Below the pieces are notes generated by a model, which worked only from the letters and a program-made list of their open reading frames with translations, was not told where the DNA came from and ran no database searches. The translations under genes and the position numbers were made by a program. A DNA stretch of 64,000 nt from Candidatus Iainarchaeum sp. GTDB taxonomy: Archaea; Iainarchaeota; Iainarchaeia; Iainarchaeales; JAXPJC01. The stretch spans positions 56,393 through 120,392 of the forward strand of contig JACPJC010000003.1 in assembly GCA_016187745.1 (NCBI GenBank), in the 5' to 3' direction. Below are positions 1 through 64,000 of this stretch, in pieces; the stretch's first letter is position 1, and the number at the start of each line of letters is the position of its first letter.

Positions 1-253
1 ACATGCTTGTAAGCGCGGAAAATCCAATTGCCTTCGGGTTGTCCTGCGTGATTTTCTCAATTATTTCCTTATCGGTAAGCTCGTCCGCAAGCGCGTCAAT
101 TATGTCCACTTTGTACTTCTTCCCAATCAGATATGCGGCAAGGCTTGCAAGCCCCAGCGGGGGCAAATGCCCCTCGTGCCCCCTGCCGATATTGCGCGAG
201 CCATAGCGCTCTGAAACGGAAAGCGGGGGGAATATGAATTCTACATCCAGCAT
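1..253 (-). CDS. B12-binding radical SAM protein, N-terminal part (runs off the window edge)
   Basis: Manual translation from ATG 253: MLDVEFIFPP...HLPPLGLASLAAYL...KVDIIDA...NPKAIGFSALTSM, the typical cobalamin-binding N-terminus; resembles the 3096..4571 protein. Confidence 0.8.
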   Translation of the reverse strand, partial: MLDVEFIFPPLSVSERYGSRNIGRGHEGHLPPLGLASLAAYLIGKKYKVDIIDALADELTDKEIIEKITQDNPKAIGFSALTSM

Positions 254-387
254 TATAGGAATATATTGCGGGAATGTTTTAATATCTGCTGTGTGCGCTT
301 TCTTTCTAAGTTTGTACTATTTATATCTTCTATATTACCCTCACAAATATATCTATATATCCTTTTGATAACTAGTTAATAGGTGAT

Positions 388-573
388 TTGAAAATGAGCG
401 AGGATTTGGTAAAGGCAGTGAGTGAAATTGAAGATTGGTTAGCTACAAGAAAAATGGAAAAAATAAGTGGGGAAATAAAATTGGGAAAGAGAAGGTTATT
501 CACAGAGCAGCAGATTATGAGGAAGTATAACCTATCAGGAAGCCCAGTACAAAAAACAATAAGTATTATTTAA
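388..573 (+). CDS. small hypothetical protein
   Basis: 61-aa ORF preceded by an AGGTGA SD-like motif; no recognisable domain. Confidence 0.4.
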   Translation: MKMSEDLVKAVSEIEDWLATRKMEKISGEIKLGKRRLFTEQQIMRKYNLSGSPVQKTISII

Positions 574-598
574 TATGATTTTGCTCTATTGATGAATT

Positions 599-1609
599 AT
601 GCCTGCGCAAAAACAAAACTTTCCTTTCATTTCAATAATTGTGCCCTTCAAGAAGGACTACCCATGGGTGCGCGAGTGCGTGGAATACTGCAAGGCGCTT
701 GATTATCCCAAAAACAAATATGAAATTATACTATTGCCAGATGTTCCTGTAAACAGGAAGGATTTCCCTGATTGCAAAATAATCGTAACAGGGGTTGTGA
801 ACCACTCCGCAAAGCGCAATGCGGGAATGCGCGCTTCTCGTGCAGAACTTTTTGCATTCATTGATTCGGATGCCTATCCTGAGAAAGGCTGGCTGAAAAA
901 TGCCGCAAAATATGCTGATGATGAGGGCATTGGCGCATTTGGCGGACCCAATTTAACGCCGCATAATGCAAATTTGATGGAAACAATAAGCGGATATGTG
1001 CTTGCAAATACTATTGCCGCGGGAAATATTGCTGTGCGCTACAGGATTGACAAAATTCAGGAAGCTCCGATGGTGCCGAGCTGCAACATGTTCATAAGCA
1101 GGAGTTCCGCGGAAAAGCTGAAAAGGGAAAAGGGGCATTTGTGGGATGAGAAGGCGCTTGCATATGAGGACCAGAAAATCTGCTATGAGCTGCGCGACCT
1201 CGGAAAGCGCATCATGTATGTAAGCGATGCTATTGTTTATCATCACAGGCGCGAAATGTTTTTGCCGCACATGGAGCAGATGTGGAATTACGCAAGGGAT
1301 GAGGCCTCACTCATGAAAGAGCGCATGAAATTTGACAGGATTATAGTAATGATGCCGAGCCTGTTTGTTTTGTGGCTTGCATTTGGATGGATTGTTCCAA
1401 TTATTAATGTACTTTATCTTCCGACGATTCTGCTCTATTTCATTGCAATTGCGGCATCAGGCATTACCCAGGATGCGGGACTGAGCCCGCTGATATTTGT
1501 GGGAATTTTCCTTACTCATATTGCATATGGGCTGGGATTCCTGCGCGGGCTGCTGCTTCCGAAAGTGGAGTTCAGCGCGGAATTCAAGAGAATTACTTAC
1601 AACAAATAA
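599..1609 (+). CDS. glycosyltransferase family 2 with C-terminal TM helices
   Basis: ISIIVP start, RNAG, FIDSDA (DxD), ED motif, hydrophobic C-terminus. Confidence 0.9.
   Translation: MPAQKQNFPFISIIVPFKKDYPWVRECVEYCKALDYPKNKYEIILLPDVPVNRKDFPDCKIIVTGVVNHSAKRNAGMRASRAELFAFIDSDAYPEKGWLKNAAKYADDEGIGAFGGPNLTPHNANLMETISGYVLANTIAAGNIAVRYRIDKIQEAPMVPSCNMFISRSSAEKLKREKGHLWDEKALAYEDQKICYELRDLGKRIMYVSDAIVYHHRREMFLPHMEQMWNYARDEASLMKERMKFDRIIVMMPSLFVLWLAFGWIVPIINVLYLPTILLYFIAIAASGITQDAGLSPLIFVGIFLTHIAYGLGFLRGLLLPKVEFSAEFKRITYNK
1571..1609 (+). repeat. direct repeat copy 1 (3' end of GT2 gene)
   Basis: TTCAGCGCGGAATTCAAGAGAATTACTTACAACAAATAA matches 2277..2315 at 35/39 nt. Confidence 0.85.
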
Positions 1610-1641
1610 ATGCATATATTTAAGTAAGTTTCTAACCAATA

Positions 1642-1659
1642 TTATAACTTATGTTATAA
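1642..1659. promoter_or_regulatory. inverted repeat, probable TA operator
   Basis: TTATAAC-TTAT-GTTATAA immediately upstream of the toxin ATG at 1677. Confidence 0.5.
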
Positions 1660-1676
1660 CAACACAAGGTGCCCCA

Positions 1677-1961
1677 ATGACGGATTGGATTAAAAAAGCA
1701 CTGGAAAAATACAGCAGAAACACGGTATTTGTGCATTTCCATCCGCATGCAGACATTAAAGTTCCGACAAGAAATGTTGATGTCGACAAAATTGTCAGCA
1801 CTGCAAGAAGAGGCAGGATATATGAAAGGAAGTCAACATATCCGAACAGAATCGCATTCAGCAATTTCTTCAAGGAAGGTTATACTTATGTTGTTATAGT
1901 AGAATTATTTCCAGATTCATTTCAGGTGAAAACCGTATGGAAAATAAAGGGGAGGATTTGA
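1677..1961 (+). CDS. putative type II toxin (DUF4258/RelE-like RNase)
   Basis: 94 aa from ATG 1677; FHPHA near the N-terminus and VKTVW at the C-terminus; directly upstream of a Zn-finger antitoxin-like gene. Confidence 0.6.
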   Translation: MTDWIKKALEKYSRNTVFVHFHPHADIKVPTRNVDVDKIVSTARRGRIYERKSTYPNRIAFSNFFKEGYTYVVIVELFPDSFQVKTVWKIKGRI

Positions 1962-1962
1962 T

Positions 1963-2271
1963 ATGATAAAAGTAAAATGCAATTGCGGCGGCGAATTCAG
2001 AGAGCAGACAGTCGAATTTGAGGGTTTTGATGTAAAGGGATTAAAATGCAGCAAGTGCGGGGAACTGACATTCACGCCAGAGCAATTCAGGAAGATTCTT
2101 GCACTGAAGGAATTGGCAAAAGAAGTCAATTCAACAAGGAAAGTGGTAAAAATAGGGAATTCTCTGGGCATAACACTGCCTAAAGCAATAAATGCTCTTG
2201 GATTGAAAGTTGGCAGCAAGATTGCATTAAGGCTCGAAGACAGAAAAAGGCTTCAGTTGGTTGTTGCTTAA
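1963..2271 (+). CDS. putative antitoxin: YgiT/MqsA-type Zn finger fused to AbrB/MazE DNA-binding domain
   Basis: CNCGG...CSKCGE zinc ribbon followed by RKVVKIGNSLGITLPK (AbrB signature). Confidence 0.75.
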   Translation: MIKVKCNCGGEFREQTVEFEGFDVKGLKCSKCGELTFTPEQFRKILALKELAKEVNSTRKVVKIGNSLGITLPKAINALGLKVGSKIALRLEDRKRLQLVVA

Positions 2272-2276
2272 TAGGA

Positions 2277-2315
2277 TTCAGCGCCGAATTCAGGAGAATT
2301 ACCTACAACAAATAG
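2277..2315 (+). repeat. direct repeat copy 2 (detached copy of GT2 3' end)
   Basis: TTCAGCGCCGAATTCAGGAGAATTACCTACAACAAATAG translates as FSAEFRRITYNK*, versus FSAEFKRITYNK* in the gene. Confidence 0.85.
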
Positions 2316-2356
2316 AATAATAAATGCAAGAGCACTAAATTCATTGTGAGAAGCCG

Positions 2357-3085
2357 ATGAATCCTAAATTACATAAATTGTTCAAGAAGAAAATGCCAAA
2401 GCCAAATGCATTTGCAAGAAAATACGCGATAACCCTTTCAGACCTTGAGCAAACGAAGGTAACGACACCTTTGGCTGCTGGCATTATAACCGGTGCTATT
2501 GCTAAAGAGGTTATTAGTCAATATGGAATTCCCCCTGTTGTTGGTATGCCTGTTGTTCTTTACAACATATATTCGGCAGGATCTCTTGCAAGCCTTGCAG
2601 TGAACAAAGCACTCAGATATAGAATTGCAAACTGCATAGGCAGACCAAGGTTTGCACGTAAGCTGATCTCTGAGCTTAAAAAGCAAGGAATGGAAAGAAA
2701 TGCACTAGACCCAAAACGTCTAAATGTATTAGGATGGCTAGAGAACATATCTTATATTAAGGGTGCATCGCATAGGGAAATCAAACAACTAAGAAATGAA
2801 TTTATAAAAGGCAATTTTGGTTCTGTAAGGTCTGCACTTAAAGAAATTTCATCATTTCAATATTTCAGAGAAAAAAATGGAAATCTTGCAGGGCTTATAC
2901 TCAAGAGAATTGAGGAAAAAAATGGAAAAGGTTTAGATGCCATCAAAATAACAAATTCTATTCTTAATGAATTCTTTGTTAGTAAAAAGTATGGTCACCA
3001 AATTAACATAAGAAATAAGTTATATAGTATAAGAATCCACAACCTAGAAGGAGAATGGCATGTGGAACTAATTGAGTCGAAATAA
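2357..3085 (+). CDS. hypothetical basic protein (ORFan)
   Basis: 242-aa AT-rich ORF with K/P-rich N-terminus; no recognisable domain. Confidence 0.65.
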   Translation: MNPKLHKLFKKKMPKPNAFARKYAITLSDLEQTKVTTPLAAGIITGAIAKEVISQYGIPPVVGMPVVLYNIYSAGSLASLAVNKALRYRIANCIGRPRFARKLISELKKQGMERNALDPKRLNVLGWLENISYIKGASHREIKQLRNEFIKGNFGSVRSALKEISSFQYFREKNGNLAGLILKRIEEKNGKGLDAIKITNSILNEFFVSKKYGHQINIRNKLYSIRIHNLEGEWHVELIESK

Positions 3086-3095
3086 ATATTGTTAC

Positions 3096-4571
3096 TTAAG
3101 CCTGCTCTATTTCCCGGTCTGTAAGCAAATCGCGCTTTTGCTCCGGATCTTCCTGCGCGCTTTCGCTCGGCTTGCTCCTTATCATTTCAAGCAGAGCTTG
3201 CAGGCCCTTGAAGGAAATGTAAATGTCCTGCGGGGAGCGCAGGCTTGCAATCCTGCTGAGTATGTAGCGCGGCCTTGAATAGAAGCGCTTGAAGGCATAT
3301 GTGCGCAGATATTCAATCTGCTCCTTTGTCATTGTATATGGAACAAAGGAAACATGGTGCATTGTTAATCTGTCAATATCCCCAATCAGCTTGCCGTATT
3401 TGCCTATATTGTCATAGAGGTCTGTCCCGGGAAGGGGGGTAAGTGGGAAGAATTCCGCATAAAACGGATTCAATTTGCATGCGAATTCAATTGTTTGGAG
3501 CGCCTCCTCATAAGTTTCGCCGGGAATTCCGAGGATAAAGGTGCAGAAGCTTTTTAGGCCAAGGGAATGGGTCAATTTAAGCGCCTTTTCAACGCGCTCA
3601 AGCGTTGTGCCCTTCCTGAGAGTATTCAGGTTTTTCTGCACTCCGCTTTCTATCCCGAACTGCAGATACCAGCAGCCCGCGCGCTTCATTGCAAGCAGCA
3701 TTTCCTTATCTATTGAATCAACCCTTGCTGTTGCGCTCCATGTGATGTCGAAATTGCGTTTTTTGAATTCATTGCAGGTTTCTATTACATTTTTCTTGTC
3801 GTATGTGAAAAGCTCGGTCCAGAATTTCACTTCCTTAATTCCATATTTCTGTATGTAAAATTCAAGCTCATCCGCGACTTTTATGGGATTGCGCGTTCTG
3901 ATGGTGCGCCCGGAGATTTTCGAGCAGAAGATGCAGTTCATTGGGCAGCCCCTTGACATTACCAGTTCGCCTGAAGGGAGCCTGCGGTAATGGCCAATGC
4001 TCGGCCTGTAGTTATGCAAATCTATCAAATCAAATGCCGGGTATGGAAGGGAATCCAAATCCTGGAGCAGGGGGCGCATTGGCGTTTTAACTATTCTTTT
4101 GCCATCCCTGAAAATTATTCCCTTTACATCGGCAAGGCTTTTGCGTTTCTCAAGCCTTTCAAGCAGCTCAACAATTGTCTGCTCCCCCTCCCCATAAACA
4201 ACCGCATCCAATTCAGCGCAGTCCTGCAGGCTTTTTTCCATAAGCGCTGTTGGATGCGGCCCCCCGACTAAAATGAAAAGATTCGGATTTTGGGCTTTCG
4301 CCTGTTGTATGAGCTCCTTTGCATGGAACCAGAGCATTGTTACAACTGAAATTCCGAGAAATTCCGGGTCATAGGACTTGATTTCGCGGAGCATCTGCGG
4401 AAGCGAGCAAACAGCGCCGTCAATCACTTTCACTTCATGGCCTGCCTCGCGAGCGCATGCCGCTAGATAGAGAATTCCTGTAGGCGCTGTAAGGCCTGCG
4501 ACATTCTCCTGCAGCTCGGCCATGTGCGTATCCCTGAAACTCCACGGGGGAACAACAAAAAGCGCTCTCAT
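3096..4571 (-). CDS. cobalamin-dependent (class B) radical SAM protein
   Basis: PTGILYLAA B12 domain, VGGPHPT, SRGCPMNCIFC (CxxxCxxC), FGIESG. Confidence 0.9.
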   Translation of the reverse strand: MRALFVVPPWSFRDTHMAELQENVAGLTAPTGILYLAACAREAGHEVKVIDGAVCSLPQMLREIKSYDPEFLGISVVTMLWFHAKELIQQAKAQNPNLFILVGGPHPTALMEKSLQDCAELDAVVYGEGEQTIVELLERLEKRKSLADVKGIIFRDGKRIVKTPMRPLLQDLDSLPYPAFDLIDLHNYRPSIGHYRRLPSGELVMSRGCPMNCIFCSKISGRTIRTRNPIKVADELEFYIQKYGIKEVKFWTELFTYDKKNVIETCNEFKKRNFDITWSATARVDSIDKEMLLAMKRAGCWYLQFGIESGVQKNLNTLRKGTTLERVEKALKLTHSLGLKSFCTFILGIPGETYEEALQTIEFACKLNPFYAEFFPLTPLPGTDLYDNIGKYGKLIGDIDRLTMHHVSFVPYTMTKEQIEYLRTYAFKRFYSRPRYILSRIASLRSPQDIYISFKGLQALLEMIRSKPSESAQEDPEQKRDLLTDREIEQA

Positions 4572-4623
4572 GAAAATAATATGTTCTGCACCTGAATTAA
4601 AAGCTATTTATTTGAGGCTTGTA

Positions 4624-5037
4624 CTATTTCTTCATTCCGGGAATCCAGAGGCCGGGCCTGCCCTTTATGAGGCATTCCGCAATGTCAGCATAGAAATGAA
4701 GCAGAATCCCGAGGGCAAAGGCGGCATTCCAGAGGTAAATGCCGAGCGCTGTAATCAATGCAACGAAATAAATGTTGTGGAAATAGGACTTGTTTGTTGT
4801 GTTTCTGTTGTCGTAATAGTATTTGTATGCCTCTATTATTTTCCACTGCCTGATGAGCCTGCGCGTATGGGCGTGCATGCTTGTTTTCTGGAAAAGAATG
4901 CAGGGCACATGGTCAAGCACATCAATGAAAATTGTAAGGAAAAGCGCCGCAACAAGGACAAGCTTTGGCATCGGGATGAATGAGGCAATTACCATATATG
5001 CCAGCGCGGTAACAACAAGATGGTTAAGGGAGTTCAT
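4624..5037 (-). CDS. membrane protein, possibly YdjM-like metal-dependent hydrolase
   Basis: TM helices with N-terminal H, DxxDH, FH and HxxxD motifs. Confidence 0.55.
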   Translation of the reverse strand: MNSLNHLVVTALAYMVIASFIPMPKLVLVAALFLTIFIDVLDHVPCILFQKTSMHAHTRRLIRQWKIIEAYKYYYDNRNTTNKSYFHNIYFVALITALGIYLWNAAFALGILLHFYADIAECLIKGRPGLWIPGMKK

Positions 5038-5978
5038 TTTTGTTCCCTGAAATATTCAATGGTTCTTTTCAGACCTTCTTCCAGCTCCACTTTAGGATGC
5101 CAGTTGAAAAGCTTTTTTGCGAGCGCTATGTCGGGCTTGCGCCTTTCGGGATCGTCCTTGGGAAGGGGCTTGAAAATTATCTCGGATTTTGAATTTGCAA
5201 GCTCTTTTATTTTTTGCGCGAGCTCCAGGATTGTGAATTCGTTCGGATTGCCTATATTCACGGGGAGATTGTAGTTTGCCTGCATAAGCCTCCAGATGCC
5301 GTCAATCTCATCGGAAACATAGCAGAAGGAGCGGGTTTGCTGCCCGGAACCGTAAATTGTAATGGGCTTGTTGTGCAGGGCCTGGTTTATGAAGTTTGTT
5401 ACAACTCTCCCGTCATCGGCGCGCATTTTCGGGCCGTAGGTATTGAAGATGCGCACAATCCTCGTATCCAGGGAGTATTTGCGGTAATAGGCCATTACGA
5501 GCGCTTCGGAAAATCTTTTGCTCTCGTCATAGCAGGACCTTGGGCCTATTGAATTCACATTGCCCCAGTAGCTCTCGTCCTGCGGGATTTTCAGTGCGCT
5601 CCCATAGACCTCGGAAGTGCTTGCCTCAAAGAATCTCGCCTTATTTTTGAGCGCCAGGTCAAGCATGTTCTTTGTCCCAAGGGAATTTACTAGCAGAATC
5701 TCCTCCGAAAGCCTGTCAAAATCAACAGGGGAAGCGGGCGAAGCAAGATTGTAAATTTCATCAATTTTTGAATTTAATTTCAGCGGGGCAGTAATGTCGT
5801 GCTTTATGAATGTGAAGTTCCTGTTTTTGAGCAGGTGCTGAACATTCTGCTTTCTCCCTGTGATTAAATTGTCAACGCATATTACTTTGTTGCCTTTCGC
5901 AATCAGCAAATCGCACAAATTGCTGCCCAAAAAGCCGGCGCCGCCCGTTACTAAGATTGTTTTCTGCTCCCTAGCCAT
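5034..5978 (-). CDS. UDP-glucuronate decarboxylase (UDP-xylose synthase)-like SDR
   Basis: [44 protein letters not shown]. Confidence 0.9.
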
Positions 5979-6705
5979 GGAATTCCCTTCTTGCCTGCTC
6001 CAGGGCCTCGGGCCAGCCTATGTCAAAGTATTTCTCCTCGTAAACAAACCCATAGAGCTCCTTTCTTTCAGTAAGCCAGATCATGAAATATCCCATCTTG
6101 TCAGGATTGCCGCCGGAATTAAGATATTCGCTGATTAGTTTTAGTTTTTCCCTCGGAAAGAAATATATGCCCGGGGAGACATAGGTTGTTTTCGGCTCTT
6201 TTGGCTTCTCTTCAAAGAGAATTACCCTTTTTGAGGCATCTATTGACGCATTGCCCTGCTCCTGCGCGACTTTCAGGGATTTTGCATCATGCAAGGCATT
6301 TACAATAACCCTTTTTTCCTTGAAGAACTCATATATCCTCCTCAATGAAAAGTTGAAGAGATTGTCCCCGTTAATGCTGATTAAATCATCGTCAATGCTT
6401 CCTTTCCGCAGGGCAAGTGCAATGTCCCCGATCTGCCCTAATCTGTTCTCATTCGAGGTTGTGTCGTCATTCAGGAGCTTTATCGGGATTCTGGAATTAA
6501 AATTCTTCAGCCAGGACTCAAAGTTCGGATAGAACTTTGCATTCGACACAATGTAGATTTCATCCACTGAATCCAACTCAACAATTTTGTCGATTATGTG
6601 CTCTATCATCGGCTTCCCCTGTATATCGAGCAGTGCTTTCGGCATGTTCTCGGTCAGGGGATAAAGGCGTGTCGCGTATCCCGCTACCGGAATTATTGCT
6701 TTCAT
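5971..6705 (-). CDS. sugar-phosphate nucleotidyltransferase
   Basis: [36 protein letters not shown]; start placed at ATG 6705 behind GAGGAGG. Confidence 0.9.
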
Positions 6706-6724
6706 TTTCTTTTCCTCCTCAGTA

Positions 6725-6787
6725 AAACATTGAGCACACCAAAACATTTGGCACACGAGGTTTGCCAGCCAAGCGTGCTCAATGTTT
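6725..6787. repeat. intergenic stem-loop with 13-bp perfect inverted repeat
   Basis: AAACATTGAGCAC (6725-6737) and GTGCTCAATGTTT (6775-6787), with inner TGGCA/TGCCA pairing. Confidence 0.7.
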
Positions 6788-8079
6788 CAGCGCCCCATGC
6801 AGATGTAATTGAAGCCGAGCGCCTTCATTTTTTCCTTTTCAAACAAATTGCGCCCGTCAATTATCAATGGTGCTTTCATTGCGCTTTTTATTTTTCCCAG
6901 GTCCATTTCCCTCACTTCCTTCCACTCAGTAATTATAAGCAATGCTTCCGCCCCCTTTGCGGCGCCATAAGCATCGGCGCAGTATTCGATTTTATTCCCG
7001 AAGAGTTTCTTGGCATTCTCCTCTGCCTTGGGGTCAAATGCCTTTATCCTTGCACCCTCCGCAAGCAGTGCATTGATCACATCAACGCTTGGGGCAAATC
7101 TCATGTCATCAGTGTCAGGCTTGAACGCAAGCCCTAAAACTCCAATTGTTTTGCCCTTCAGGTTCCACAAGGCGCTTTCAATCTTTTTTATGAAATTTCT
7201 CCTCTGCACTTCATTTATTTTCTGCACTTCCTTCAGCAATGCGAAATCATAGCCCTTTTTTTCTGCAATCCTTATGAAGGCTTCGGCATCCTTCGGGAAG
7301 CAAAACCCCCCGTAGCCAAGGCCCGCGGCAAGGAAGCGCTTTCCTATCCTTTCATCATAGCCCATCCCTTCCGCCACTTTTTTAACATCCGCCCCAGTAA
7401 GCTCGCAGATATTTGCAATTGCATTAATGAAGGAGATTTTTGTTGAGAGGAATGCGTTGCTCGCGTGCTTTATTATTTCCGCGCTCTTAATGTCAGTAAA
7501 TAGAATTGGCGCATTCAGCGGGGCATATAATTTTTTCATAATTTCCTGCGCATGCCCGCTCTCTGTCCCTATTACAATCCTATTGGGTTTCATGAAATCA
7601 TTCACTGCCGTTCCCTCGGACAGGAATTCGGGGTTGCTGACAACCTCGAATTTTATATTGTGCGGGTTATGGCGCTGCAGGACTTCCGCAATCTTTTCCC
7701 CGGTTTCAACAGGGACGGTGCTCTTCTCAACAACAATTTTTGGGGTTGTGGAAATTTCAGAAATGCGTTTGCATGCATTCTCCACGTGGCTCAGATCAGC
7801 ATCGCCGTTCGCCTTTGGGGGGGTTCCAACGCAAATGAAAATTATTCCGCTCTTTTTAACGGCATAATCGAAATCTGTTGTGAATTCAAGGCGCTTTGCC
7901 TTGGTGTTTTTCTTCACAAGGTCTTCAAGCTGCGGCTCGTAAATCGGCATTATGCCCGCATTCAGCTTTTTTATTTTTTCCTCATCAATGTCAACGCAGG
8001 CAACGCTGTTCCCCAGCTCCGCGAAACACGCGCCTGTAACCAGCCCCACATATCCGCTGCCAATGATTGCAATGTCCAT
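6787..8079 (-). CDS. ugd: UDP-glucose 6-dehydrogenase
   Basis: GSGYVG, ICVGTP, KSTVPV, NPEFL, GYGGFCFPKD, AFKPDTDDMR. Confidence 0.92.
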   Translation of the reverse strand: MDIAIIGSGYVGLVTGACFAELGNSVACVDIDEEKIKKLNAGIMPIYEPQLEDLVKKNTKAKRLEFTTDFDYAVKKSGIIFICVGTPPKANGDADLSHVENACKRISEISTTPKIVVEKSTVPVETGEKIAEVLQRHNPHNIKFEVVSNPEFLSEGTAVNDFMKPNRIVIGTESGHAQEIMKKLYAPLNAPILFTDIKSAEIIKHASNAFLSTKISFINAIANICELTGADVKKVAEGMGYDERIGKRFLAAGLGYGGFCFPKDAEAFIRIAEKKGYDFALLKEVQKINEVQRRNFIKKIESALWNLKGKTIGVLGLAFKPDTDDMRFAPSVDVINALLAEGARIKAFDPKAEENAKKLFGNKIEYCADAYGAAKGAEALLIITEWKEVREMDLGKIKSAMKAPLIIDGRNLFEKEKMKALGFNYICMGR

Positions 8080-8192
8080 AAAAACCGCAAAAGAATAATG
8101 GATTAACATATATTAAAATGAATGTTATTTGAGGTTTGTACTATCAGAAAGCCTTTTAAACTTCGGAATGCAGAATATATGTGTGATGGGAA

Positions 8193-8294
8193 ATGGCAGG
8201 GCCTAAAATACCAAAAATAAAGAGGAAGGTTACGCAGGGAGAGCTGCTTAGGCACGGGATTAGCGGCTTAAGGAAATATTTCAGGCGCCTCTGA
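8193..8294 (+). CDS. putative 33-aa basic micro-protein
   Basis: MAGPKIPKIKRKVTQGELLRHGISGLRKYFRRL*, below the ORF-track cutoff; fills an intergenic gap behind a TTTTAAA box. Confidence 0.3.
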   Translation: MAGPKIPKIKRKVTQGELLRHGISGLRKYFRRL

Positions 8295-9141
8295 GGAATT
8301 TTTCCAGCATTTCTTTTTCTTCCGGTATCTGCGCTTCGCTCACATCCAGACCGTGCTCAAGCACCAGCGGGATTTTCTTAATTTGCTTTATTTTCAGCAG
8401 CCTGCGCAGGTCAAAATCCTCCGGAAGCGGCGCATGCTGGTCTGTTTTATAGGTTGCGCCCTTTGCATTGCTGAAATGAATGTGCATCTCAATTATTTTT
8501 TTGTGGAATTCGGGCAGCAGAATGTCAAGCTGGCTTTCAAAGAGCGAATGCCCAAGATCGAACAGCATGCCCAAATCAGGATAGCGCGCAAAAAGCATTT
8601 CAAAATCCTCTAGGGAATAGAATAATGGGCGGAGTTTTGATTCCCAAACAGTATTTTCCATGGCAAAATCCAGCCCGAGGGCATCTGATTTTTTCAGCGC
8701 ATAATCAAGGATCCCGGATGCATTATCGAGGCATTTTTCCTTCGGCCATTCCTCCATTGCGCCTGTTTCATTAAATCCGCTTTTAAGAGTCTTGCCGTAT
8801 GAGGCCTTTCCAAGATAGCCAGGATGCACTGCAACAGCGCGCGCTTCAACAATGCGCCCCGCCTCAAGCAGCCCGTCAATTATTTTCCTGTTTTTGGGAG
8901 TCAGGCCTTCTGCGATATTGAACCATAATCTTTCTTTCATCGGAGGGAACAGCCCGTGCACCGTGAATTGCAAATCAGGGAAATCCTTCTTTATTTTTTT
9001 GATTGTTTCAAAGGCATTCTTCTCATATGCGTGCGCTGCGCCAAGTTCTGCGCATTCAAAGCCGAGTTCCGCAATCTTCCGCACGCTTTCATAAATTCCG
9101 GAATTGCGCAAAGCAAAATAAGTGCTGCTCAAGCCAAGCAT
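8281..9141 (-). CDS. sugar phosphate isomerase/epimerase / AP-endonuclease-2 family TIM barrel
   Basis: VHG, VHPG, MEN, FDLGH, HIH, DQH and LE metal-ligand pattern. Confidence 0.8.
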   Translation of the reverse strand: MLGLSSTYFALRNSGIYESVRKIAELGFECAELGAAHAYEKNAFETIKKIKKDFPDLQFTVHGLFPPMKERLWFNIAEGLTPKNRKIIDGLLEAGRIVEARAVAVHPGYLGKASYGKTLKSGFNETGAMEEWPKEKCLDNASGILDYALKKSDALGLDFAMENTVWESKLRPLFYSLEDFEMLFARYPDLGMLFDLGHSLFESQLDILLPEFHKKIIEMHIHFSNAKGATYKTDQHAPLPEDFDLRRLLKIKQIKKIPLVLEHGLDVSEAQIPEEKEMLEKFLRGA

Positions 9142-9256
9142 ATTGAAAGGAACGCACAAAAAGGAATAAAAAGGGGATGAAATATGGAGCCACATATATC
9201 GGCAAAGAACGTAAAAATAGAAATGCTTAAATAGTGGTTAGTGCATAAAATATTGC

Positions 9257-9862
9257 ATGGAAAAGGCGTATGAGATTGTTGTCAGGGGCGATGTGCAGAA
9301 AAGTGCCTTCAGGCGCTTTGTCAAGCAGCTTGCGAAAAAGCACAATCTGTTCGGCAGCGTTGAAAATCTTGACAATTATGACGAGGAGGTCAGGATAATC
9401 TGCGAGGGGGAAGAGGGCAATGTTCGGGAATTCATCAAAAGGCTTGAAAACCCGAGTGAAGAAGATAGGGAAGAAACAAGTGCAGCAATAGCCAATATAC
9501 AAACTAATGCAATTCCTCCCCGCGGTAGGTTTGAGAATTTTAAAATAATAAGGGGCCCTGAAGAAATTGCCGAGAGGCTGGATGAGGGCCTGGTAATTAT
9601 GAACAAGGGATTCAAAGAGCAGAAGGAAGGGATTGATAGGCTCGGGGAGAAGATGGATGGGAATTTTAAGGAGCTTAAAGAGGAAACAAAGACTGGATTT
9701 TGCAAGATGGACGGGAATTTCAAAGTGCTTGGGGAAAAGATAGATGGAAATTTTGATAAGATGGACGGGAATTTCAAATCATTGGATACAAAGTACGGGG
9801 TGGTTTCCGAAATTCTGATGAGAATGAACAAGAACCTTGAGAAGATTGTTGCAAAAATATGA
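9257..9862 (+). CDS. acylphosphatase-like domain fused to a repetitive coiled coil
   Basis: GDVQKSAFRR...GSVEN..V.I..EG, followed by four (M/I)DGNF repeats. Confidence 0.75.
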   Translation: MEKAYEIVVRGDVQKSAFRRFVKQLAKKHNLFGSVENLDNYDEEVRIICEGEEGNVREFIKRLENPSEEDREETSAAIANIQTNAIPPRGRFENFKIIRGPEEIAERLDEGLVIMNKGFKEQKEGIDRLGEKMDGNFKELKEETKTGFCKMDGNFKVLGEKIDGNFDKMDGNFKSLDTKYGVVSEILMRMNKNLEKIVAKI

Positions 9863-9913
9863 ATGCTTTTAAGCAGAGTTTTCTGCACCGGCGCGCAGTG
9901 CCTCTCTTGCGGC

Positions 9914-10684
9914 TCACTTCTTTGCCAATTTCTTATAGCGCCTGTCCCTGCGCTCCGCGGCATCGGCCTCTTCCTTTACGGAGCAGTAGTGCACGCTTAT
10001 CTTCAGTTTCCTGCGCTTCGCTTCATTAACCAAAAATTTGCCCAGCTCATCGCTCCCCGCAATGGATTTTTCCGCAATCTTATAGCCCCTTTTCTTTATT
10101 TCAGGAAGATTCAGCTCCGCAACCTCAAGCTCATTGAGATTTATGAACTTTATCCCTAATTTATCAAGAGCAAGAACGAGATTGAGCAGCTTTTCCTTTT
10201 TCCCCGGAACAGCAACCACTTCCGCGCCGGCATGCGGAATGTATTTTTTTGCAATCCTGAATTTCCCCAAATCAAAGCTGTGCAGCCTTATTTCATCAAG
10301 CCCCGCATCTGCCAATCTTTTGGCTGTTTTTGCATTGAGCAAATCCGCATTGGTATAGAGGTGTATGTAAAACTTCTTCCCGAAATTATCCTTGAGCGCC
10401 TTTATTGTCTCGGTTGTTTTTTTCAGCGCGCACAGGGGGTCGCCGCCGCTTAGGGAAGCTGCGGAAAAATGCCTTGCAATCCGCAGAAGCCCTTTTGCGC
10501 TTTTGATTTCCTTATATGGCGTTAAAATGATGTCCCTGCCCTGAAGCTTCGGAAGCACCGGGCAGTAGAAGCAGGATTTGTTGCATTTGAATGTAATGTA
10601 AATCGGAAGCACCTTTGCAGAAAGGCACAGTTTGCAGCCACCTGCAGGCTCACCGGAAGAACAAGTTCTAACCATAAAAACCAA
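9914..10684 (-). CDS. radical SAM protein
   Basis: GCKLC, CNKSCFYC, LSGGDP, HLYTN, GLDEIRLH, FINLNELE. Confidence 0.85.
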   Translation of the reverse strand: MVFMVRTCSSGEPAGGCKLCLSAKVLPIYITFKCNKSCFYCPVLPKLQGRDIILTPYKEIKSAKGLLRIARHFSAASLSGGDPLCALKKTTETIKALKDNFGKKFYIHLYTNADLLNAKTAKRLADAGLDEIRLHSFDLGKFRIAKKYIPHAGAEVVAVPGKKEKLLNLVLALDKLGIKFINLNELEVAELNLPEIKKRGYKIAEKSIAGSDELGKFLVNEAKRRKLKISVHYCSVKEEADAAERRDRRYKKLAKK

Positions 10685-10809
10685 TTACTTCTTTATTGAA
10701 TGGCTTGTTGCAAACTTTGTTGTGAATTTTATTTTTCCTGTCATTTTGGACCCCCTTTCCCTTTTGAAGATTAAGAGTATTATTGCATGCAGGTTAAAAA
10801 TCTTTTTGT

Positions 10810-11280
10810 TCAGAGCAGCGGCTGCGGGGAGAAACTTTCTCTGATTGTCTTAAAGATGAGGTTTGTGCTTGTTCTTTCAATAAATTCCTCCCTTGAAAGC
10901 TTGTTTATGAATTCGTCAAGGCTCTCGGTGTTTTTGAACTTTCCAACAACCGCAAGGTCATACTTTCCGGACACATTGTATACGCTGCATATGTTTGGAT
11001 GTTCTGAATATTTTGCGCAGAATTCCCCCAATTTTCCCTTGTTGACGGCAATGAATATCAAAACGCTCAGGTCAAAGCCCAGTTTGCGCAGGTCTATCCT
11101 CGGCGCATAGCCGTGCAGAACCCCGAGGTGCTTTAATTTCTTCACGCGCTTGTGTATTGCGGCTGAGCTTAATTTCATTTTTTTCGCAAGCGTTGAATGC
11201 CTTGCGGTGTGGTTTTTTATCATCTCATTGAGAATGCGCTTGTCGGTTTCATCAATTTTTCCCGCCATAAAAAACCCCAT
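10810..11280 (-). CDS. Lrp/AsnC family transcription regulator
   Basis: IDETDKRIL HTH, RVKKL..GV..GY, VSGKYD; divergent from the toxin operon. Confidence 0.9.
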   Translation of the reverse strand: MGFFMAGKIDETDKRILNEMIKNHTARHSTLAKKMKLSSAAIHKRVKKLKHLGVLHGYAPRIDLRKLGFDLSVLIFIAVNKGKLGEFCAKYSEHPNICSVYNVSGKYDLAVVGKFKNTESLDEFINKLSREEFIERTSTNLIFKTIRESFSPQPLL

Positions 11281-11518
11281 TTTTGTGAATTTTTTTAACC
11301 TTAGTGCCTTGCACTGGTTAAATTTATATGCACTTTATATATATAACTCCTTTTAAATGTTATATTTTTCAACCAATCCGAAATAATTTTAACCTTTTAA
11401 ATAGATTGCTGCAATATATTGCCTGAGAGGGTGGGTTAGCATAGGGGGAAATAAATCACACGGAGCTGAAAGCGGGAAAAATTCCGATTCCGGATACTCC
11501 GGGGATTCAAATCCCGCA

Positions 11519-11707
11519 ATGGTCTGCTTCGGGGAATACGCAAGCTACCAGTTCAACTGCAAATTCTGCGATTTCCTGCAGGGCTGCAGGGAATTCACAA
11601 CAGCAAAAGGCAGGGCGCGGGGAAAGAATTCCGCTTCTGCAATTAACGAAAAAAAGCAAAGCAATAAAAAGCAATATCCATCAGTAAATAATCCAGGGGT
11701 TGGGTGA
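11519..11707 (+). CDS. small Cys-motif protein (first gene of putative toxin operon)
   Basis: CFG...CKFC...C zinc-binding-like pattern; stop overlaps the next start. Confidence 0.4.
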   Translation: MVCFGEYASYQFNCKFCDFLQGCREFTTAKGRARGKNSASAINEKKQSNKKQYPSVNNPGVG

Positions 11708-12176
11708 GGGTTTGGCGGGAGTTAAGTTAATCATAGTGATTGCGGCAGCGGTCCTGATTTTAATAGCGGTTTTTGGCAAGCCCCTTACCGGATTCAGCGT
11801 GCTTTCTCTCCTAGATGTTCAGGCGCAGTCAAACAAAGCGATGCTGGATGATGTGCTTAAGGAAAATCCGGAACTTGGCAGCAGCCTGACGCAGGCAGAG
11901 AAAACAAAGCTTTATGATGTAATTTCTGACAAAAAGCTCACAAAGGAACAGATTGAGGATCTTGTAAGAAGTATGCATAGATCGCCAGAAGAATTAGCAG
12001 AGACACAAAAAATAATAGAGGAAGCATTGCGTACAGGCCCTACTGCCGTTGGAGGCTATGAGGAAAGCTTTGTGATTGGTGGAAAGACATACACTGAAGA
12101 CGAACTCAAGAATATGACTGCTGAGCAAATTGAAGCGCTGACGGGGCAAACGCAGGGCGGAGGCACGGATAAATGA
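11700..12176 (+). CDS. membrane-anchored acidic helical protein
   Basis: N-terminal TM segment with LTGFSV; ATGA overlap with the next gene. Confidence 0.65.
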   Translation: MGEGLAGVKLIIVIAAAVLILIAVFGKPLTGFSVLSLLDVQAQSNKAMLDDVLKENPELGSSLTQAEKTKLYDVISDKKLTKEQIEDLVRSMHRSPEELAETQKIIEEALRTGPTAVGGYEESFVIGGKTYTEDELKNMTAEQIEALTGQTQGGGTDK

Positions 12177-13600
12177 ATGCCAAGCTCCTGCTGGCGTTTG
12201 CCGTACTCTCTTTATTCCTATTAAACAATGCCTCTGCAATCTGGCCATGGGATGAATGCAACAGCCCGAGCGGTGGAACAATTTACCCCGGAGGAAGCGC
12301 AAGCGGATGGATTGCCGGCTGGGTTGATGGTGATGATTGGGTAAGTGTTAATATCAGCAGTTCCGGCGAGTATAACTTCTGGCTTACCGGACCAAGCAAT
12401 GCAGATTTTGATTTGCAAGTTTATTCAAATTGCAGCGGCAGTTGGGTTTGTGGCTCAGCAGGCGGGAGCTCTTCTGAAAGCTGCACAAAATCTATCTCTT
12501 CTGGCACTTACCATATGAGGGTCCTTGCATATGGCTATTGGGATTCAGGCAATTGGACTATGGGCGCAACAAAAAAGGCAACAACCTGCTACACCCATAA
12601 TTATTCCGCGTGCTACAGCAACGACCGCTATTGGTATAATTCCTGCGGCACCAGGGAAGAGGTAAGGTATGATTGCGGAGATGATTCATATGGAAGCTGG
12701 AATAATTACTATTGCTCAAGCAATGATGTTTATAGGAGCAGGAGCTTTACAGACAGGGGCTGCTCATCAGATAGCTGCTTTGCAAATTCAAGCACGCAAT
12801 ATGAGCTATACCAGGATTGTGGCGATTCCAGCTATGGGTCATGGAGCAGCAACTATTGTTCAAGCAATAATGTAACGCAATCAAGGACTGTTTACAACAA
12901 AGGATGCTCAAGCGGCTCTTGCACATCAAGCAATACAACTGAAACCCGCGTAGTGGATTACTGCTCATCAAATGAAACATGCGAGAGCGGGCAATGCAAG
13001 CCGAAATGCACAAGCAATGCCTATACTTCGTGCTATAACGGGGATATTTATTGGTATGATTCCTGCAACAACAGGCAGGAGATAAAGACGGATTGCGGAG
13101 ACACTACATACGGATCATGGGGAAACAGCTATTGTTCCAGCAATAATGTAATGCAGACTCGCAATGTTTACGGGCCCTATTGCGAAAGCAGCCAGTGCAA
13201 AAGCCAGACAACAACAGAAAGCCGTATTGCGGAAACATGCGATGGGCAGTTTAATTTCTGCCTTGGAAACTCGTGCATTTTATGCGATTCACATACATCC
13301 TACCAATGCACGGACAATGATGTTTATTGGTTCAACTCCTGCGGCACTAAAGAGGACAAGAAGCAGGAATGCGGCTCAAGCTATTGTGATGCCTGGAGCG
13401 GAAATTCCTGCAAGGACGGGAGTGTTGTAAGGAGCAGGACTTGCTACGACAAGGGCTGCGGAAGCAATGCGTGCTACGCAAATCCGGACACGCAATATGA
13501 AAGTGTGGAAACGTGCCAGTATGGGTGCAGCGGCGGCGCATGCATCCAGCTCTCAGACCTGTCCATAGCGCCAGAGGACATCATATTTGAAAAGACGTGA
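12173..13600 (+). CDS. secreted Cys-rich repeat protein with PPC-like (pre-peptidase C-terminal) domain
   Basis: Signal peptide; DDWVSV..LTGPSNADFDLQVY..SESC..GTYHMRV; three YW(Y/F)(N/D)SC units plus Y(G/D)xWxxxxCxxxxVxxxR units. Confidence 0.8.
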   Translation: MNAKLLLAFAVLSLFLLNNASAIWPWDECNSPSGGTIYPGGSASGWIAGWVDGDDWVSVNISSSGEYNFWLTGPSNADFDLQVYSNCSGSWVCGSAGGSSSESCTKSISSGTYHMRVLAYGYWDSGNWTMGATKKATTCYTHNYSACYSNDRYWYNSCGTREEVRYDCGDDSYGSWNNYYCSSNDVYRSRSFTDRGCSSDSCFANSSTQYELYQDCGDSSYGSWSSNYCSSNNVTQSRTVYNKGCSSGSCTSSNTTETRVVDYCSSNETCESGQCKPKCTSNAYTSCYNGDIYWYDSCNNRQEIKTDCGDTTYGSWGNSYCSSNNVMQTRNVYGPYCESSQCKSQTTTESRIAETCDGQFNFCLGNSCILCDSHTSYQCTDNDVYWFNSCGTKEDKKQECGSSYCDAWSGNSCKDGSVVRSRTCYDKGCGSNACYANPDTQYESVETCQYGCSGGACIQLSDLSIAPEDIIFEKT

Positions 13601-16600
13601 TGAAATGAATGAAAAAGCAAGGGTGCATATTGCAAATGCTTTGGTTTTGCTAGTTGTGGTTGGCCTCATATTCGGGGCGCTTGCCGCAAGGGGCGGAAGT
13701 GGAAATGACAACGGGAATGCCCATGACAATATGGCGGATGCGGAACTTATTTTTACTGATGAAGATTTGAGCGCAAAAGAGCTTAAGGGGCGGGCGCTCA
13801 CATTCATTGAGCCAATGATTGCAACAGCAGCAGGCGATGACCTGAGCAAACTGCTTGAAATAAAGGCAAATATATCAGAAAGCCTTAATGCGGATTATTG
13901 GCTCTCCGATGAGTCTGTTACTAACGAAGAGGTCTTTAATTCTGAGAAATCCGCAGCAAATGACATCCGCACGCTCTACAACAGGGAAAGCAGCTTGCTT
14001 GACAATGCTTCCTTATTGCTTGCAATAAGCAGGTTAATCCAGGCCGATGATGAAATTTCCAAATTGCAGATGGAACAAACAGAGAATCTGCTCCTGCAGA
14101 TAAATGATGAGGCAACAATTGCGGCAATAAGCTCATACCTCAATGATGCAAGAAGCAGCTATGAGCAGGCATGGCACCAGATAGAGCAGCCAAGCAACTA
14201 TCCGAATTCAATTGAGCACTTCAAGAATTCATGGAATAGCTCATACAATGGCCTGCTGAAATTAGATGAACTAACAGTGCCGATAGTAACTATAGATTTC
14301 CCTGCAACAAATACTTACACCACTGAGGCAGACCAGGCAATTTCCGGCACAGTATGGGATGCAAGGCTGCACACAATCCCAAATGTGAAAGTAAATGTGA
14401 ATGATGCGGCATATGAATTTTCCCTGGATAATGGAAACTACAACGGCGCAATTGCCCTGAGCGAAGGGAACAACCTCATAACCGCATATGCAACTGATGC
14501 ATTCAACAATGCAGGGAGTGCAGGCATTGAAATGGTATTGGATACAATTGCGCCTGAAATAACTATTGAAGGTGTAGAAGACGGCGTATTTTACAATGCG
14601 GATGTAATTCCGATAGTTTCAATTGCCGATCTGCACCTGGCAGAAACAGTCATAACATTAAATGGCAATCCATTTGCTTCGGGAACAAGCATTGCAGAAG
14701 AAGGAGAATATACATTAACTGCCTATGGAAAAGATTTGGCAGGAAATGAATCAAGCAGGACAATAAGTTTTGTAATAGACAAGACTCCGCCAGCAGTGGT
14801 GATAAATGCCCCTGCAGATCTTGTTTACCTAAGGCAGGTTGTGCAGATTAATGGAACAGCAACTGACAAATATTTGGACAGTATTTCACTAAAGATTAAT
14901 GGTAATGAGGTTTCAAGTATAGCTAACTTTGAATGGAATACAATAGAATATGCGGATGGGGCTTATAATATTGAATTAAGCGCAAGAGACAAAGCCGGTA
15001 ATGCTTCATCCACAACAATTTCAGTAATTATTGATAACACTCTTCCGGAAATTACAATCAGCGGTATTGAAGAGGGGGCATTCTATAATTATGATGTTGT
15101 GCCGGTGGTTGAAGTAATTGAAGCTAATCCTGATATAACTACAGCAATGCTTGATAATGCTGAATTTGAGCTTGGCTCAAGCATTTCGGAAGAGGGAATG
15201 CATGAGTTTTCTGCAACAGCAACAGACAAGGCAGGAAATAGTGCAAGCAGGTCTGTAAGCTTTGGGATTGACAAAACTGCCCCAATAACAACTGATAATG
15301 CAATAACGGGATGGGTAAATACAGATGTTGTTGTAATTCTCACATCAGTAGACAATCTAAGCGGAGTGACAAAAACTTATTATTCAATCAATAATGGAGC
15401 AGAGCAGGAAGGCACGCAAATAACACTTACAGAAACAGGGGAATATATTATTTCATATTATTCAACAGATATTGCAGGAAACGTTGAGGATGCAAAGCAA
15501 AGTGCGAAAGTGCAGATAGACAAAATTGCCCCTGAAATTTCAGTTATTGCACCTGAGGAGAGGGATTATTCCTATACGGCTATTTTGCCCCTCAATTTCT
15601 CAGCAACTGATGCGGATTCAGGATTAAAAGAACTAAATGCAGAGCTTGATGGAATTGCTGTTAATTCTGGAGAGAATATAAACCTCTATAGTTATGCGCT
15701 CGGTCAGCACACACTTGTAATTAGTGCAATTGATAATGCAGGCAATTCTGCAACAAAGAGTGTTGTATTCAATCTAATTGATGATGTAAAGCCAGAATCA
15801 AACGCTGAACTTGCAGGAACGCCTGGAAATAATAATTGGTATGTGAGCGATGCTACAATTATACTTACTGCAATTGATGCAAAAAGTGGAGTTAAAAAAA
15901 TACAATACAGCACTGATGGAAGCACTTATGCAGATTATGCTGCTCCGCTAATAATTTCCACAGAAGGCCTAACAACAATTTATTACAGGGCAGAGGACAA
16001 TTCAGGCAATATTGAAGATACAAAAACAATTAGTTTTAAAATTGATAAAACTCCACCAGAACTAAACATTACTGAACTCAATGAAAATCCAACGCTTGAA
16101 GATGCTAATTATTCAATCTTAGTTGAAACAGAGAATGGTGCAGATTTGGGTGTTAGTATAATCCAAACTAATATAGATACATCAACGGGAAGCAATCTTG
16201 GTGCTACTCAATCTTCAGAGAGTATTGCTCATAATGGTTCCGCAATCTATAGAATGGATGTTATTGAAGGAATTAATGAAATAATCTTTACTGCAATGGA
16301 TGAAGCTGGAAATACAACAATAAAACAGTTTAGAAGGCTTGTTGATAGGGATAAGATTTCTGATAGTTATGAAATAGAGATGCTCAAAACAGATCCTCTA
16401 AAAGCAGATTCTGATAGTGATGGCATAAATGATGATATTGAGGACTTTGATGCAGATGGATTAACAAACCTTGCTGAATTTTTATTAGGCAGCAACCCAT
16501 TTGATGCTGATAGTGATGATGATACGCTTACTGATTTCTATGAGGTTGTAATGACAAATACAAGCCCAACAGATTCTGATACAAAGGATGCAGGAATTTC

Positions 16601-19556
16601 TGATGGCTTGCAGGACTTTGATGAAGAAGGTTTAACAAATGCTTCTGAACAACAATATGGTACACATCCCTTTAGAGAAGATACAGACAAAGATGGCATT
16701 AGTGATAGCAATGAGATTAATACATACAGAACAGACCCGCTAAATCCAGATACTAGCAATGATGGCATAACCGATGGAGATGCAGTTAGATATGGGCTGA
16801 ATCCCTCTGAGAATAATTCAAACACCCAACTTACATTTGAATTTGCTAATGAAGCAGCCGATGCTGAAATTGAAATAAAGGCAAGAGGTAAGATAATTGA
16901 TGATGTAAACATTGAAGTTAATCAAAACCCCTTCCCATTGCTTAAAAATCTTAGTGGAATATCATCCGAATTTATAGCAATTTCAGTTGATGAAAACTTT
17001 GATTCAGCAACAATAAAAGTACATTACAATCCTTCAGAGATTCCTGATCCAAGCAAATTAAGGCTTTTCAGATTTGATCCTGAGCAAAGAATTCCTGTTG
17101 AAGCTGGTGTACAAGGAATTGACATTGTAAACAACCTTGTGTGGGCAGAAACAAATAGCTTTAGCCTATGGTTCTTGGCTGATCCTAATGATTGGTATGC
17201 AAATTCTGCAATTTCTTGGAATAGGCCTGAACTGGTGTTTTCATCAGAAGAGATTATGACTGTCAAGGCACGCATTAGAAATAATACTTCTGTTCCTACC
17301 TCAAATGTAAGGGTTGATTTCTATGCTGGCAATCCAGATTCTGGAGGCATATTAATAGGAACAACCTATGTTGATGTTCCGGGAAACAACTATGCATTTG
17401 CATCAATTGAATGGCTTCCAGAGAATATCAAGGATGTTTATGTAGTTGTTGATCCTGCAGGCTTGATTGCAGAGACAGACAAAACCAACAACAAAGCCTC
17501 AAGAGTTTTTGAAACATATATAGATTCTGATGGCGATGGATTAAGCGACAGCGAAGAAACAAATGGCATGAGATTGTTGTTTCCTTACACACCAATCTAT
17601 ACAGATCCAAATAACCCAGATAGCGATGCTGATGGCTTAAGTGATAGCGAAGAGATGGGTGCACAGATAGAAATTAATGGGAAATTATACTACAATCCGG
17701 TAAGTTTGCCGGATAAGGCAGATTCTGACGCTGATGGCCTGGATGATTATTCAGAATCAGAAGGCTGGTATGTTTCTGTAATCTCTAATCTCTCTACACT
17801 AAAGGAGGTTCTGCAAAAGCAGGAGAATGATGAGGATTACACCAGCTTCATAACAAACTATCATGTAACCTCCAACCCGATGCTTTATGATACAGATAAC
17901 GATTATGTGAATGATGAAAGAGAGATGGCATTTGGCTCTGATCCTAGAAACAAAGATACTGATGGAGATTGGTTGCGAGATAATAGAGATGATGATCCAA
18001 CAGTAATTGAAACAGAAGTTCCAAAGATTGAGTTGCTGGGGATAACAATAATAGATTATAAAGTTGGGCCAGGCATACCTCCATTGCCACCAAGTATTAC
18101 TATTTGGGCAGAAGTTGCCTACTTTACTGAGGATAATGTAAAAATAAAGGTTGTATCTCTTGAAAATAATGGCAATCCACAAACAAGCCATTATTCTGAG
18201 GGCTTGTATTTGGATGGCTTTAGCTCAGAGCTTGTTTCCGGAGCATTGTTTGGAATAGATGTTAGGGTTCGTGCTGAAGACCTTGTTGGAAATGAGAGGA
18301 TTGTACAGATAATCTATGCTGAAGGCGTAGTGGCGGGGGTATACAAATTTTTTGACGAACAAGTAAAAGCATTTATTACCTCCCCAAGCGCCTACAATTA
18401 TGGTTTTGGGCACGGCTTGATAGATGGGGTAGCAATGGAGGTTGGTGATACAGTAGACTTTGTTGGGAGTGTTGTTACTGAAGGAGCACAACCGTGGATA
18501 GCTGCCGGCAAGGGCATTGAAACCGTTGCAAATGAAGGTTTGGGAATAATATTTGAAGCATATGGCCAGCGAATGAAGCCCTTGAGAGAGGCCGACAACC
18601 CCTATCCAAAAAACACCCCTGATTATAGCTCATTCAATACTGGTTGGAATACTGGCTTTGGCACCGGCTATATAAGTACAGCAGTGGTTGAGGGAATTGC
18701 AATCTCAAAAGGTGCAAGTTGGGCAGCAAGCGTTGCAAAGAACCTTGCAAACTCAGGCAAGCTTGCAGGCATTGCCTCAAAGCTCTCAAAGGCAGGCAAA
18801 ATAATTAAATCGGCAGCCAGCATGCCACTAAAGAACAAGCTTGTGCTTGGAGCAAGTGCTGTCGGCAGCACCTACTTGCTGAAAGAAGCCTTCCCAGATA
18901 TTGATGCGTTAGATAATCTATACTATCTTGAACTAGGAGTTGCACCAACATTCCTTACAATGGGGGAAGGCAAAAATCTTCGCAAGCTGAATGCTCTCAC
19001 GCCAGACGAACAAGAAGGAGTACTAAAATTTATTGCAAGAAACGATCAATCGGCAATAAAGACTAGAGTGAACTTCCTTAACAAGCTTGATGATGCCTCT
19101 CTCAAAAATTGGGCAAATACTGAAGCAAGTATACAGAAGCACCTCTATGGTGGAGTTGTAAAGCTCAGAAAACTAGGATATGATGATGAGTTAATAGCAA
19201 ACGTCTATAAAAATAATGGGGATTTGACACAAACTTTAAGGATAGCTAAAGACGGGAGTGGAGTTACCGGGTGGCTAGAGATTGGAGATCGTGCAGCAAA
19301 AAACGGGTGGGATCACATTAAATTTGACCATCAGCTAGATTTTGTTAAAAACATTGGTGCAGAATTTGTAAATGGTGATAAATTGAAAGATTTAGTAATT
19401 GAAAGTGTAAGAAATGGTTTAACCCCGGATTATCCAACACAATATTTCTTTGAAGTTAAGCCAGGTAAATGGATGAGAACGGTGAGAGGTTCAAATGGTT
19501 ATATACATACTTCACATCCAGTAGAAATAGACCAAGTACCACTATCAATAAGGTGA
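13587..19556 (+). CDS. giant multidomain surface protein / polymorphic toxin with C-terminal nuclease-like domain (alternative start 13605)
   Basis: N-terminal TM; tandem Ig-like repeats (DxAGN...IDxTxP); DxDxDG Ca-binding repeats; CARDB domain (~17223-17510); Gly/Ala-rich region; C-terminal WLExG...GWDHI...H..DF...GSNGYIHTSHP. Confidence 0.8.
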   Translation: MKRRDEMNEKARVHIANALVLLVVVGLIFGALAARGGSGNDNGNAHDNMADAELIFTDEDLSAKELKGRALTFIEPMIATAAGDDLSKLLEIKANISESLNADYWLSDESVTNEEVFNSEKSAANDIRTLYNRESSLLDNASLLLAISRLIQADDEISKLQMEQTENLLLQINDEATIAAISSYLNDARSSYEQAWHQIEQPSNYPNSIEHFKNSWNSSYNGLLKLDELTVPIVTIDFPATNTYTTEADQAISGTVWDARLHTIPNVKVNVNDAAYEFSLDNGNYNGAIALSEGNNLITAYATDAFNNAGSAGIEMVLDTIAPEITIEGVEDGVFYNADVIPIVSIADLHLAETVITLNGNPFASGTSIAEEGEYTLTAYGKDLAGNESSRTISFVIDKTPPAVVINAPADLVYLRQVVQINGTATDKYLDSISLKINGNEVSSIANFEWNTIEYADGAYNIELSARDKAGNASSTTISVIIDNTLPEITISGIEEGAFYNYDVVPVVEVIEANPDITTAMLDNAEFELGSSISEEGMHEFSATATDKAGNSASRSVSFGIDKTAPITTDNAITGWVNTDVVVILTSVDNLSGVTKTYYSINNGAEQEGTQITLTETGEYIISYYSTDIAGNVEDAKQSAKVQIDKIAPEISVIAPEERDYSYTAILPLNFSATDADSGLKELNAELDGIAVNSGENINLYSYALGQHTLVISAIDNAGNSATKSVVFNLIDDVKPESNAELAGTPGNNNWYVSDATIILTAIDAKSGVKKIQYSTDGSTYADYAAPLIISTEGLTTIYYRAEDNSGNIEDTKTISFKIDKTPPELNITELNENPTLEDANYSILVETENGADLGVSIIQTNIDTSTGSNLGATQSSESIAHNGSAIYRMDVIEGINEIIFTAMDEAGNTTIKQFRRLVDRDKISDSYEIEMLKTDPLKADSDSDGINDDIEDFDADGLTNLAEFLLGSNPFDADSDDDTLTDFYEVVMTNTSPTDSDTKDAGISDGLQDFDEEGLTNASEQQYGTHPFREDTDKDGISDSNEINTYRTDPLNPDTSNDGITDGDAVRYGLNPSENNSNTQLTFEFANEAADAEIEIKARGKIIDDVNIEVNQNPFPLLKNLSGISSEFIAISVDENFDSATIKVHYNPSEIPDPSKLRLFRFDPEQRIPVEAGVQGIDIVNNLVWAETNSFSLWFLADPNDWYANSAISWNRPELVFSSEEIMTVKARIRNNTSVPTSNVRVDFYAGNPDSGGILIGTTYVDVPGNNYAFASIEWLPENIKDVYVVVDPAGLIAETDKTNNKASRVFETYIDSDGDGLSDSEETNGMRLLFPYTPIYTDPNNPDSDADGLSDSEEMGAQIEINGKLYYNPVSLPDKADSDADGLDDYSESEGWYVSVISNLSTLKEVLQKQENDEDYTSFITNYHVTSNPMLYDTDNDYVNDEREMAFGSDPRNKDTDGDWLRDNRDDDPTVIETEVPKIELLGITIIDYKVGPGIPPLPPSITIWAEVAYFTEDNVKIKVVSLENNGNPQTSHYSEGLYLDGFSSELVSGALFGIDVRVRAEDLVGNERIVQIIYAEGVVAGVYKFFDEQVKAFITSPSAYNYGFGHGLIDGVAMEVGDTVDFVGSVVTEGAQPWIAAGKGIETVANEGLGIIFEAYGQRMKPLREADNPYPKNTPDYSSFNTGWNTGFGTGYISTAVVEGIAISKGASWAASVAKNLANSGKLAGIASKLSKAGKIIKSAASMPLKNKLVLGASAVGSTYLLKEAFPDIDALDNLYYLELGVAPTFLTMGEGKNLRKLNALTPDEQEGVLKFIARNDQSAIKTRVNFLNKLDDASLKNWANTEASIQKHLYGGVVKLRKLGYDDELIANVYKNNGDLTQTLRIAKDGSGVTGWLEIGDRAAKNGWDHIKFDHQLDFVKNIGAEFVNGDKLKDLVIESVRNGLTPDYPTQYFFEVKPGKWMRTVRGSNGYIHTSHPVEIDQVPLSIR

Positions 19557-19560
19557 ACAC

Positions 19561-20049
19561 ATGCCATCAATTTTAATCGAAACAAAAAAGATTATTGGAT
19601 TAAATGACATAATTAGATTCCCTAATGTATCTGCTAGTGCTGCGGATCCTAGGTTTATTGCCTATGCGGATATTTATATTAATATAAATGGAAAAGAATT
19701 AAAAACAAAAAATAAAGTTACAGGTGATTGGTTGTGGTGGTTTTATTCTGAATTATTGAAATCATACTGTGATGCAATAGCAAAAGGTATTGGTATTTGC
19801 AATTTTACTGATTCTGCAGATCGTCTGATTCTGGAAAGAAAAGGTGGGGAGTTATTTCTTACTTTCAAATATGCCTATAAAAATAAAACTAATATCAAAA
19901 AAGAAAAATTAGAACTCATTTTATTTAGAGACTATATAACTGAAAAGGCTAGTAATTTTTATAATGATTTAATAAAATTGAATAAGAATATCAAGAACAA
20001 GGAGTTCATGAAACTTGGAAGTCTAATCAGAAAGGTTAAGAAATTATAG
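19561..20049 (+). CDS. putative cognate immunity protein
   Basis: Starts 4 nt after the toxin stop, with the AGGTGA SD overlapping that stop; AT-rich; 162 aa. Confidence 0.65.
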   Translation: MPSILIETKKIIGLNDIIRFPNVSASAADPRFIAYADIYININGKELKTKNKVTGDWLWWFYSELLKSYCDAIAKGIGICNFTDSADRLILERKGGELFLTFKYAYKNKTNIKKEKLELILFRDYITEKASNFYNDLIKLNKNIKNKEFMKLGSLIRKVKKL

Positions 20050-20196
20050 AGAAGCCCATGGGGGGATTTAAGCAAAACACTGCATATAACAGATTCAGAA
20101 ATTCGTAGAGTTATAGCTAACAGTGGATTGAAATACATTGATGAGGTCCAGATTGAAACTACCATGGATATAAAAATATTTTCAGTACCAAAATAA
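20050..20196 (+). pseudogene. orphan toxin C-terminal remnant 1 (no 5' start codon)
   Basis: Frame reads RSPWGDLSKTLHITDSEIRR...FSVPK*; GDLSKTLHI resembles GDLTQTLRI at the start of the main toxin tip (19218). Confidence 0.45.
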
Positions 20197-20212
20197 AAAG
20201 TAAATAAATGAT

Positions 20213-20920
20213 ATGGTGTATACAATGCATGAATTTTTAAAAGAAGGTTTTATAGGTAGTGATAGTCTAACTTCCTGGTCATTTGAATTAGGTAGAAAAG
20301 AAACGAGTGTAGGCGTGGCTAGCATATTAGATAACATATTACGCAAAAGGTTAAAGTTTTGCTATCCTTATAATGTAGAGATAGACCAAGCAGACTTCTC
20401 AATATTTATGAAACCAAATGATCCACCTTTAGGGAAAGTATTGGGAAAAAACAAAGCGGTAATGGATGCAATTAAAGAATTTACTGAAAACAATCCGCAA
20501 TCATATGGTGCCAGTATTGCTATTGACTGGTCCGTTAATCTCTATTTGAAGACTAATGAAACATATAAAAAAAGACTTGTTAAACCAGGAGAGTTTCAAA
20601 TACATAAAGGGACTCGTTATCCAGTTATTTTAACTATAAGTGATTCAGAATGGGTCCATTTTTATAATAACGCACAAATTTGGTTTCCTTGTGTATATAA
20701 ACATAATAATAATCTTGGACATGCTAAAAGAAACATACCTCTTTTAAACAAAGCTTTTAAAATGCTTGATAGAGAACTTGAACCAAAAGATATAGACTTT
20801 GAACCAAACGAATTCAATGGTGCAAAAGTTTTCAAACATGGATTAAAAATACAAAAAGGGGATTGTTGGTGTAAACGGACATCATCGTGGGAAAAACCTT
20901 TAATTTGGAAGACATTATAA
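20213..20920 (+). CDS. putative orphan immunity protein
   Basis: 235-aa AT-rich ORF directly after remnant 1. Confidence 0.55.
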   Translation: MVYTMHEFLKEGFIGSDSLTSWSFELGRKETSVGVASILDNILRKRLKFCYPYNVEIDQADFSIFMKPNDPPLGKVLGKNKAVMDAIKEFTENNPQSYGASIAIDWSVNLYLKTNETYKKRLVKPGEFQIHKGTRYPVILTISDSEWVHFYNNAQIWFPCVYKHNNNLGHAKRNIPLLNKAFKMLDRELEPKDIDFEPNEFNGAKVFKHGLKIQKGDCWCKRTSSWEKPLIWKTL

Positions 20921-20922
20921 AC

Positions 20923-21060
20923 ATGACTGAAGAAGAAAGAGAAATTGAGATTGTAACCATTGGTCCTAAAGATGGAATTGGTTTTGATAAGACCTTAGAT
21001 TATACTGAAAAAGAACTGGATGAATTATATAACACAATAAGTAAATGGTTAAGTGGTTAA
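20923..21060 (+). pseudogene. orphan toxin C-terminal remnant 2
   Basis: MTEEEREIEIVTIGPKDGIGFDKTLDYTEKELDELYNTISKWLSG*, clearly homologous to the end of 21525..21947; its stop is 1 nt before the next ATG. Confidence 0.6.
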
Positions 21061-21061
21061 T

Positions 21062-21520
21062 ATGGGTCAAGGCTACTATTTATATAAGGGGGCTGGCAAT
21101 GAACCAAGAGAAGACCGTAACGAATTTACATTGTTGGGCAAAGGAGAACCACGTTTTGGTGTTTCTTATGGTACTGGTGGGCAAGTTATCATAACTCTAG
21201 AAGAAAATGGTTGGGGTGCAAGTGTATTGAGAAAGATATATAAAATATGGGATAAAGAAGAAATTCAGAAACATACATCTGAAGAGCTAATGGCACATCT
21301 AAAAGAATGTAGTGATATAATTTTATCAGAAGACGAAATAAAGGAAGTAAAAGAGTACTGCAATACAATTATACCACAATTAGAAAAAAGAATAGAAGAA
21401 ATGGAAAGCAAAGGAGACTTCAAAACAGGTTACTTTGATGAGGCAGTTTTCTTCTTGAAGGGATTAAAAAATTTGTGTGAAAAGGCATTAGAAAGAAACC
21501 TGAAAATTAGGATATCTTAA
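21062..21520 (+). CDS. putative orphan immunity protein
   Basis: Acidic helical protein ending LKNLCEKALERNLKIRIS; translationally coupled to remnant 2. Confidence 0.6.
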   Translation: MGQGYYLYKGAGNEPREDRNEFTLLGKGEPRFGVSYGTGGQVIITLEENGWGASVLRKIYKIWDKEEIQKHTSEELMAHLKECSDIILSEDEIKEVKEYCNTIIPQLEKRIEEMESKGDFKTGYFDEAVFFLKGLKNLCEKALERNLKIRIS

Positions 21521-21524
21521 AGAC

Positions 21525-21947
21525 TTGCGACTAAATAAAAAGGACTTATTGCTTATGCCTGCATTTGAAGTTAAATTGAAGGATGCAACAACGGGGGAAA
21601 TAAAAATTGCAAGAGTTTCAAATTTTGTTACAAAAAATAATGAGATTGTTGCAATATACAATACTAAGAGTAAGTGTAACAAATCCGAGGCAAAGGCAGC
21701 CAAAGAAGAATTGGAAAATTTTATATCACTTATTAAGGCTTGGCAAAATAGCGAAACTGGAAAAGATTATACACTTGGAGCAGAAGGATTCAAAATAAAG
21801 GTTTCTGAAATAAACACTGATAAGATCAAACTTATAACAATAGGTCCAAAAGGTGGGAAGAAAGTAGGATTTGATAGGGAATTGGAATATACTGAAATGG
21901 AATTGGATGAATTATATAAGACACTTAAGTATGGGATGAAATCATAA
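21525..21947 (+). CDS. orphan toxin C-terminal fragment 3 (possibly nuclease-like)
   Basis: TTG start with no clear SD; C-terminus ITIGPKGGKKVGFDRELEYTEMELDELYKTL is homologous to remnant 2. Confidence 0.5.
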   Translation: MRLNKKDLLLMPAFEVKLKDATTGEIKIARVSNFVTKNNEIVAIYNTKSKCNKSEAKAAKEELENFISLIKAWQNSETGKDYTLGAEGFKIKVSEINTDKIKLITIGPKGGKKVGFDRELEYTEMELDELYKTLKYGMKS

Positions 21948-22230
21948 TCTTGATGCACTGAAACACTTTGTAGTGCCTAATCTCTTCAAAATAAAAGCAT
22001 GCTCCTCTGCAAAATCTGTGTAGTGCCTAAGTTTTGTGCGAATTCTGAACAAAAACGATAGCTATATTAATGAGAACAGCGTATAACTAATTGATTTTTT
22101 GGGTGAATGAAAAAAGATAATGTTGCTATCCTTTATTTTTCCAATTTCAATTAAATCGCCTCTCCCGGGCGCCTGTTTTTTTATTCCCAATCAATTTAAA
22201 TATATCCGCACAATAATTCTGTAGCGAAAT

Positions 22231-22384
22231 GCGGGGGTGGCCCAGCCTGGCTACGGCGAGAGCCTGCTACCGACCCTTTTCTTTTTAGAAAAAAGAAAAG
22301 TGTTAGGTTATCCCAAAAGAAAAACCTTATGGGCAATAAGCTCTTGGGCGAAAGCCCGCGCGAGTTCGAATCTCGCCCCCCGCG
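22231..22384 (+). tRNA. tRNA-Ser(GCT) with 69-nt intron at 37/38 (22270..22338)
   Basis: Acceptor GCGGGGG/CCCCCGC, anticodon stem AGAGC/GCTCT, GCT at 22266-68, long variable arm, GCGAG-TTCGAAT-CTCGC, discriminator G. Confidence 0.9.
22276..22325. repeat. hairpin + 19-mer repeat element inside the tRNA-Ser intron
   Basis: CTTTTCTTTTT-AGA-AAAAAGAAAAG then GTTATCCCAAAAGAAAAAC; same elements at 24292..24369. Confidence 0.8.
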
Positions 22385-22405
22385 CATTTGAATCTGTGGA
22401 AAAAC

Positions 22406-22960
22406 ATGCGCTATAAATTGCTGCTGGTCCTGCTGTTTGCGGTTGCGCTTTTCGCTGCAATCAGCGTCTTGCGCCCGATAGGGGAAGCCGGGCTGAAGAG
22501 CCAGACTGAAGTTCCGGAACAGCAGAAAGTTTCCGCTTACTTCTGCCCCGAGGACGACTGCAGCGGCAAATTGATTGATGCGATTGGTAGCGCTAAAACT
22601 TATGTGCACATTGCAATCTACTCCTTCACGCATAAGGGAATTGCAGATGCGCTTGTTTCAGCAAGGCTGCGCGGAGTGGAAGTGAAGGTCCTTTTTGACA
22701 GGCAGCAGGCGGGAAGCGAATTCAGCGTTGATGAAATTTTAAGCGAGGCGGGAATTGAGGTTAAGTATGATACGCTTTCGGGGTATATGCACGACAAATT
22801 CACGGTAATTGATGACAGGATTGCGACAACAGGCTCCTTTAATTACACAAGGAATGCTGATGCGAGAAATGCCGAAAACCTTGTAATAATGAATGCCGAG
22901 GATGTTGCAATGAAGTTTGAACTTGAATTCCAGAAGCTTTGGGAGAGCAGCGGAAGCTAA
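22406..22960 (+). CDS. secreted/membrane-anchored phospholipase D family nuclease (Nuc-like)
   Basis: N-terminal TM; single HKD motif MHDKFTVID, TGSFNYT, NAEN. Confidence 0.85.
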   Translation: MRYKLLLVLLFAVALFAAISVLRPIGEAGLKSQTEVPEQQKVSAYFCPEDDCSGKLIDAIGSAKTYVHIAIYSFTHKGIADALVSARLRGVEVKVLFDRQQAGSEFSVDEILSEAGIEVKYDTLSGYMHDKFTVIDDRIATTGSFNYTRNADARNAENLVIMNAEDVAMKFELEFQKLWESSGS

Positions 22961-24144
22961 AAAATCCTGACTTTTTTATATGCCCTGTCCGGCAGCCTGT
23001 TCACAATCCTTCTCGCATTCCTTATGTTCTTTACGGATTCCTCAAAATAGGGGTAGAACGCCCTTAATTTCAGGTCTTGCCTTTCCCTCGCAGGCCTGTA
23101 TTTGTACAGGTCAATTTCCAGCTTCCTGCTTCCGAGGATTTTTTCAGCCTTAATAAGCTCGCGCAGCGCACCATCCTTTGTCATCGTGCCCGCAAGCCCC
23201 CTTGCTATCGAATCAATTGAATAATTTTTCCTCCTGAAAAGCAGCCTCTCAAATGCGATTTTCTGCGCGGCATTGCGCAGCCCAAGCTCATTCATCAGCC
23301 CGAGGGAGAAAATGCGCGCATTTACGGCGCCTGCGGCCTGCGCAGCGGTTTTTCCCCTTGTGAATGGGATTCTCCGCATTTCCTTTCTCCTGCCCCCTGC
23401 ATAAATCGCATGTTTTCCAACATGCGCCCTTGTTTCCTTGCCTATCAGATGGACATTTTCCGGGGTAAACGGAGCGCCGACAACCCTTTTTGAGAGCGTG
23501 CGCTCGCCGAATATTGTTGCCCTGTTTCTCCCGGCCTCTTTTGAATGATAAAGCGCATTGTCCGCTGCTTCCGCCATCATATCATAAATTGTTTTTGGGC
23601 TGCCTTTCACAATTTCTGAAAATTTGCTTATTTTATAGCCGCGCCTGTCCTTTAACGGCTTATTTATTTCAGCAGCCTGCAGTCTCCTTACGGTTTCTGC
23701 GTCTGCAATTCCCGCGCTGAATGTGGGAAAGCTCACCTTGTAGAATTTCTTCCCGTTTGCAATGAAATTCCGCCTGAGCGCTTCATTGAATTCCGCAATT
23801 ACCCCCTCTGCCCGCTTTGCATCCATCGGAAGGAAAATCCTGAATTCCTCCCCCCCGAATCTTGAGGCCAGGGCGCCATGCTTTCTTGCAATCTCCGCCA
23901 TTGTTCTTGTGTATAATTCAATTACCCTGTCGCCCATGAAATGCCCCCTGATATCATTGAACTTTTTGAAATTGTCAATGTCAAGCATTACAAGGGAATG
24001 CGCGCCGCGCCTTCTCAGAAATGGCCTTGCCATCCTCACCAATTCGTTATCCCTGAGGACAAAAGGGAATTTCTCATCCATTATGCCTTTCGGGAGCTTT
24101 TTCCTTGGCCCCCTTGAAAGCTGCCTTATGCGCATAAGAAACAT
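22957..24144 (-). CDS. GGDEF-domain (diguanylate cyclase-like) protein
   Basis: MLDIDNFKKFNDIRGHFMGD, SRFGGEEF, TFSAGIA, ADNALYHSKEAGRNR. Confidence 0.88.
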   Translation of the reverse strand: MFLMRIRQLSRGPRKKLPKGIMDEKFPFVLRDNELVRMARPFLRRRGAHSLVMLDIDNFKKFNDIRGHFMGDRVIELYTRTMAEIARKHGALASRFGGEEFRIFLPMDAKRAEGVIAEFNEALRRNFIANGKKFYKVSFPTFSAGIADAETVRRLQAAEINKPLKDRRGYKISKFSEIVKGSPKTIYDMMAEAADNALYHSKEAGRNRATIFGERTLSKRVVGAPFTPENVHLIGKETRAHVGKHAIYAGGRRKEMRRIPFTRGKTAAQAAGAVNARIFSLGLMNELGLRNAAQKIAFERLLFRRKNYSIDSIARGLAGTMTKDGALRELIKAEKILGSRKLEIDLYKYRPARERQDLKLRAFYPYFEESVKNIRNARRIVNRLPDRAYKKVRIF

Positions 24145-24201
24145 TACGCAAACCGCATATAAAAATCTTTTTAATGTCTTGCTGGCTTATTTATTGCATA
24201 C

Positions 24202-24288
24202 GCGCGGGTTCCCAAGCGGTCTAAGGGGCAACGCTCAAGACGTTGTGGCTTAGTGCCTTCGGCGGTCCGAATCCGCCCCCGCGCACCA
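24202..24288 (+). tRNA. tRNA-Leu(CAA), CCA encoded
   Basis: Acceptor GCGCGGG/CCCGCGC, anticodon stem CAACG/CGTTG, CAA at 24236-38, long variable arm, T-loop TCCGAAT, ACCA end. Confidence 0.9.
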
Positions 24289-24291
24289 ATC

Positions 24292-24369
24292 CTTTCTTTT
24301 TTAGGAAAAAAGAAAGTCTGGGTTTTACCCAAAGAAAAAATAGTTTTGAAGTTATCCCAAAAGAAAAAC
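24292..24369. repeat. hairpin + 19-mer repeat element downstream of tRNA-Leu
   Basis: CTTTCTTTTTT-AGG-AAAAAAGAAAG, a degenerate TTTACCCAAAGAAAAA, then GTTATCCCAAAAGAAAAAC (24351-24369). Confidence 0.8.
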
Positions 24370-24381
24370 GGAAATGTGAAT

Positions 24382-24609
24382 ATGACCTGCTGGATGATGT
24401 ATCTGAATTATGTGCGCAAGCTGCTGAAAAATAAAATTACCAATGACGAGGCTGTGGAAATCCTCAGGGATATTGAGGGGCAGTTCGGGCATGACAAGGT
24501 TACGATAAAGGCTGTAATTGATGCGGAGAAGGAAAATCTCATAAAAAGGCTTGGGAAGAAAGAAAAAAAGAGAAAAGAGAGGGAAACCGCGCTTGCTTCT
24601 TATGCATAA
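24382..24609 (+). CDS. small hypothetical protein, possibly a disrupted gene
   Basis: Coding-like C-terminal part (NDEAVEILRDIE...); 5' end and frame ambiguous. Confidence 0.35.
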   Translation: MTCWMMYLNYVRKLLKNKITNDEAVEILRDIEGQFGHDKVTIKAVIDAEKENLIKRLGKKEKKRKERETALASYA

Positions 24610-24618
24610 ATGCTATTT

Positions 24619-26355
24619 TCAATCGTACTCAATTTCAAGGAATTTCGGGGAATTTTCAGCTTCAATTGCGATTGTTTTGGTAGGTTCAATGCTTGTGCTT
24701 TCCCCGTACATATCAGTAAGTGTAACTGATTTTGGAGTTTGGCTCAGGGCAATTGTATAATCCGCCTTCTTGCTGTCAAAATCAATTGTTTGCCCCGCAC
24801 GATATTCAAATGGCTTGAAGAAAATATATAATTCCTTTCCTGAATCTGAGGAGAATTTCTCAACCCATGCCTCATTTTCATTGTCGAATGCACCGCTGAT
24901 GTGCCCCACATAATTATATTTGTCCAATTTTGAAAAAAGGAGCGCTGCGCTTTCCACTGATTGCGGGGCGCTTCCATCCGGCCTGAGTGTTCCCCAGCGC
25001 CCCTCGCCTTCCTCGCTTCTGAGCCTTATTTTGAAGCTTATTACCCCTGAAAGGATTCCGTTTCCCGCGCTGTCCTGCAGCGTTTTCTTCAGTATCAGTT
25101 CCTGCAGGGTAAATGCCGCATCAATATCCTCATTTGTGAAAACTCCGCTTGCGCCGTCATAATTTTCCAGTCCAAATCCCCATGCGAATGCATTAACGTG
25201 CTCAGTGTCAATTATTCTCTTCGCGCTGAATCCGTTCATGTTCAGCAGCTCCCTTATTTCCAGCATTCCGGGAATTCCCGCATACTTGTTTGATGTTGGG
25301 ACTCTTGTTGGCGGATACAAATTAGTAATTCCCCCGCCTGATGTTGTCGGGTCTCCGCTCGGATATCCGTGGAACGCCCAGAAATCAAATTTCGCTCCGC
25401 TCGCGCTGTCTGCAAAGCCCTCTATCAAATTTGTTGATATGCCCTCATCCCTAACAGGGTCGTTCTGATATTCAAATCCGGGGGTTCCGACCTGAATTTC
25501 CGGATATTTTGCCTTTATCAGATCATACGCCTTCGCGTTTATTTCCGCGAGGTCCTTTCCTGCGTTCTCCCATGATGCGGTATGCGCCGGGGAGTTCTCA
25601 AATTCAACAAATTCTATATTTGCGCTTTCAGCATACTCATCCACAAACCAGAAATAGAAATTTGCAGCCCTTTCAATATAATCGCTGATGTCCTCGTTTG
25701 TTCCGCGCTTTTTGGGAGTGAGCATCGGAACCATGCTCCATTTGTTCTGCGAGAAGAATGCCGCAACCTCATCCAAATTCCCCCTGTCCTGGCATTTTGA
25801 AGGGGATGGAAGGCAAAGGTCTTTTGTATACTGCCCGTTCTCCAGCACCATATGTTCCTCCTTGAGCCTGTATTTCACATACGAGGTATTTATCACATTG
25901 TTTACAACATCAGCGGCATAATCCGCATTTGCTGCAGCCTCAACGCCCCATAGGAAGCCATCGGCATCGGTGCTGTAATCTCCGGTTGGAGAAATTTGCA
26001 CTGAACATTCATAGCCTCTTGTGCAATTGTTTTCATCGCGTATGGACTTCATGAAACCCCCGCGCTCTTTGCACTGCTCTTCAAGCTCCGGGGACGGCGA
26101 CACAACAGTTGGGCAGTTGACATCGCTTATGCAGTCCTCAGGGCAGATGCCTTTCTCCTTTTCAATTGCTCCGCAAATTCCATCTCCGCACTTTCCTTTT
26201 GCGCCGTTTCCCTGCTGTTCGCATTTCTGCTTTTCAATATCGCTTACCTTCCCGTCCTTGTTCAAGTCGCATTCATCATATGTGACGCAGCCGCTGAGAA
26301 GAATAAGCGCAGCCAGTACAAGCGCAATTCCCAAAACAATTATTTTCCTGTCCAT
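24619..26355 (-). CDS. lipoprotein-like secreted protein with clan GH-A-like TIM barrel
   Basis: LLSGC lipobox, DLNKDGKV EF/dockerin-like loop, CGDGIC..E...CPEDC repeat, EFENSP, FDFWAFHGY, IIDTE. Confidence 0.65.
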   Translation of the reverse strand: MDRKIIVLGIALVLAALILLSGCVTYDECDLNKDGKVSDIEKQKCEQQGNGAKGKCGDGICGAIEKEKGICPEDCISDVNCPTVVSPSPELEEQCKERGGFMKSIRDENNCTRGYECSVQISPTGDYSTDADGFLWGVEAAANADYAADVVNNVINTSYVKYRLKEEHMVLENGQYTKDLCLPSPSKCQDRGNLDEVAAFFSQNKWSMVPMLTPKKRGTNEDISDYIERAANFYFWFVDEYAESANIEFVEFENSPAHTASWENAGKDLAEINAKAYDLIKAKYPEIQVGTPGFEYQNDPVRDEGISTNLIEGFADSASGAKFDFWAFHGYPSGDPTTSGGGITNLYPPTRVPTSNKYAGIPGMLEIRELLNMNGFSAKRIIDTEHVNAFAWGFGLENYDGASGVFTNEDIDAAFTLQELILKKTLQDSAGNGILSGVISFKIRLRSEEGEGRWGTLRPDGSAPQSVESAALLFSKLDKYNYVGHISGAFDNENEAWVEKFSSDSGKELYIFFKPFEYRAGQTIDFDSKKADYTIALSQTPKSVTLTDMYGESTSIEPTKTIAIEAENSPKFLEIEYD

Positions 26356-26601
26356 GTGCCTTGTTCCAATATATAAATTAAGCATTATAAAAAGCTTTCC
26401 CTTTAATCAGAAAATAACTGCGCAATCGCCAGCAAAAACATTTATAAACACTTGGTGTTTGAATTTTTATATTGAGGTGAAGCCTGATGAAATTCTTTTA
26501 TGAAGAGGAAGAGGAAGAGTTCTAATTTTCTTGAAAGAGTGGAAAACCATAAGAAACTACGGGTTTCTTATTTTTTAATCTATTTGTCCATTTTATTTAC
26601 C

Positions 26602-27066
26602 ATGGCCGAGTTGCAAAACCTTTCGCTGAGGGAGGCGGAACTGCGGGATGCCGAGCAGATCCAGAGAAATATTTTTCCGAATAAAACGATTGAGCAGATA
26701 GAAAACAGGATAAATTCTGCGCACAAGAGGCGCATTGTTGCCGAATACAATAATGAAATAATCGGATATGCTGTTCTGGCATTCAGAACAGTTCCGCATG
26801 CGCATACTGCGCTGCTGCATTCGCTCTTTGTAAAAGAGAATTTCCGCAATGTTGGAATTGGAAGGGCAATTGTTGAATATGCAGAAAGGCTCGCGCTGCA
26901 GAATGGAATTGAAATCCTGCTGCTTGAGGCTGGCGCGGAGAATAAAAACGCGATACCGCTCTACAAAAAACTGGGCTTTGAGGAATATGGGCTGTTGAAG
27001 AACGGCTATAAAAAAGACGGCAATTACAAGGACCTTGCGCTGATGAAAAAATCTTTGGGGAAGTAA
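26602..27066 (+). CDS. GNAT family acetyltransferase
   Basis: LFVKENFRNVGIGRA (motif A), NKNAIPLYKKLGF. Confidence 0.9.
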   Translation: MAELQNLSLREAELRDAEQIQRNIFPNKTIEQIENRINSAHKRRIVAEYNNEIIGYAVLAFRTVPHAHTALLHSLFVKENFRNVGIGRAIVEYAERLALQNGIEILLLEAGAENKNAIPLYKKLGFEEYGLLKNGYKKDGNYKDLALMKKSLGK

Positions 27067-27067
27067 A

Positions 27068-27907
27068 ATGCGCCTTGCAATTATCGGCTCAACCAGCAGC
27101 TATGGCTCGAAGCGCATCCTTGAGGAGGCGCAGAAGCGCAGGCATTATGCTGAATTGATTGCTATTGATGATGTGTTGAATAAAACAAAAAGCCTTTCCG
27201 AATTTGATGCAGCGCTTTTTTACGGAATCAGCCTGCACCCAAAAGAGGCAAGCGAAATGGCTGCGCGCTTGCTCAAAAACAAAAAAACTGTTGTTGATGA
27301 GGTTATTGCAGGGGGAATTTTGAACAACAAAATGAACACATGCGGGAAAATGCAGGGCGTAAATATCCCCTATCCGAAATCATTTGAATTTGACAATTTG
27401 CAGGACGCGATAAGGAAAATCGCGCAGCTTGACTTTCCCATTGTGATAAAGCCGCTTGACGGGAGGAAGGGAAGGGGCATTGAGGTGTTTGACTGCATGG
27501 AGGAAGCCGCAGTTTATCTCTCAAGGAACGGAACTGAGAACAAAATGGCGCAGGAATTCATCCCCAATGCGGGGAATGACATAAGGGTAATTGCAATCGG
27601 CGGAAAGGCGCTTGGCGCAATCAGGAGGATTGCAAAGAGGGGGGAATTCCGCGCAAATATCGCATTGGGCGCAAGCGCAGAGAAAACAGAACTCACAAAT
27701 GAGCTGAAAACCATTGCGGAAAAGGCAGCGCAGGCAATGCATTATGAATTTGCAGGCATTGACATAATTGAGGATGCGCATACCGGCAAGTTATTTGTCC
27801 TTGAAGTGAACAGGAGCCCGCAGTTTGAGGCATTTGAGAAATGCACAAAAATCAATGTCGCGGGGGAGCTGGTAAAGTATATTGAAGGAAAATGCGTGAA
27901 AAATTAG
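27068..27907 (+). CDS. RimK/LysX family ATP-grasp ligase
   Basis: VIKPLDGRKGRGI, QEFI, DIRV, FRANIALG, GIDI, LEVNRSP. Confidence 0.9.
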   Translation: MRLAIIGSTSSYGSKRILEEAQKRRHYAELIAIDDVLNKTKSLSEFDAALFYGISLHPKEASEMAARLLKNKKTVVDEVIAGGILNNKMNTCGKMQGVNIPYPKSFEFDNLQDAIRKIAQLDFPIVIKPLDGRKGRGIEVFDCMEEAAVYLSRNGTENKMAQEFIPNAGNDIRVIAIGGKALGAIRRIAKRGEFRANIALGASAEKTELTNELKTIAEKAAQAMHYEFAGIDIIEDAHTGKLFVLEVNRSPQFEAFEKCTKINVAGELVKYIEGKCVKN

Positions 27908-28503
27908 CTCTTTAATTTTATTGCAATTATTCGCATCGGTTTTACTTTATCTTTTAGTTCTGGATTTTTTTCTAAATAGTTTGAAATCTTCCCAAGAAAT
28001 GTTGTTCTACTGAATTTTGTTTCGGATAATGGTTTTATAGTATAACTGAAGCCTGATGCATTAAGAATTTCTTGCGTAGGCCGGAGATTGTCATTATATT
28101 CAGTAATAACGAATCTGCCGTTTGGAACTAAAATTCTTTTAATCTGTTTTGCTACTTCTATTCTTTGATTTTGGAACTCTTTTTCAAAAAATGTGCTTCG
28201 CCAACCAAGAACAGATGGATCAAACCCCCCAACTTTGAATTCGGTAAATAAAAAATCAGCAGTAATAATTTTTACTGATTCTGAAGGTAATCTTCTTAAT
28301 TTATTTAGGGCATCCCCCCATACCAATTTTAGATTATGCCTCCTCGTCATTAGTCCTTTTTGCTTTGTCCATTCTATTCCCATAAATTTTTTGTTTTTAT
28401 GCTGCCTTTTGGAAGCGAAGTATGTCAATCCCTTGGCATCTTCAAAACCTAGGTCTAATAAATTAATGGTGGGTTTTGGGCATCGGCTTTTAGGTAGCGG
28501 CAT
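27904..28503 (-). CDS. class I SAM-dependent methyltransferase-like protein with basic N-terminus
   Basis: LLDLG motif I, GIE, WGDA, RILVPNGRFVI. Confidence 0.65.
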   Translation of the reverse strand: MPLPKSRCPKPTINLLDLGFEDAKGLTYFASKRQHKNKKFMGIEWTKQKGLMTRRHNLKLVWGDALNKLRRLPSESVKIITADFLFTEFKVGGFDPSVLGWRSTFFEKEFQNQRIEVAKQIKRILVPNGRFVITEYNDNLRPTQEILNASGFSYTIKPLSETKFSRTTFLGKISNYLEKNPELKDKVKPMRIIAIKLKS

Positions 28504-28533
28504 AGTAAAAATAAGGCATTCATAAATTAAAAT

Positions 28534-28965
28534 CTATTTATTTCTGAGTCTTTCCCTTATTTTTGAGCTCTTGTGCTCCTCGGGCTTGTAAGGCGCAATC
28601 CTCACTATTTCTGGATTGAGATGCAGTTTGTGCAGCTCGCTCCTCAGGAATTCATCGCTCGGCCTCTGGTCATATCCAAGCGCAATAATATCAGGGTTTA
28701 TTTTCTTGACTAACCTGTATTTATCCTCATAATTCTCATCGCCGAGAAGAGCCTTATCCACGAATTTCAGTTTTTTAACTTCCCTGAGCCTTTCCTTCTC
28801 GCTTTGCTTCGGGAGATAGCCCTTCGCGCGCCATACGTTCAAATCCCTGGCAACAATTACGGCCAGTCTATTTCCCAGTTTTTTTGCCTCGCGCAAATAA
28901 AATTCATGCCCCTTGTGCAATAGGTCAAATGTGCCGAATGCCAGCACTTTAATGCTCTTTCGCAT
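28534..28965 (-). CDS. ribL: archaeal FAD synthase (cytidylyltransferase family)
   Basis: AFGTFDLLHKGH, VIVARD, PDIIALGYDQ, KSSKI. Confidence 0.8.
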   Translation of the reverse strand: MRKSIKVLAFGTFDLLHKGHEFYLREAKKLGNRLAVIVARDLNVWRAKGYLPKQSEKERLREVKKLKFVDKALLGDENYEDKYRLVKKINPDIIALGYDQRPSDEFLRSELHKLHLNPEIVRIAPYKPEEHKSSKIRERLRNK

Positions 28966-28996
28966 ATTCCCAAAATAATTATGAACGTGCGCTTTT

Positions 28997-29263
28997 TTAT
29001 CCATAAGCGTCGTCATGGTGCTTGAGCTTTACAAGAACAACTGCGCCCTCCTGCTCTTTTATGCCATAAAGCAGGACAAAGCTTTTCATGATGTGGACCC
29101 TTCTCAGGCCCTGCAGCGGGCTGCGCAGCGGCTTGAATCTGAATGGATTTTGGAGAATTTCTTCAGCTTTGCTGTCAATCGCCTTTTTAAATTCGGGATT
29201 CTTCCTGGCTAATTTCCTATACGCTTTGTCAAACTCACTTGTGGTTTCAAGTGCAAAAGCCAT
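28997..29263 (-). CDS. relE: RelE/StbE family toxin
   Basis: FDKAYRKL, NPFRFKPLRSPLQGLRRVHI.KSFVLLY, HHDDAY. Confidence 0.85.
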   Translation of the reverse strand: MAFALETTSEFDKAYRKLARKNPEFKKAIDSKAEEILQNPFRFKPLRSPLQGLRRVHIMKSFVLLYGIKEQEGAVVLVKLKHHDDAYG

Positions 29264-29268
29264 CAGAA

Positions 29269-29574
29269 TCACTTTAACAGTTCATCAAGGCTTTTGATTC
29301 TCTTGGGCCTGCTTTTGCTTGCCTGCATGGCTTCCTTGACAAACTCGGGCTTATAATTCATTTCATCAACGGGGTGCCAGTCAATTTCATCCATCCAATC
29401 CCACTCCTCTTCAGTTATGGGCTTTCTCTCCATGTACTTCTGCAGTATTTCCAGTTTTTTCATCCGTTTGGCTTCCTTCCTTATGGCTTCCCTGGCTATT
29501 TCCGTCCATTTGATCTGCCTGTGGCTTTTAACCAAAGTTTCCAATTCCCCGCTGACAGATAAAGTAATGTTCAT
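29269..29574 (-). CDS. RHH antitoxin
   Basis: MNITLSV...IKWTEIAREAI; C-terminal SLDELL; immediately upstream of relE. Confidence 0.75.
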   Translation of the reverse strand: MNITLSVSGELETLVKSHRQIKWTEIAREAIRKEAKRMKKLEILQKYMERKPITEEEWDWMDEIDWHPVDEMNYKPEFVKEAMQASKSRPKRIKSLDELLK

Positions 29575-29590
29575 CTTGAATCACAATAAA

Positions 29591-29605
29591 TATGTGAATC
29601 ACATA
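29591..29605. promoter_or_regulatory. palindromic operator of the relBE-like operon
   Basis: TATGTGA-A-TCACATA between the TATA box (~29608-29615) and the start codon. Confidence 0.5.
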
Positions 29606-29717
29606 ATATTTAAATATATGTTTAAAGGCGCATGGCGCTTATGGATTTCTGCGGTTTTTCGCCAGCAATAAACCTATAAATATAGTATGAATACTAATAT
29701 TGGCAAGTTGTGATTTA

Positions 29718-30695
29718 ATGGCTAAATTAACCCCAGAAGAGCGCATGGAAATCATAAGGCGCAATTCCGCCGAGATAGTTACGGAAGAGGAGGTTGCGCA
29801 ATTATTGCAGGGAAAGAAGAAGCCTGTTGCCTATTGCGGATATGAGCCTTCCGGGGAGCTGCACATAGGGCACCTGGTAACGCTTCTCAAGCTGCTTGAT
29901 ATGGAAAAGGCAGGCTTCCAGGTGAAGGTTCTTCTTGCGGACTGGCACGCATGGCTGAATAAAAAAGGCGACTGGAAAACAATCCATGAAAGCGCAAAAT
30001 TATACGAAAAGGCGTGCAGGAAAATCGGCTTCAGGAATGCAAAATTCTTCCTCGGGAGCAAATTCCAGAGAAAGCAGAATTACATTGATGATGTTTTCAT
30101 GCTTGCGCTCCATACCACAATCAACAGGGGCCTGAGAAGCATGCAGGAAGTGGCGCGCGATGTGGAAAACGCAACAATCTCCCAGACGCTTTATCCCCTG
30201 ATGCAGATTGCGGACATAAAATACCTTGGGGCGGATGTTGCCGAAGCCGGGCTGGAGCAGAGGAAAATTCACATGCTTGCCCGCGAGACGCTTGAGCTTA
30301 TAAAATACAGGAAGCCCGCGTTTGTTCACACCCCCCTGATAAATTCATTGCAAGGGCCTGGCGCAAAAATGTCAAGCTCTGTGCCTGAAAGCTTCATTTC
30401 TGTAAGAGACAGCGCGGAGGAAATAAAAAACAAGATAAACAAGGCATTCTGCCCCGAAGGCATAATTGAAAACAACCCCGTGCTTGAAATAACAAAGCTG
30501 ATTGTTTTCCCGAAAATTACACTGCTTGAGATAAACAGGCCCGAGAAGTTCGGGGGCGCTGTTTCCTTCGGCAGCTATGAGGCGCTGGAAAAGGCGTTTG
30601 CGAACAAGGAGCTCCATCCGATGGACCTGAAGAGTGCTGTTGCGGAAAAGCTTGCTGAGATTTTAGAACCAATACGAAGGGAATTCAAAAAGTAA
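29718..30695 (+). CDS. tyrS: tyrosyl-tRNA synthetase (archaeal type)
   Basis: YCGYEPSGELHIGH, ADWHA, YPLMQIAD, EQRKIH, KMSSS. Confidence 0.95.
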   Translation: MAKLTPEERMEIIRRNSAEIVTEEEVAQLLQGKKKPVAYCGYEPSGELHIGHLVTLLKLLDMEKAGFQVKVLLADWHAWLNKKGDWKTIHESAKLYEKACRKIGFRNAKFFLGSKFQRKQNYIDDVFMLALHTTINRGLRSMQEVARDVENATISQTLYPLMQIADIKYLGADVAEAGLEQRKIHMLARETLELIKYRKPAFVHTPLINSLQGPGAKMSSSVPESFISVRDSAEEIKNKINKAFCPEGIIENNPVLEITKLIVFPKITLLEINRPEKFGGAVSFGSYEALEKAFANKELHPMDLKSAVAEKLAEILEPIRREFKK

Positions 30696-30973
30696 TGGGG
30701 ATGAATATGGGAAGAAAGGGGCCGGGCTCAAAGAGATTTGTTTCAGGGACGCAGCTGTTTATGGATAAGCCGGAGTGGAAACCCAAATTCGGGGAACAGC
30801 AGGAAACATTTATCAGAAGGGTTTTTAGGAAAATGAGGGACCCGTACAAGGTTGCGGAAGTCGCCCGCAAGCGCGGGACAAGATTAAGGGAAGGCAGGCT
30901 TAGAAGAATGGTTAAAAGAAGGCCCGTGGAAGGCGGTTCTCGAGCAAATCTGCGCAGACCCCAGACTAATTAA
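30695..30973 (+). CDS. small Arg/Lys-rich hypothetical protein
   Basis: TAATG coupling to tyrS; highly basic. Confidence 0.5.
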   Translation: MGMNMGRKGPGSKRFVSGTQLFMDKPEWKPKFGEQQETFIRRVFRKMRDPYKVAEVARKRGTRLREGRLRRMVKRRPVEGGSRANLRRPQTN

Positions 30974-31037
30974 ACTTAATTCTGCAAAAGTAAAACTTTA
31001 TATATCCCTTAATCCCTTAATTAAAGCATTTGAGAAT

Positions 31038-31679
31038 ATGAATCCGCTTAATTTCCTGATAAAGCCTCGCGCAGAAATAGACAGGGCATTTGAAAAGCCG
31101 AATATCGGGCTTGCGGCAATACTTGTGGTTCTGCCGAGCATAATTGCATATGCCGCGCTTGCCTTGCTGATTGGCTTCAATCCCGTGTCATTTTCCCTGC
31201 AGCTTATTTATGATTTGGTGTTTTGGGTAATTGCAGGCGCGATAATCTATGTTGCTGCTGCAATACTGCACAGCAGGAAGGGGAGAAAATTCAAGAACGT
31301 ATGCACAGCGCTTGCGCTCTTCAAGACAATTTCAATAATCCTCCTTGTGCTGTTCTTTATAGTGCTGCTTGTGGGAATCCCAAACTTCCTGCCGGCGCTC
31401 AATGACTTAAGCTTAAACCAGACAACAAGCGATTTCCTTACTGGAAAAATAAGCCAGGCAGGGTATGCGGGGAAATTCGCGCTGTTTTTGGTCCAGTCAA
31501 CAGCCGGAGCAAACTTTCCTGTAATAATGCTTCTTTTTGCGCTCATGGCAATTGCGCTGCTTTACGCATTCTATCTGCTTTATGTGTTCAATTCGGAAGT
31601 TTTCGGATATGCATTCATTGGGAGCCTCATAATAACGCTTATACTCTATCTCCCGGTGATTTTCCTGCTTGTTTTCTGA
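31038..31679 (+). CDS. Yip1-like multi-pass membrane protein
   Basis: LIKPR..F..P N-terminus followed by about 5 TM helices. Confidence 0.65.
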   Translation: MNPLNFLIKPRAEIDRAFEKPNIGLAAILVVLPSIIAYAALALLIGFNPVSFSLQLIYDLVFWVIAGAIIYVAAAILHSRKGRKFKNVCTALALFKTISIILLVLFFIVLLVGIPNFLPALNDLSLNQTTSDFLTGKISQAGYAGKFALFLVQSTAGANFPVIMLLFALMAIALLYAFYLLYVFNSEVFGYAFIGSLIITLILYLPVIFLLVF

Positions 31680-31738
31680 ATTCTCCATTAAATTGTTCCA
31701 ATCGCGCGGTCGGCCGGATGTTGAGGCAAAGTGGCGGC

Positions 31739-32161
31739 CTATACCGGCTTCCTTAATTTATAAAATAACTCTTGAATCGACCTGATTTTATATTTTTCCC
31801 CATAGTCCCTCATAATGCCCGATTCCCATTCAGTTATTGCTTTCAAGCGCACGTATGCGCTTGCATATGCCCTTCGCCGCATTTCTTTATCGCCTGCAAC
31901 AAATGCTATTTGGTTTGGCAAGCGGTGAAGCAGCTCACTTTGCTCAGCTTTTATTTTAAGTATTTCCGACATTCTCTCGCTCAATCCTTCCGGGCTGCGG
32001 TTTTTGATTAGGTCAGTTTCAGGGAATTTCGAGAGGTTTATCTTCTCAGGCGCAAATCCTTCCGGAAAGAGCCACACTGTTGTGAACTTTCCATACGGGG
32101 TTCTGCGTATCTTGGCCGGCTTATTGAAATCAGTGCGCTTGCTAAAAGGAAGTTCCGGCAT
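31739..32161 (-). CDS. hypothetical protein (MP/basic N-terminus)
   Basis: 140-aa ORF, TATA box 22 nt upstream. Confidence 0.6.
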   Translation of the reverse strand: MPELPFSKRTDFNKPAKIRRTPYGKFTTVWLFPEGFAPEKINLSKFPETDLIKNRSPEGLSERMSEILKIKAEQSELLHRLPNQIAFVAGDKEMRRRAYASAYVRLKAITEWESGIMRDYGEKYKIRSIQELFYKLRKPV

Positions 32162-32183
32162 ACTAATATTTGATAAATCCCAA

Positions 32184-32193
32184 TATTTAAATA
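32184..32193. promoter_or_regulatory. palindromic TATA box serving two divergent leaderless genes
   Basis: TATTTAAATA lies 22 nt from ATG 32161(-) and 21 nt from ATG 32215(+). Confidence 0.6.
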
Positions 32194-32214
32194 CTTCCCC
32201 TCAATTAATCAATA

Positions 32215-32856
32215 ATGCCTATGCGCCCGGTAAAAGGAAGCCAACAGCCGCAATTGGAATTTAAATTTGCCAGAAGGATGCCTGGCGCCACTTCAGGGAT
32301 GCAAAAGCCAAAGCGCATTCCCAAGAACAAAAGAAAGTATTATACCAGGCAGATGGAGGAATATATTTCGAGCTTGTTGGATTCGGAAAATCCGCAAAAA
32401 AGGCCGATTGACCGGCAATTAAGATTTACCTTTGCAGATATAAAACAGTTCCCTAAAGGCATAAAGCCCCTTTCAGAAATATCTATTGAAGAGGCGCACA
32501 TGGACAAAAGAGATTTTGCAAAAGTAAAAATTGGCAAAGAGAATTACTTCTTTCTGCCTAAAGGCCTGAATGAATTGTACAAGCGGGACATTGTGCGGGA
32601 CATTGCGACATTGTTTGATGAGGTAAATGCGCTTGTTGCCGAAGGCAAAATAGATGTGGGGCATGTTGCAAAAGACAGCATACCGCCGGTGCTTCATGCC
32701 GTTGAACCAAGGGTTCTGGAGCTTTCACAGAAAAAACTCCCCTCCCTAACAAGAAATGAGCAAAAAACATTGCAAATTGCAAACGCTTTCCTGAGAAGAG
32801 CATTGCCATTGCCGCGAAAAAGCTGGCGCGGGCAATATCCTGCGGGGGCGAGATGA
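32215..32856 (+). CDS. hypothetical protein (MP/basic N-terminus)
   Basis: 213-aa ORF overlapping the cysS start (ATGA). Confidence 0.6.
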   Translation: MPMRPVKGSQQPQLEFKFARRMPGATSGMQKPKRIPKNKRKYYTRQMEEYISSLLDSENPQKRPIDRQLRFTFADIKQFPKGIKPLSEISIEEAHMDKRDFAKVKIGKENYFFLPKGLNELYKRDIVRDIATLFDEVNALVAEGKIDVGHVAKDSIPPVLHAVEPRVLELSQKKLPSLTRNEQKTLQIANAFLRRALPLPRKSWRGQYPAGAR

Positions 32857-34253
32857 TGGCTCTTAAATTCTTCAACACGCTTTCAAGGCGCAAGGAAACC
32901 TTCAAGCCCCTTAAGGGAAAGGAGGTGCGCATGTACACCTGCGGCCCCACAGTTTATGATTATGCGCACATTGGGAATTTCCGCGCATATGTGTGGGAGG
33001 ACATTCTGAGGCGCTATCTGAAATACAGGGGCTTCAGGGTGAAGCAGGTAATGAACCTTACGGATGTTGATGACAAGACCATAAAGGGCGCGCATGCGCA
33101 GGGGATTCCGCTGCAGGATTTCACTTCAAAATACAAAAAGGCGTTTTTCGGGGACATTGCAAAACTGAATATTGAAAAGGCGGAAATCTATCCTTCAGCC
33201 ACAGAGCACATAAATGAAATGGTCGCGCTCATACAGAAACTGCTCAGGAAGAAAATTGCATATAAGGGAGAGGATGGCAGCATTTACTACAACATCAAAA
33301 AGTTCAAAAATTACGGGAAACTGAGCAAATTCAGATTGCGCAAGCTGATTGCGGGAAAAAGGGTTAAGCAGGATGAGTACGCAAAGGAGGTCGCAAGCGA
33401 TTTTGCATTGTGGAAGGCGTGGGATTCTGCAGACGGGGATGTTTTCTGGGAAACTCCCCTTGGGAAGGGCAGGCCGGGCTGGCACATCGAGTGCAGCGCA
33501 ATGAGCATGAAATATCTGGGGGAAACATTTGACATTCACACTGGCGGAATAGACAACATGTTCCCGCATCACGAGAATGAAATTGCGCAGAGCGAGGCCG
33601 CAACAGGAAAGAAATTTGTTAAATGCTGGATGCACTGCAGGCATCTGCTGGTAGAGAATAAAAAAATGTCAAAGAGCCTCGGAAACTTTTATGCGCTGAG
33701 AGACCTGCAGAATTATGATGCAAGCGCAATCCGCTATCTGCTCCTGGCAACGCACTACAGGAAGGAGCTGAATTTCACGCTGCAGGGCCTTGAAGGCGCA
33801 AAGAACATAATCAATCATTTCAATGAAACCATAAGGAGATTGCAAAATGCTGCGGGAAAAGAAAATAAAAATATGCAAAAATTAATCAGGGAAATAAAAG
33901 CTGAATTTGAGAGTGCGATGGATGATGACCTGGACATTACAAAGGCGCTTTCAGCGCTCTCCGGGTTTGAGAAGCAGATAAATAAGGCAATTGATGCGGG
34001 CGAATTAAGCGGAAATAATGCAAAAGAGGCTATTGAATTTTTGCGGGGGATTGATTCTGTGCTGGGAATAATGAAATTTGAATCTGGGGAACTCAAACTG
34101 GGCGCGGAAGTGGAAAGACTGATTGAAGAAAGGGAAAATGCAAGAAAGGAAAAGAACTTCGCAAGGGCCGACGAGATACGCGCAAAGCTGAAGGAACTGG
34201 GCTATGCGCTTGATGACACCCCTGAAGGCGCAAAAGCAAGGAAAATTGCATAA
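32853..34253 (+). CDS. cysS: cysteinyl-tRNA synthetase
   Basis: YTCGPTVYD.AHIGN, GRPGWHIECSAM, FPHHENE, KMSKS. Confidence 0.95.
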   Translation: MMALKFFNTLSRRKETFKPLKGKEVRMYTCGPTVYDYAHIGNFRAYVWEDILRRYLKYRGFRVKQVMNLTDVDDKTIKGAHAQGIPLQDFTSKYKKAFFGDIAKLNIEKAEIYPSATEHINEMVALIQKLLRKKIAYKGEDGSIYYNIKKFKNYGKLSKFRLRKLIAGKRVKQDEYAKEVASDFALWKAWDSADGDVFWETPLGKGRPGWHIECSAMSMKYLGETFDIHTGGIDNMFPHHENEIAQSEAATGKKFVKCWMHCRHLLVENKKMSKSLGNFYALRDLQNYDASAIRYLLLATHYRKELNFTLQGLEGAKNIINHFNETIRRLQNAAGKENKNMQKLIREIKAEFESAMDDDLDITKALSALSGFEKQINKAIDAGELSGNNAKEAIEFLRGIDSVLGIMKFESGELKLGAEVERLIEERENARKEKNFARADEIRAKLKELGYALDDTPEGAKARKIA

Positions 34254-34292
34254 TCATTATAAATTGCAATATTCTATTCCTATTGTGGTTTT

Positions 34293-36038
34293 ATGGCTGC
34301 GGAATTTGCGCTTCTTCTGGATTTGGGGATAATCGCGATATTTGCGACAATTCTTGCGTATTTCAGCAGGCTCATAAGGCAGCCGATAATTGTCGCATAC
34401 ATAATTGCCGGGCTGATTATAGGGCCTATAGGCCTGGGGCTCATAACCGACAGCGTAAATATTGCAATCTTGTCAGAACTGGGAATCGCCTTCCTGCTTT
34501 TTACGATTGGAATAGAGACTGAAGTTTCAAAATTGCTGCGCATAGGAAAGACAATTGTGATTGGGGCAATGCTGCAGGTTGCTCTTACTGTATTTGCAGC
34601 ATTCGGGATGATGCAGTTCCTTGGAGTCGGCTTCATTGAGTCAATGTATGTCGCGCTTATTGTAGCGTTCAGCAGCACCGCAGTAATTGTAAAAATGCTT
34701 TCGGACATGAAGCAGATAAGCACGCTTCATGGGCGCTTATTGATAGGGTTTATGCTGATGCAGGATGTGCTGATAATCCTTGCAATGCCACTGCTTGCGA
34801 ACATAAGCAATATTGTTTCAGCTTCAATGCTTTTAAGGCTGGCAGGAAATGGCACAATTCTTCTGGTTCTCACGCTGATTGCGAACAAATTTGTTTTTCC
34901 CGCGCTTTTCAGGTATTCATCAAAATCCAAGAGCAGCGAGCTGCTGTTTTTAACTTCCCTATCCGCATGCTTCGCATTCATTGGCGCTGCGCTTGTGCTG
35001 AATTTCTCAATTGCCATTGGCGCGTTCCTTGCGGGAATTGCGCTTTCGGGGCTGCCATACACCTTTGAGGTGCTGAACAGCATAAAGGGATTGAGGGATT
35101 TTTTGGTTACTGTGTTTTTCGTTTCGCTGGGGATGCAGATTTCCTTGGGCTTTGCGGAATTCAACCTCGCATTAATAATTGCGGTTTTTATGCTGGTTAT
35201 TCTGCTCAAGCCCGCGCTTTTCTTCCTTGTTTCGCTGCTCGCAGGCTATGGATACAGGACCGGAATTTTTGTCGGGCTTGCAACAGCGCAGATTTCGGAA
35301 TTCTCATTCATAATTGCGGCTTCAGGGCTTGCGGGGGGATTGATTTCAGCAGACATGTTCTCGCTGCTGATTCTAGTAACGGCAGTTTCAATGGCGCTTA
35401 CCCCATACCTGATGAAATATTCAGAGAACATTTACCTTGCGCTGGGAAGAATATTCCGGAAATTCAGGCCGGTTATTGAGCGCGCATTCCTCAACAGGAG
35501 CATTTCAGAACTTGAAAACCTCCCTGAAAAGGAGCTTAATGGGCACATCATTGTTGTTGGAGCGGGCGCGCTCGGAAGCAATATTGCAAGCGCACTGCAG
35601 AATTCCCAGAAAGTAGTTGTAATTGACCATGACCCTGAAGTTGTGTTCGGGCACATAAGCAGGAAATTCTATGCGATTTACGGGAATGTTGAAAGTTCGG
35701 AGCTCTGGGAAAAGGCAAATCTTGAAAAGGCAAGGCTGCTTGCAATAACAATCCCGGATTTTGAGCGCGCGCTTTTCCTCGTGCAATATGCGAGAAAAAT
35801 AAACAAAAACATTGCAATAATTGCAAGGGCGCATTATTACGATGAGGCGCTGGAGCTTTACAACAAGGGGGCGGATCTGGTAATAATGCCCGAAATAATA
35901 AGCAGCAATGTTTTCCTGCAGAACATTTCTAAATTCCTTGAATCCGGGAAAAGGAATGCGCTTACGCACATGCAGGAGGAGTACATAGAATTCCTGGAAG
36001 AGAAGGCCGCAGAGCAGAAAAGGGCATTTAAATTATAA
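34293..36038 (+). CDS. CPA2/Kef-type cation:proton antiporter with TrkA-N domain
   Basis: Many TM helices, SSTA, QD, SEFSF; C-terminal IVVGAGALG Rossmann fold. Confidence 0.9.
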   Translation: MAAEFALLLDLGIIAIFATILAYFSRLIRQPIIVAYIIAGLIIGPIGLGLITDSVNIAILSELGIAFLLFTIGIETEVSKLLRIGKTIVIGAMLQVALTVFAAFGMMQFLGVGFIESMYVALIVAFSSTAVIVKMLSDMKQISTLHGRLLIGFMLMQDVLIILAMPLLANISNIVSASMLLRLAGNGTILLVLTLIANKFVFPALFRYSSKSKSSELLFLTSLSACFAFIGAALVLNFSIAIGAFLAGIALSGLPYTFEVLNSIKGLRDFLVTVFFVSLGMQISLGFAEFNLALIIAVFMLVILLKPALFFLVSLLAGYGYRTGIFVGLATAQISEFSFIIAASGLAGGLISADMFSLLILVTAVSMALTPYLMKYSENIYLALGRIFRKFRPVIERAFLNRSISELENLPEKELNGHIIVVGAGALGSNIASALQNSQKVVVIDHDPEVVFGHISRKFYAIYGNVESSELWEKANLEKARLLAITIPDFERALFLVQYARKINKNIAIIARAHYYDEALELYNKGADLVIMPEIISSNVFLQNISKFLESGKRNALTHMQEEYIEFLEEKAAEQKRAFKL

Positions 36039-36324
36039 TTTTATCATGCAGGCACCACAGCCATAATTTTTCCATTTTCATCACAGCCCTAAGCAGAAAG
36101 CCATGCTCATAATCCTCATGCAAATGCCGCAGATATTCCCCTGCGCCTTCTTTCCCGAATTTTTTTCTCACAAGCGGCAGGAATTTTTGCACATTTGAGG
36201 GCGCATGCCTTGAGAGCATTTCCCCATAGCTCAGATCTTTGCCATCAAGCCATTCGTGCAGCGCCCTGTGGGAATTCCCGGTGCGCCTGATGCTTGATCC
36301 AATATGCTCTTCAATCGTTCCCAT
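36028..36324 (-). CDS. small His-rich hypothetical protein
   Basis: EEH, LHEWLD, RH and HLHED motifs; cotranscribed with the hemerythrin gene. Confidence 0.55.
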   Translation of the reverse strand: MGTIEEHIGSSIRRTGNSHRALHEWLDGKDLSYGEMLSRHAPSNVQKFLPLVRKKFGKEGAGEYLRHLHEDYEHGFLLRAVMKMEKLWLWCLHDKIII

Positions 36325-36328
36325 TCTC

Positions 36329-37333
36329 TCAGCAGACCAAAAGTTTAGGGGTGAAACAGCAGTAGCCTATCCTGTCGCAGCGCTTCTTTATTTCCGCCCA
36401 CTTCTCATTCGGAATTGCCTGCAATGCCATCGGATACAATATGTTATCTTCCTTGTAGATGTGGTTTGGGAGATTGCTTATGAGATATTCCGCAAGTTCT
36501 TGAACTTTGCTTATAAAATTAGAGTATTGCATTTCCTTCTTCGAGTTTGCAATTTCATGCAGTGCCTTTTTAACCGGCTTTATGTCATTGTGCTCCTCAA
36601 GCATTATTGCAGGGGGCTCTGAAACCCCGTGGCTTTCAAGCTCGGGAAAAAGCACCTTCTCCTCCCGCTCATGGTGCTTGTCGGCCTCAACCAAATGCCC
36701 CGCAATGTGCTTCAGCACCTCAATTTCTCCATGCGCATCATCAAAATTCTTTTTAGATTTCAATGCATTCAGCGTTTCCTGCAGCTTTTCAACAGAATCT
36801 AGAATCATTTTATGCTCTTCCATAAAAGTGTGTATCGGATGCCCCGGCTGAAGGCTTATGTGCGCCTTTTCAATGCCTTCCTTCATTATGTCAAGATGAA
36901 CATCGCAGAGCTTGCGCATTTCCTCCCTTGAAACCCCCTCTTTTATTATTTCCTGCTCTATCAGCCCCAAATCCGTCGGGGAAATTTCCTTGAATATTCT
37001 CCTGCCCCTTTCCTTTATTCTGCCAGCATCAGCCCCGGAGTGAAGTTCCTTCAAAAGCGCTTTTACCTCATCCTTTCTGCTCTCTTCAGCGCCTGTTGCT
37101 TTTATCCTTTTTATTTTTACAATCCAGTCGGCAGGGCCCTGCTTCTCATAAGCCCATTCAAACTGCCCGTTGTATTCCGCTTCCAGCATATAGCGCAATG
37201 GCTTTGGGTCATGGTCGTTTGTTATTCTGAGAGTTTCGCCAAGCGAAAGATTCCCAAGCATGTCAAAAATCTTTTCATGCCTCTCAGAGAGCAGCATGCC
37301 CCGCAGATCGAGATTCTTAATATTCCCTTTCAT
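36329..37333 (-). CDS. DUF2249 + DUF438 + hemerythrin domain protein
   Basis: LDLR..RH..NDHDPKPL; LCDVH; HPIHTFMEEH, HHEREE.VLFP, EEH, HIYKEDNILYP. Confidence 0.85.
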   Translation of the reverse strand: MKGNIKNLDLRGMLLSERHEKIFDMLGNLSLGETLRITNDHDPKPLRYMLEAEYNGQFEWAYEKQGPADWIVKIKRIKATGAEESRKDEVKALLKELHSGADAGRIKERGRRIFKEISPTDLGLIEQEIIKEGVSREEMRKLCDVHLDIMKEGIEKAHISLQPGHPIHTFMEEHKMILDSVEKLQETLNALKSKKNFDDAHGEIEVLKHIAGHLVEADKHHEREEKVLFPELESHGVSEPPAIMLEEHNDIKPVKKALHEIANSKKEMQYSNFISKVQELAEYLISNLPNHIYKEDNILYPMALQAIPNEKWAEIKKRCDRIGYCCFTPKLLVC

Positions 37334-37344
37334 GCAACGCCTCC

Positions 37345-37368
37345 ATATGTGAAATATAATTCACATAT
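37345..37368. promoter_or_regulatory. inverted-repeat operator upstream of hemerythrin gene
   Basis: ATATGTGAA-ATATAA-TTCACATAT between the SD and the TATA box. Confidence 0.5.
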
Positions 37369-37522
37369 AATTATTTAAAGCTTGCGTTGTGCGGGCAATT
37401 TCCATGAAAGGGTTGTTTTCCGGCTTTCATATATAATCAAGCCTTTTTTCATATTTTTGAGGTTGCCTGCAGCATGCTTTGATTACATAAAAGAGCTCAT
37501 TAATTAATTTAGCGGAATTGCT

Positions 37523-38494
37523 CTAAGCTTCCTTTTTCATTGCCGCGCGCAATCTGCCCAAAGCCTCTTGATGGGAATTTCCCATGCAGCGCAGGTACAA
37601 ATAGTCCCATCTTTCGTTTGCAGGCAAATTCTTGTAAATCCATTCCCCAACCCTAATCCCTATGTCATCAGACCATTCCGCCTCATACCACAGGCCCTTA
37701 ACTTTTTTTTCAGGCTGTGGCCTCCTGTTAAATTCTTCGGCTGTCGGAGCTCTTACATTGGGGTTTGGCTTGAAAAACCCGTGTTCAAGCGCAAGAACCC
37801 TGTCTGCTGCCTGCGCAAACGGTATATCAATCTTAATTACACCAATTTTCTGAAGAACATGGATGACTTCGTGAAGCGGGGTTGATTTTGAAGCGGGATC
37901 AAAAACCCAGCCTTTCCTGAAATAAGCCTTTCCTGTTTTGTCCTGCATCAGCCCCATGAACATCTCGCCGCCGTCTTTCAAATAGTGGTAAAGCTCCTTT
38001 CCAGACCTGCGCATTTCGTGTATTGAGCCGCCTTTTTCCCTTAATGCAACATTTACAGACAAGATACTCTGCGGGAGCTTTTTCCTTACTTCAATTTCAA
38101 TAGCTTTTTTCTCTGTCGGATTGAAGTGCCTTGCAAACTTATCCATTGCAAACATAATTTGCCTGTTGATCTCTGCAGCGCCTGCCATTGATTGCCTGCT
38201 GCCATAAACTCTCTGCCTCATTGTCGGCAAATATTTTCTTAAATCCTTTTCACTTTTTACATTTGCTCTTGCTTCCTTCTGCCAGACTCCGCTTAGAAAT
38301 CTTGTTCCGATGCGCTTGGCTCCCTTTTTTGATATGCCTTCAGGAACTTCGCCTGTCCTGATGAAATAGGTTTCCGGCGAAACAAACTTTCCCGGCAAGC
38401 CCCTTTTCTTTGCATACCTATAAGCCGGTGGTGAAACCTTTCCCAGAACTTTCAGGGGCATAAAAACTTTCTGTTTTGGTTTCATAGGCAGCAT
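37523..38494 (-). CDS. basic hypothetical protein with HExxH (possible zincin)
   Basis: TPLHEVIHV motif; MLPMKPKQK N-terminus. Confidence 0.6.
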   Translation of the reverse strand: MLPMKPKQKVFMPLKVLGKVSPPAYRYAKKRGLPGKFVSPETYFIRTGEVPEGISKKGAKRIGTRFLSGVWQKEARANVKSEKDLRKYLPTMRQRVYGSRQSMAGAAEINRQIMFAMDKFARHFNPTEKKAIEIEVRKKLPQSILSVNVALREKGGSIHEMRRSGKELYHYLKDGGEMFMGLMQDKTGKAYFRKGWVFDPASKSTPLHEVIHVLQKIGVIKIDIPFAQAADRVLALEHGFFKPNPNVRAPTAEEFNRRPQPEKKVKGLWYEAEWSDDIGIRVGEWIYKNLPANERWDYLYLRCMGNSHQEALGRLRAAMKKEA

Positions 38495-38566
38495 ATGAAT
38501 ATATTCCATAAGGCAGTATTTAAATTCTTACGAAAGGATTTTAAAGAACGGCAAAGTAATATTAAT

Positions 38567-38749
38567 ATGCCAAAAGTAGGAAAAAAACGCGCTTGGTGGA
38601 ATGTAGTGCAAAAATACCACGCAGGTGAGTTGTCATATTCTGCTCTTGTGCGCCTTGGCAAATCTTATTGGGGTCCTAGTTATCGGCCGGCAGTAAAGCG
38701 GCTCACGCAAAGACCACGCAAGCTGCTTATAAGGCGTAATGTAGCATAA
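38567..38749 (+). CDS. small basic protein (MPKVGKKR...)
   Basis: 60 aa; TTTTAAA box about 25 nt upstream. Confidence 0.45.
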   Translation: MPKVGKKRAWWNVVQKYHAGELSYSALVRLGKSYWGPSYRPAVKRLTQRPRKLLIRRNVA

Positions 38750-38754
38750 ACCCT

Positions 38755-38952
38755 TCAGCGCCTTCTTAAGGAAAGAACCTTTTTCAGATTGTAGAAGAAG
38801 CCCTGTTTTCTCTTCTGCGCTTCTGAGAGTTTTTCTTGCATTTCTGCCCTGTGCTCGCTTACAATTGCGGCAAGGGGATCCCACTGATAAGGTTTTTCCA
38901 CACTAACTATCCTGAATTTGCGCTCCCCTAAATGATTTTTCACAGCAGCCAT
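38755..38952 (-). CDS. small hypothetical protein
   Basis: 65-aa ORF filling the gap downstream of ogt. Confidence 0.4.
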   Translation of the reverse strand: MAAVKNHLGERKFRIVSVEKPYQWDPLAAIVSEHRAEMQEKLSEAQKRKQGFFYNLKKVLSLRRR

Positions 38953-38964
38953 TATAATATATAA

Positions 38965-39267
38965 TCAGAAATCGTATAAATATGTTTCTAATTCAGAAAT
39001 TCTCCCCTTTTTGATTTCAATCCCCTCTTTTTTAAGCAGCGCAATTTTCCTTTCTGCGCCCAGTGCGTAATTTCCCACTGCGCCATTGCTTTTCACTACC
39101 CTGTGGCACGGAACTTCAATCAAATGCGGATTTTTATTGAGAGCGTTCCCAACTGCGCGCGCAGCATTAGGCCTGCCCAATGCAACTGCAATTTGCCTGT
39201 ATGTGGAAATTTTCCCTTTCGGGATTCCTGCAGCAAGCCTTAAAACACTTTCCGAGAAACTATCCAT
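38965..39267 (-). CDS. ogt: O6-methylguanine-DNA methyltransferase (single-domain MGMT)
   Basis: IPKGKISTY, AARAVGNAL, VPCHRVV active site. Confidence 0.9.
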   Translation of the reverse strand: MDSFSESVLRLAAGIPKGKISTYRQIAVALGRPNAARAVGNALNKNPHLIEVPCHRVVKSNGAVGNYALGAERKIALLKKEGIEIKKGRISELETYLYDF

Positions 39268-39288
39268 ATCAGTAAATAAGTGGCCAAT

Positions 39289-39432
39289 ATGGATAAAAAA
39301 TTCTATCGCTGCATGGTCTGCAATGACATACATTTCGGGGTGAATGCGCCTGATGTCTGCCCGACGTGCCTGAACAAAAACGCATACATTGAATTCTCCG
39401 CTGAAGAAGCCAAGATGATGATGAAATTATGA
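39289..39432 (+). CDS. rubredoxin-like protein (47 aa)
   Basis: MDKKFYRCMVCNDIHFGVNAPDVCPTC...; missed by the ORF track; ATGA overlap with FTR. Confidence 0.8.
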   Translation: MDKKFYRCMVCNDIHFGVNAPDVCPTCLNKNAYIEFSAEEAKMMMKL

Positions 39433-39704
39433 ATGAATCGGAAATTGAGGGCCTTCGCAAGCTTTTTGAGGTTTTCTGCACAAAGCAGGAGTTCATCCTC
39501 AATCCCGACAGGGCGCATGTGGATTTCCTGCTGAAGGGGCTAATTGAATTCAAAAATACATTGGGGCTGATGTACTGCCCCTGCAGAATCCGCACCGGTA
39601 ATTTTGAAAAAGACCTTGAGCTTGTGTGCCCGTGCAATTTCTTCATTCAGGAAACATGGATAAAGGAAAACAGGTGCTGGTGCGGGCTGTTTGTGAGGAG
39701 ATAA
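39429..39704 (+). CDS. ferredoxin-thioredoxin reductase catalytic subunit
   Basis: LNPD, YCPCR, CPC, CWCGLF. Confidence 0.9.
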   Translation: MNESEIEGLRKLFEVFCTKQEFILNPDRAHVDFLLKGLIEFKNTLGLMYCPCRIRTGNFEKDLELVCPCNFFIQETWIKENRCWCGLFVRR

Positions 39705-39715
39705 AAATCTGTTTG

Positions 39716-41005
39716 CTATTTCTCCCCGAATTTATCCAAAGCTTCCCTTAATTCCCTGTTGTATTTTGCGTAATCCTTGAGCGGGATTCCGTGCATTGTT
39801 GCTTCAACTGCCTGCCGCGCTGCCATTGCGCCATAAAATGTTCCTCTCGGATGCCCATGTATTCCGCCGCCCATTTGAATGATTATAATATGCGGCCCCA
39901 TTGCCTTAACAAGCGCTGGCACTTTCCCCGGGTGCAGGCCTCCGGAGCAGACAGCAAACATCGGCTTTATGTGCAGCCAGTTTTCCGCGAGAATGTGGTG
40001 CTTCTTGTCAGGCCGGATTATTCTTTCCTCAATCTCCTCCCCGATTTCCTGCACTTCCCTTTTTGCGCCCTCCATCTTGCCCACAACTGCGCCTACGTGC
40101 AGCTGGTCAATGCCAATGAGCCTGCACAATTTTGCAATAACAAGCATTGAAATCCCGTGTTTAGGGTTGCGCGTAATTGCAGCATGGCCTGCGCGATGCC
40201 CGTGCAGCACTAACTTAAGGCCCTCATTTGCATTGCGAAGTTTCTGCAAAGCGCTCCAGCCTACTGTCAGAACATCAACCATAGCATATTCGCATCCTAC
40301 TTTTTTTGCAAATTCCGCGCGCCTTAGCATCTCATCGCATTCCGCGGTAATGTTCGGCATGTAAATTTTCTTTTCTCCGGTTTCCTTCTCACACCTGTCG
40401 CGCAGATTAATTGTTTTTGCAATGCGCGAATAGAACTTGTTGAATTTCATGCTGGAGAGGTTCTCATCGTCCTTAACGATGTCACATCCTCCCAACCACG
40501 CCTGATAGGCAACCTGCGCGTGCTCCTTCTCATCCAGCCCAAGCTTCGGCTTTATTATCGTGCCGAGCAAAGGGCGCTTGTAAACGCGAAGCATTTTCCT
40601 TATTCCAGGAATTCCGTATTTCGGGCCCCTGAATGCGCGGATGTATGAATTTGGGAGATTAATGTCCTCAAGGCGCAGATTGTTCAGAAGGCTCATGCCG
40701 AATACATTCCCTGCGACGCTGCTCATCAACTGGGGAACGTTCCCAAGCTCAAACAATTCAGACGGATAGGCGATTTTTATTATGCCCGATTTCTCATTAA
40801 TGGAAAATACCTCTGCAGCAATCTGCTTTAGCCTCTTGTCAGTAATTGTTGTGAGCTGTGTCCAGGTTCCGACGCTGCTTTCAGCCGCAACAGCGCCTGC
40901 CGCTTCCTTGAATGAAACGCCCCTTGCGGGCTCAAGCCGGAATTCCGCAATCAAATCATTTGCATCAGGCCTGTAGCGCAGATTGATGTAATCAGTGTAG
41001 TCCAT
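39716..41005 (-). CDS. rbcL: RuBisCO large subunit, form III
   Basis: AAESSVGTWT, GNVFGM, GTIIKPKLGL, GGCDIVKDDE, HRAGH, GKMEG, SGGLHPG, GGGIHGHP. Confidence 0.95.
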   Translation of the reverse strand: MDYTDYINLRYRPDANDLIAEFRLEPARGVSFKEAAGAVAAESSVGTWTQLTTITDKRLKQIAAEVFSINEKSGIIKIAYPSELFELGNVPQLMSSVAGNVFGMSLLNNLRLEDINLPNSYIRAFRGPKYGIPGIRKMLRVYKRPLLGTIIKPKLGLDEKEHAQVAYQAWLGGCDIVKDDENLSSMKFNKFYSRIAKTINLRDRCEKETGEKKIYMPNITAECDEMLRRAEFAKKVGCEYAMVDVLTVGWSALQKLRNANEGLKLVLHGHRAGHAAITRNPKHGISMLVIAKLCRLIGIDQLHVGAVVGKMEGAKREVQEIGEEIEERIIRPDKKHHILAENWLHIKPMFAVCSGGLHPGKVPALVKAMGPHIIIIQMGGGIHGHPRGTFYGAMAARQAVEATMHGIPLKDYAKYNRELREALDKFGEK

Positions 41006-41084
41006 TTAATCCCCAGCAAAAATAGATAATAAGAACTTATATAAAATACTTTATACATACTTGTTTGTCGCTTGGGATTCAAAA

Positions 41085-41651
41085 ATGCGCAAGATACTTA
41101 AATTCCTGCTGGCCTCTGATGCGCTTTCCATATTCGCGGGCAATCTGCTTATCCCAATTTATGCGCTTTTTGTGCAGAATATCAGGGGAAGCGTAATAGA
41201 TATTGGAATTGCGTGGAGCATTGCCATTTTTGTTTTTGCAACTCTGCAGTATCCTTTTGGCATTTTAGCAGATAAATATTCCAAAAAGAATTTCCTTCTC
41301 GTCGCCTATTTCGGGAATGGGCTTGCCTTCCTTTCCCTTCTGCTCATAACAAGCGTCTGGCAGCTCTTTGCGCTGGAATTCCTGATTGGGATTTTTAACG
41401 CTGCAGGCACTCCTGCATTTGACGGCCTTTACAGCAGGGCGCTTGAGCGGGGAAAGGAAGCAAGGCAGTGGGGCATATGGGAAATGGCAACAAGCTATGC
41501 CGCGGGATTTGCGGGGCTATTGAGCGCCGCAATAATTTATTTTTTCTCATTTGCATACCTTTTTTTGCTCATGGCCATGTTTTCTTTCCTTGCGGGAATC
41601 GTTGCATGGAAATTTGTGAATGAGAGGGAACTTGAAAGGATTGGGGGATGA
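41085..41651 (+). CDS. half-size (6-TM) MFS transporter
   Basis: GILADKYSKK motif A; about 188 aa. Confidence 0.75.
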   Translation: MRKILKFLLASDALSIFAGNLLIPIYALFVQNIRGSVIDIGIAWSIAIFVFATLQYPFGILADKYSKKNFLLVAYFGNGLAFLSLLLITSVWQLFALEFLIGIFNAAGTPAFDGLYSRALERGKEARQWGIWEMATSYAAGFAGLLSAAIIYFFSFAYLFLLMAMFSFLAGIVAWKFVNERELERIGG

Positions 41652-41655
41652 GAGG

Positions 41656-42204
41656 ATGATAATTACAATTACGGGGAAGCCGGGAAGCGGCAAGAGCACA
41701 ATTGCGAAAATGCTCGCAAAGCATTACGGATTAAAGCACTATTCCGGCGGGGGCATACAGAGGGAAATTGCAAAAAAGAAAGGGCTCAGCCTTCTGGAGC
41801 TTGCCCTTATTGAGGAGAAGGACAGCAGCCTTGATGCATGGGTTGACAAAAGAGTAGAGGAGTTGGGAAAGAAGGAGGATGATTTTGCAATAGACTCAAG
41901 GCTTGCGTTCCATTTCATCCCAAACTCAATAAAAATTTTCCTTGATGTTTCTTTGGATGAGAGCGCAAGGCGCATATTCGGGAGCTACAGGCCGGATGAG
42001 AGGGAGAATGCAACGCTTGCAAAGACAAAAGAAAACATAAAGCGCAGGATGCGCTCTGAGGAAATGCGCTTCAGGAAATATTACGGATTGGATGTGATGG
42101 ACAGGGAGAACTATGATGTTGTTGTGAATACAACGAAATTGGGCATAAGGGAAGTTTTTGATGCGGTAAGGAAAGAAATTGATAAAAAGCTGGGGCGCGA
42201 GTGA
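41656..42204 (+). CDS. cmk: cytidylate kinase (archaeal type)
   Basis: MIITITGKPGSGKST, DSRL, RFRKYYG. Confidence 0.9.
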   Translation: MIITITGKPGSGKSTIAKMLAKHYGLKHYSGGGIQREIAKKKGLSLLELALIEEKDSSLDAWVDKRVEELGKKEDDFAIDSRLAFHFIPNSIKIFLDVSLDESARRIFGSYRPDERENATLAKTKENIKRRMRSEEMRFRKYYGLDVMDRENYDVVVNTTKLGIREVFDAVRKEIDKKLGRE

Positions 42205-42205
42205 A

Positions 42206-42688
42206 ATGCCAAAAGAACGAGTAAATTGGGGGGCATACACGCCGCTGAAAGCCAGATTGCGCAGGGAGGAAATTGCCTTGCTTAAAAATGCCAAATTATC
42301 AAAGGAAGCCCGCGAAATGCAGGCAGAAGATATGGTTATGGGTGAATTAAACATCAGGCTGAAAAAATGGACACGCGGGGAGGCGACAGAGCAGCAAGAA
42401 ACCCATAAAGAGTTAAGGATTCTTGTAAGCAGAATGAAGCGCGAGAGGCTTCAGGGCGGAATTCCAAAATCGGAGACAATTATCAAATATGCTGGCGCAT
42501 TTAAAAAGGCGATTGCAAATGACAGGCATATTATTGAAATAATTCAGGGATTGAAACATGAGAAGAGCCTGCTTGCTGAATGGGAAGCTTCAAAGCTTAG
42601 GAAGCAGTATATGAGGGATATTGAAAATCTCAGGGATGAGCTTGGGAAGGTTGAGAAGGATATTAGAAGGAGGCAGGATAGAAAATAA
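42206..42688 (+). CDS. hypothetical coiled-coil protein (MPKER...)
   Basis: 160-aa charged helical ORF coupled to cmk. Confidence 0.55.
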   Translation: MPKERVNWGAYTPLKARLRREEIALLKNAKLSKEAREMQAEDMVMGELNIRLKKWTRGEATEQQETHKELRILVSRMKRERLQGGIPKSETIIKYAGAFKKAIANDRHIIEIIQGLKHEKSLLAEWEASKLRKQYMRDIENLRDELGKVEKDIRRRQDRK

Positions 42689-42694
42689 AAAAAT

Positions 42695-42904
42695 TCACTG
42701 CTTTGTTGCGAGTTTTATGTCCTCTGCGGTAATCGTCTTGCGGTTCGCGTGCTTTGAGAAAACTGCGGCCTGCTGCGCTATCTTCATCCCGTGCTCTTCA
42801 AGAACTTCGCACAGCGCCTCTGCCGCATCTTCCGAAACGCGCCCCGCGCCGCTTTTCCTTATCAGGCGGTCAACAGCAGCCAAAGGCAGAATCTTGTCAG
42901 TCAT
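42695..42904 (-). CDS. archaeal histone
   Basis: [22 protein letters not shown]...[15 protein letters not shown]. Confidence 0.95.
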
Positions 42905-43060
42905 TCAAAAATCACCCTTTATAGTAGCACTTTGGGCAAATTAAAATAAAAGATTATCGTTTTGGGCGTTTTCAAGGCTTAATTGCGCTTTTTATATAGT
43001 ATCGGCAATCGTCTTAAAAAACATAATATTTTATATAACCTTTGCATCAAATAATGCATT

Positions 43061-43555
43061 ATGGCAAAGGCGGTTTTCTATATCAAGGATAAAGTGCAGG
43101 AAGTTGGCTACAGGGCATTTGCAATGGAGCGCCTGCTTGAAACAAACCTCAAGGGCGGAGCTGTAAATACAGAGGAAGGAAACCTTAAAGTCCTTCTTGA
43201 TGGCGGGGAGCAGGATATAGTCGCTTTTGTGGAAAGGCTCAAAAGGGAGAAGCCTGGGCTTGCGGAAAATCCTGTTCTTGTCGGCCCCATATTTGATGAA
43301 GGCCTGCAAATCCCTGATGAGATAAGGGTTGCGCACTCATTGGAAATGAATCAATTTGGGAAGGCAATTGTTTATCTTGACAGAATTGACAAGAAGCTGG
43401 ATAATGGCTTTAACAGCTTGGGGGATAAGCTTGGTGGAATTGACAAAAAGCTTGACAAGGGATTTGAATCCTTAGGAAACAAAATTGACAATTTGGGAAA
43501 CAGGCTTGAGCCTTTGCTGAAGGAAATCCTGCATGCGCTTAAGGCAAGGGCATAA
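43061..43555 (+). CDS. acylphosphatase-like domain + repetitive coiled coil (paralog of 9257..9862)
   Basis: KVQEVGYR..AVN..G.L.V; two IDKKLDxGF repeats. Confidence 0.7.
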   Translation: MAKAVFYIKDKVQEVGYRAFAMERLLETNLKGGAVNTEEGNLKVLLDGGEQDIVAFVERLKREKPGLAENPVLVGPIFDEGLQIPDEIRVAHSLEMNQFGKAIVYLDRIDKKLDNGFNSLGDKLGGIDKKLDKGFESLGNKIDNLGNRLEPLLKEILHALKARA

Positions 43556-43614
43556 TTTCAGCGGCGGAATGCCCCCAAAAGGCTTTTAAAAGACCTTTTC
43601 TGCAATATTGGATT

Positions 43615-45246
43615 ATGCAGGAATTTTTTGCGCACCCGCTCATAAAGCCCGGAACAATTGAATTGCGCGCATACCAGAAGAGCATTGCTGAAAGCGTATT
43701 GCGCGGGGGAAACACCCTTGTTGTAATGCCAACCGCTTTGGGGAAAACAGTGATTGCGGCAATTGTTGCCGCAAATGTGCTTGCCGGAAACAAAAATGCA
43801 AAAGTGCTTTTTTTGGCGCCCACAAAGCCGCTTGCGATGCAGCACCAGAAGAGCTTCCAGCGCATAATGAATATCCCCGGGAACCAGATAACGCTTCTTA
43901 CCGGCGCGGTAAGCAGGAAAAAGCGCTGGGACGTTTGGGACAATGCATGCATAATTGCTGCCACGCCCCAAACAATACAGAATGACATTGAGAATGAGAG
44001 AATTGATTTGAAGGATGTTGCATTGCTTGTTGTTGATGAGGCGCATCGCTGCGTGAAGGATTATTCCTATGTTGCTGTTGCGCTCGCATATAAAAAACAG
44101 GCCGGAAGGCCCCTTATACTTGCGCTTACCGCCTCCCCGGGAAGCGAAAAGGAAAAGATTGCTGAGGTCTGCAGGCATTTGGGAATTGGAAACATTGAAT
44201 TGCGCACAAGCGAGAGCGATGATGTTGCGCAATATATGCATGAAATAGAAACAAACTGGATAATGGTTGAGCTTCCGGAAGAATTCATTGAAATAAGGGA
44301 TTTGCTGGAAGAATTCATGCTTGAGCAGCTTGAATTTTTCAAAAAAATCGGGATGGTGAGGAAGGGCGCAACCTCAAAAATCAGCAGGAAGCTCCTGATA
44401 ATGCTGCAGGCGAGGATTTCAATGCAGCTGAAAAAGCCGAGGAAAAATCCCATTTATTTCCAGGCAGCGAGCAAGATTGCCGCTCTGTTGAAAATAAGCC
44501 ATGCGAACACACTGCTTGAAACGCAGGGGATTTCTGCGCTGCAGGATTACTGGAACAGGATGCTTGGGAAAGCCCAGGATGCTGATGCGCCTAAGGCGCT
44601 CAAGTATGCGCTGGGCCATCATGCGATTCAGGAGGCGATTGAAAAAACGCAAAAGCTGATTGCGCAGGGAAAGGAGCATCCGAAATTGCAGAGGCTTTCT
44701 GAACTTCTGCAAAAGCACTTCCAGCAAAAACCAGATGCAAAGGCAATTGTTTTCAACCATTACCGCGATTCTGTGAAAAATGTTGTGGAATATCTGCAGA
44801 AATTCCCTGAAATAAAACCGCTTAGGTTTGTGGGACAGGCCACAAAGGGGGAAAAGGACAAAGGGATGAGCCAGGAGGAGCAGGCTGAGGCATTGGAAGC
44901 TTTCAAGGAAGGGAAATACAATACAATTGTAGCATCATCTGTTGCTGAAGAAGGTTTAGACCTCCCAAGCGTTGATTTGGTGATTTTTTACGAGCCCGTT
45001 CCCTCTGAAATACGGAGCATCCAGCGCAGGGGCAGGACTGGCAGATTTGCGGAGGGGAATGTGCACATTCTTCTGGCGCGCAATACGCAGGATGAGGCCT
45101 ATCACTGGAGCGCATTGAACAAGGAAAAGAAAATGCACAGGAGAATAAGGCAGTTGAGCGAGGACATGCAGGACAGGGTGAAAAATAAAAAGAGTGCGAG
45201 GAGAAGAAAATGGCAGAGCAAGCAGATGACACTAAAAGAATTCTGA
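43615..45246 (+). CDS. hef: Hef/FANCM-like DEAH helicase (helicase half)
   Basis: ELRAYQ, PTALGKT, DEAH, TASPG, HPK, EEGLD, QRRGRTGR; C-terminal PIP box QMTLKEF. Confidence 0.9.
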   Translation: MQEFFAHPLIKPGTIELRAYQKSIAESVLRGGNTLVVMPTALGKTVIAAIVAANVLAGNKNAKVLFLAPTKPLAMQHQKSFQRIMNIPGNQITLLTGAVSRKKRWDVWDNACIIAATPQTIQNDIENERIDLKDVALLVVDEAHRCVKDYSYVAVALAYKKQAGRPLILALTASPGSEKEKIAEVCRHLGIGNIELRTSESDDVAQYMHEIETNWIMVELPEEFIEIRDLLEEFMLEQLEFFKKIGMVRKGATSKISRKLLIMLQARISMQLKKPRKNPIYFQAASKIAALLKISHANTLLETQGISALQDYWNRMLGKAQDADAPKALKYALGHHAIQEAIEKTQKLIAQGKEHPKLQRLSELLQKHFQQKPDAKAIVFNHYRDSVKNVVEYLQKFPEIKPLRFVGQATKGEKDKGMSQEEQAEALEAFKEGKYNTIVASSVAEEGLDLPSVDLVIFYEPVPSEIRSIQRRGRTGRFAEGNVHILLARNTQDEAYHWSALNKEKKMHRRIRQLSEDMQDRVKNKKSARRRKWQSKQMTLKEF

Positions 45247-45902
45247 TTTACGCGGACCACAGGGAGGAGAACTCCGGCATAATTGCGGAGCTGCGCAGAA
45301 AAGAGGGCCTTGATGTCCAGGCAAAGCAACTGGACATGGGGGATTTCCTGCTAAGCGATGATGTTGTTGTTGAGCGCAAAACAATAAAGGATTTCCTGCA
45401 GAGCCTGGTTGATGGGAGACTGTTTGCGCAATTGCATGCGCTTGCGAACTCGGATTATGAGAAGCCATTGATGATTATTGAGGGATTTGATGAGGAATTA
45501 TACTCCCTGCGCAATATCCATGAGAATGCGATTAAGGGCGCAATATGCAGCATTGCGCTTGATTACAGGATACCGATAATTTTTACGCGCTCTTCTGCGG
45601 AAACTGCGCACTATCTGCAGATAATTGCAAAGCGCGAGCAGTTTCCGAATTCAAGGGAAATCGGAATAAGGAAGGGGCGGAAGGGCTATTCAACGCGCGA
45701 ATTGCAGCAGCTGATTATTGAATGTTTGCCCAGCATCGGACCTACTCTTGCAAAAAAGCTCCTGAAGCAGTTCGGGAGCGTGAAAAAGGTAATGGGCGCA
45801 AGCGAAAAGCGCCTGCAGAAAATTGACAATATCGGCGCAATAAAAGCGAAGCGAATTAGGGAAGTTATTGATGCGGAATATTCTGAAAATCAGGAAAAAT
45901 GA
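45210..45902 (+). CDS. ERCC4/XPF nuclease with HhH motifs (Hef nuclease half)
   Basis: ADHRE, GDF, VERKT, DGRLF, LPSIGPTLAK. Confidence 0.9.
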   Translation: MAEQADDTKRILIYADHREENSGIIAELRRKEGLDVQAKQLDMGDFLLSDDVVVERKTIKDFLQSLVDGRLFAQLHALANSDYEKPLMIIEGFDEELYSLRNIHENAIKGAICSIALDYRIPIIFTRSSAETAHYLQIIAKREQFPNSREIGIRKGRKGYSTRELQQLIIECLPSIGPTLAKKLLKQFGSVKKVMGASEKRLQKIDNIGAIKAKRIREVIDAEYSENQEK

Positions 45903-46133
45903 CTATTTCTTCTTTCCACGGTAGGAAACATACCACAATCCAAGGACAATCAGCAGGACAAGCACTGCAATGTCCCTTGAGTAGAAGTTCCAGCTGAAGA
46001 AGAAATCAAGGCTGTGCAATATATAATCCATAACGCCAATTACCGCAAGGCCATAAAGGACTGCGCCCGCAAGCATGATGTAAGTGAAGCTGAGCAGCAT
46101 GTCGCCCTTTTTGCCTTTTCCCTCATCTCCCAT
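45903..46133 (-). CDS. small 2-TM membrane protein
   Basis: Two hydrophobic helices; TATA box upstream. Confidence 0.55.
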   Translation of the reverse strand: MGDEGKGKKGDMLLSFTYIMLAGAVLYGLAVIGVMDYILHSLDFFFSWNFYSRDIAVLVLLIVLGLWYVSYRGKKK

Positions 46134-46188
46134 AATTAATATATTGCGCTGAAATAGTATATAAATTTAACTATTATTAGTGAAAAGG

Positions 46189-46749
46189 TTAATCCTCAAG
46201 CGCAACCAGCGCAATCCTCTCAATTGCCGCGCCCTCTAGCGCCTTTTCCTTTCCCAAATCGGAAAGCGCTTCCAGCTCCGAATCGCCTATTCCATAAATT
46301 TTTTTTATTTCTTTGGAATTGCGCCCGGGGTTTGTTTTGAGCAATGCCTCATTTTCCCCGAATTTTATTGCCTTTTTGATTTCTTTTTCAGTTTCTTTCA
46401 ATGCTTTTTCATTTTCCGCGGAAACAATAAGAAGAACTTCCTGCTTTCCCTTGCGCAATCCCAGAATCTTAAGCGCATTGTCAATCTTCTTTGTTCCTGC
46501 AAGGCGCAATAGGAATTCAATTTCAATGGTTTTTGCGAATGCTGTTTTGCTTGCAATTGCGGAGCGCGCGTGCTCAAATGCAGTCAATGCCTGTTCTTTG
46601 CTGCAAATTGGCTTCAGGGAGCACAGCTGCGCGAATGCGTTCCTTTCCGAAGCAATCAACGTAATGGTTTTTATAGTTTTGTTTATATCTTCAATATATA
46701 CAATGCCTGATTTTATTGAAATAAAATCTGAATTAGGAAGCGAAGGCAT
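46189..46749 (-). CDS. cgi121: KEOPS complex subunit Cgi121
   Basis: IEFLLRLAGTKKIDNALKILG, ERIAL C-terminus; start uncertain. Confidence 0.8.
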   Translation of the reverse strand: MPSLPNSDFISIKSGIVYIEDINKTIKTITLIASERNAFAQLCSLKPICSKEQALTAFEHARSAIASKTAFAKTIEIEFLLRLAGTKKIDNALKILGLRKGKQEVLLIVSAENEKALKETEKEIKKAIKFGENEALLKTNPGRNSKEIKKIYGIGDSELEALSDLGKEKALEGAAIERIALVALED

Positions 46750-46803
46750 ATAATAACTGTTTTGCATTGATTTTATTAAAATAAGCTGAAAAGTAGTGAA
46801 AAA

Positions 46804-47208
46804 ATGACCCAATGGCACAGGAAATCAAGGCGCAAGAAATCCGGGGGGCTGCGCACAAGCACAAGGCGCTCGGACAAACTGCTTGCCTGGATAGGCTCAG
46901 AGCCCACAAACACAAGGCTGGGCAAAAAGAGCGAGATAGAGCGCAAAAAAACAAAGGGCGCGGGCCTAAAGATAAAAACAAGGCAGGCAAATAGCGCAAA
47001 TGTGCTTGATCCTTCAACGAAAAAGACAGAGAAGGCTGAAATACTTACTGTAAAGAGAAATGACGCCAACAGGGAGTTTGCAAGGTCCAACATAATGACA
47101 AAGGGCGCAATTATTGAGGTAAAGACCTCTTCCGGAACAAGGCTTGCGAGAGTTACAAACCGCCCTGGGCAGTCCGGCGGCATTGATGCGGTCCTTATAG
47201 GGCAATAG
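46804..47208 (+). CDS. rps8e: 30S ribosomal protein S8e
   Basis: SRRKKSGG, NIMTKGAII, ARVTNRPGQSG. Confidence 0.95.
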   Translation: MTQWHRKSRRKKSGGLRTSTRRSDKLLAWIGSEPTNTRLGKKSEIERKKTKGAGLKIKTRQANSANVLDPSTKKTEKAEILTVKRNDANREFARSNIMTKGAIIEVKTSSGTRLARVTNRPGQSGGIDAVLIGQ

Positions 47209-47388
47209 TTCGCTTTTTGCTTATAAAGCAAGCGAAAGCTTTATATATAACTTACATAGGAATCTATATATCAGCGCGATTCTTCTTTTACGAATTTCGC
47301 AACCCCCTTAGGAGAAGATTTTCTTGTTGAGAAATTTGGCTGATGACGGAATTTTTATAGATAAAAACCTATTTTGGCAGGTGCAATT

Positions 47389-48294
47389 ATGACCGAGAAA
47401 TGTCCTGAGTGCAAAAGCAATAAGATTGTAAGGGATTCTGAAACCGGCGAAATCATCTGCCAGAAGTGCGGCCTTGTGATAGGCGAAGACACTATTGATA
47501 CAGGCAAGGAATGGCGCTCGTTTGATTCTGACCAGTTTGAGGAGCGCGCGAGAACCGGAAGCCCGATGAAATACACAAAGCTGAACAAGGGCCTTGTTAC
47601 AATGATTGACCGCAGGGGAACTGATCTCAGGGGAAACAAATTAAGCACCAAAAGCCGCGCGCAGATGTACCGCTTAATAAAATGGCACAAGCGCGCCACT
47701 ATAAGCTCCAGCATGCAGCGCAATTTAAGCATTGCGCTTACAGAATTGAGAAGGGTAGCAAGCTACTTGAACATTCCTGAGCAGCTTACTGAAGCAGCAG
47801 CGCTTCTCTACAGGAAAACAGTAAAGAAAGGCCTTATACGCGGAAGGCTTATTGAGGCTGTTGTTGCCGCAGTTCTCTACACGGTCTGCAGAACCTATAA
47901 TGTTCCGCGCACGCTCAATGAGATGGCCGAGGCAAGCGGCCTTACAAAAAAGGAAATTGGGCGCACTTACCGCTTCCTTGTAAGGGAATTGCGCTTGGAT
48001 GTTCCTCTTACAAATCCCATACATTACATTCCGAGATTTGCCTCCGAGCTTAATTTAAGCGGCGAAGTTCAGGAAGAGGGAAGGAAAATACTTGAGAACG
48101 CAATCAAATCCGGATTGATTTCAGGGCGCGGTCCAACAGGGGTTGCAGCAGCTGCAGTTTATATTGCAGGCCTGCTCAAGGGGGAGCGCAGAACCCAGAA
48201 GGAAGTTGCAAATGTTGCCGGGGTAACTGAAGTGACCATACGAAACCGCTACAGGGAATTGAAGAAAAGGCTGAATATAGAAGTTGCTGCATAA
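47389..48294 (+). CDS. tfb: transcription initiation factor B
   Basis: CPEC..CQKCG Zn ribbon, EWRSF, two cyclin repeats, GVTEVTIRNRY. Confidence 0.97.
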   Translation: MTEKCPECKSNKIVRDSETGEIICQKCGLVIGEDTIDTGKEWRSFDSDQFEERARTGSPMKYTKLNKGLVTMIDRRGTDLRGNKLSTKSRAQMYRLIKWHKRATISSSMQRNLSIALTELRRVASYLNIPEQLTEAAALLYRKTVKKGLIRGRLIEAVVAAVLYTVCRTYNVPRTLNEMAEASGLTKKEIGRTYRFLVRELRLDVPLTNPIHYIPRFASELNLSGEVQEEGRKILENAIKSGLISGRGPTGVAAAAVYIAGLLKGERRTQKEVANVAGVTEVTIRNRYRELKKRLNIEVAA

Positions 48295-48385
48295 GAAACC
48301 CTTCGTTTTGTTAAATTCCGCTTTATCCTGCTAATTTTTAAATTCCAAACGCCTATATATTATACCTTATATTCGGGGTGAGAAT

Positions 48386-48676
48386 TTGGATGCAACAAGA
48401 ATAATATCAGGTGCGAGGCGCAGCTGCTCAATGTGCTTTACCTACAGGAACTTCAAGCCCGATGACGAGAGGAAGAACGCGGTGCTTAAGGCGCTGGATG
48501 AGCTCTACAATGCCTACAGGCTTGAGTTTGATTCCCTCAGGAGAGCGGATGCGGGCGAGGAAGAGATAATAAGGGCAAGGGAAAACAAGACCTTCATGCT
48601 GAATGCGGCAGACACCTGCAGGGCATGCGGAAGGGATGAGGACAGAATAAACCGCCTTCTGATGCAGATAAAGTAA
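48386..48676 (+). CDS. small protein with two CxxC motifs
   Basis: CSMC ... CRAC; GGGGTGA SD before TTG. Confidence 0.55.
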   Translation: MDATRIISGARRSCSMCFTYRNFKPDDERKNAVLKALDELYNAYRLEFDSLRRADAGEEEIIRARENKTFMLNAADTCRACGRDEDRINRLLMQIK

Positions 48677-48708
48677 TTCGGGGCTTTATAATTCGGAGAG
48701 CTGATGAA

Positions 48709-49365
48709 ATGCTTATTGCCGGGATTGACGAGGCAGGGCGCGGGCCCGCAGTGGGGCCTTTGGTGCTTGCTGTTGCCGTGATTGAGAAGCGCGATGAGGA
48801 CGAGCTGCTGAAAATAGGGGTAAAGGACTCGAAGCAATTGAGCGAAAAGCAGCGCAATGCGCAGTTCGGAAAAATAAAGGGCGCGCTTTCGGAATTTGCA
48901 ACAATACATATCCTTCCGGAAGAGATTGATTCCCTGCGCGACAGGAAAAGCCTTAATGAAATTGAGGCGATGAAGATTGGCGCGCTCCTGAATGGATTGA
49001 AGAAAAGGCCTTCAGTGCTTTATGTTGATGCGCCCGATGTCATTGAGGAGAATTTCGCAGAGCGCATAAGGAAGTATGTTTCCTATGACCTTGCAATAAA
49101 ATCCGAGCACAAGGCGGATGTTAATTATCCAATAGTGAGCGCTGCCTCAATAATCGCAAAAGTTGAAAGGGATGCGGAAATAGCAAAGCTCTCCAAGGAG
49201 CACGGGGAGATGGGAAGCGGCTATCCGCATGACGAGAGGACGATAAAATTCCTCGAGAAATGGCTTGAGAAGAACAAGGCGCTCCCGAAATTTGCGCGCG
49301 CCTCCTGGGATACCAACAAAACGCTCATTGACAGGAGAATGCAGAGGAAATTGCCTGAATTTTAA
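48709..49365 (+). CDS. rnhB: ribonuclease HII
   Basis: GIDEAGRGP, VKDSK, AASIIAKVERD, GSGYP; PIP box QRKLPEF. Confidence 0.95.
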   Translation: MLIAGIDEAGRGPAVGPLVLAVAVIEKRDEDELLKIGVKDSKQLSEKQRNAQFGKIKGALSEFATIHILPEEIDSLRDRKSLNEIEAMKIGALLNGLKKRPSVLYVDAPDVIEENFAERIRKYVSYDLAIKSEHKADVNYPIVSAASIIAKVERDAEIAKLSKEHGEMGSGYPHDERTIKFLEKWLEKNKALPKFARASWDTNKTLIDRRMQRKLPEF

Positions 49366-49424
49366 TGCGTTTAAAGTATGTTTTTAAACTTATTTCAGGG
49401 TAAATTATTTAGGAGCTGGTTGGA

Positions 49425-49955
49425 ATGGTGATGAATTTATTCGGAAAAAGAAAGCGCTTTGACGACTTCTTCATAGACATTGAGAAGCTTGAGAAGATGA
49501 TGGATGACATGATGAAGGATGCCTTCTTCGGCGGGGATGAGGAGGAAAGGATGAAAATGAGCAAGCCGCTCGTTATGGGCTTTTCACTTAAAGTTGGGCC
49601 GGATGGGAAGCCGGTAATGGAGCAGTTCGGCAACATAAAGCCTGATGAGCAGGGCGCTGTTGTTTCCGCGGCAAGGGAGCCGCTGGTTGATGTTGTTAAA
49701 AGGGACAGTGAATTCATAATTACCGCGGAACTTCCCGGAGTTGAGAAAAAGGAGATAAAGCTCAAGCCGGATAAAAACAACCTGATACTTGAGGTTGAGC
49801 ATCCTGAGAAAGCCTATTATAAGAAAATAGTCCTTGGCGAGCAGATAAATAAGGAAAGCATAAAGGCGAACTTCAAGAACGGAATCCTTGAAATTTCAAT
49901 TGCAAGGAAAAACAAGCCGAAGCCAATTGACAAGGATTTGGTGAAGATTGATTAG
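49425..49955 (+). CDS. hsp20: archaeal small heat shock protein Hsp20
   Basis: GFS..VGPDGKP, REPLVDV, AELPGV, FKNGILE. Confidence 0.9.
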   Translation: MVMNLFGKRKRFDDFFIDIEKLEKMMDDMMKDAFFGGDEEERMKMSKPLVMGFSLKVGPDGKPVMEQFGNIKPDEQGAVVSAAREPLVDVVKRDSEFIITAELPGVEKKEIKLKPDKNNLILEVEHPEKAYYKKIVLGEQINKESIKANFKNGILEISIARKNKPKPIDKDLVKID

Positions 49956-50479
49956 TGCTGATTTTGCATCTGCGTTTCATCCATTGAAACCGGCGCCTGC
50001 AGCTCCAGTTTGTCTTTTAACTTCACGGCATCCTTCCCGAAATATTTCAGGAATTTCTTTGTTGTGCGCACTATGAAGCTTCTTCCCCTAGGCTCGCGCA
50101 TTATGAAGCCGCGCTCCTCGAGAAGCGCAATATCCTCATAGGCCTTGCTTGTCCTGAACCTTATCAGCTGCGACTGCAGGATTGGCTGCTTGTAGGCGAT
50201 GTATGCAAGGGTTTTCATTACGCTCTTCCCGAACTGCACGCTTGCCGCGAGGTGCTTTACGCTTTCCTCGTGCGCCTGCTTAACGCGCAATTGGTAATTG
50301 TCCCCAACGTCAGAAATCTCAAGCGCGGAATTCTCATTGTAGAAGCGCTGCAGCTCTTCAATTGCCTCGCGCACTTCTCCTAAATCATCAGTGGAGCAGA
50401 GCCTGCACAATTCATTCAGGGAAATTGCATTAGGGCTCATAAAAAGGGCGGCTTCAATGGTTTTGCGCAGTTCCGGCAT
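49952..50479 (-). CDS. scpB: segregation/condensation protein B
   Basis: IEAALF, TLAYIAYKQPI, TTKKFLKYFG. Confidence 0.9.
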   Translation of the reverse strand: MPELRKTIEAALFMSPNAISLNELCRLCSTDDLGEVREAIEELQRFYNENSALEISDVGDNYQLRVKQAHEESVKHLAASVQFGKSVMKTLAYIAYKQPILQSQLIRFRTSKAYEDIALLEERGFIMREPRGRSFIVRTTKKFLKYFGKDAVKLKDKLELQAPVSMDETQMQNQH

Positions 50480-50595
50480 GTTTTCTATTCAATTAATTTC
50501 CCAATCCTTTTATATATATTTCCTGCTCAGAAAATTAAAAATCCATTTTAAACCTATCTGTTTTTATATGTGTTTTTCCTATTTATTGAGGGAAT

Positions 50596-51342
50596 ATGGC
50601 TGGGGAGTTTGTACGGGTAAATATTGTGGAATTTGAGAAAAAGAGCCTCAAGGGCTACACTCTTATAGAGGGCTTTCCGGGGCTTGGGCTTGTTGGAACA
50701 ATATGCGCAAAGCATTTCATTGAGAAGCTGGATTTCAAGAAATACGGCTACATACAGTCAAACATATTTGTGCCGGTAATCAGGATAAGGGAGGGCAAGC
50801 CCGTTTATCCCTCAAGGATTTTTGTAAACGACAAGCTGAAGCTAATTGTGATTATTTCCGAACAGGTCATTCCTGCGCAGTTCATAGATGATTTTGCGCG
50901 CGCGATTGTTGAATGGGTGTGCAAAAAGGGGATTAAGCGCGTCATCTCATTGAGCGGAATCCAGGTGGAGGATTCAGAGCAGAAAATCTACGGGATGGGC
51001 GCAAATGACAATTCAATAAGAATCCTCAAGAAATACAATATCGAGCCCATTGCGGAAGGCATTACAACAGGGATAAGCGCGCTGATGATGCTCGAATTGA
51101 AGTGCGAGAATGTTGAGGCAATTTCCCTTCTGAGCACTGTGAAGATTGCCGCGGATTACAAGGCGGCTGCTGAACTTATAAAAAAGCTGAATGAAATCTT
51201 CAACCTGAAGCTCGGGGTTGAGCCATTGCTTGCCGAAGCCAAGAAAACCGAGGAGGAAATCACATCATACATGCAGAAGATGAAGGAAACCCAGGAGAGC
51301 ATCAGCAGGATTGAGGAAAGCACGCCCGCGCCAACAACATAG
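50596..51342 (+). CDS. proteasome assembly chaperone (PAC2 family)
   Basis: LIEGFPGLGLVGTI, GISALMM, D..AAA. Confidence 0.85.
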   Translation: MAGEFVRVNIVEFEKKSLKGYTLIEGFPGLGLVGTICAKHFIEKLDFKKYGYIQSNIFVPVIRIREGKPVYPSRIFVNDKLKLIVIISEQVIPAQFIDDFARAIVEWVCKKGIKRVISLSGIQVEDSEQKIYGMGANDNSIRILKKYNIEPIAEGITTGISALMMLELKCENVEAISLLSTVKIAADYKAAAELIKKLNEIFNLKLGVEPLLAEAKKTEEEITSYMQKMKETQESISRIEESTPAPTT

Positions 51343-51354
51343 GGGGATGAAAAT

Positions 51355-51876
51355 ATGGGAAAAACAGAAGAGAACCTTAAATTTGCATTTTCAGGGGAAT
51401 CACAGGCGCGGAACAAATACACCTATTTTGCGGAAGTTGCGCGGAAGGAAGGCTATGAGCAGATCGCTGCTATTTTTGAGGAAACCGCGGGGAATGAGAG
51501 GGAGCATGCGAAAAGGGAATTTGAATTCCTGAAGGGAATTGGCAACACAAAGCAGAATTTGAAGGCCGCAATCGCAGGGGAGCACTATGAATGCTCGGAA
51601 ATGTATCCAAAATTCGAGAAGGAGGCGCGCGAGGAGGGAAAAAAGGAGATTGCAGATTTGTTCAAGGAAATCTGCGAAGTCGAGGTGCAGCACGAAAAGC
51701 GCTATAAAAAATTGCTTGAGAACATTGAAAACGGGAAAGTATTCAGGAAAGGTGCCGAAGTTAAATGGAAGTGCGCAAATTGCGGCTATGTGCATTCCGG
51801 GAAGGAAGCTCCCGATAAATGCCCCGCGTGCGGGAAGCCCCGCGCTTACTATGAATTGCTTTGTGAAAATTATTAA
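51355..51876 (+). CDS. rbr: rubrerythrin
   Basis: AFSGESQARNKY, NEREHA, EVQHE, C-terminal CANC/CPAC. Confidence 0.95.
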   Translation: MGKTEENLKFAFSGESQARNKYTYFAEVARKEGYEQIAAIFEETAGNEREHAKREFEFLKGIGNTKQNLKAAIAGEHYECSEMYPKFEKEAREEGKKEIADLFKEICEVEVQHEKRYKKLLENIENGKVFRKGAEVKWKCANCGYVHSGKEAPDKCPACGKPRAYYELLCENY

Positions 51877-51987
51877 GGAGGTATGAAAATGAGCTGTGGA
51901 TTCTGCGAACCCAAAAAGAAGGCAAAAAAGAAAAAGAAGAAGTGAAAAATAATTTCAATCTTTGCAAAGGTGCAGGGGTGCGGAGAT

Positions 51988-52167
51988 ATGGGAATGAGGT
52001 TTCTTAAGTGGAGAAGTACTAGAGCTTTGGAAAGAAGGGAGGCAGTACTGCGTGACATAGAGATTAATAAGAGGGCAACCCTTAAAGAGCAGGGAGAATC
52101 TGATAAAATTAAGCAGATATTGCACAATCGTTATAATAAAAAGAATTTTTGGATAAAACTTAAATAA
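51988..52167 (+). CDS. small basic hypothetical protein
   Basis: MGMRFLKWRSTR...; GGGGTG SD-like motif. Confidence 0.4.
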   Translation: MGMRFLKWRSTRALERREAVLRDIEINKRATLKEQGESDKIKQILHNRYNKKNFWIKLK

Positions 52168-52187
52168 AATAAGCCGGAGTTGGTAAA

Positions 52188-52784
52188 ATGGCTGAAGAGA
52201 AAATAGTAAAACCGCTCAAATACAAAGCGCTCAGCGGGCTTTCCGAGAAGCAGCTTGCGGAGCACCATGATGTCCTGTATGCGGGCTATGTTAAGAAGAC
52301 AAATGAAATCCGCGCAAAACTGCCTTCTGCGGACAAGGAAAACCCGAATGCGACTTTTTCCGAATTGCGCGAGCTGAAGGCTGAAGAGAGCTTCGCGCTC
52401 AATGGGGTTAAACTGCACGAGGGCTATTTTGACAACATGGCGGCGCAGCCCGGCGCGCCAAATGGTGCAATTCTGGAATTAATAAACCGGGATTTTGGAA
52501 ATTATGAAAGCTGGGAAAAGGAGTTTAAGGCGCTCGGGGTTTCAGCGCGCGGATGGGTAATTCTTGCCTATGACCTTGATGATAAAAAATTATTCAATGT
52601 GCTCTGCGATGCGCACAATCACGCGGGAATATGGAACTGCATTGCCCTGCTTGTGATGGATGTATATGAGCACGCATACTTCGTTGATTATGCCACAGCG
52701 CGCAAAAAATACATTGACGCTTTTTTCAGCAATATTGACTGGAAGGAAGCGAATTCACGAATTGAAAAATATGGGATAAGATGA
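52188..52784 (+). CDS. sod: Fe/Mn superoxide dismutase
   Basis: EHH..LYAGYV, LHE.YF, GWV, MDVYEHAY. Confidence 0.92.
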   Translation: MAEEKIVKPLKYKALSGLSEKQLAEHHDVLYAGYVKKTNEIRAKLPSADKENPNATFSELRELKAEESFALNGVKLHEGYFDNMAAQPGAPNGAILELINRDFGNYESWEKEFKALGVSARGWVILAYDLDDKKLFNVLCDAHNHAGIWNCIALLVMDVYEHAYFVDYATARKKYIDAFFSNIDWKEANSRIEKYGIR

Positions 52785-52799
52785 ACCGGGGACAAAAAA

Positions 52800-53384
52800 A
52801 TGAAAAAATATGTTTTGATTGCGGCATTGCTGGTTGCGCTCTCCCTTTTGTTCGGCTGCGTTAATTACGCAGGCGATAATGCCGGAGGCTCAACAAGCGA
52901 TACCATAAACATAGGCGCAGGGGGAGAAGGAACAGGCGCGGATACTGTCGGAACAGGCGAATCTTCCGGCGCAGTCTCCGGAGGCGCGGGGGAAAGTGAA
53001 AGTGGCGCGACATCCGGAACAGAAACCGGCGCTGGGGGAACTGAAACAGGAATTGCAGATTCAGGGGAAGCTGCAGATGCAATAGGGGCGGGAGAAACAG
53101 GCGCTGCAACTGGCGATGCAACAACAACCGCTCCGCAAATCTATACAATTAACATACAGAACTTTGCATTCAGCCCCGCGCAGCTGACAATTAAAAGGGG
53201 AGATAGCATAATATGGACAAATTTGGATTCTGTGGCGCATACTGCAACTTCAGACACAGGGGCGTTTGATTCAGGGGCTCTGGGAAAAAACGCATCATGG
53301 ATTAGAACCTTCAATGAGGCAGGCACATTTGAATACCACTGCACTCCGCACCCTTACATGAAGGCAAAAATAATTGTGGAATGA
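52800..53384 (+). CDS. cupredoxin (plastocyanin/amicyanin-like) lipoprotein with G/T/E-rich linker
   Basis: LLFGC lipobox; WTNLDSVAHT; YHCTPHPYM type-1 copper site. Confidence 0.9.
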   Translation: MKKYVLIAALLVALSLLFGCVNYAGDNAGGSTSDTINIGAGGEGTGADTVGTGESSGAVSGGAGESESGATSGTETGAGGTETGIADSGEAADAIGAGETGAATGDATTTAPQIYTINIQNFAFSPAQLTIKRGDSIIWTNLDSVAHTATSDTGAFDSGALGKNASWIRTFNEAGTFEYHCTPHPYMKAKIIVE

Positions 53385-53415
53385 ATATGATTAAAACAAA
53401 AAGGAGGCATTGAAA

Positions 53416-53769
53416 ATGAAAAAATATGTTTTGATTGCGGCTTTGGTGATTCTGCCATTCCTGCTGTTCGGATGCGTAAGTAATGGCGATTCCGGAAACG
53501 GGGGCAATGGCGCGGCAGCGGGGAAAACTGTAAGCATGCAGAATTTTGCATTCGGCCCTGCGGAAATCACAATAAAGAAGGGCGATACGGTAAAGTGGAC
53601 AAACTTGGATTCTGTTGCGCACACAGTAACTTCTGATGACGGGGCATTTGATTCCGGCCTGCTGAGCCAGAATGCATCGTGGAGCAAAACATTCAATGAG
53701 GCTGGAACTTTTGAATACCACTGCACTCCGCATCCATACATGAAGGCAAAAATAATTGTAGAGGAGTAA
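53416..53769 (+). CDS. cupredoxin lipoprotein (tandem paralog)
   Basis: Same signal peptide start and YHCTPHPYMKAKIIVE end as the preceding gene. Confidence 0.9.
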   Translation: MKKYVLIAALVILPFLLFGCVSNGDSGNGGNGAAAGKTVSMQNFAFGPAEITIKKGDTVKWTNLDSVAHTVTSDDGAFDSGLLSQNASWSKTFNEAGTFEYHCTPHPYMKAKIIVEE

Positions 53770-53774
53770 ATGCA

Positions 53775-54890
53775 ATGGTAAAATTTGACGGCTTCGGCCC
53801 TGAAAAAATCCTTGAAGTGCACAATGCAAAGGTGGGAATGCACGGCTTCCTTGTTATTGACAATACCGCCTTAGGCCCGGGAAAGGGCGGCATACGCATG
53901 ACGGGAACTGTTGATGCAGAGGAAGTATTCAGGCTTGCGCGCACAATGACATGGAAATGCGCGCTTGCCGAAGTTCCCTTCGGTGGCGCAAAATCAGGGA
54001 TTGTTGCAGATCCATCCAAAATGTCGGATAAAAAGAAGCTTGATATAATTGCTGCTTTCTCCAAATCGCTCAAATCATTGTGCCCAAGCGAATACATTGC
54101 CGCGCCTGACATAAATACGGGGGAGAGGGAAATGGAAGTGTTTGCGAAGGCAAATGGCAATATGAAAAGCTGCACAGGAAAGCCTGAGAAATTAGGGGGG
54201 CTCCCGCACGAGCTCGGAAGCACTGGCTTCGGGATATATCATTCGGCAAAGGCAGCATGCGATTTTTTGAAAAGAGATATGGGGAAAATGCGCTTCTCGG
54301 TTGAGGGCTTCGGGAATGTTGGATTTTTCGCGGCAAAATACATTTCCGGGGCGGGGGCAAAATTGTGCGCTGTTTCAGACTCGAAAGGCGTTGCATACAG
54401 AAAGGACGGGCTTGATTTTGCAAAGCTTTCTGAAGTAAAGAAAAAAACCGGCTCTGTAATTAATTATCCCAATGCAACAGTGCTCCCGAATTCTGAGATA
54501 ATTTCCATTCCTGCCGATATGCTTGTAACTGCTGCTGTGCCAGACCTAATAAACATTCACAATGTTGATGATGTGAAGGCGAAACTGATAATTGAGGGCT
54601 CGAATATTCCAATAAAGCACGAGGTTGAGAATTTGCTTGCGAAAAGGAAAATCCTTGTAATTCCTGATTTCGTTGCGAATGCCGGAGGCGTAATAAGCAG
54701 CTATGTGGAGCACACCAGCGGCAAAAAGGAAAGGATGATGAAGTTGGTGGAGCAAAAAATAACGAAAAACACCAGGCTTGTGCTTAAGAGAATGCAGAGC
54801 AATTACTGCACGAGGTGCGCCGCGCTTGACATTGCAAAAAGGCGCGTACTCAAAAAATGCAAGCCCTGCAATGCCATGCTAATAAGTTGA
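53775..54890 (+). CDS. gdhA: Glu/Leu/Phe/Val dehydrogenase
   Basis: GPGKGGIR, MTWK, PFGGAKSG, APD, GFGNVG, PDFVANAGGV. Confidence 0.88.
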   Translation: MVKFDGFGPEKILEVHNAKVGMHGFLVIDNTALGPGKGGIRMTGTVDAEEVFRLARTMTWKCALAEVPFGGAKSGIVADPSKMSDKKKLDIIAAFSKSLKSLCPSEYIAAPDINTGEREMEVFAKANGNMKSCTGKPEKLGGLPHELGSTGFGIYHSAKAACDFLKRDMGKMRFSVEGFGNVGFFAAKYISGAGAKLCAVSDSKGVAYRKDGLDFAKLSEVKKKTGSVINYPNATVLPNSEIISIPADMLVTAAVPDLINIHNVDDVKAKLIIEGSNIPIKHEVENLLAKRKILVIPDFVANAGGVISSYVEHTSGKKERMMKLVEQKITKNTRLVLKRMQSNYCTRCAALDIAKRRVLKKCKPCNAMLIS

Positions 54891-54895
54891 TTGAA

Positions 54896-55810
54896 ATGGC
54901 CTTATACGATTTGATAATAATTGGCGCCGGTCCTGCGGGAATTACCGCTGCAATTTATGCGGCGCGGCAGAAGCTCAAAACCCTTGTTATTTCCAAGGAT
55001 GTGGGAGGGCAGGTTGCATTGACGGCAGACATAGAAAACTGGATTGGCTACCAGTTCATTACCGGAAGCGAGCTGACAAAAAAATTCGATGAGCATATTG
55101 AGGCATACAAGGACACTATCGGGTTGGAATTGGGGACCGAAATTATCGGGATAGGGAGGAAAAATTCAAATTTCCTTGCAAAAACAAAAAGCGGGACTTA
55201 TGAATCAAGGGTTGTTATTATCGCTTCGGGAAAAAAGCCCCGCCCATTAAATGTTCCCGGGGAGCAGGAATTCAAGGGGAAAGGCCTTACCTATTGCGCA
55301 GTCTGCGATGCGCCGCTTTTCCCGAGAAAGGATGTTGCAGTAATAGGCGGGGGAAATTCAGCATTGGAAGCCGCGCTGCAATTGACAAAAATCGCAAACA
55401 AGGTTTATCTCATAAACAAAAACCCCGCAATGAAGGGGGAAAAAGCAATAATTGACAAGGTTGAGAAAAATCCAAAAGTGGAAAAAGTATATAACTCAAT
55501 TACAAAGGAGATTCTGGGGGATAAATTTGTGAATGCAGTAAGGGTTGAGCAGAACGGGAAAGAGCGCAGGATAAATGTGCAGGGGGTTTTTGTTGAAATT
55601 GGGCTTATCCCGAATACTGATTTTGTGGATCTTGCCGGGAAAAACAAGTACAATGAGATTATAGTGAACTCAAGCACCGAAACAAATGTCCCGGGGCTTT
55701 TTGCAGCGGGGGATGTTGCGGATGTGCCTGAAAAGCAGATTGTAGTGGCAGCAGCAGAGGGCTGCAAGGCGGCGCTTGCAGCCGCGCGCTATCTTGCGAA
55801 ATTGAAATGA
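54896..55810 (+). CDS. trxB: thioredoxin reductase
   Basis: IIGAGPAG, YCAVCD, GGGNSA, FAAGD. Confidence 0.92.
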   Translation: MALYDLIIIGAGPAGITAAIYAARQKLKTLVISKDVGGQVALTADIENWIGYQFITGSELTKKFDEHIEAYKDTIGLELGTEIIGIGRKNSNFLAKTKSGTYESRVVIIASGKKPRPLNVPGEQEFKGKGLTYCAVCDAPLFPRKDVAVIGGGNSALEAALQLTKIANKVYLINKNPAMKGEKAIIDKVEKNPKVEKVYNSITKEILGDKFVNAVRVEQNGKERRINVQGVFVEIGLIPNTDFVDLAGKNKYNEIIVNSSTETNVPGLFAAGDVADVPEKQIVVAAAEGCKAALAAARYLAKLK

Positions 55811-55813
55811 AAT

Positions 55814-56146
55814 TCAGGTTACGCCGCTTGGCATTTCCCTTTTTCCAAGGGCCCAGTCCCTGAGGTTTTCATAATCAGTTTCCCCGCAGAAGGCTTCCCC
55901 TGTTTTCGCATTATAGAATGCAGGAACTCCAACAGTTCCGCAGGCCTCCTCAAACAGCTCTGCAAGCTGCTCCATCCTCTGCGCATTTGCGGAATTGTGC
56001 CATACCTCGTATTTCTCGATTTTTATGCCCAATTCCTTTTCCAGTTTTTCAACAAGCGGCTTCATTACGGCGCAGTGCGGGCATTCCTCTCCATAGAACT
56101 CAATAAGCGGCCCCTCATCGCGCGCTTTATCTGTTTTCTTAATCAT
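55814..56146 (-). CDS. thioredoxin/glutaredoxin-like protein
   Basis: FYGEECPHC, GVPAF. Confidence 0.85.
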   Translation of the reverse strand: MIKKTDKARDEGPLIEFYGEECPHCAVMKPLVEKLEKELGIKIEKYEVWHNSANAQRMEQLAELFEEACGTVGVPAFYNAKTGEAFCGETDYENLRDWALGKREMPSGVT

Positions 56147-56405
56147 GCTCTTTTCTTTTGTCAAACAATTCAGCGCATTTCTCGGAGCAGAACCAAAGGG
56201 TTTTTTCCCCAACCTTGCGCTCAATCACTTTCTCATCCATGTTCATCTGCTTTCCGCATTCTCCGCATTCCACCACTTCCAGCTCCTCATGGCCTTCCAT
56301 GAAGCCGGCTTCCGCAGGGGAAATTTCGTCCTCTTCCAGCCCCTCATCGCGCTGCTTCTCGTCGTAAATATTCTCATCTTCCGTCTCAACTGGTTTTTTT
56401 GCCAT
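56139..56405 (-). CDS. acidic small protein with TRASH/YHS-like metal-binding motif
   Basis: CGECG...FCSEKC. Confidence 0.7.
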   Translation of the reverse strand: MAKKPVETEDENIYDEKQRDEGLEEDEISPAEAGFMEGHEELEVVECGECGKQMNMDEKVIERKVGEKTLWFCSEKCAELFDKRKEHD

Positions 56406-56481
56406 GCTATCAGCTCCTTATGTGAGTTATAAAATTGGGTCTTATTATTTAAAAATAAGTAGGTTTCATAATTAAAATAGC

Positions 56482-56853
56482 ATGGGGATACCAAAAAGGC
56501 GAATTCTGAAGAAATTAAGAGAGAAGAACATATCTAATTATTTTTCTATGCTGCTACAAAAGCGCGGAATACTCCCGCGGAAAACAGAAACTATAAAATG
56601 CCTCAAGACTCTGGAACATCCAACTCAGTTAGGAGAGTTATATGTCACATATATTAAAAAATATGATGAGTATCCTCCGCTTATAGATTTTATCAATGAT
56701 GCAGGCGGTAGAAATGCAGGAAGATATATAAATTGGGTTACAAACAAATACGGCTCTGAAGAGCTGTTAAAGCGACTGGCATACAAGTTAGAACAAGCAA
56801 CAGCAGATGCAAGGAATATTGATAAGATAATCAAACGCAAATCAATCAAATAG
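56482..56853 (+). CDS. hypothetical basic protein (MGIPKRR...)
   Basis: AT-rich 123-aa ORF, leaderless behind TTTAAAA. Confidence 0.55.
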   Translation: MGIPKRRILKKLREKNISNYFSMLLQKRGILPRKTETIKCLKTLEHPTQLGELYVTYIKKYDEYPPLIDFINDAGGRNAGRYINWVTNKYGSEELLKRLAYKLEQATADARNIDKIIKRKSIK

Positions 56854-56866
56854 TTTAGCAGTTAAC

Positions 56867-57592
56867 TTATTTTATAAGCGCAATGAATATTTCCTGCCAG
56901 AACTGCTCCTGCCACATGTTGATTTTGTTTTTGTTTGTAAGGAAAAGGCAGGGGATGAATGTTTCAATAATCCCAATCGCATCCTTTCCAGAAACAAGCC
57001 TTGAGAAAAGCACCAGCCCCTGGGAGTCTGCCATATCTTTTATGAGAGCATAAGTGCTTTCAATCTTTTCAGCCATTGTTGCCTCATCGCTGTAATTTAT
57101 CGCGAATTCAACAGGCTTAAGCTCCTTTGCAAAAAGGGATTTTGTTTTCTTGCTCTTTGAGAGCATTGCATCAATTGTTTCAACAAGCTCTTCCAATGAA
57201 ATTTTCCCTTCCCTCATGCGCCTTGGGGTCCTTAATTCAGGAATGAAACGCTGCATCAGCTTCTCTTCAGGGGTTAATTCCCTCAGCTCATCCTCTTCCT
57301 CCTCAATGCTGCTTAATTTAAGCACCCTTGCCTTCAGCTTAAGGAGAATTGCGCTTGCAAGTATTGCATTTGCAGGAAACCTCAAATCAAGCCTGCTAAG
57401 GGTGGAAATTTTCTGGAGGTATTTGTCCGCGAGGGCGCATATGTCAATGTCCCAGGGGTCCATCTGCTCTGTCCTTATCAAATCAAGCAGCATGGATTTC
57501 CATTCGGGCGCGTGAATTAATTCAACCAAATCAACTGGCTTCTGCGCAACCTGCGCTTCAGCAGTTTCCTGCAAATCCATGTGCTCCTGCAT
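56867..57592 (-). CDS. scpA: segregation/condensation protein A (kleisin)
   Basis: MDPWDIDI, AILLKLKA, QEQFWQEIFI. Confidence 0.9.
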   Translation of the reverse strand: MQEHMDLQETAEAQVAQKPVDLVELIHAPEWKSMLLDLIRTEQMDPWDIDICALADKYLQKISTLSRLDLRFPANAILASAILLKLKARVLKLSSIEEEEDELRELTPEEKLMQRFIPELRTPRRMREGKISLEELVETIDAMLSKSKKTKSLFAKELKPVEFAINYSDEATMAEKIESTYALIKDMADSQGLVLFSRLVSGKDAIGIIETFIPCLFLTNKNKINMWQEQFWQEIFIALIK

Positions 57593-57624
57593 GCAATAAA
57601 TTAGGATTGAGGAGTATTTAAACC

Positions 57625-58878
57625 TTAAGTCCCTTCCTGCCATGAGGAGAGGTATTTCTTCTGCTCCGCTGTAAGCACATCCCTCTTTATGCCTGTTGCC
57701 TGCAACTGCAGTTCCGCGATTTCCCCATCAACTTCCTCAGGCAATACATGCACTCCTGCATTCAGCTTGCCCTTGTTTTTTATCCCATACTCGACAGCAA
57801 GCGCCTGCCCGCAGAATGAAAGCGACATCACAATGCTTGGATGCCCCTCGGCAGCAGCGAGGTTAACCAGCCTTCCCTCGGCGCATAAATAAATTTTCCT
57901 GTTGTTTGGCAGAACATACTCGTCCAATTGCCAGCGAATCCTGCGCTTTGATTTCGCGATTTTTTCAAGGCCTGCAACATCAATTTCCACATCAAAATGC
58001 CCTGAATTCGCAAGAATTGCTCCGGATTTCATTTCCCTCATATGTTCAGTGCGGAGGGCGTGCTTGTCGCCTGTTACTGTTACGAAAATATCCCCTATTT
58101 TTGAAGCTTCCTCAATTGGCATTACCCTGTAGCCGTCTGTTGCTGCCTGAAGCGCCTTTATGGGCTCCACTTCGCACACAATCACATTTGCGCCCATTCC
58201 GCTGGCGCGCAGAGCAACTCCCTTTCCGCATGAGCCATAGCCTATAACAACAAAAATCCTGCCCGCAATCAATACGCTTGTGGCGCGGAGTATTCCATCA
58301 ATTGTGCTCTGCCCTGTTCCGTAGAAATTATCAAAAAGATGCTTGGTTTTGTTGTCATTCACTGCAATTACAGGATATTTCAGCGCATTGTCCTTTTCCA
58401 TCGCGCGAAGGCGTATAACTCCCGTTGTTGTTTCCTCAGTTCCGACAATTAAATTCTTCAGCAATTCAGTGTGTTTTGTGTGTATTTCAGAAATCAAATC
58501 GCAGCCGTCATCAATTGTAACATTCGGCTTGAAATCCAGTACCTTGTTCAAATTATCATAATACTCTTCCTTGCTTTCGCCCTTCCACCCATAAACATTT
58601 ACGCCTTCCTTTGCGAGAGCAGCGGCAACATCATCCTGTGTTGATAAAGGATTGCAGCCTGTTATTGCGACTTCAGCGCCCCCTGCAATGAGAGTGCGGA
58701 CCAATGCGGCGGTTTCCTTTGTAACGTGCAGTGCCATTCCTATGCGCAATCCTCTTAAGGGCTTTTCCTTCGCAAAGCGCTCCTTTATCTTCAAAAGCGC
58801 GCCCATCTGGGATTCCGCCCATTCAATATTCATTGCTCCCTGTTCCGCAAGCGAGATGTCCTTTACCGCATAAGTCAT
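57625..58878 (-). CDS. ahcY: S-adenosylhomocysteine hydrolase
   Basis: CNPLSTQD, DDGCD, EETTTG, KHLFDN.YGTGQS, GHFDVEID, GRLVNL. Confidence 0.95.
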   Translation of the reverse strand: MTYAVKDISLAEQGAMNIEWAESQMGALLKIKERFAKEKPLRGLRIGMALHVTKETAALVRTLIAGGAEVAITGCNPLSTQDDVAAALAKEGVNVYGWKGESKEEYYDNLNKVLDFKPNVTIDDGCDLISEIHTKHTELLKNLIVGTEETTTGVIRLRAMEKDNALKYPVIAVNDNKTKHLFDNFYGTGQSTIDGILRATSVLIAGRIFVVIGYGSCGKGVALRASGMGANVIVCEVEPIKALQAATDGYRVMPIEEASKIGDIFVTVTGDKHALRTEHMREMKSGAILANSGHFDVEIDVAGLEKIAKSKRRIRWQLDEYVLPNNRKIYLCAEGRLVNLAAAEGHPSIVMSLSFCGQALAVEYGIKNKGKLNAGVHVLPEEVDGEIAELQLQATGIKRDVLTAEQKKYLSSWQEGT

Positions 58879-58914
58879 TCCAATTCCTCCATACAAATTC
58901 AATTTGCAAACGTT

Positions 58915-59835
58915 TTAAAACTCAACTATTTTTTTCATTTCGCCATAGCGCTTTTCAATCTCATCGTTTGTAAGCCTCTGCAGCCTGCTTAGCGAGAAGC
59001 CCTCGGCATTGAAGCTTGCAATTACGCTTGCGTAAATTATTCCCTTCCTGAAGCGCGCCTCTGAAATTTCCTTGTGGCTTGCGAAATAGCCCATCAGTGC
59101 GCCTGCAAAGCAGTCCCCGCAGCCTGTGGGATCAACAACATCCTCCAATGGATAGCCGGGGGCGGAAAAATGCGAATGGTCTGTAAATAGAAGCGCGCCA
59201 TGCTCGCCCTTCTTTATTATTGCATATTCCGAATCCAATTTTAAAATTTCCCTTGCTGCCTTAATTAAATTGTGGGTATTGAAAAGCATTCTCGCTTCAG
59301 AATCATTCATCAGCGCAATGTCCGCCTTCTTCACAACTTCAAGCACCTTTTCCTTTTTTGATTTTATGTAAAAGTCCATTGTGTCTGAAACCGTGAGCTT
59401 CGGCCTTGCGCGCATCTGGGAAAGAACATCAAGCTGCTCTTCGGGAGGCACGTTCCCGAGAAATAAAAATTCTGAATCCCTGTAATTTTCAGGAAGTTTG
59501 GGCTTGAAGTCCGCGAGCACATTCAGTTCAGTTTTGAGCGTGTGCGCAACATTCACATCATACTCATACAGCCCGTTCCAGCGGAATGTTTTGCCGTTTG
59601 CTTTCTTTTCAATCCCATCAAGATTTATGCCGCGCTTCTGCAGCAGTTCCAAATGCCCCTGCGGGAAATCATCCCCTATTACGCTTACAATTCCGGGTTT
59701 TGAGAAAAATGAGGCGGCATATGAGGCATAGGACGCAGAGCCTCCGAGCGCGTTTTTCACTTCCCCGAACGGGGTTTTCACATCATCAAGGCCCATTGAG
59801 CCGATAATGACCAGATCAGGCGTTGCCATAAGCAT
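58915..59835 (-). CDS. PfkB family kinase (probably nucleoside/adenosine kinase)
   Basis: LGGSA, KKGEHGA, DPTGCGDCFAG; lies between adk and ahcY. Confidence 0.85.
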   Translation of the reverse strand: MLMATPDLVIIGSMGLDDVKTPFGEVKNALGGSASYASYAASFFSKPGIVSVIGDDFPQGHLELLQKRGINLDGIEKKANGKTFRWNGLYEYDVNVAHTLKTELNVLADFKPKLPENYRDSEFLFLGNVPPEEQLDVLSQMRARPKLTVSDTMDFYIKSKKEKVLEVVKKADIALMNDSEARMLFNTHNLIKAAREILKLDSEYAIIKKGEHGALLFTDHSHFSAPGYPLEDVVDPTGCGDCFAGALMGYFASHKEISEARFRKGIIYASVIASFNAEGFSLSRLQRLTNDEIEKRYGEMKKIVEF

Positions 59836-60489
59836 TCACTTCATGCGCTTTTCAATAATTTCCAGGACCCTTGGCATTATTTTATCCACTTCATCGCTGG
59901 CATCAATTTCAGCCAGCATGCCTTTTTTTTCATAATAATCAATGAGGGGCTTTGTTTGCCTGTCATATTCTTCCCAGCGCACTCTTATTGCAGCTTCGGT
60001 ATCATCATCCCTCTGGTATAATTCCCCCCCGCATTTGTCGCAAATTCCGGGAACTTTCGGCGGAATGTTCTTTATGTGGTAAATTGCGGCGCATTTTCTG
60101 CAGGTTCTTCTCCCGGTAAGCCTTTCAAGCAGAACTTTGTCCGAAGCTGTGAAATTCACAACCAAGTCAATTTTCATGCCGAGTTTTTTCTGCATTCCTT
60201 CAAGCAGCCTTACCTGCTCCATGCTTCTCGGATAGCCGTCAAATATGAAGCCGTTTTTGCAGTCCGCCTCCTGAATGCGCTTTTCAATAAGGGCGCTTAT
60301 CTGCTCCGGCTTTACCAGGTGCCCTGAATTTATAACGCTTTCAATTTCCCTTCCCATCGGGCTTTTCTTTGCAATCTCCTCGCGCAACAGATCTCCGGCG
60401 CTTATTTTCGGCCATTTGTATCTTTCAGCCAGGCGCGATGCGTAAGTGCCTTTTCCAACCCCCTGCTTCCCGAGAAAAATAAGATTCAT
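59836..60489 (-). CDS. adk: adenylate kinase (bacterial type, Zn lid)
   Basis: GKQGVGKGT, SAGDLLR, DGYPR, CRKC..CDKC, QRDDD. Confidence 0.93.
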   Translation of the reverse strand: MNLIFLGKQGVGKGTYASRLAERYKWPKISAGDLLREEIAKKSPMGREIESVINSGHLVKPEQISALIEKRIQEADCKNGFIFDGYPRSMEQVRLLEGMQKKLGMKIDLVVNFTASDKVLLERLTGRRTCRKCAAIYHIKNIPPKVPGICDKCGGELYQRDDDTEAAIRVRWEEYDRQTKPLIDYYEKKGMLAEIDASDEVDKIMPRVLEIIEKRMK

Positions 60490-60513
60490 AAGCCGCTCAC
60501 CAATAAAATCAAA

Positions 60514-61572
60514 TCAATAAACTTTAAAATCAAGCACGGTCTGCACTGTGCTCGCGGAAAATGGCCTTACGATGCGCTTCTGGAGGATTTTTATTTTTTT
60601 CCCGTATTTCTGCGCAATTTGCTTTATTATTGCAATTGATGCAGCATATGGATTTTCAGTCGGCCCAAAATGATAGTAATGCACAATCCCGCCCTCCTTT
60701 TTAAGCGCAATAAATGCGCTGTCCAGAAAATGCTCCGAGGTTTTCGGCATTGGCATCACAATCCTGTCGCATTTTCCTTTCAGCAGTTTTGGGGCGATTT
60801 TATTCACATCCCCTTCAATCGCCTCAACCTCATTTTCAGCATGGTTCAATGCAATGTTATCAAGCGCCTGCCTGTGCGCAAGGGGATTCAGCTCAACAGC
60901 ATATATTTTTTCAGCAAGAGGCTGCTTTTTTGCAATCACAACCGCAAAGGGGCCAACGCCTGAGAAAAATACCGCAACAGCCTCTTTGGGCTTCACAAGC
61001 CCGGCAATCCTTTTCCTTTCTGTTGAAAGCCTCGGGGAGAAAAACACATCCGCAAAATCAATCTCAAAAATGCAGCCGTGCTCCCTGTAGTGCGCGGTTT
61101 TCTGCGCCTTTCCCGCAATGAGCTCTACCTTCTGCGTGCGGTATTCCCCTGAATGCGCGCCTGCAATCCTATAAACCGATTTGAGGCCTGGATTCAGTTC
61201 AATGAGGGTTTTTCCGATCAGCCTGCCCCGCTTCTCAAGCCCTTCTGGGATTTCAATTACCGCAACATCTCCCAAAACATCAAAGCTGGAAATTAAATGT
61301 TGTAATTCTGATTTTGTGAGTTTTGCAGAAAGCGCCTCCCTGAGGCTTCTTGGCTTCTGGATGTTCTGCTCAAAATCCTTTTTTGAAATTTTTGCATTTA
61401 ATTTCACGATTTGTAATTTTTCATGCGCATTGGGCTCCCTGAGCAGCGCGAAAATCACCTTTTCATTGGCGTGAAGTGGCTTGAGCTTTCCATTCAGCAG
61501 CCTTTTCCCTACAAGCAGATTGTGCAGCTTCTGCGCATTTCGCTTCTCAATTTCTATCCCAAGTGCCCGCAT
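60514..61572 (-). CDS. Trm5/Taw2-family tRNA methyltransferase
   Basis: SFDVLGDVAVI, VFFSPRLSTER, FSGVGPF, ELNP, DRIVMP. Confidence 0.88.
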   Translation of the reverse strand: MRALGIEIEKRNAQKLHNLLVGKRLLNGKLKPLHANEKVIFALLREPNAHEKLQIVKLNAKISKKDFEQNIQKPRSLREALSAKLTKSELQHLISSFDVLGDVAVIEIPEGLEKRGRLIGKTLIELNPGLKSVYRIAGAHSGEYRTQKVELIAGKAQKTAHYREHGCIFEIDFADVFFSPRLSTERKRIAGLVKPKEAVAVFFSGVGPFAVVIAKKQPLAEKIYAVELNPLAHRQALDNIALNHAENEVEAIEGDVNKIAPKLLKGKCDRIVMPMPKTSEHFLDSAFIALKKEGGIVHYYHFGPTENPYAASIAIIKQIAQKYGKKIKILQKRIVRPFSASTVQTVLDFKVY

Positions 61573-61610
61573 AATAGATATAAAACATTAATGGATTTAA
61601 TAAATACTGT

Positions 61611-62459
61611 ATGTTTGAGGAAATTGGCCAGTTTGTTCAGCAGACCTTTGTGAACCGCCTGCAGACCGGCGGAATGTACAATTTTGTCGAGACAATAATA
61701 TATGCGCTCATACTGATTTCAATTGCGTTCTTTGTTGTTTATCCCTTCTTTGACAGGAGGAAAATAAAATTTGATTTTAAATTCGTGCTTGCCGTCCTTC
61801 CGTATGTTGTGCTGGGAAGCGCGCTGCGCGTCTTTGAGGATCTGCACCTTGTGCCGAGAAGCGTGAATCCGCTTGAAATATGGTTCTATACAATCACCCC
61901 GGGAATTTACCTTGCAATCGGAATTTTCACAATACTTGCGCTTGTCGCTTCAATTTACGCAGGCAGGAGAATGGGCTGGAATGTGCTGAATGTATTTCGC
62001 AATATCGGCATAATCGGCGCAATTCCAATACTTGCAATTGACATAATCAATTTCAAAATCCCGATCGGCGCGGTTTCATTCATTTCAATCCTGTTCCTTG
62101 CGGCGCTTGTGAGCTTTGCTGTAATGATTGCAGTTTCCGCAATAAGGAAGGGCTTTTTCACTGACAGGATGAATGCGCTTGCGCTCTTTGCGCAGATGCT
62201 GGATGCAAGCTCTACTTTCTTTGCTGTCGGCTTCCTTTCGTGCGGAGAGCAGCACCCCCTTACAAACGCGATTCTGCAAATTACGCCCGCGCTTTTCTAT
62301 GTCGTGAAGATTGCTGTTGTGCTTCTGATTTTATATTATGTTGACAAGGAGCTGAAAAACCAGAACCTCAAGGATTTCATCAAACTATTGATTATTATAT
62401 TGGGATTCGCGCCGGGAATGAGGGATGCGCTTACCGTGGCAGTAGGAACCTGCCTGTAG
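61611..62459 (+). CDS. DUF63 family archaeal membrane protein
   Basis: YNFVETIIY, LRVFED, TPGIY, QMLDASST, EQH, LGFAPGMRD. Confidence 0.85.
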   Translation: MFEEIGQFVQQTFVNRLQTGGMYNFVETIIYALILISIAFFVVYPFFDRRKIKFDFKFVLAVLPYVVLGSALRVFEDLHLVPRSVNPLEIWFYTITPGIYLAIGIFTILALVASIYAGRRMGWNVLNVFRNIGIIGAIPILAIDIINFKIPIGAVSFISILFLAALVSFAVMIAVSAIRKGFFTDRMNALALFAQMLDASSTFFAVGFLSCGEQHPLTNAILQITPALFYVVKIAVVLLILYYVDKELKNQNLKDFIKLLIIILGFAPGMRDALTVAVGTCL

Positions 62460-62471
62460 GGGGCTGTAAAA

Positions 62472-62681
62472 ATGATGCTAAGAAAACCAAGCAGTTCCAT
62501 AAGGCGTGCAAAAATGGGAAGGGACTTCCTTAAATTACAAATGGCTGAAATTGAATTGCCTGGCGGGTTTGCCAGGAGCTCGAAGAAACACGAGGCAACA
62601 CCTGCAGAAAAAGAGGATGCCCGTAAAAAAATCACGGCTATGAAAGAGCTCCTTAAAACGCTTGAAAAAGTGCGGAAGTGA
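62472..62681 (+). CDS. small basic hypothetical protein
   Basis: MMLRKPSSSIRR...; overlaps the next start. Confidence 0.5.
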   Translation: MMLRKPSSSIRRAKMGRDFLKLQMAEIELPGGFARSSKKHEATPAEKEDARKKITAMKELLKTLEKVRK

Positions 62682-63202
62682 AACCCATGCCACTGAAAAG
62701 ACCTTATAAAAAGCCGGTTCTGGAAAGAATGAAAATGTCTGAAATTAACAAGGAACTTCTACTGCAGGAGAAGGAAGTTGCCGGATGGGAAAGGCTCCAG
62801 AGGGAAACCGGGCACGTTATGGACCCTGTGGAGAAGAAGAACTTCAAGAATACTCTTGAGAATCTCAAATCAGGGCTTGGCAGGCTGAAAAATATCAAGA
62901 GCGAGGCTGACAAGATAACTGAAACGCCGCTGTCAAAATACAAAAAGAATCTTTCGCAGGAACTGTTAAAAATTGCGAAGCAATTCCGCGGCACTGGCGC
63001 AAACGGCATCAGGAGGGCCCAGCTCGGCTATTTAACGCGCGAAGAAAAGAAATTGCTGGGCGGGCTTGACAGGATGCTTGATTTCAGAAGCCAGGCGCGC
63101 AATGACTTTCAATTTAAAAAGATTGCTGAAAGCACTGCCAGAATGGAAGATTATGTGAAATATCTTAATAGGGTTATAGAAAAATACAAAGGGAAACTAT
63201 AA
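62678..63202 (+). CDS. basic hypothetical protein (MPLKRPYKKP...)
   Basis: 174-aa helical ORF. Confidence 0.55.
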   Translation: MKPMPLKRPYKKPVLERMKMSEINKELLLQEKEVAGWERLQRETGHVMDPVEKKNFKNTLENLKSGLGRLKNIKSEADKITETPLSKYKKNLSQELLKIAKQFRGTGANGIRRAQLGYLTREEKKLLGGLDRMLDFRSQARNDFQFKKIAESTARMEDYVKYLNRVIEKYKGKL

Positions 63203-63214
63203 AAGGAAGGTAAT

Positions 63215-63496
63215 ATGCCCTCAAAATACATAAATAATATTTCAAAACAACTCAGAAAAATTGAAAGGACCAGCGGAAAGGGATTCATAAAAAGAAAGAA
63301 ACTGGAGCTTCTGCTGCTCGAAAGGCGGATTTTGGGGCATGAGCAGGCCTATGCCACAAGGATGTATAAAAGGGACTGGCCAAAGCACAACCTTAGCCAG
63401 AAAAGAAGGTTGGTATTCAAGCGCTCAGCAGAGCAGAAGAAAAACCAAATCAGATATATTGACGGGCTGATAAAGGGGCTTTTTGCGGGGAAATGA
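63215..63496 (+). CDS. basic hypothetical protein (MPSKY...)
   Basis: GGAAGG SD; very K/R-rich. Confidence 0.5.
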   Translation: MPSKYINNISKQLRKIERTSGKGFIKRKKLELLLLERRILGHEQAYATRMYKRDWPKHNLSQKRRLVFKRSAEQKKNQIRYIDGLIKGLFAGK

Positions 63497-63497
63497 A

Positions 63498-64000
63498 ATG
63501 CTTTACATTATTGGAATTGGACTTAAGCCTGAGCATATTACGCTGGAGGCGCTGCGTGCGCTTGAGGAATGCGAGGATATCTACCTTGAAACATACACGA
63601 GCGCTTTTGCGGAGGGGGATTTGAAGGGGCTGAAAAAGGCGGTTGGCGGGAAGAAAATAAATTTATTGGACAGGGAACAAGTGGAAGAGGAATTTGCACA
63701 GAACATAATGCCTAATGCAAAAAATGAGGATGTTGCGCTGCTTGTTTTCGGCGCCCCGCTGTTTGCAACAACCCATGTGCAGCTGCTGATTGACGCAAAG
63801 GCGCTGAAAGTAAAAACCAGGGTTGTGCAGGGCATTTCAGTTCAGAATTTCCTTCCTGAAACAGGGCTGGATGCGTATAAATTCGGGAGGATTGCAACGA
63901 TTGTTGCGCCGGAGGAGAATTACGCGCCTGAATCATTCTATGAAATAATTGAGGGAAATTTCGCAAACGGGCTGCACACACTCTGCCTGCTTGACATAAA
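63498..64000 (+). CDS. dph5: diphthine synthase (runs off the window edge)
   Basis: Manual translation: MLYIIGIGL...YLETYTS...GAPLFATTH...TGLDAYKFGR...GLHTLCLLDI. Confidence 0.9.
   Translation, partial: MLYIIGIGLKPEHITLEALRALEECEDIYLETYTSAFAEGDLKGLKKAVGGKKINLLDREQVEEEFAQNIMPNAKNEDVALLVFGAPLFATTHVQLLIDAKALKVKTRVVQGISVQNFLPETGLDAYKFGRIATIVAPEENYAPESFYEIIEGNFANGLHTLCLLDI

Follow-up and report, generated by a model that had tools for sequence, protein, structure and literature searches.

In the small genome (0.96 Mb) of a DPANN-type archaeon, two adjacent genes encode a Cys-rich protein (the partner) and a giant surface protein, and at slightly better than even confidence we propose that the C-terminal tail of the partner completes the CARDB domain of the giant in trans, which would tether the partner to the giant. 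A first-pass annotation of the window, i.e. the whole 64,000-nucleotide stretch of DNA analyzed here, had suggested that donor-strand complementation clips the one protein onto the other. This suggestion gained support, all of it computational, from a conserved tail, a CARDB domain without strand A and a model of the complex.

The locus is a three-gene surface-protein cassette in which a small protein is followed by the partner and then the giant, all encoded on the + strand. The small protein (11700..12176, +) has an N-terminal hydrophobic helix and the conserved C-terminal motif GG..E..F.IGGKTYTE.ELK.MT.EQ. It matched no Pfam or NCBIfam family at cut-off, and according to the alignment its orthologue lies directly 5' of the partner gene in 4/4 loci. 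The middle gene (12173..13600, +) encodes the partner P0001 (475 aa, ORF translation), whose translation ends with ...CQYGCSGGACIQLSDLSIAPEDIIFEKT*. The giant P0002 (13605..19556, +) is encoded in an ORF which opens at 13587 (1989 aa), and its start is most likely the ATG at 13605, 4 nt past the partner stop. The orthologues of the giant are P0040, P0041 and P0042. The genes for partner and giant are adjacent in the genomes G000, G004 and G031 and in a fourth, metagenomic locus (L014); thus, four cassettes are known, two of them being close relatives.

From the N-terminus onwards, the giant consists of a hydrophobic anchor or signal, a conserved helical domain, Ig-like repeats, TSP3-type calcium repeats, a two-domain module including the CARDB, further TSP3 repeats and a variable C-terminal domain. 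The N-terminus is probably a membrane anchor. Big_13, Glucodextran_B and CARDB were found above the Pfam cut-offs and TSP3_bac below (E 0.017, 15.4 bits vs 25), and an OmpL47-type barrel (NCBIfam) was found in five stretches.

The partner comprises a likely Sec signal peptide, a PPC / collagen-binding-type domain (residues ~30-135), Cys-rich β-hairpin repeats (~139-457) and the C-terminal tail. No Pfam family was found in P0001, and the AF2 model has a mean pLDDT of 69.7. Using Foldseek, the N-terminal domain was found to be similar to the pre-peptidase C-terminal / collagen-binding structures 5sv5 (TMt 0.76) and 1nqj (TMt 0.62-0.78); in the relative P0015, PPC was detected with an E-value of 8.4e-5 and 23.8 bits, which is under the Pfam cut-off of 25.9 bits. 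Precomputed Pfam assignments in the Cys-rich family of the partner include cohesin (PF00963) in P0005 and dockerin (PF00404) in P0008 and P0210.

The tail LSDLSIAPEDIIFEKT (13550..13597, +; stop codon 13598..13600) corresponds to residues 460-475 of P0001 and is the proposed donor strand or 'plug'. Its resemblance to the opening strand of a CARDB domain, noticed in the first-pass annotation, was confirmed using our own CARDB HMM, which was built from 138 units starting with PDL (consensus LPDLAISSSDITFSPSSPAEGETVTITATVRN...). The tails of six proteins (6/6) were placed on positions 1-3 to 13-15 of this HMM, that of P0001 on positions 3-15, with scores which are weak singly (2.4-7.9 bits, E 0.0003-0.015 in a one-sequence search). 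Judged from these sequences, the tail is homologous to CARDB strand A/A'.

The six tail-bearing proteins (P0001, P0004, P0007, P0039, P0013 and P0015) represent at least five lineages and share the terminal motif [DN]L.[IV]...DI.[FI]E[KR], followed by 0-1 residues; the tail is hence kept by partner proteins, a point on which the earlier proposal had been made to depend. In all six, the motif has the same spacing from the last Cys module, and L463, D469, I470 and E473 are invariant. The pairwise identity of the tail is 0.50 vs 0.30 in non-Cys columns (5 lineages), and the tail ranks 18th by conservation among 339 windows of 15 residues, the top ten of which start in the adjoining Cys module (437-449). 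The strict motif occurs at an internal position in none of the collected proteins, including ~150 CARDB-repeat proteins. A profile search from the six partners picked out 48 proteins from 5458 candidates, and none of these 48 adds a tail-bearing lineage. In the monomer AF2 model of P0001 the tail is unstructured (pLDDT 56 and 46). As far as sequence comparison goes, the tail is not a private relic of this genome.

The giant contains SEEIMTVKARIRNN...VDFYAGNPDSGGILIG...VYVVVDP...IAETDKTNNKAS, a CARDB core lacking the canonical first strand (17241..17504, +; giant residues 1219-1306), which comprises the strands B, C, C', E, F and G and is the proposed acceptor or 'socket'. Pfam CARDB (PF07705) matched residues 1221-1305 with an E-value of 5.7e-6 and 26.9-27 bits (cut-off 22.7), spanning only positions 17-18 to 100 of the 101 profile positions. 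Since the match begins only at position 17-18, the domain is too short at the profile level, as had been suspected from its N-terminal part. The profile start is at 16-18 in 4/4 orthologous giants, and PF07705 scored 25.2, 43.8 and 34.0 bits in the three orthologues. Our own HMM matched P0002 at positions 19-108. All 19 rows of giant-type modules, which represent 17 distinct proteins as two rows are duplicates, start at HMM positions 14-19 and end at 106-108.

The AF2 model of the module (mean pLDDT 83.7) contains six CARDB strands with strand A absent; thus, complete folding of the giant CARDB on its own, the outcome which the first-pass annotation had named as speaking against a split domain, is not predicted. 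With a Foldseek probability of 1.00, the model matched the solved CARDB structures 2kut (E 5.1e-6), 2kl6 (E 2.3e-4), 3idu (E 7.7e-4) and 2l0d (E 2.8e-3) over 96-102 aligned columns with a TMt of 0.59-0.66. The alternative that PELVFSSEEI of the giant itself forms strand A was not borne out: in the profile this segment falls on positions of the A-B loop, and AF2 predicts no strand for it. Nor do the orthologues retain PDL here (RDPIVY, GIIDFQNTY).

The region preceding the core (16854..17240, +) encodes a β domain (giant residues 1090-1199) and a Trp-rich linker (...DPNDWYANSAISWNRPELVF), which sits in the sequence where canonical CARDB has strand A. AF2 of the segment predicted strands at positions 4-109 and no A strand, the linker at 111-134 having a pLDDT of 65-70; W122 and N123 (segment numbering) of the linker are invariant across the four orthologues. 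The two-domain module was found in 11 further large proteins, and the form without strand A also occurs in large proteins assigned by name to Aenigmarchaeota, Woesearchaeota and Methanoperedens. The other CARDB-bearing protein detected in the genome has PDL-type first strands of its own (by eye).

The tail DNA pattern was found in 3/215 genomes of the phylum, once each, and a reversed control pattern gave one match. The giant N-terminal domain is present in 3/196 genomes of the order and the full two-domain module in 3/215 genomes of the phylum. These are always G000, G004 and G031, with a tail-to-socket ratio of 1:1; the co-occurrence and the adjacency of the tail and the truncated CARDB are strict in the sequences surveyed. 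Further cassettes were searched in a metagenome scan, which gave one locus from 344 pattern matches, and in genome contigs, where 116 matches led to two loci, being the contigs of G004 and G031. In viral contigs (queries A5, A4), none were found.

It is unlikely, on these data, that the tail is a truncation relic of an ancestral full C-terminal CARDB, that the giant CARDB is self-sufficient with six strands, and that the fit of the two is coincidental. Six of the 53 Cys-rich homologues carry a complete C-terminal CARDB right after the last Cys module (HMM positions 1-2 to 107-108), which starts where the tail is placed; in two Cys-rich homologues with a C-terminal CARDB, P0017 and P0018, the Pfam match begins at profile position 2 and 1, respectively. 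Truncation is therefore the likely origin of the tail. A self-sufficient core is suggested by 2KUT, an NMR structure from Geobacter, which is CARDB-like and 35% identical to the giant domain by Foldseek. Residue 10 of its chain aligns with ELVFSSEEI of the giant, leaving at most nine residues before the equivalent point, and as the chain starts at a nearly equivalent point, a core without strand A can apparently fold alone; 2KUT may be a natural or a construct-made core with a matching start point. Furthermore, the module without strand A is widespread and may need no partner. However, a useless, unstructured tail of 15 residues would be expected to decay or vanish, whereas this one is among the best conserved non-Cys segments of proteins which are otherwise 27-40% identical, with four invariant residues and a shared end point. 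Its ending E[KR] departs from the 'sP' with which canonical CARDB continues and was seen in none of the internal CARDBs examined, which suggests adaptation to the terminus. In addition, tail and socket pair 1:1 in one set of three among 215 genomes. A search for fused forms with the last 100 partner residues gave five proteins among 15 candidates; BLASTP alignments of four of them (P0210 was left out) stop at query residue 83-89 of 100, i.e. before or barely into the tail, and no CARDB was found in these four. This is weak evidence that a fused form of partner tail and CARDB does not exist.

For the complex of tail and module, the modelling proposed in the first-pass annotation gave ipSAE values of 0.77, 0.76 and 0.82, compared to 0.00 for the best of three controls. 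The ipSAE mark applied was reached by 58/80 solved complexes and by 2/110 mismatched pairs, counts which hold roughly because own alignments were used. In the predicted docking geometry, the tail runs antiparallel to strand B and takes the canonical register of strand A. Partner residues 449-450 and 458-475 face segment positions 133-145 (strand B), 195-200 (strand F) and 205-222 (G region), and the contact pairs 140:469, 137:472 and 143:463 reproduce the register in which A and B run antiparallel in an intact CARDB. Contact agreement between the runs was ≥ 92% and the partner pLDDT ≥ 84. The pass may stem from the model's memory of intact CARDB folds; pieces of split domains tend to be reassembled by such models and, therefore, the result signifies compatibility and not binding.

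A tail which is functional and selected might also have another acceptor or role, the candidates being a different site on the giant, the upstream small protein, a protein of the host cell, or an export or processing tag. We regard this as improbable. Conservation and co-occurrence tie the tail to the cassette and not specifically to CARDB, the small protein is conserved in 4/4 loci and is a candidate acceptor, and the complex modelling covered one pair of pieces. Moreover, another conserved motif resembling a strand, D.ELIF..E.L, lies in the giant directly past its N-terminal helix; as a self-donated strand this motif was rejected, because it maps to CARDB positions 1-15 in 0/4 giants (scores -1.1 to -1.3). 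Against another acceptor or role, the tail is homologous to exactly that piece of CARDB which the giant lacks, and the one pairing modelled is far above the controls and in canonical register. We know of no archaeal C-terminal sorting signal of the tail's form.

An assembly or gene-calling artefact, in which partner and giant are one gene split by a frameshift or sequencing error, could be suspected from ORFs 4 nt apart in different frames, but was ruled out with hardly any doubt, since the stop is at a matching place in four independent assemblies, the giant of each assembly opens with a start codon and a hydrophobic N-terminal helix of its own, and the giant sequence after the tail does not continue a CARDB, the remainder of which is found ~1200 residues downstream. 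Nor is the split a simple gene fission, because the socket lies mid-way in the downstream protein.

According to the favoured reading, donor-strand complementation, the middle gene would encode a secreted protein without a membrane anchor, having a PPC/collagen-binding-type head followed by Cys-rich repeats, and its last 15-18 residues would be a free β-strand derived from CARDB strand A/A'. The single CARDB of the giant would have lost exactly this strand A/A'. After export, the tail would insert antiparallel beside strand B of the giant CARDB and finish the β-sandwich; partner and giant probably become joined in this way outside the cell. The Cys-rich binding protein would be tethered about two thirds along the giant stalk, with one plug per socket. 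The 2KUT structure speaks against such completion being needed for the giant CARDB to fold. We infer that both proteins are exported, that the partner is tethered in this way and that it binds a ligand.

In chaperone-usher pili (Fim, Pap), an Ig-like β-sandwich which lacks one strand is completed in trans by the terminal extension of another chain. The predicted arrangement is similar in that a β-sandwich is one strand short and a terminal extension is the proposed donor. In Fim and Pap, however, the C-terminal G strand is missing and the donor is N-terminal, whereas here the N-terminal A strand is missing and the donor would be a C-terminal tail. Fim and Pap subunits carry both plug and socket, polymerise, and need a periplasmic chaperone and an usher. 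In contrast, the partner carries nothing but a plug, and the socket lies within the giant as one of its internal domains; therefore, a 1:1 hetero-complex would be expected and, as the partner has no acceptor domain, presumably no filament. Donor-strand filaments have been described for archaea, namely Sulfolobus threads (PMC9715654), Pyrodictium cannulae (bioRxiv 10.1101/2024.12.30.630787) and haloarchaeal Tat-dependent bundling pili (PMC12337348). As far as the accessible parts of these reports describe them, extracellular proteins, strand donation and the lack of a known dedicated chaperone would be shared with the system proposed here. The filaments are presented there as homopolymers of small subunits, whereas in the cassette cargo would be clipped to one domain of a giant. 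In the literature searched, CARDB was not found mentioned together with 'donor strand'.

Compared with canonical CARDB (PF07705; 3IDU/2KL6 from Pyrococcus PF1109, 2L0D from Methanosarcina, 2KUT from Geobacter), the giant domain passes the cut-off and superposes, but is without profile positions 1 to ~15, i.e. the PDL...DI.F strand, which is found at the C-terminus of the neighbour. A functional analogy exists to cohesin and dockerin, two complete domains binding surface to surface, in that a small terminal module would tether a secreted protein to a large scaffold. In contrast to that pair, one domain appears to be split between two chains here.

Little has been established on how the very large surface proteins of DPANN archaea, which live attached to other cells, are put together and aimed. 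If two neighbouring genes supply a plug of one strand and a socket short of that strand, a surface appendage of several proteins could be assembled simply, with no need for covalent anchors. Donor-strand complementation would extend from pilus polymers to the attachment of cargo to a giant protein, and the CARDB fold would gain a role in protein-protein joining. The 15-residue tag together with the 90-residue acceptor could serve as a natural split-domain tag. More speculatively, and in our estimation doubtful, CARDB domains without strand A in giants of DPANN lineages and Methanoperedens might be general sockets, with short C-terminal CARDB-strand tags as plugs by which small-genome archaea load interchangeable binding heads onto a shared stalk, in the present case directing a contact-dependent effector towards a host or a competing cell. 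If so, nature would have, in such plugs and sockets, a non-covalent equivalent of the split-domain tags that have been engineered.

Polymorphic toxins and contact-dependent effectors have a long conserved stalk and a C-terminal domain which differs among close relatives. Archaeal examples are reported in PMC6393860. The C-terminal domain of the giant (19119..19553, +; approximately the last 145 aa), named 'toxin' in the first-pass annotation, is variable in a similar way: in BLASTP of P0002 against its close copy P0042, the N-terminal domains share 91% identity over their first 195 aligned residues, and similarity stops at residue 1844 of 1989. A stretch of 106 aa in the C-terminal domain has 35% identity with the C-terminus of the giant from G031. 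Unlike polymorphic toxins, the domain is without a toxin-family match, since no Pfam family was found at E ≤ 1 in the C-terminal 500 aa of the giant encoded in the window; the orthologue in G004 has a weak match to Mrr_cat (E 0.0082, 16.7 bits, cut-off 21). The labels 'toxin', 'adhesin' and 'exchangeable' for giant and partner are interpretive. As in polymorphic toxin loci, small unrelated genes of differing composition follow: four small low-GC ORFs (19561..21947, +) are located downstream of the giant gene. They matched no Pfam family at cut-off, including no immunity family, and their location makes them candidates for immunity or accessory genes. The GC content is 0.32 over 20-22 kb of the window, compared to 0.42-0.47 in the flanks.

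The partner and the giant lie in a three-gene unit on the forward strand, in which a small protein (11700..12176) whose N-terminus carries a hydrophobic helix is followed by the Cys-rich partner P0001 (475 aa, 12173..13600) and the giant protein P0002 (ORF 13587..19556). The likely ATG of the giant (13605) is located 4 nt past the partner's stop. GC is 0.47 across the partner gene, 0.37-0.40 across the giant and 0.32 across the next four small ORFs. The window spans 56393-120392 on contig 2 of a genome of 0.96 Mb (91% complete), and the relatives of this genome in the collection searched have small genomes, all of one order.

As described in the first-pass annotation, P0001 ends abruptly in ...CQYGCSGGACIQLSDLSIAPEDIIFEKT (residues 460-475, window 13550..13597). 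A CARDB HMM was built from 138 PDL-starting units, drawn from CARDB-repeat proteins and Cys-rich homologues, and its consensus opens LPDLAISSSDITFSPSSPAEGETVTITATVRN. The proposed likeness to a CARDB opening strand was borne out, as 6/6 tails map to HMM positions 1-3 to 13-15, each with a weak single score (2.4-7.9 bits). The tails are QLSDLSIAPEDIIFEKT in P0001, QLSDLAITPEDIIFEKT in P0004 (an 81% identical copy), ARPNLVISSSDITIEKT in P0007 (genome G004), PKPNLTVSESDIWIER in P0039 (genome G031), and IKPNLKITESDIVIER and KYPDLAVTEADILFEKV in the metagenomic P0013 and P0015. Within the Cys-rich family (n = 53), the last element is a tail in six members, a complete CARDB in six, a hydrophobic helix in seven and something else in 34. 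Since the six complete CARDBs (HMM 1-2 to 107-108) occupy the same place, immediately past the last Cys module, the tail may most simply be read as the remnant of a terminal CARDB.

Outside the tail, the tail-bearing proteins other than P0004 share 27-40% identity with P0001; within it, L463, D469, I470 and E473 are invariant in all six. Between the five lineages, pairwise identity is 0.50 in the tail versus 0.30 in non-Cys columns. Among 339 15-residue windows ranked by conservation, it comes 18th, and the top ten all start in the adjoining Cys module (residues 437-449). Among the proteins collected, of which about 150 are CARDB-repeat proteins, the strict tail motif was internal to none and was found C-terminally in the six proteins and two cluster mates of P0013 only. 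A profile built from the six partners retrieved 48 proteins from 5458 candidates, with no additional tail-bearing lineage. That a tail kept in this way is functional in another role than completing the giant's CARDB appears unlikely to us.

The CARDB of the giant was said to be N-terminally short, and it is: the Pfam match in residues 1221-1305 (E 5.7e-6, 26.9 bits, cut-off 22.7) spans just profile positions 18-100 of 101. With our own HMM, all giant-type modules (19/19; 17 distinct proteins, since two rows are duplicates) extend from positions 14-19 to 106-108, so that tail and giant CARDB together span one profile with an overlap of at most two positions. None of four giants matched the first strand at its own N-terminus (0/4). 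The AlphaFold2 model of giant residues 1090-1330 (15-row alignment, mean pLDDT 83.7) consists of a beta domain upstream, six confidently predicted CARDB strands and, between the two, a linker (111-134, pLDDT 65-70) that lacks strand A; in the model, the CARDB is thus not completely folded alone. The model matches solved CARDB domains. One of these, the NMR structure 2KUT (35% identity to the giant's CARDB by Foldseek), aligns from chain residue 10 onto ELVFSSEEI of the giant, part of the segment that the first-pass annotation had alternatively taken for strand A. Because the alignment starts there, a CARDB core beginning at this point can apparently fold alone, which speaks for the tail being a relic; we nevertheless doubt this reading.

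The whole partner was modelled by AlphaFold2 with a mean pLDDT of 69.7. Its head is of the PPC / collagen-binding type (Foldseek: 5sv5, TMt 0.76; 1nqj), its body consists of long disulfide-type hairpins, and the tail has no structure in the monomer (pLDDT 56 and 46). The giant module (1090-1330) was then modelled with partner residues 399-475. The ipSAE was 0.77, 0.76 and 0.82 in three runs versus 0.00 for the best of three controls; 58/80 solved complexes and 2/110 mismatched pairs score at or above the ipSAE mark, counts which are rough here, as own alignments were used. Contact agreement between runs was at least 92% and partner pLDDT at least 84. In the modelled interface, the partner contributes essentially the tail (458-475), which lies on strand B (133-145) and on portions of F and G. 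Its residue pairs 140:469, 137:472 and 143:463 correspond to the antiparallel register of strands A and B in profile numbering. The invariant Asp469 is placed opposite Arg140, a position with R in three orthologues and N in the remaining one. This arrangement is the one put forward in the first-pass annotation. The modelling shows that tail and module are compatible with one CARDB; binding itself is predicted only, since fragments similar to a solved fold can score well because the model has learnt that fold. An assembly or gene-calling artefact, with partner and giant as one broken gene, is very improbable. Insertion of the tail into the giant's CARDB is the reading we lean towards; it is supported by every computational test able to refute it and is still a prediction.

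The same three genes occur in the same order in G004, G031 and the metagenomic locus L014, giving four known cassettes. The tail DNA pattern was found in 3/215 genomes of the phylum, once each (reversed control, one match), the giant's N-terminal domain in 3/196 genomes of the order, and the full two-domain module in 3/215 genomes of the phylum, CARDB cores alone matching in 13/215. Each time, the matching genomes are the window's genome, G004 and G031, each from a family of its own. Plug and socket thus occur 1:1 and sporadically, as one would expect if the cassette were mobile. The A-less module is also present in large proteins labelled as Aenigmarchaeota, Woesearchaeota and Methanoperedens, often with the same N-terminal domain. 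Just one other CARDB protein was detected in the window's genome, on contig 6; judged by eye, it supplies its first strands (PDL-type) itself. Simple gene fission was rejected as the origin of the split, because the socket lies about 1200 residues inside the downstream protein. The split may plausibly have come about when the partner's terminal CARDB was truncated, the giant already having an A-less CARDB.

In bacterial chaperone-usher pili, strand donation is well established. It has also been reported for archaeal threads (PMC9715654), cannulae (bioRxiv 10.1101/2024.12.30.630787) and bundling pili (PMC12337348). In contrast to these systems, the complex predicted here is heterotypic and 1:1, a C-terminal plug would supply an N-terminal strand, and the socket is internal to a giant protein. 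A literature search did not find CARDB together with a donor strand; the fold is not known for this role, which would be new here.

Some further features of the cassette were recorded. The small upstream protein, with its membrane helix, is kept 5' of the partner in 4/4 loci, carries the C-terminal motif GG..E..F.IGGKTYTE.ELK.MT.EQ and might serve the partner/giant pair as an assembly factor. The partner-family homologues P0005, P0008 and P0210 have precomputed Pfam matches to cohesin (PF00963) or dockerin (PF00404); combinations with protein-docking modules thus recur in the Cys-rich family. The giant's N-terminal domain (13707..14291, +) is conserved and helical with an invariant NRESS..L..AISR..QAD, follows a conserved motif that resembles a strand (D.ELIF..E.L), and was also seen in Aenigmarchaeota- and Methanoperedens-named giants. 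On contig 6 (L037, 31000-40000), ORF 2773..9000 (-) encodes a second giant surface protein of >2045 aa, in which inspection by eye shows four or more canonical CARDB repeats, regions like LamG and PKD, and a membrane segment at the C-terminus.

The giant has a conserved body, and its last ~145 residues (19119..19553) differ between the window and the close copy, where the C-terminal domain is swapped (L014:15890..16387); those of the window resemble G031. A variable C-terminus on a conserved body is the pattern of polymorphic effectors, and the label 'toxin' used in the first-pass annotation is putative. Pfam gave no family in the C-terminal 500 residues of the window's giant and only a sub-threshold restriction-endonuclease match (Mrr_cat) in the G004 C-terminus; the L014 and G004 domains look nuclease-like by eye. 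The giant is followed by four small ORFs (162, 235, 155 and 140 aa; 19561..21947, +) without a Pfam family, which by position are candidate immunity or orphan modules. Immediately after this low-GC block, a PLD-like protein with an N-terminal hydrophobic segment is encoded (22388..22960, +; PLDc_2, E 1.1e-29). In the adjacent 395-aa protein (22957..24144, -), a GGDEF diguanylate-cyclase domain with the motif GGEEF is clearly recognised (Pfam E 7e-19, 68.6 bits); to our knowledge, c-di-GMP signalling is unusual in archaea, and this protein is found in a DPANN-type archaeal genome.
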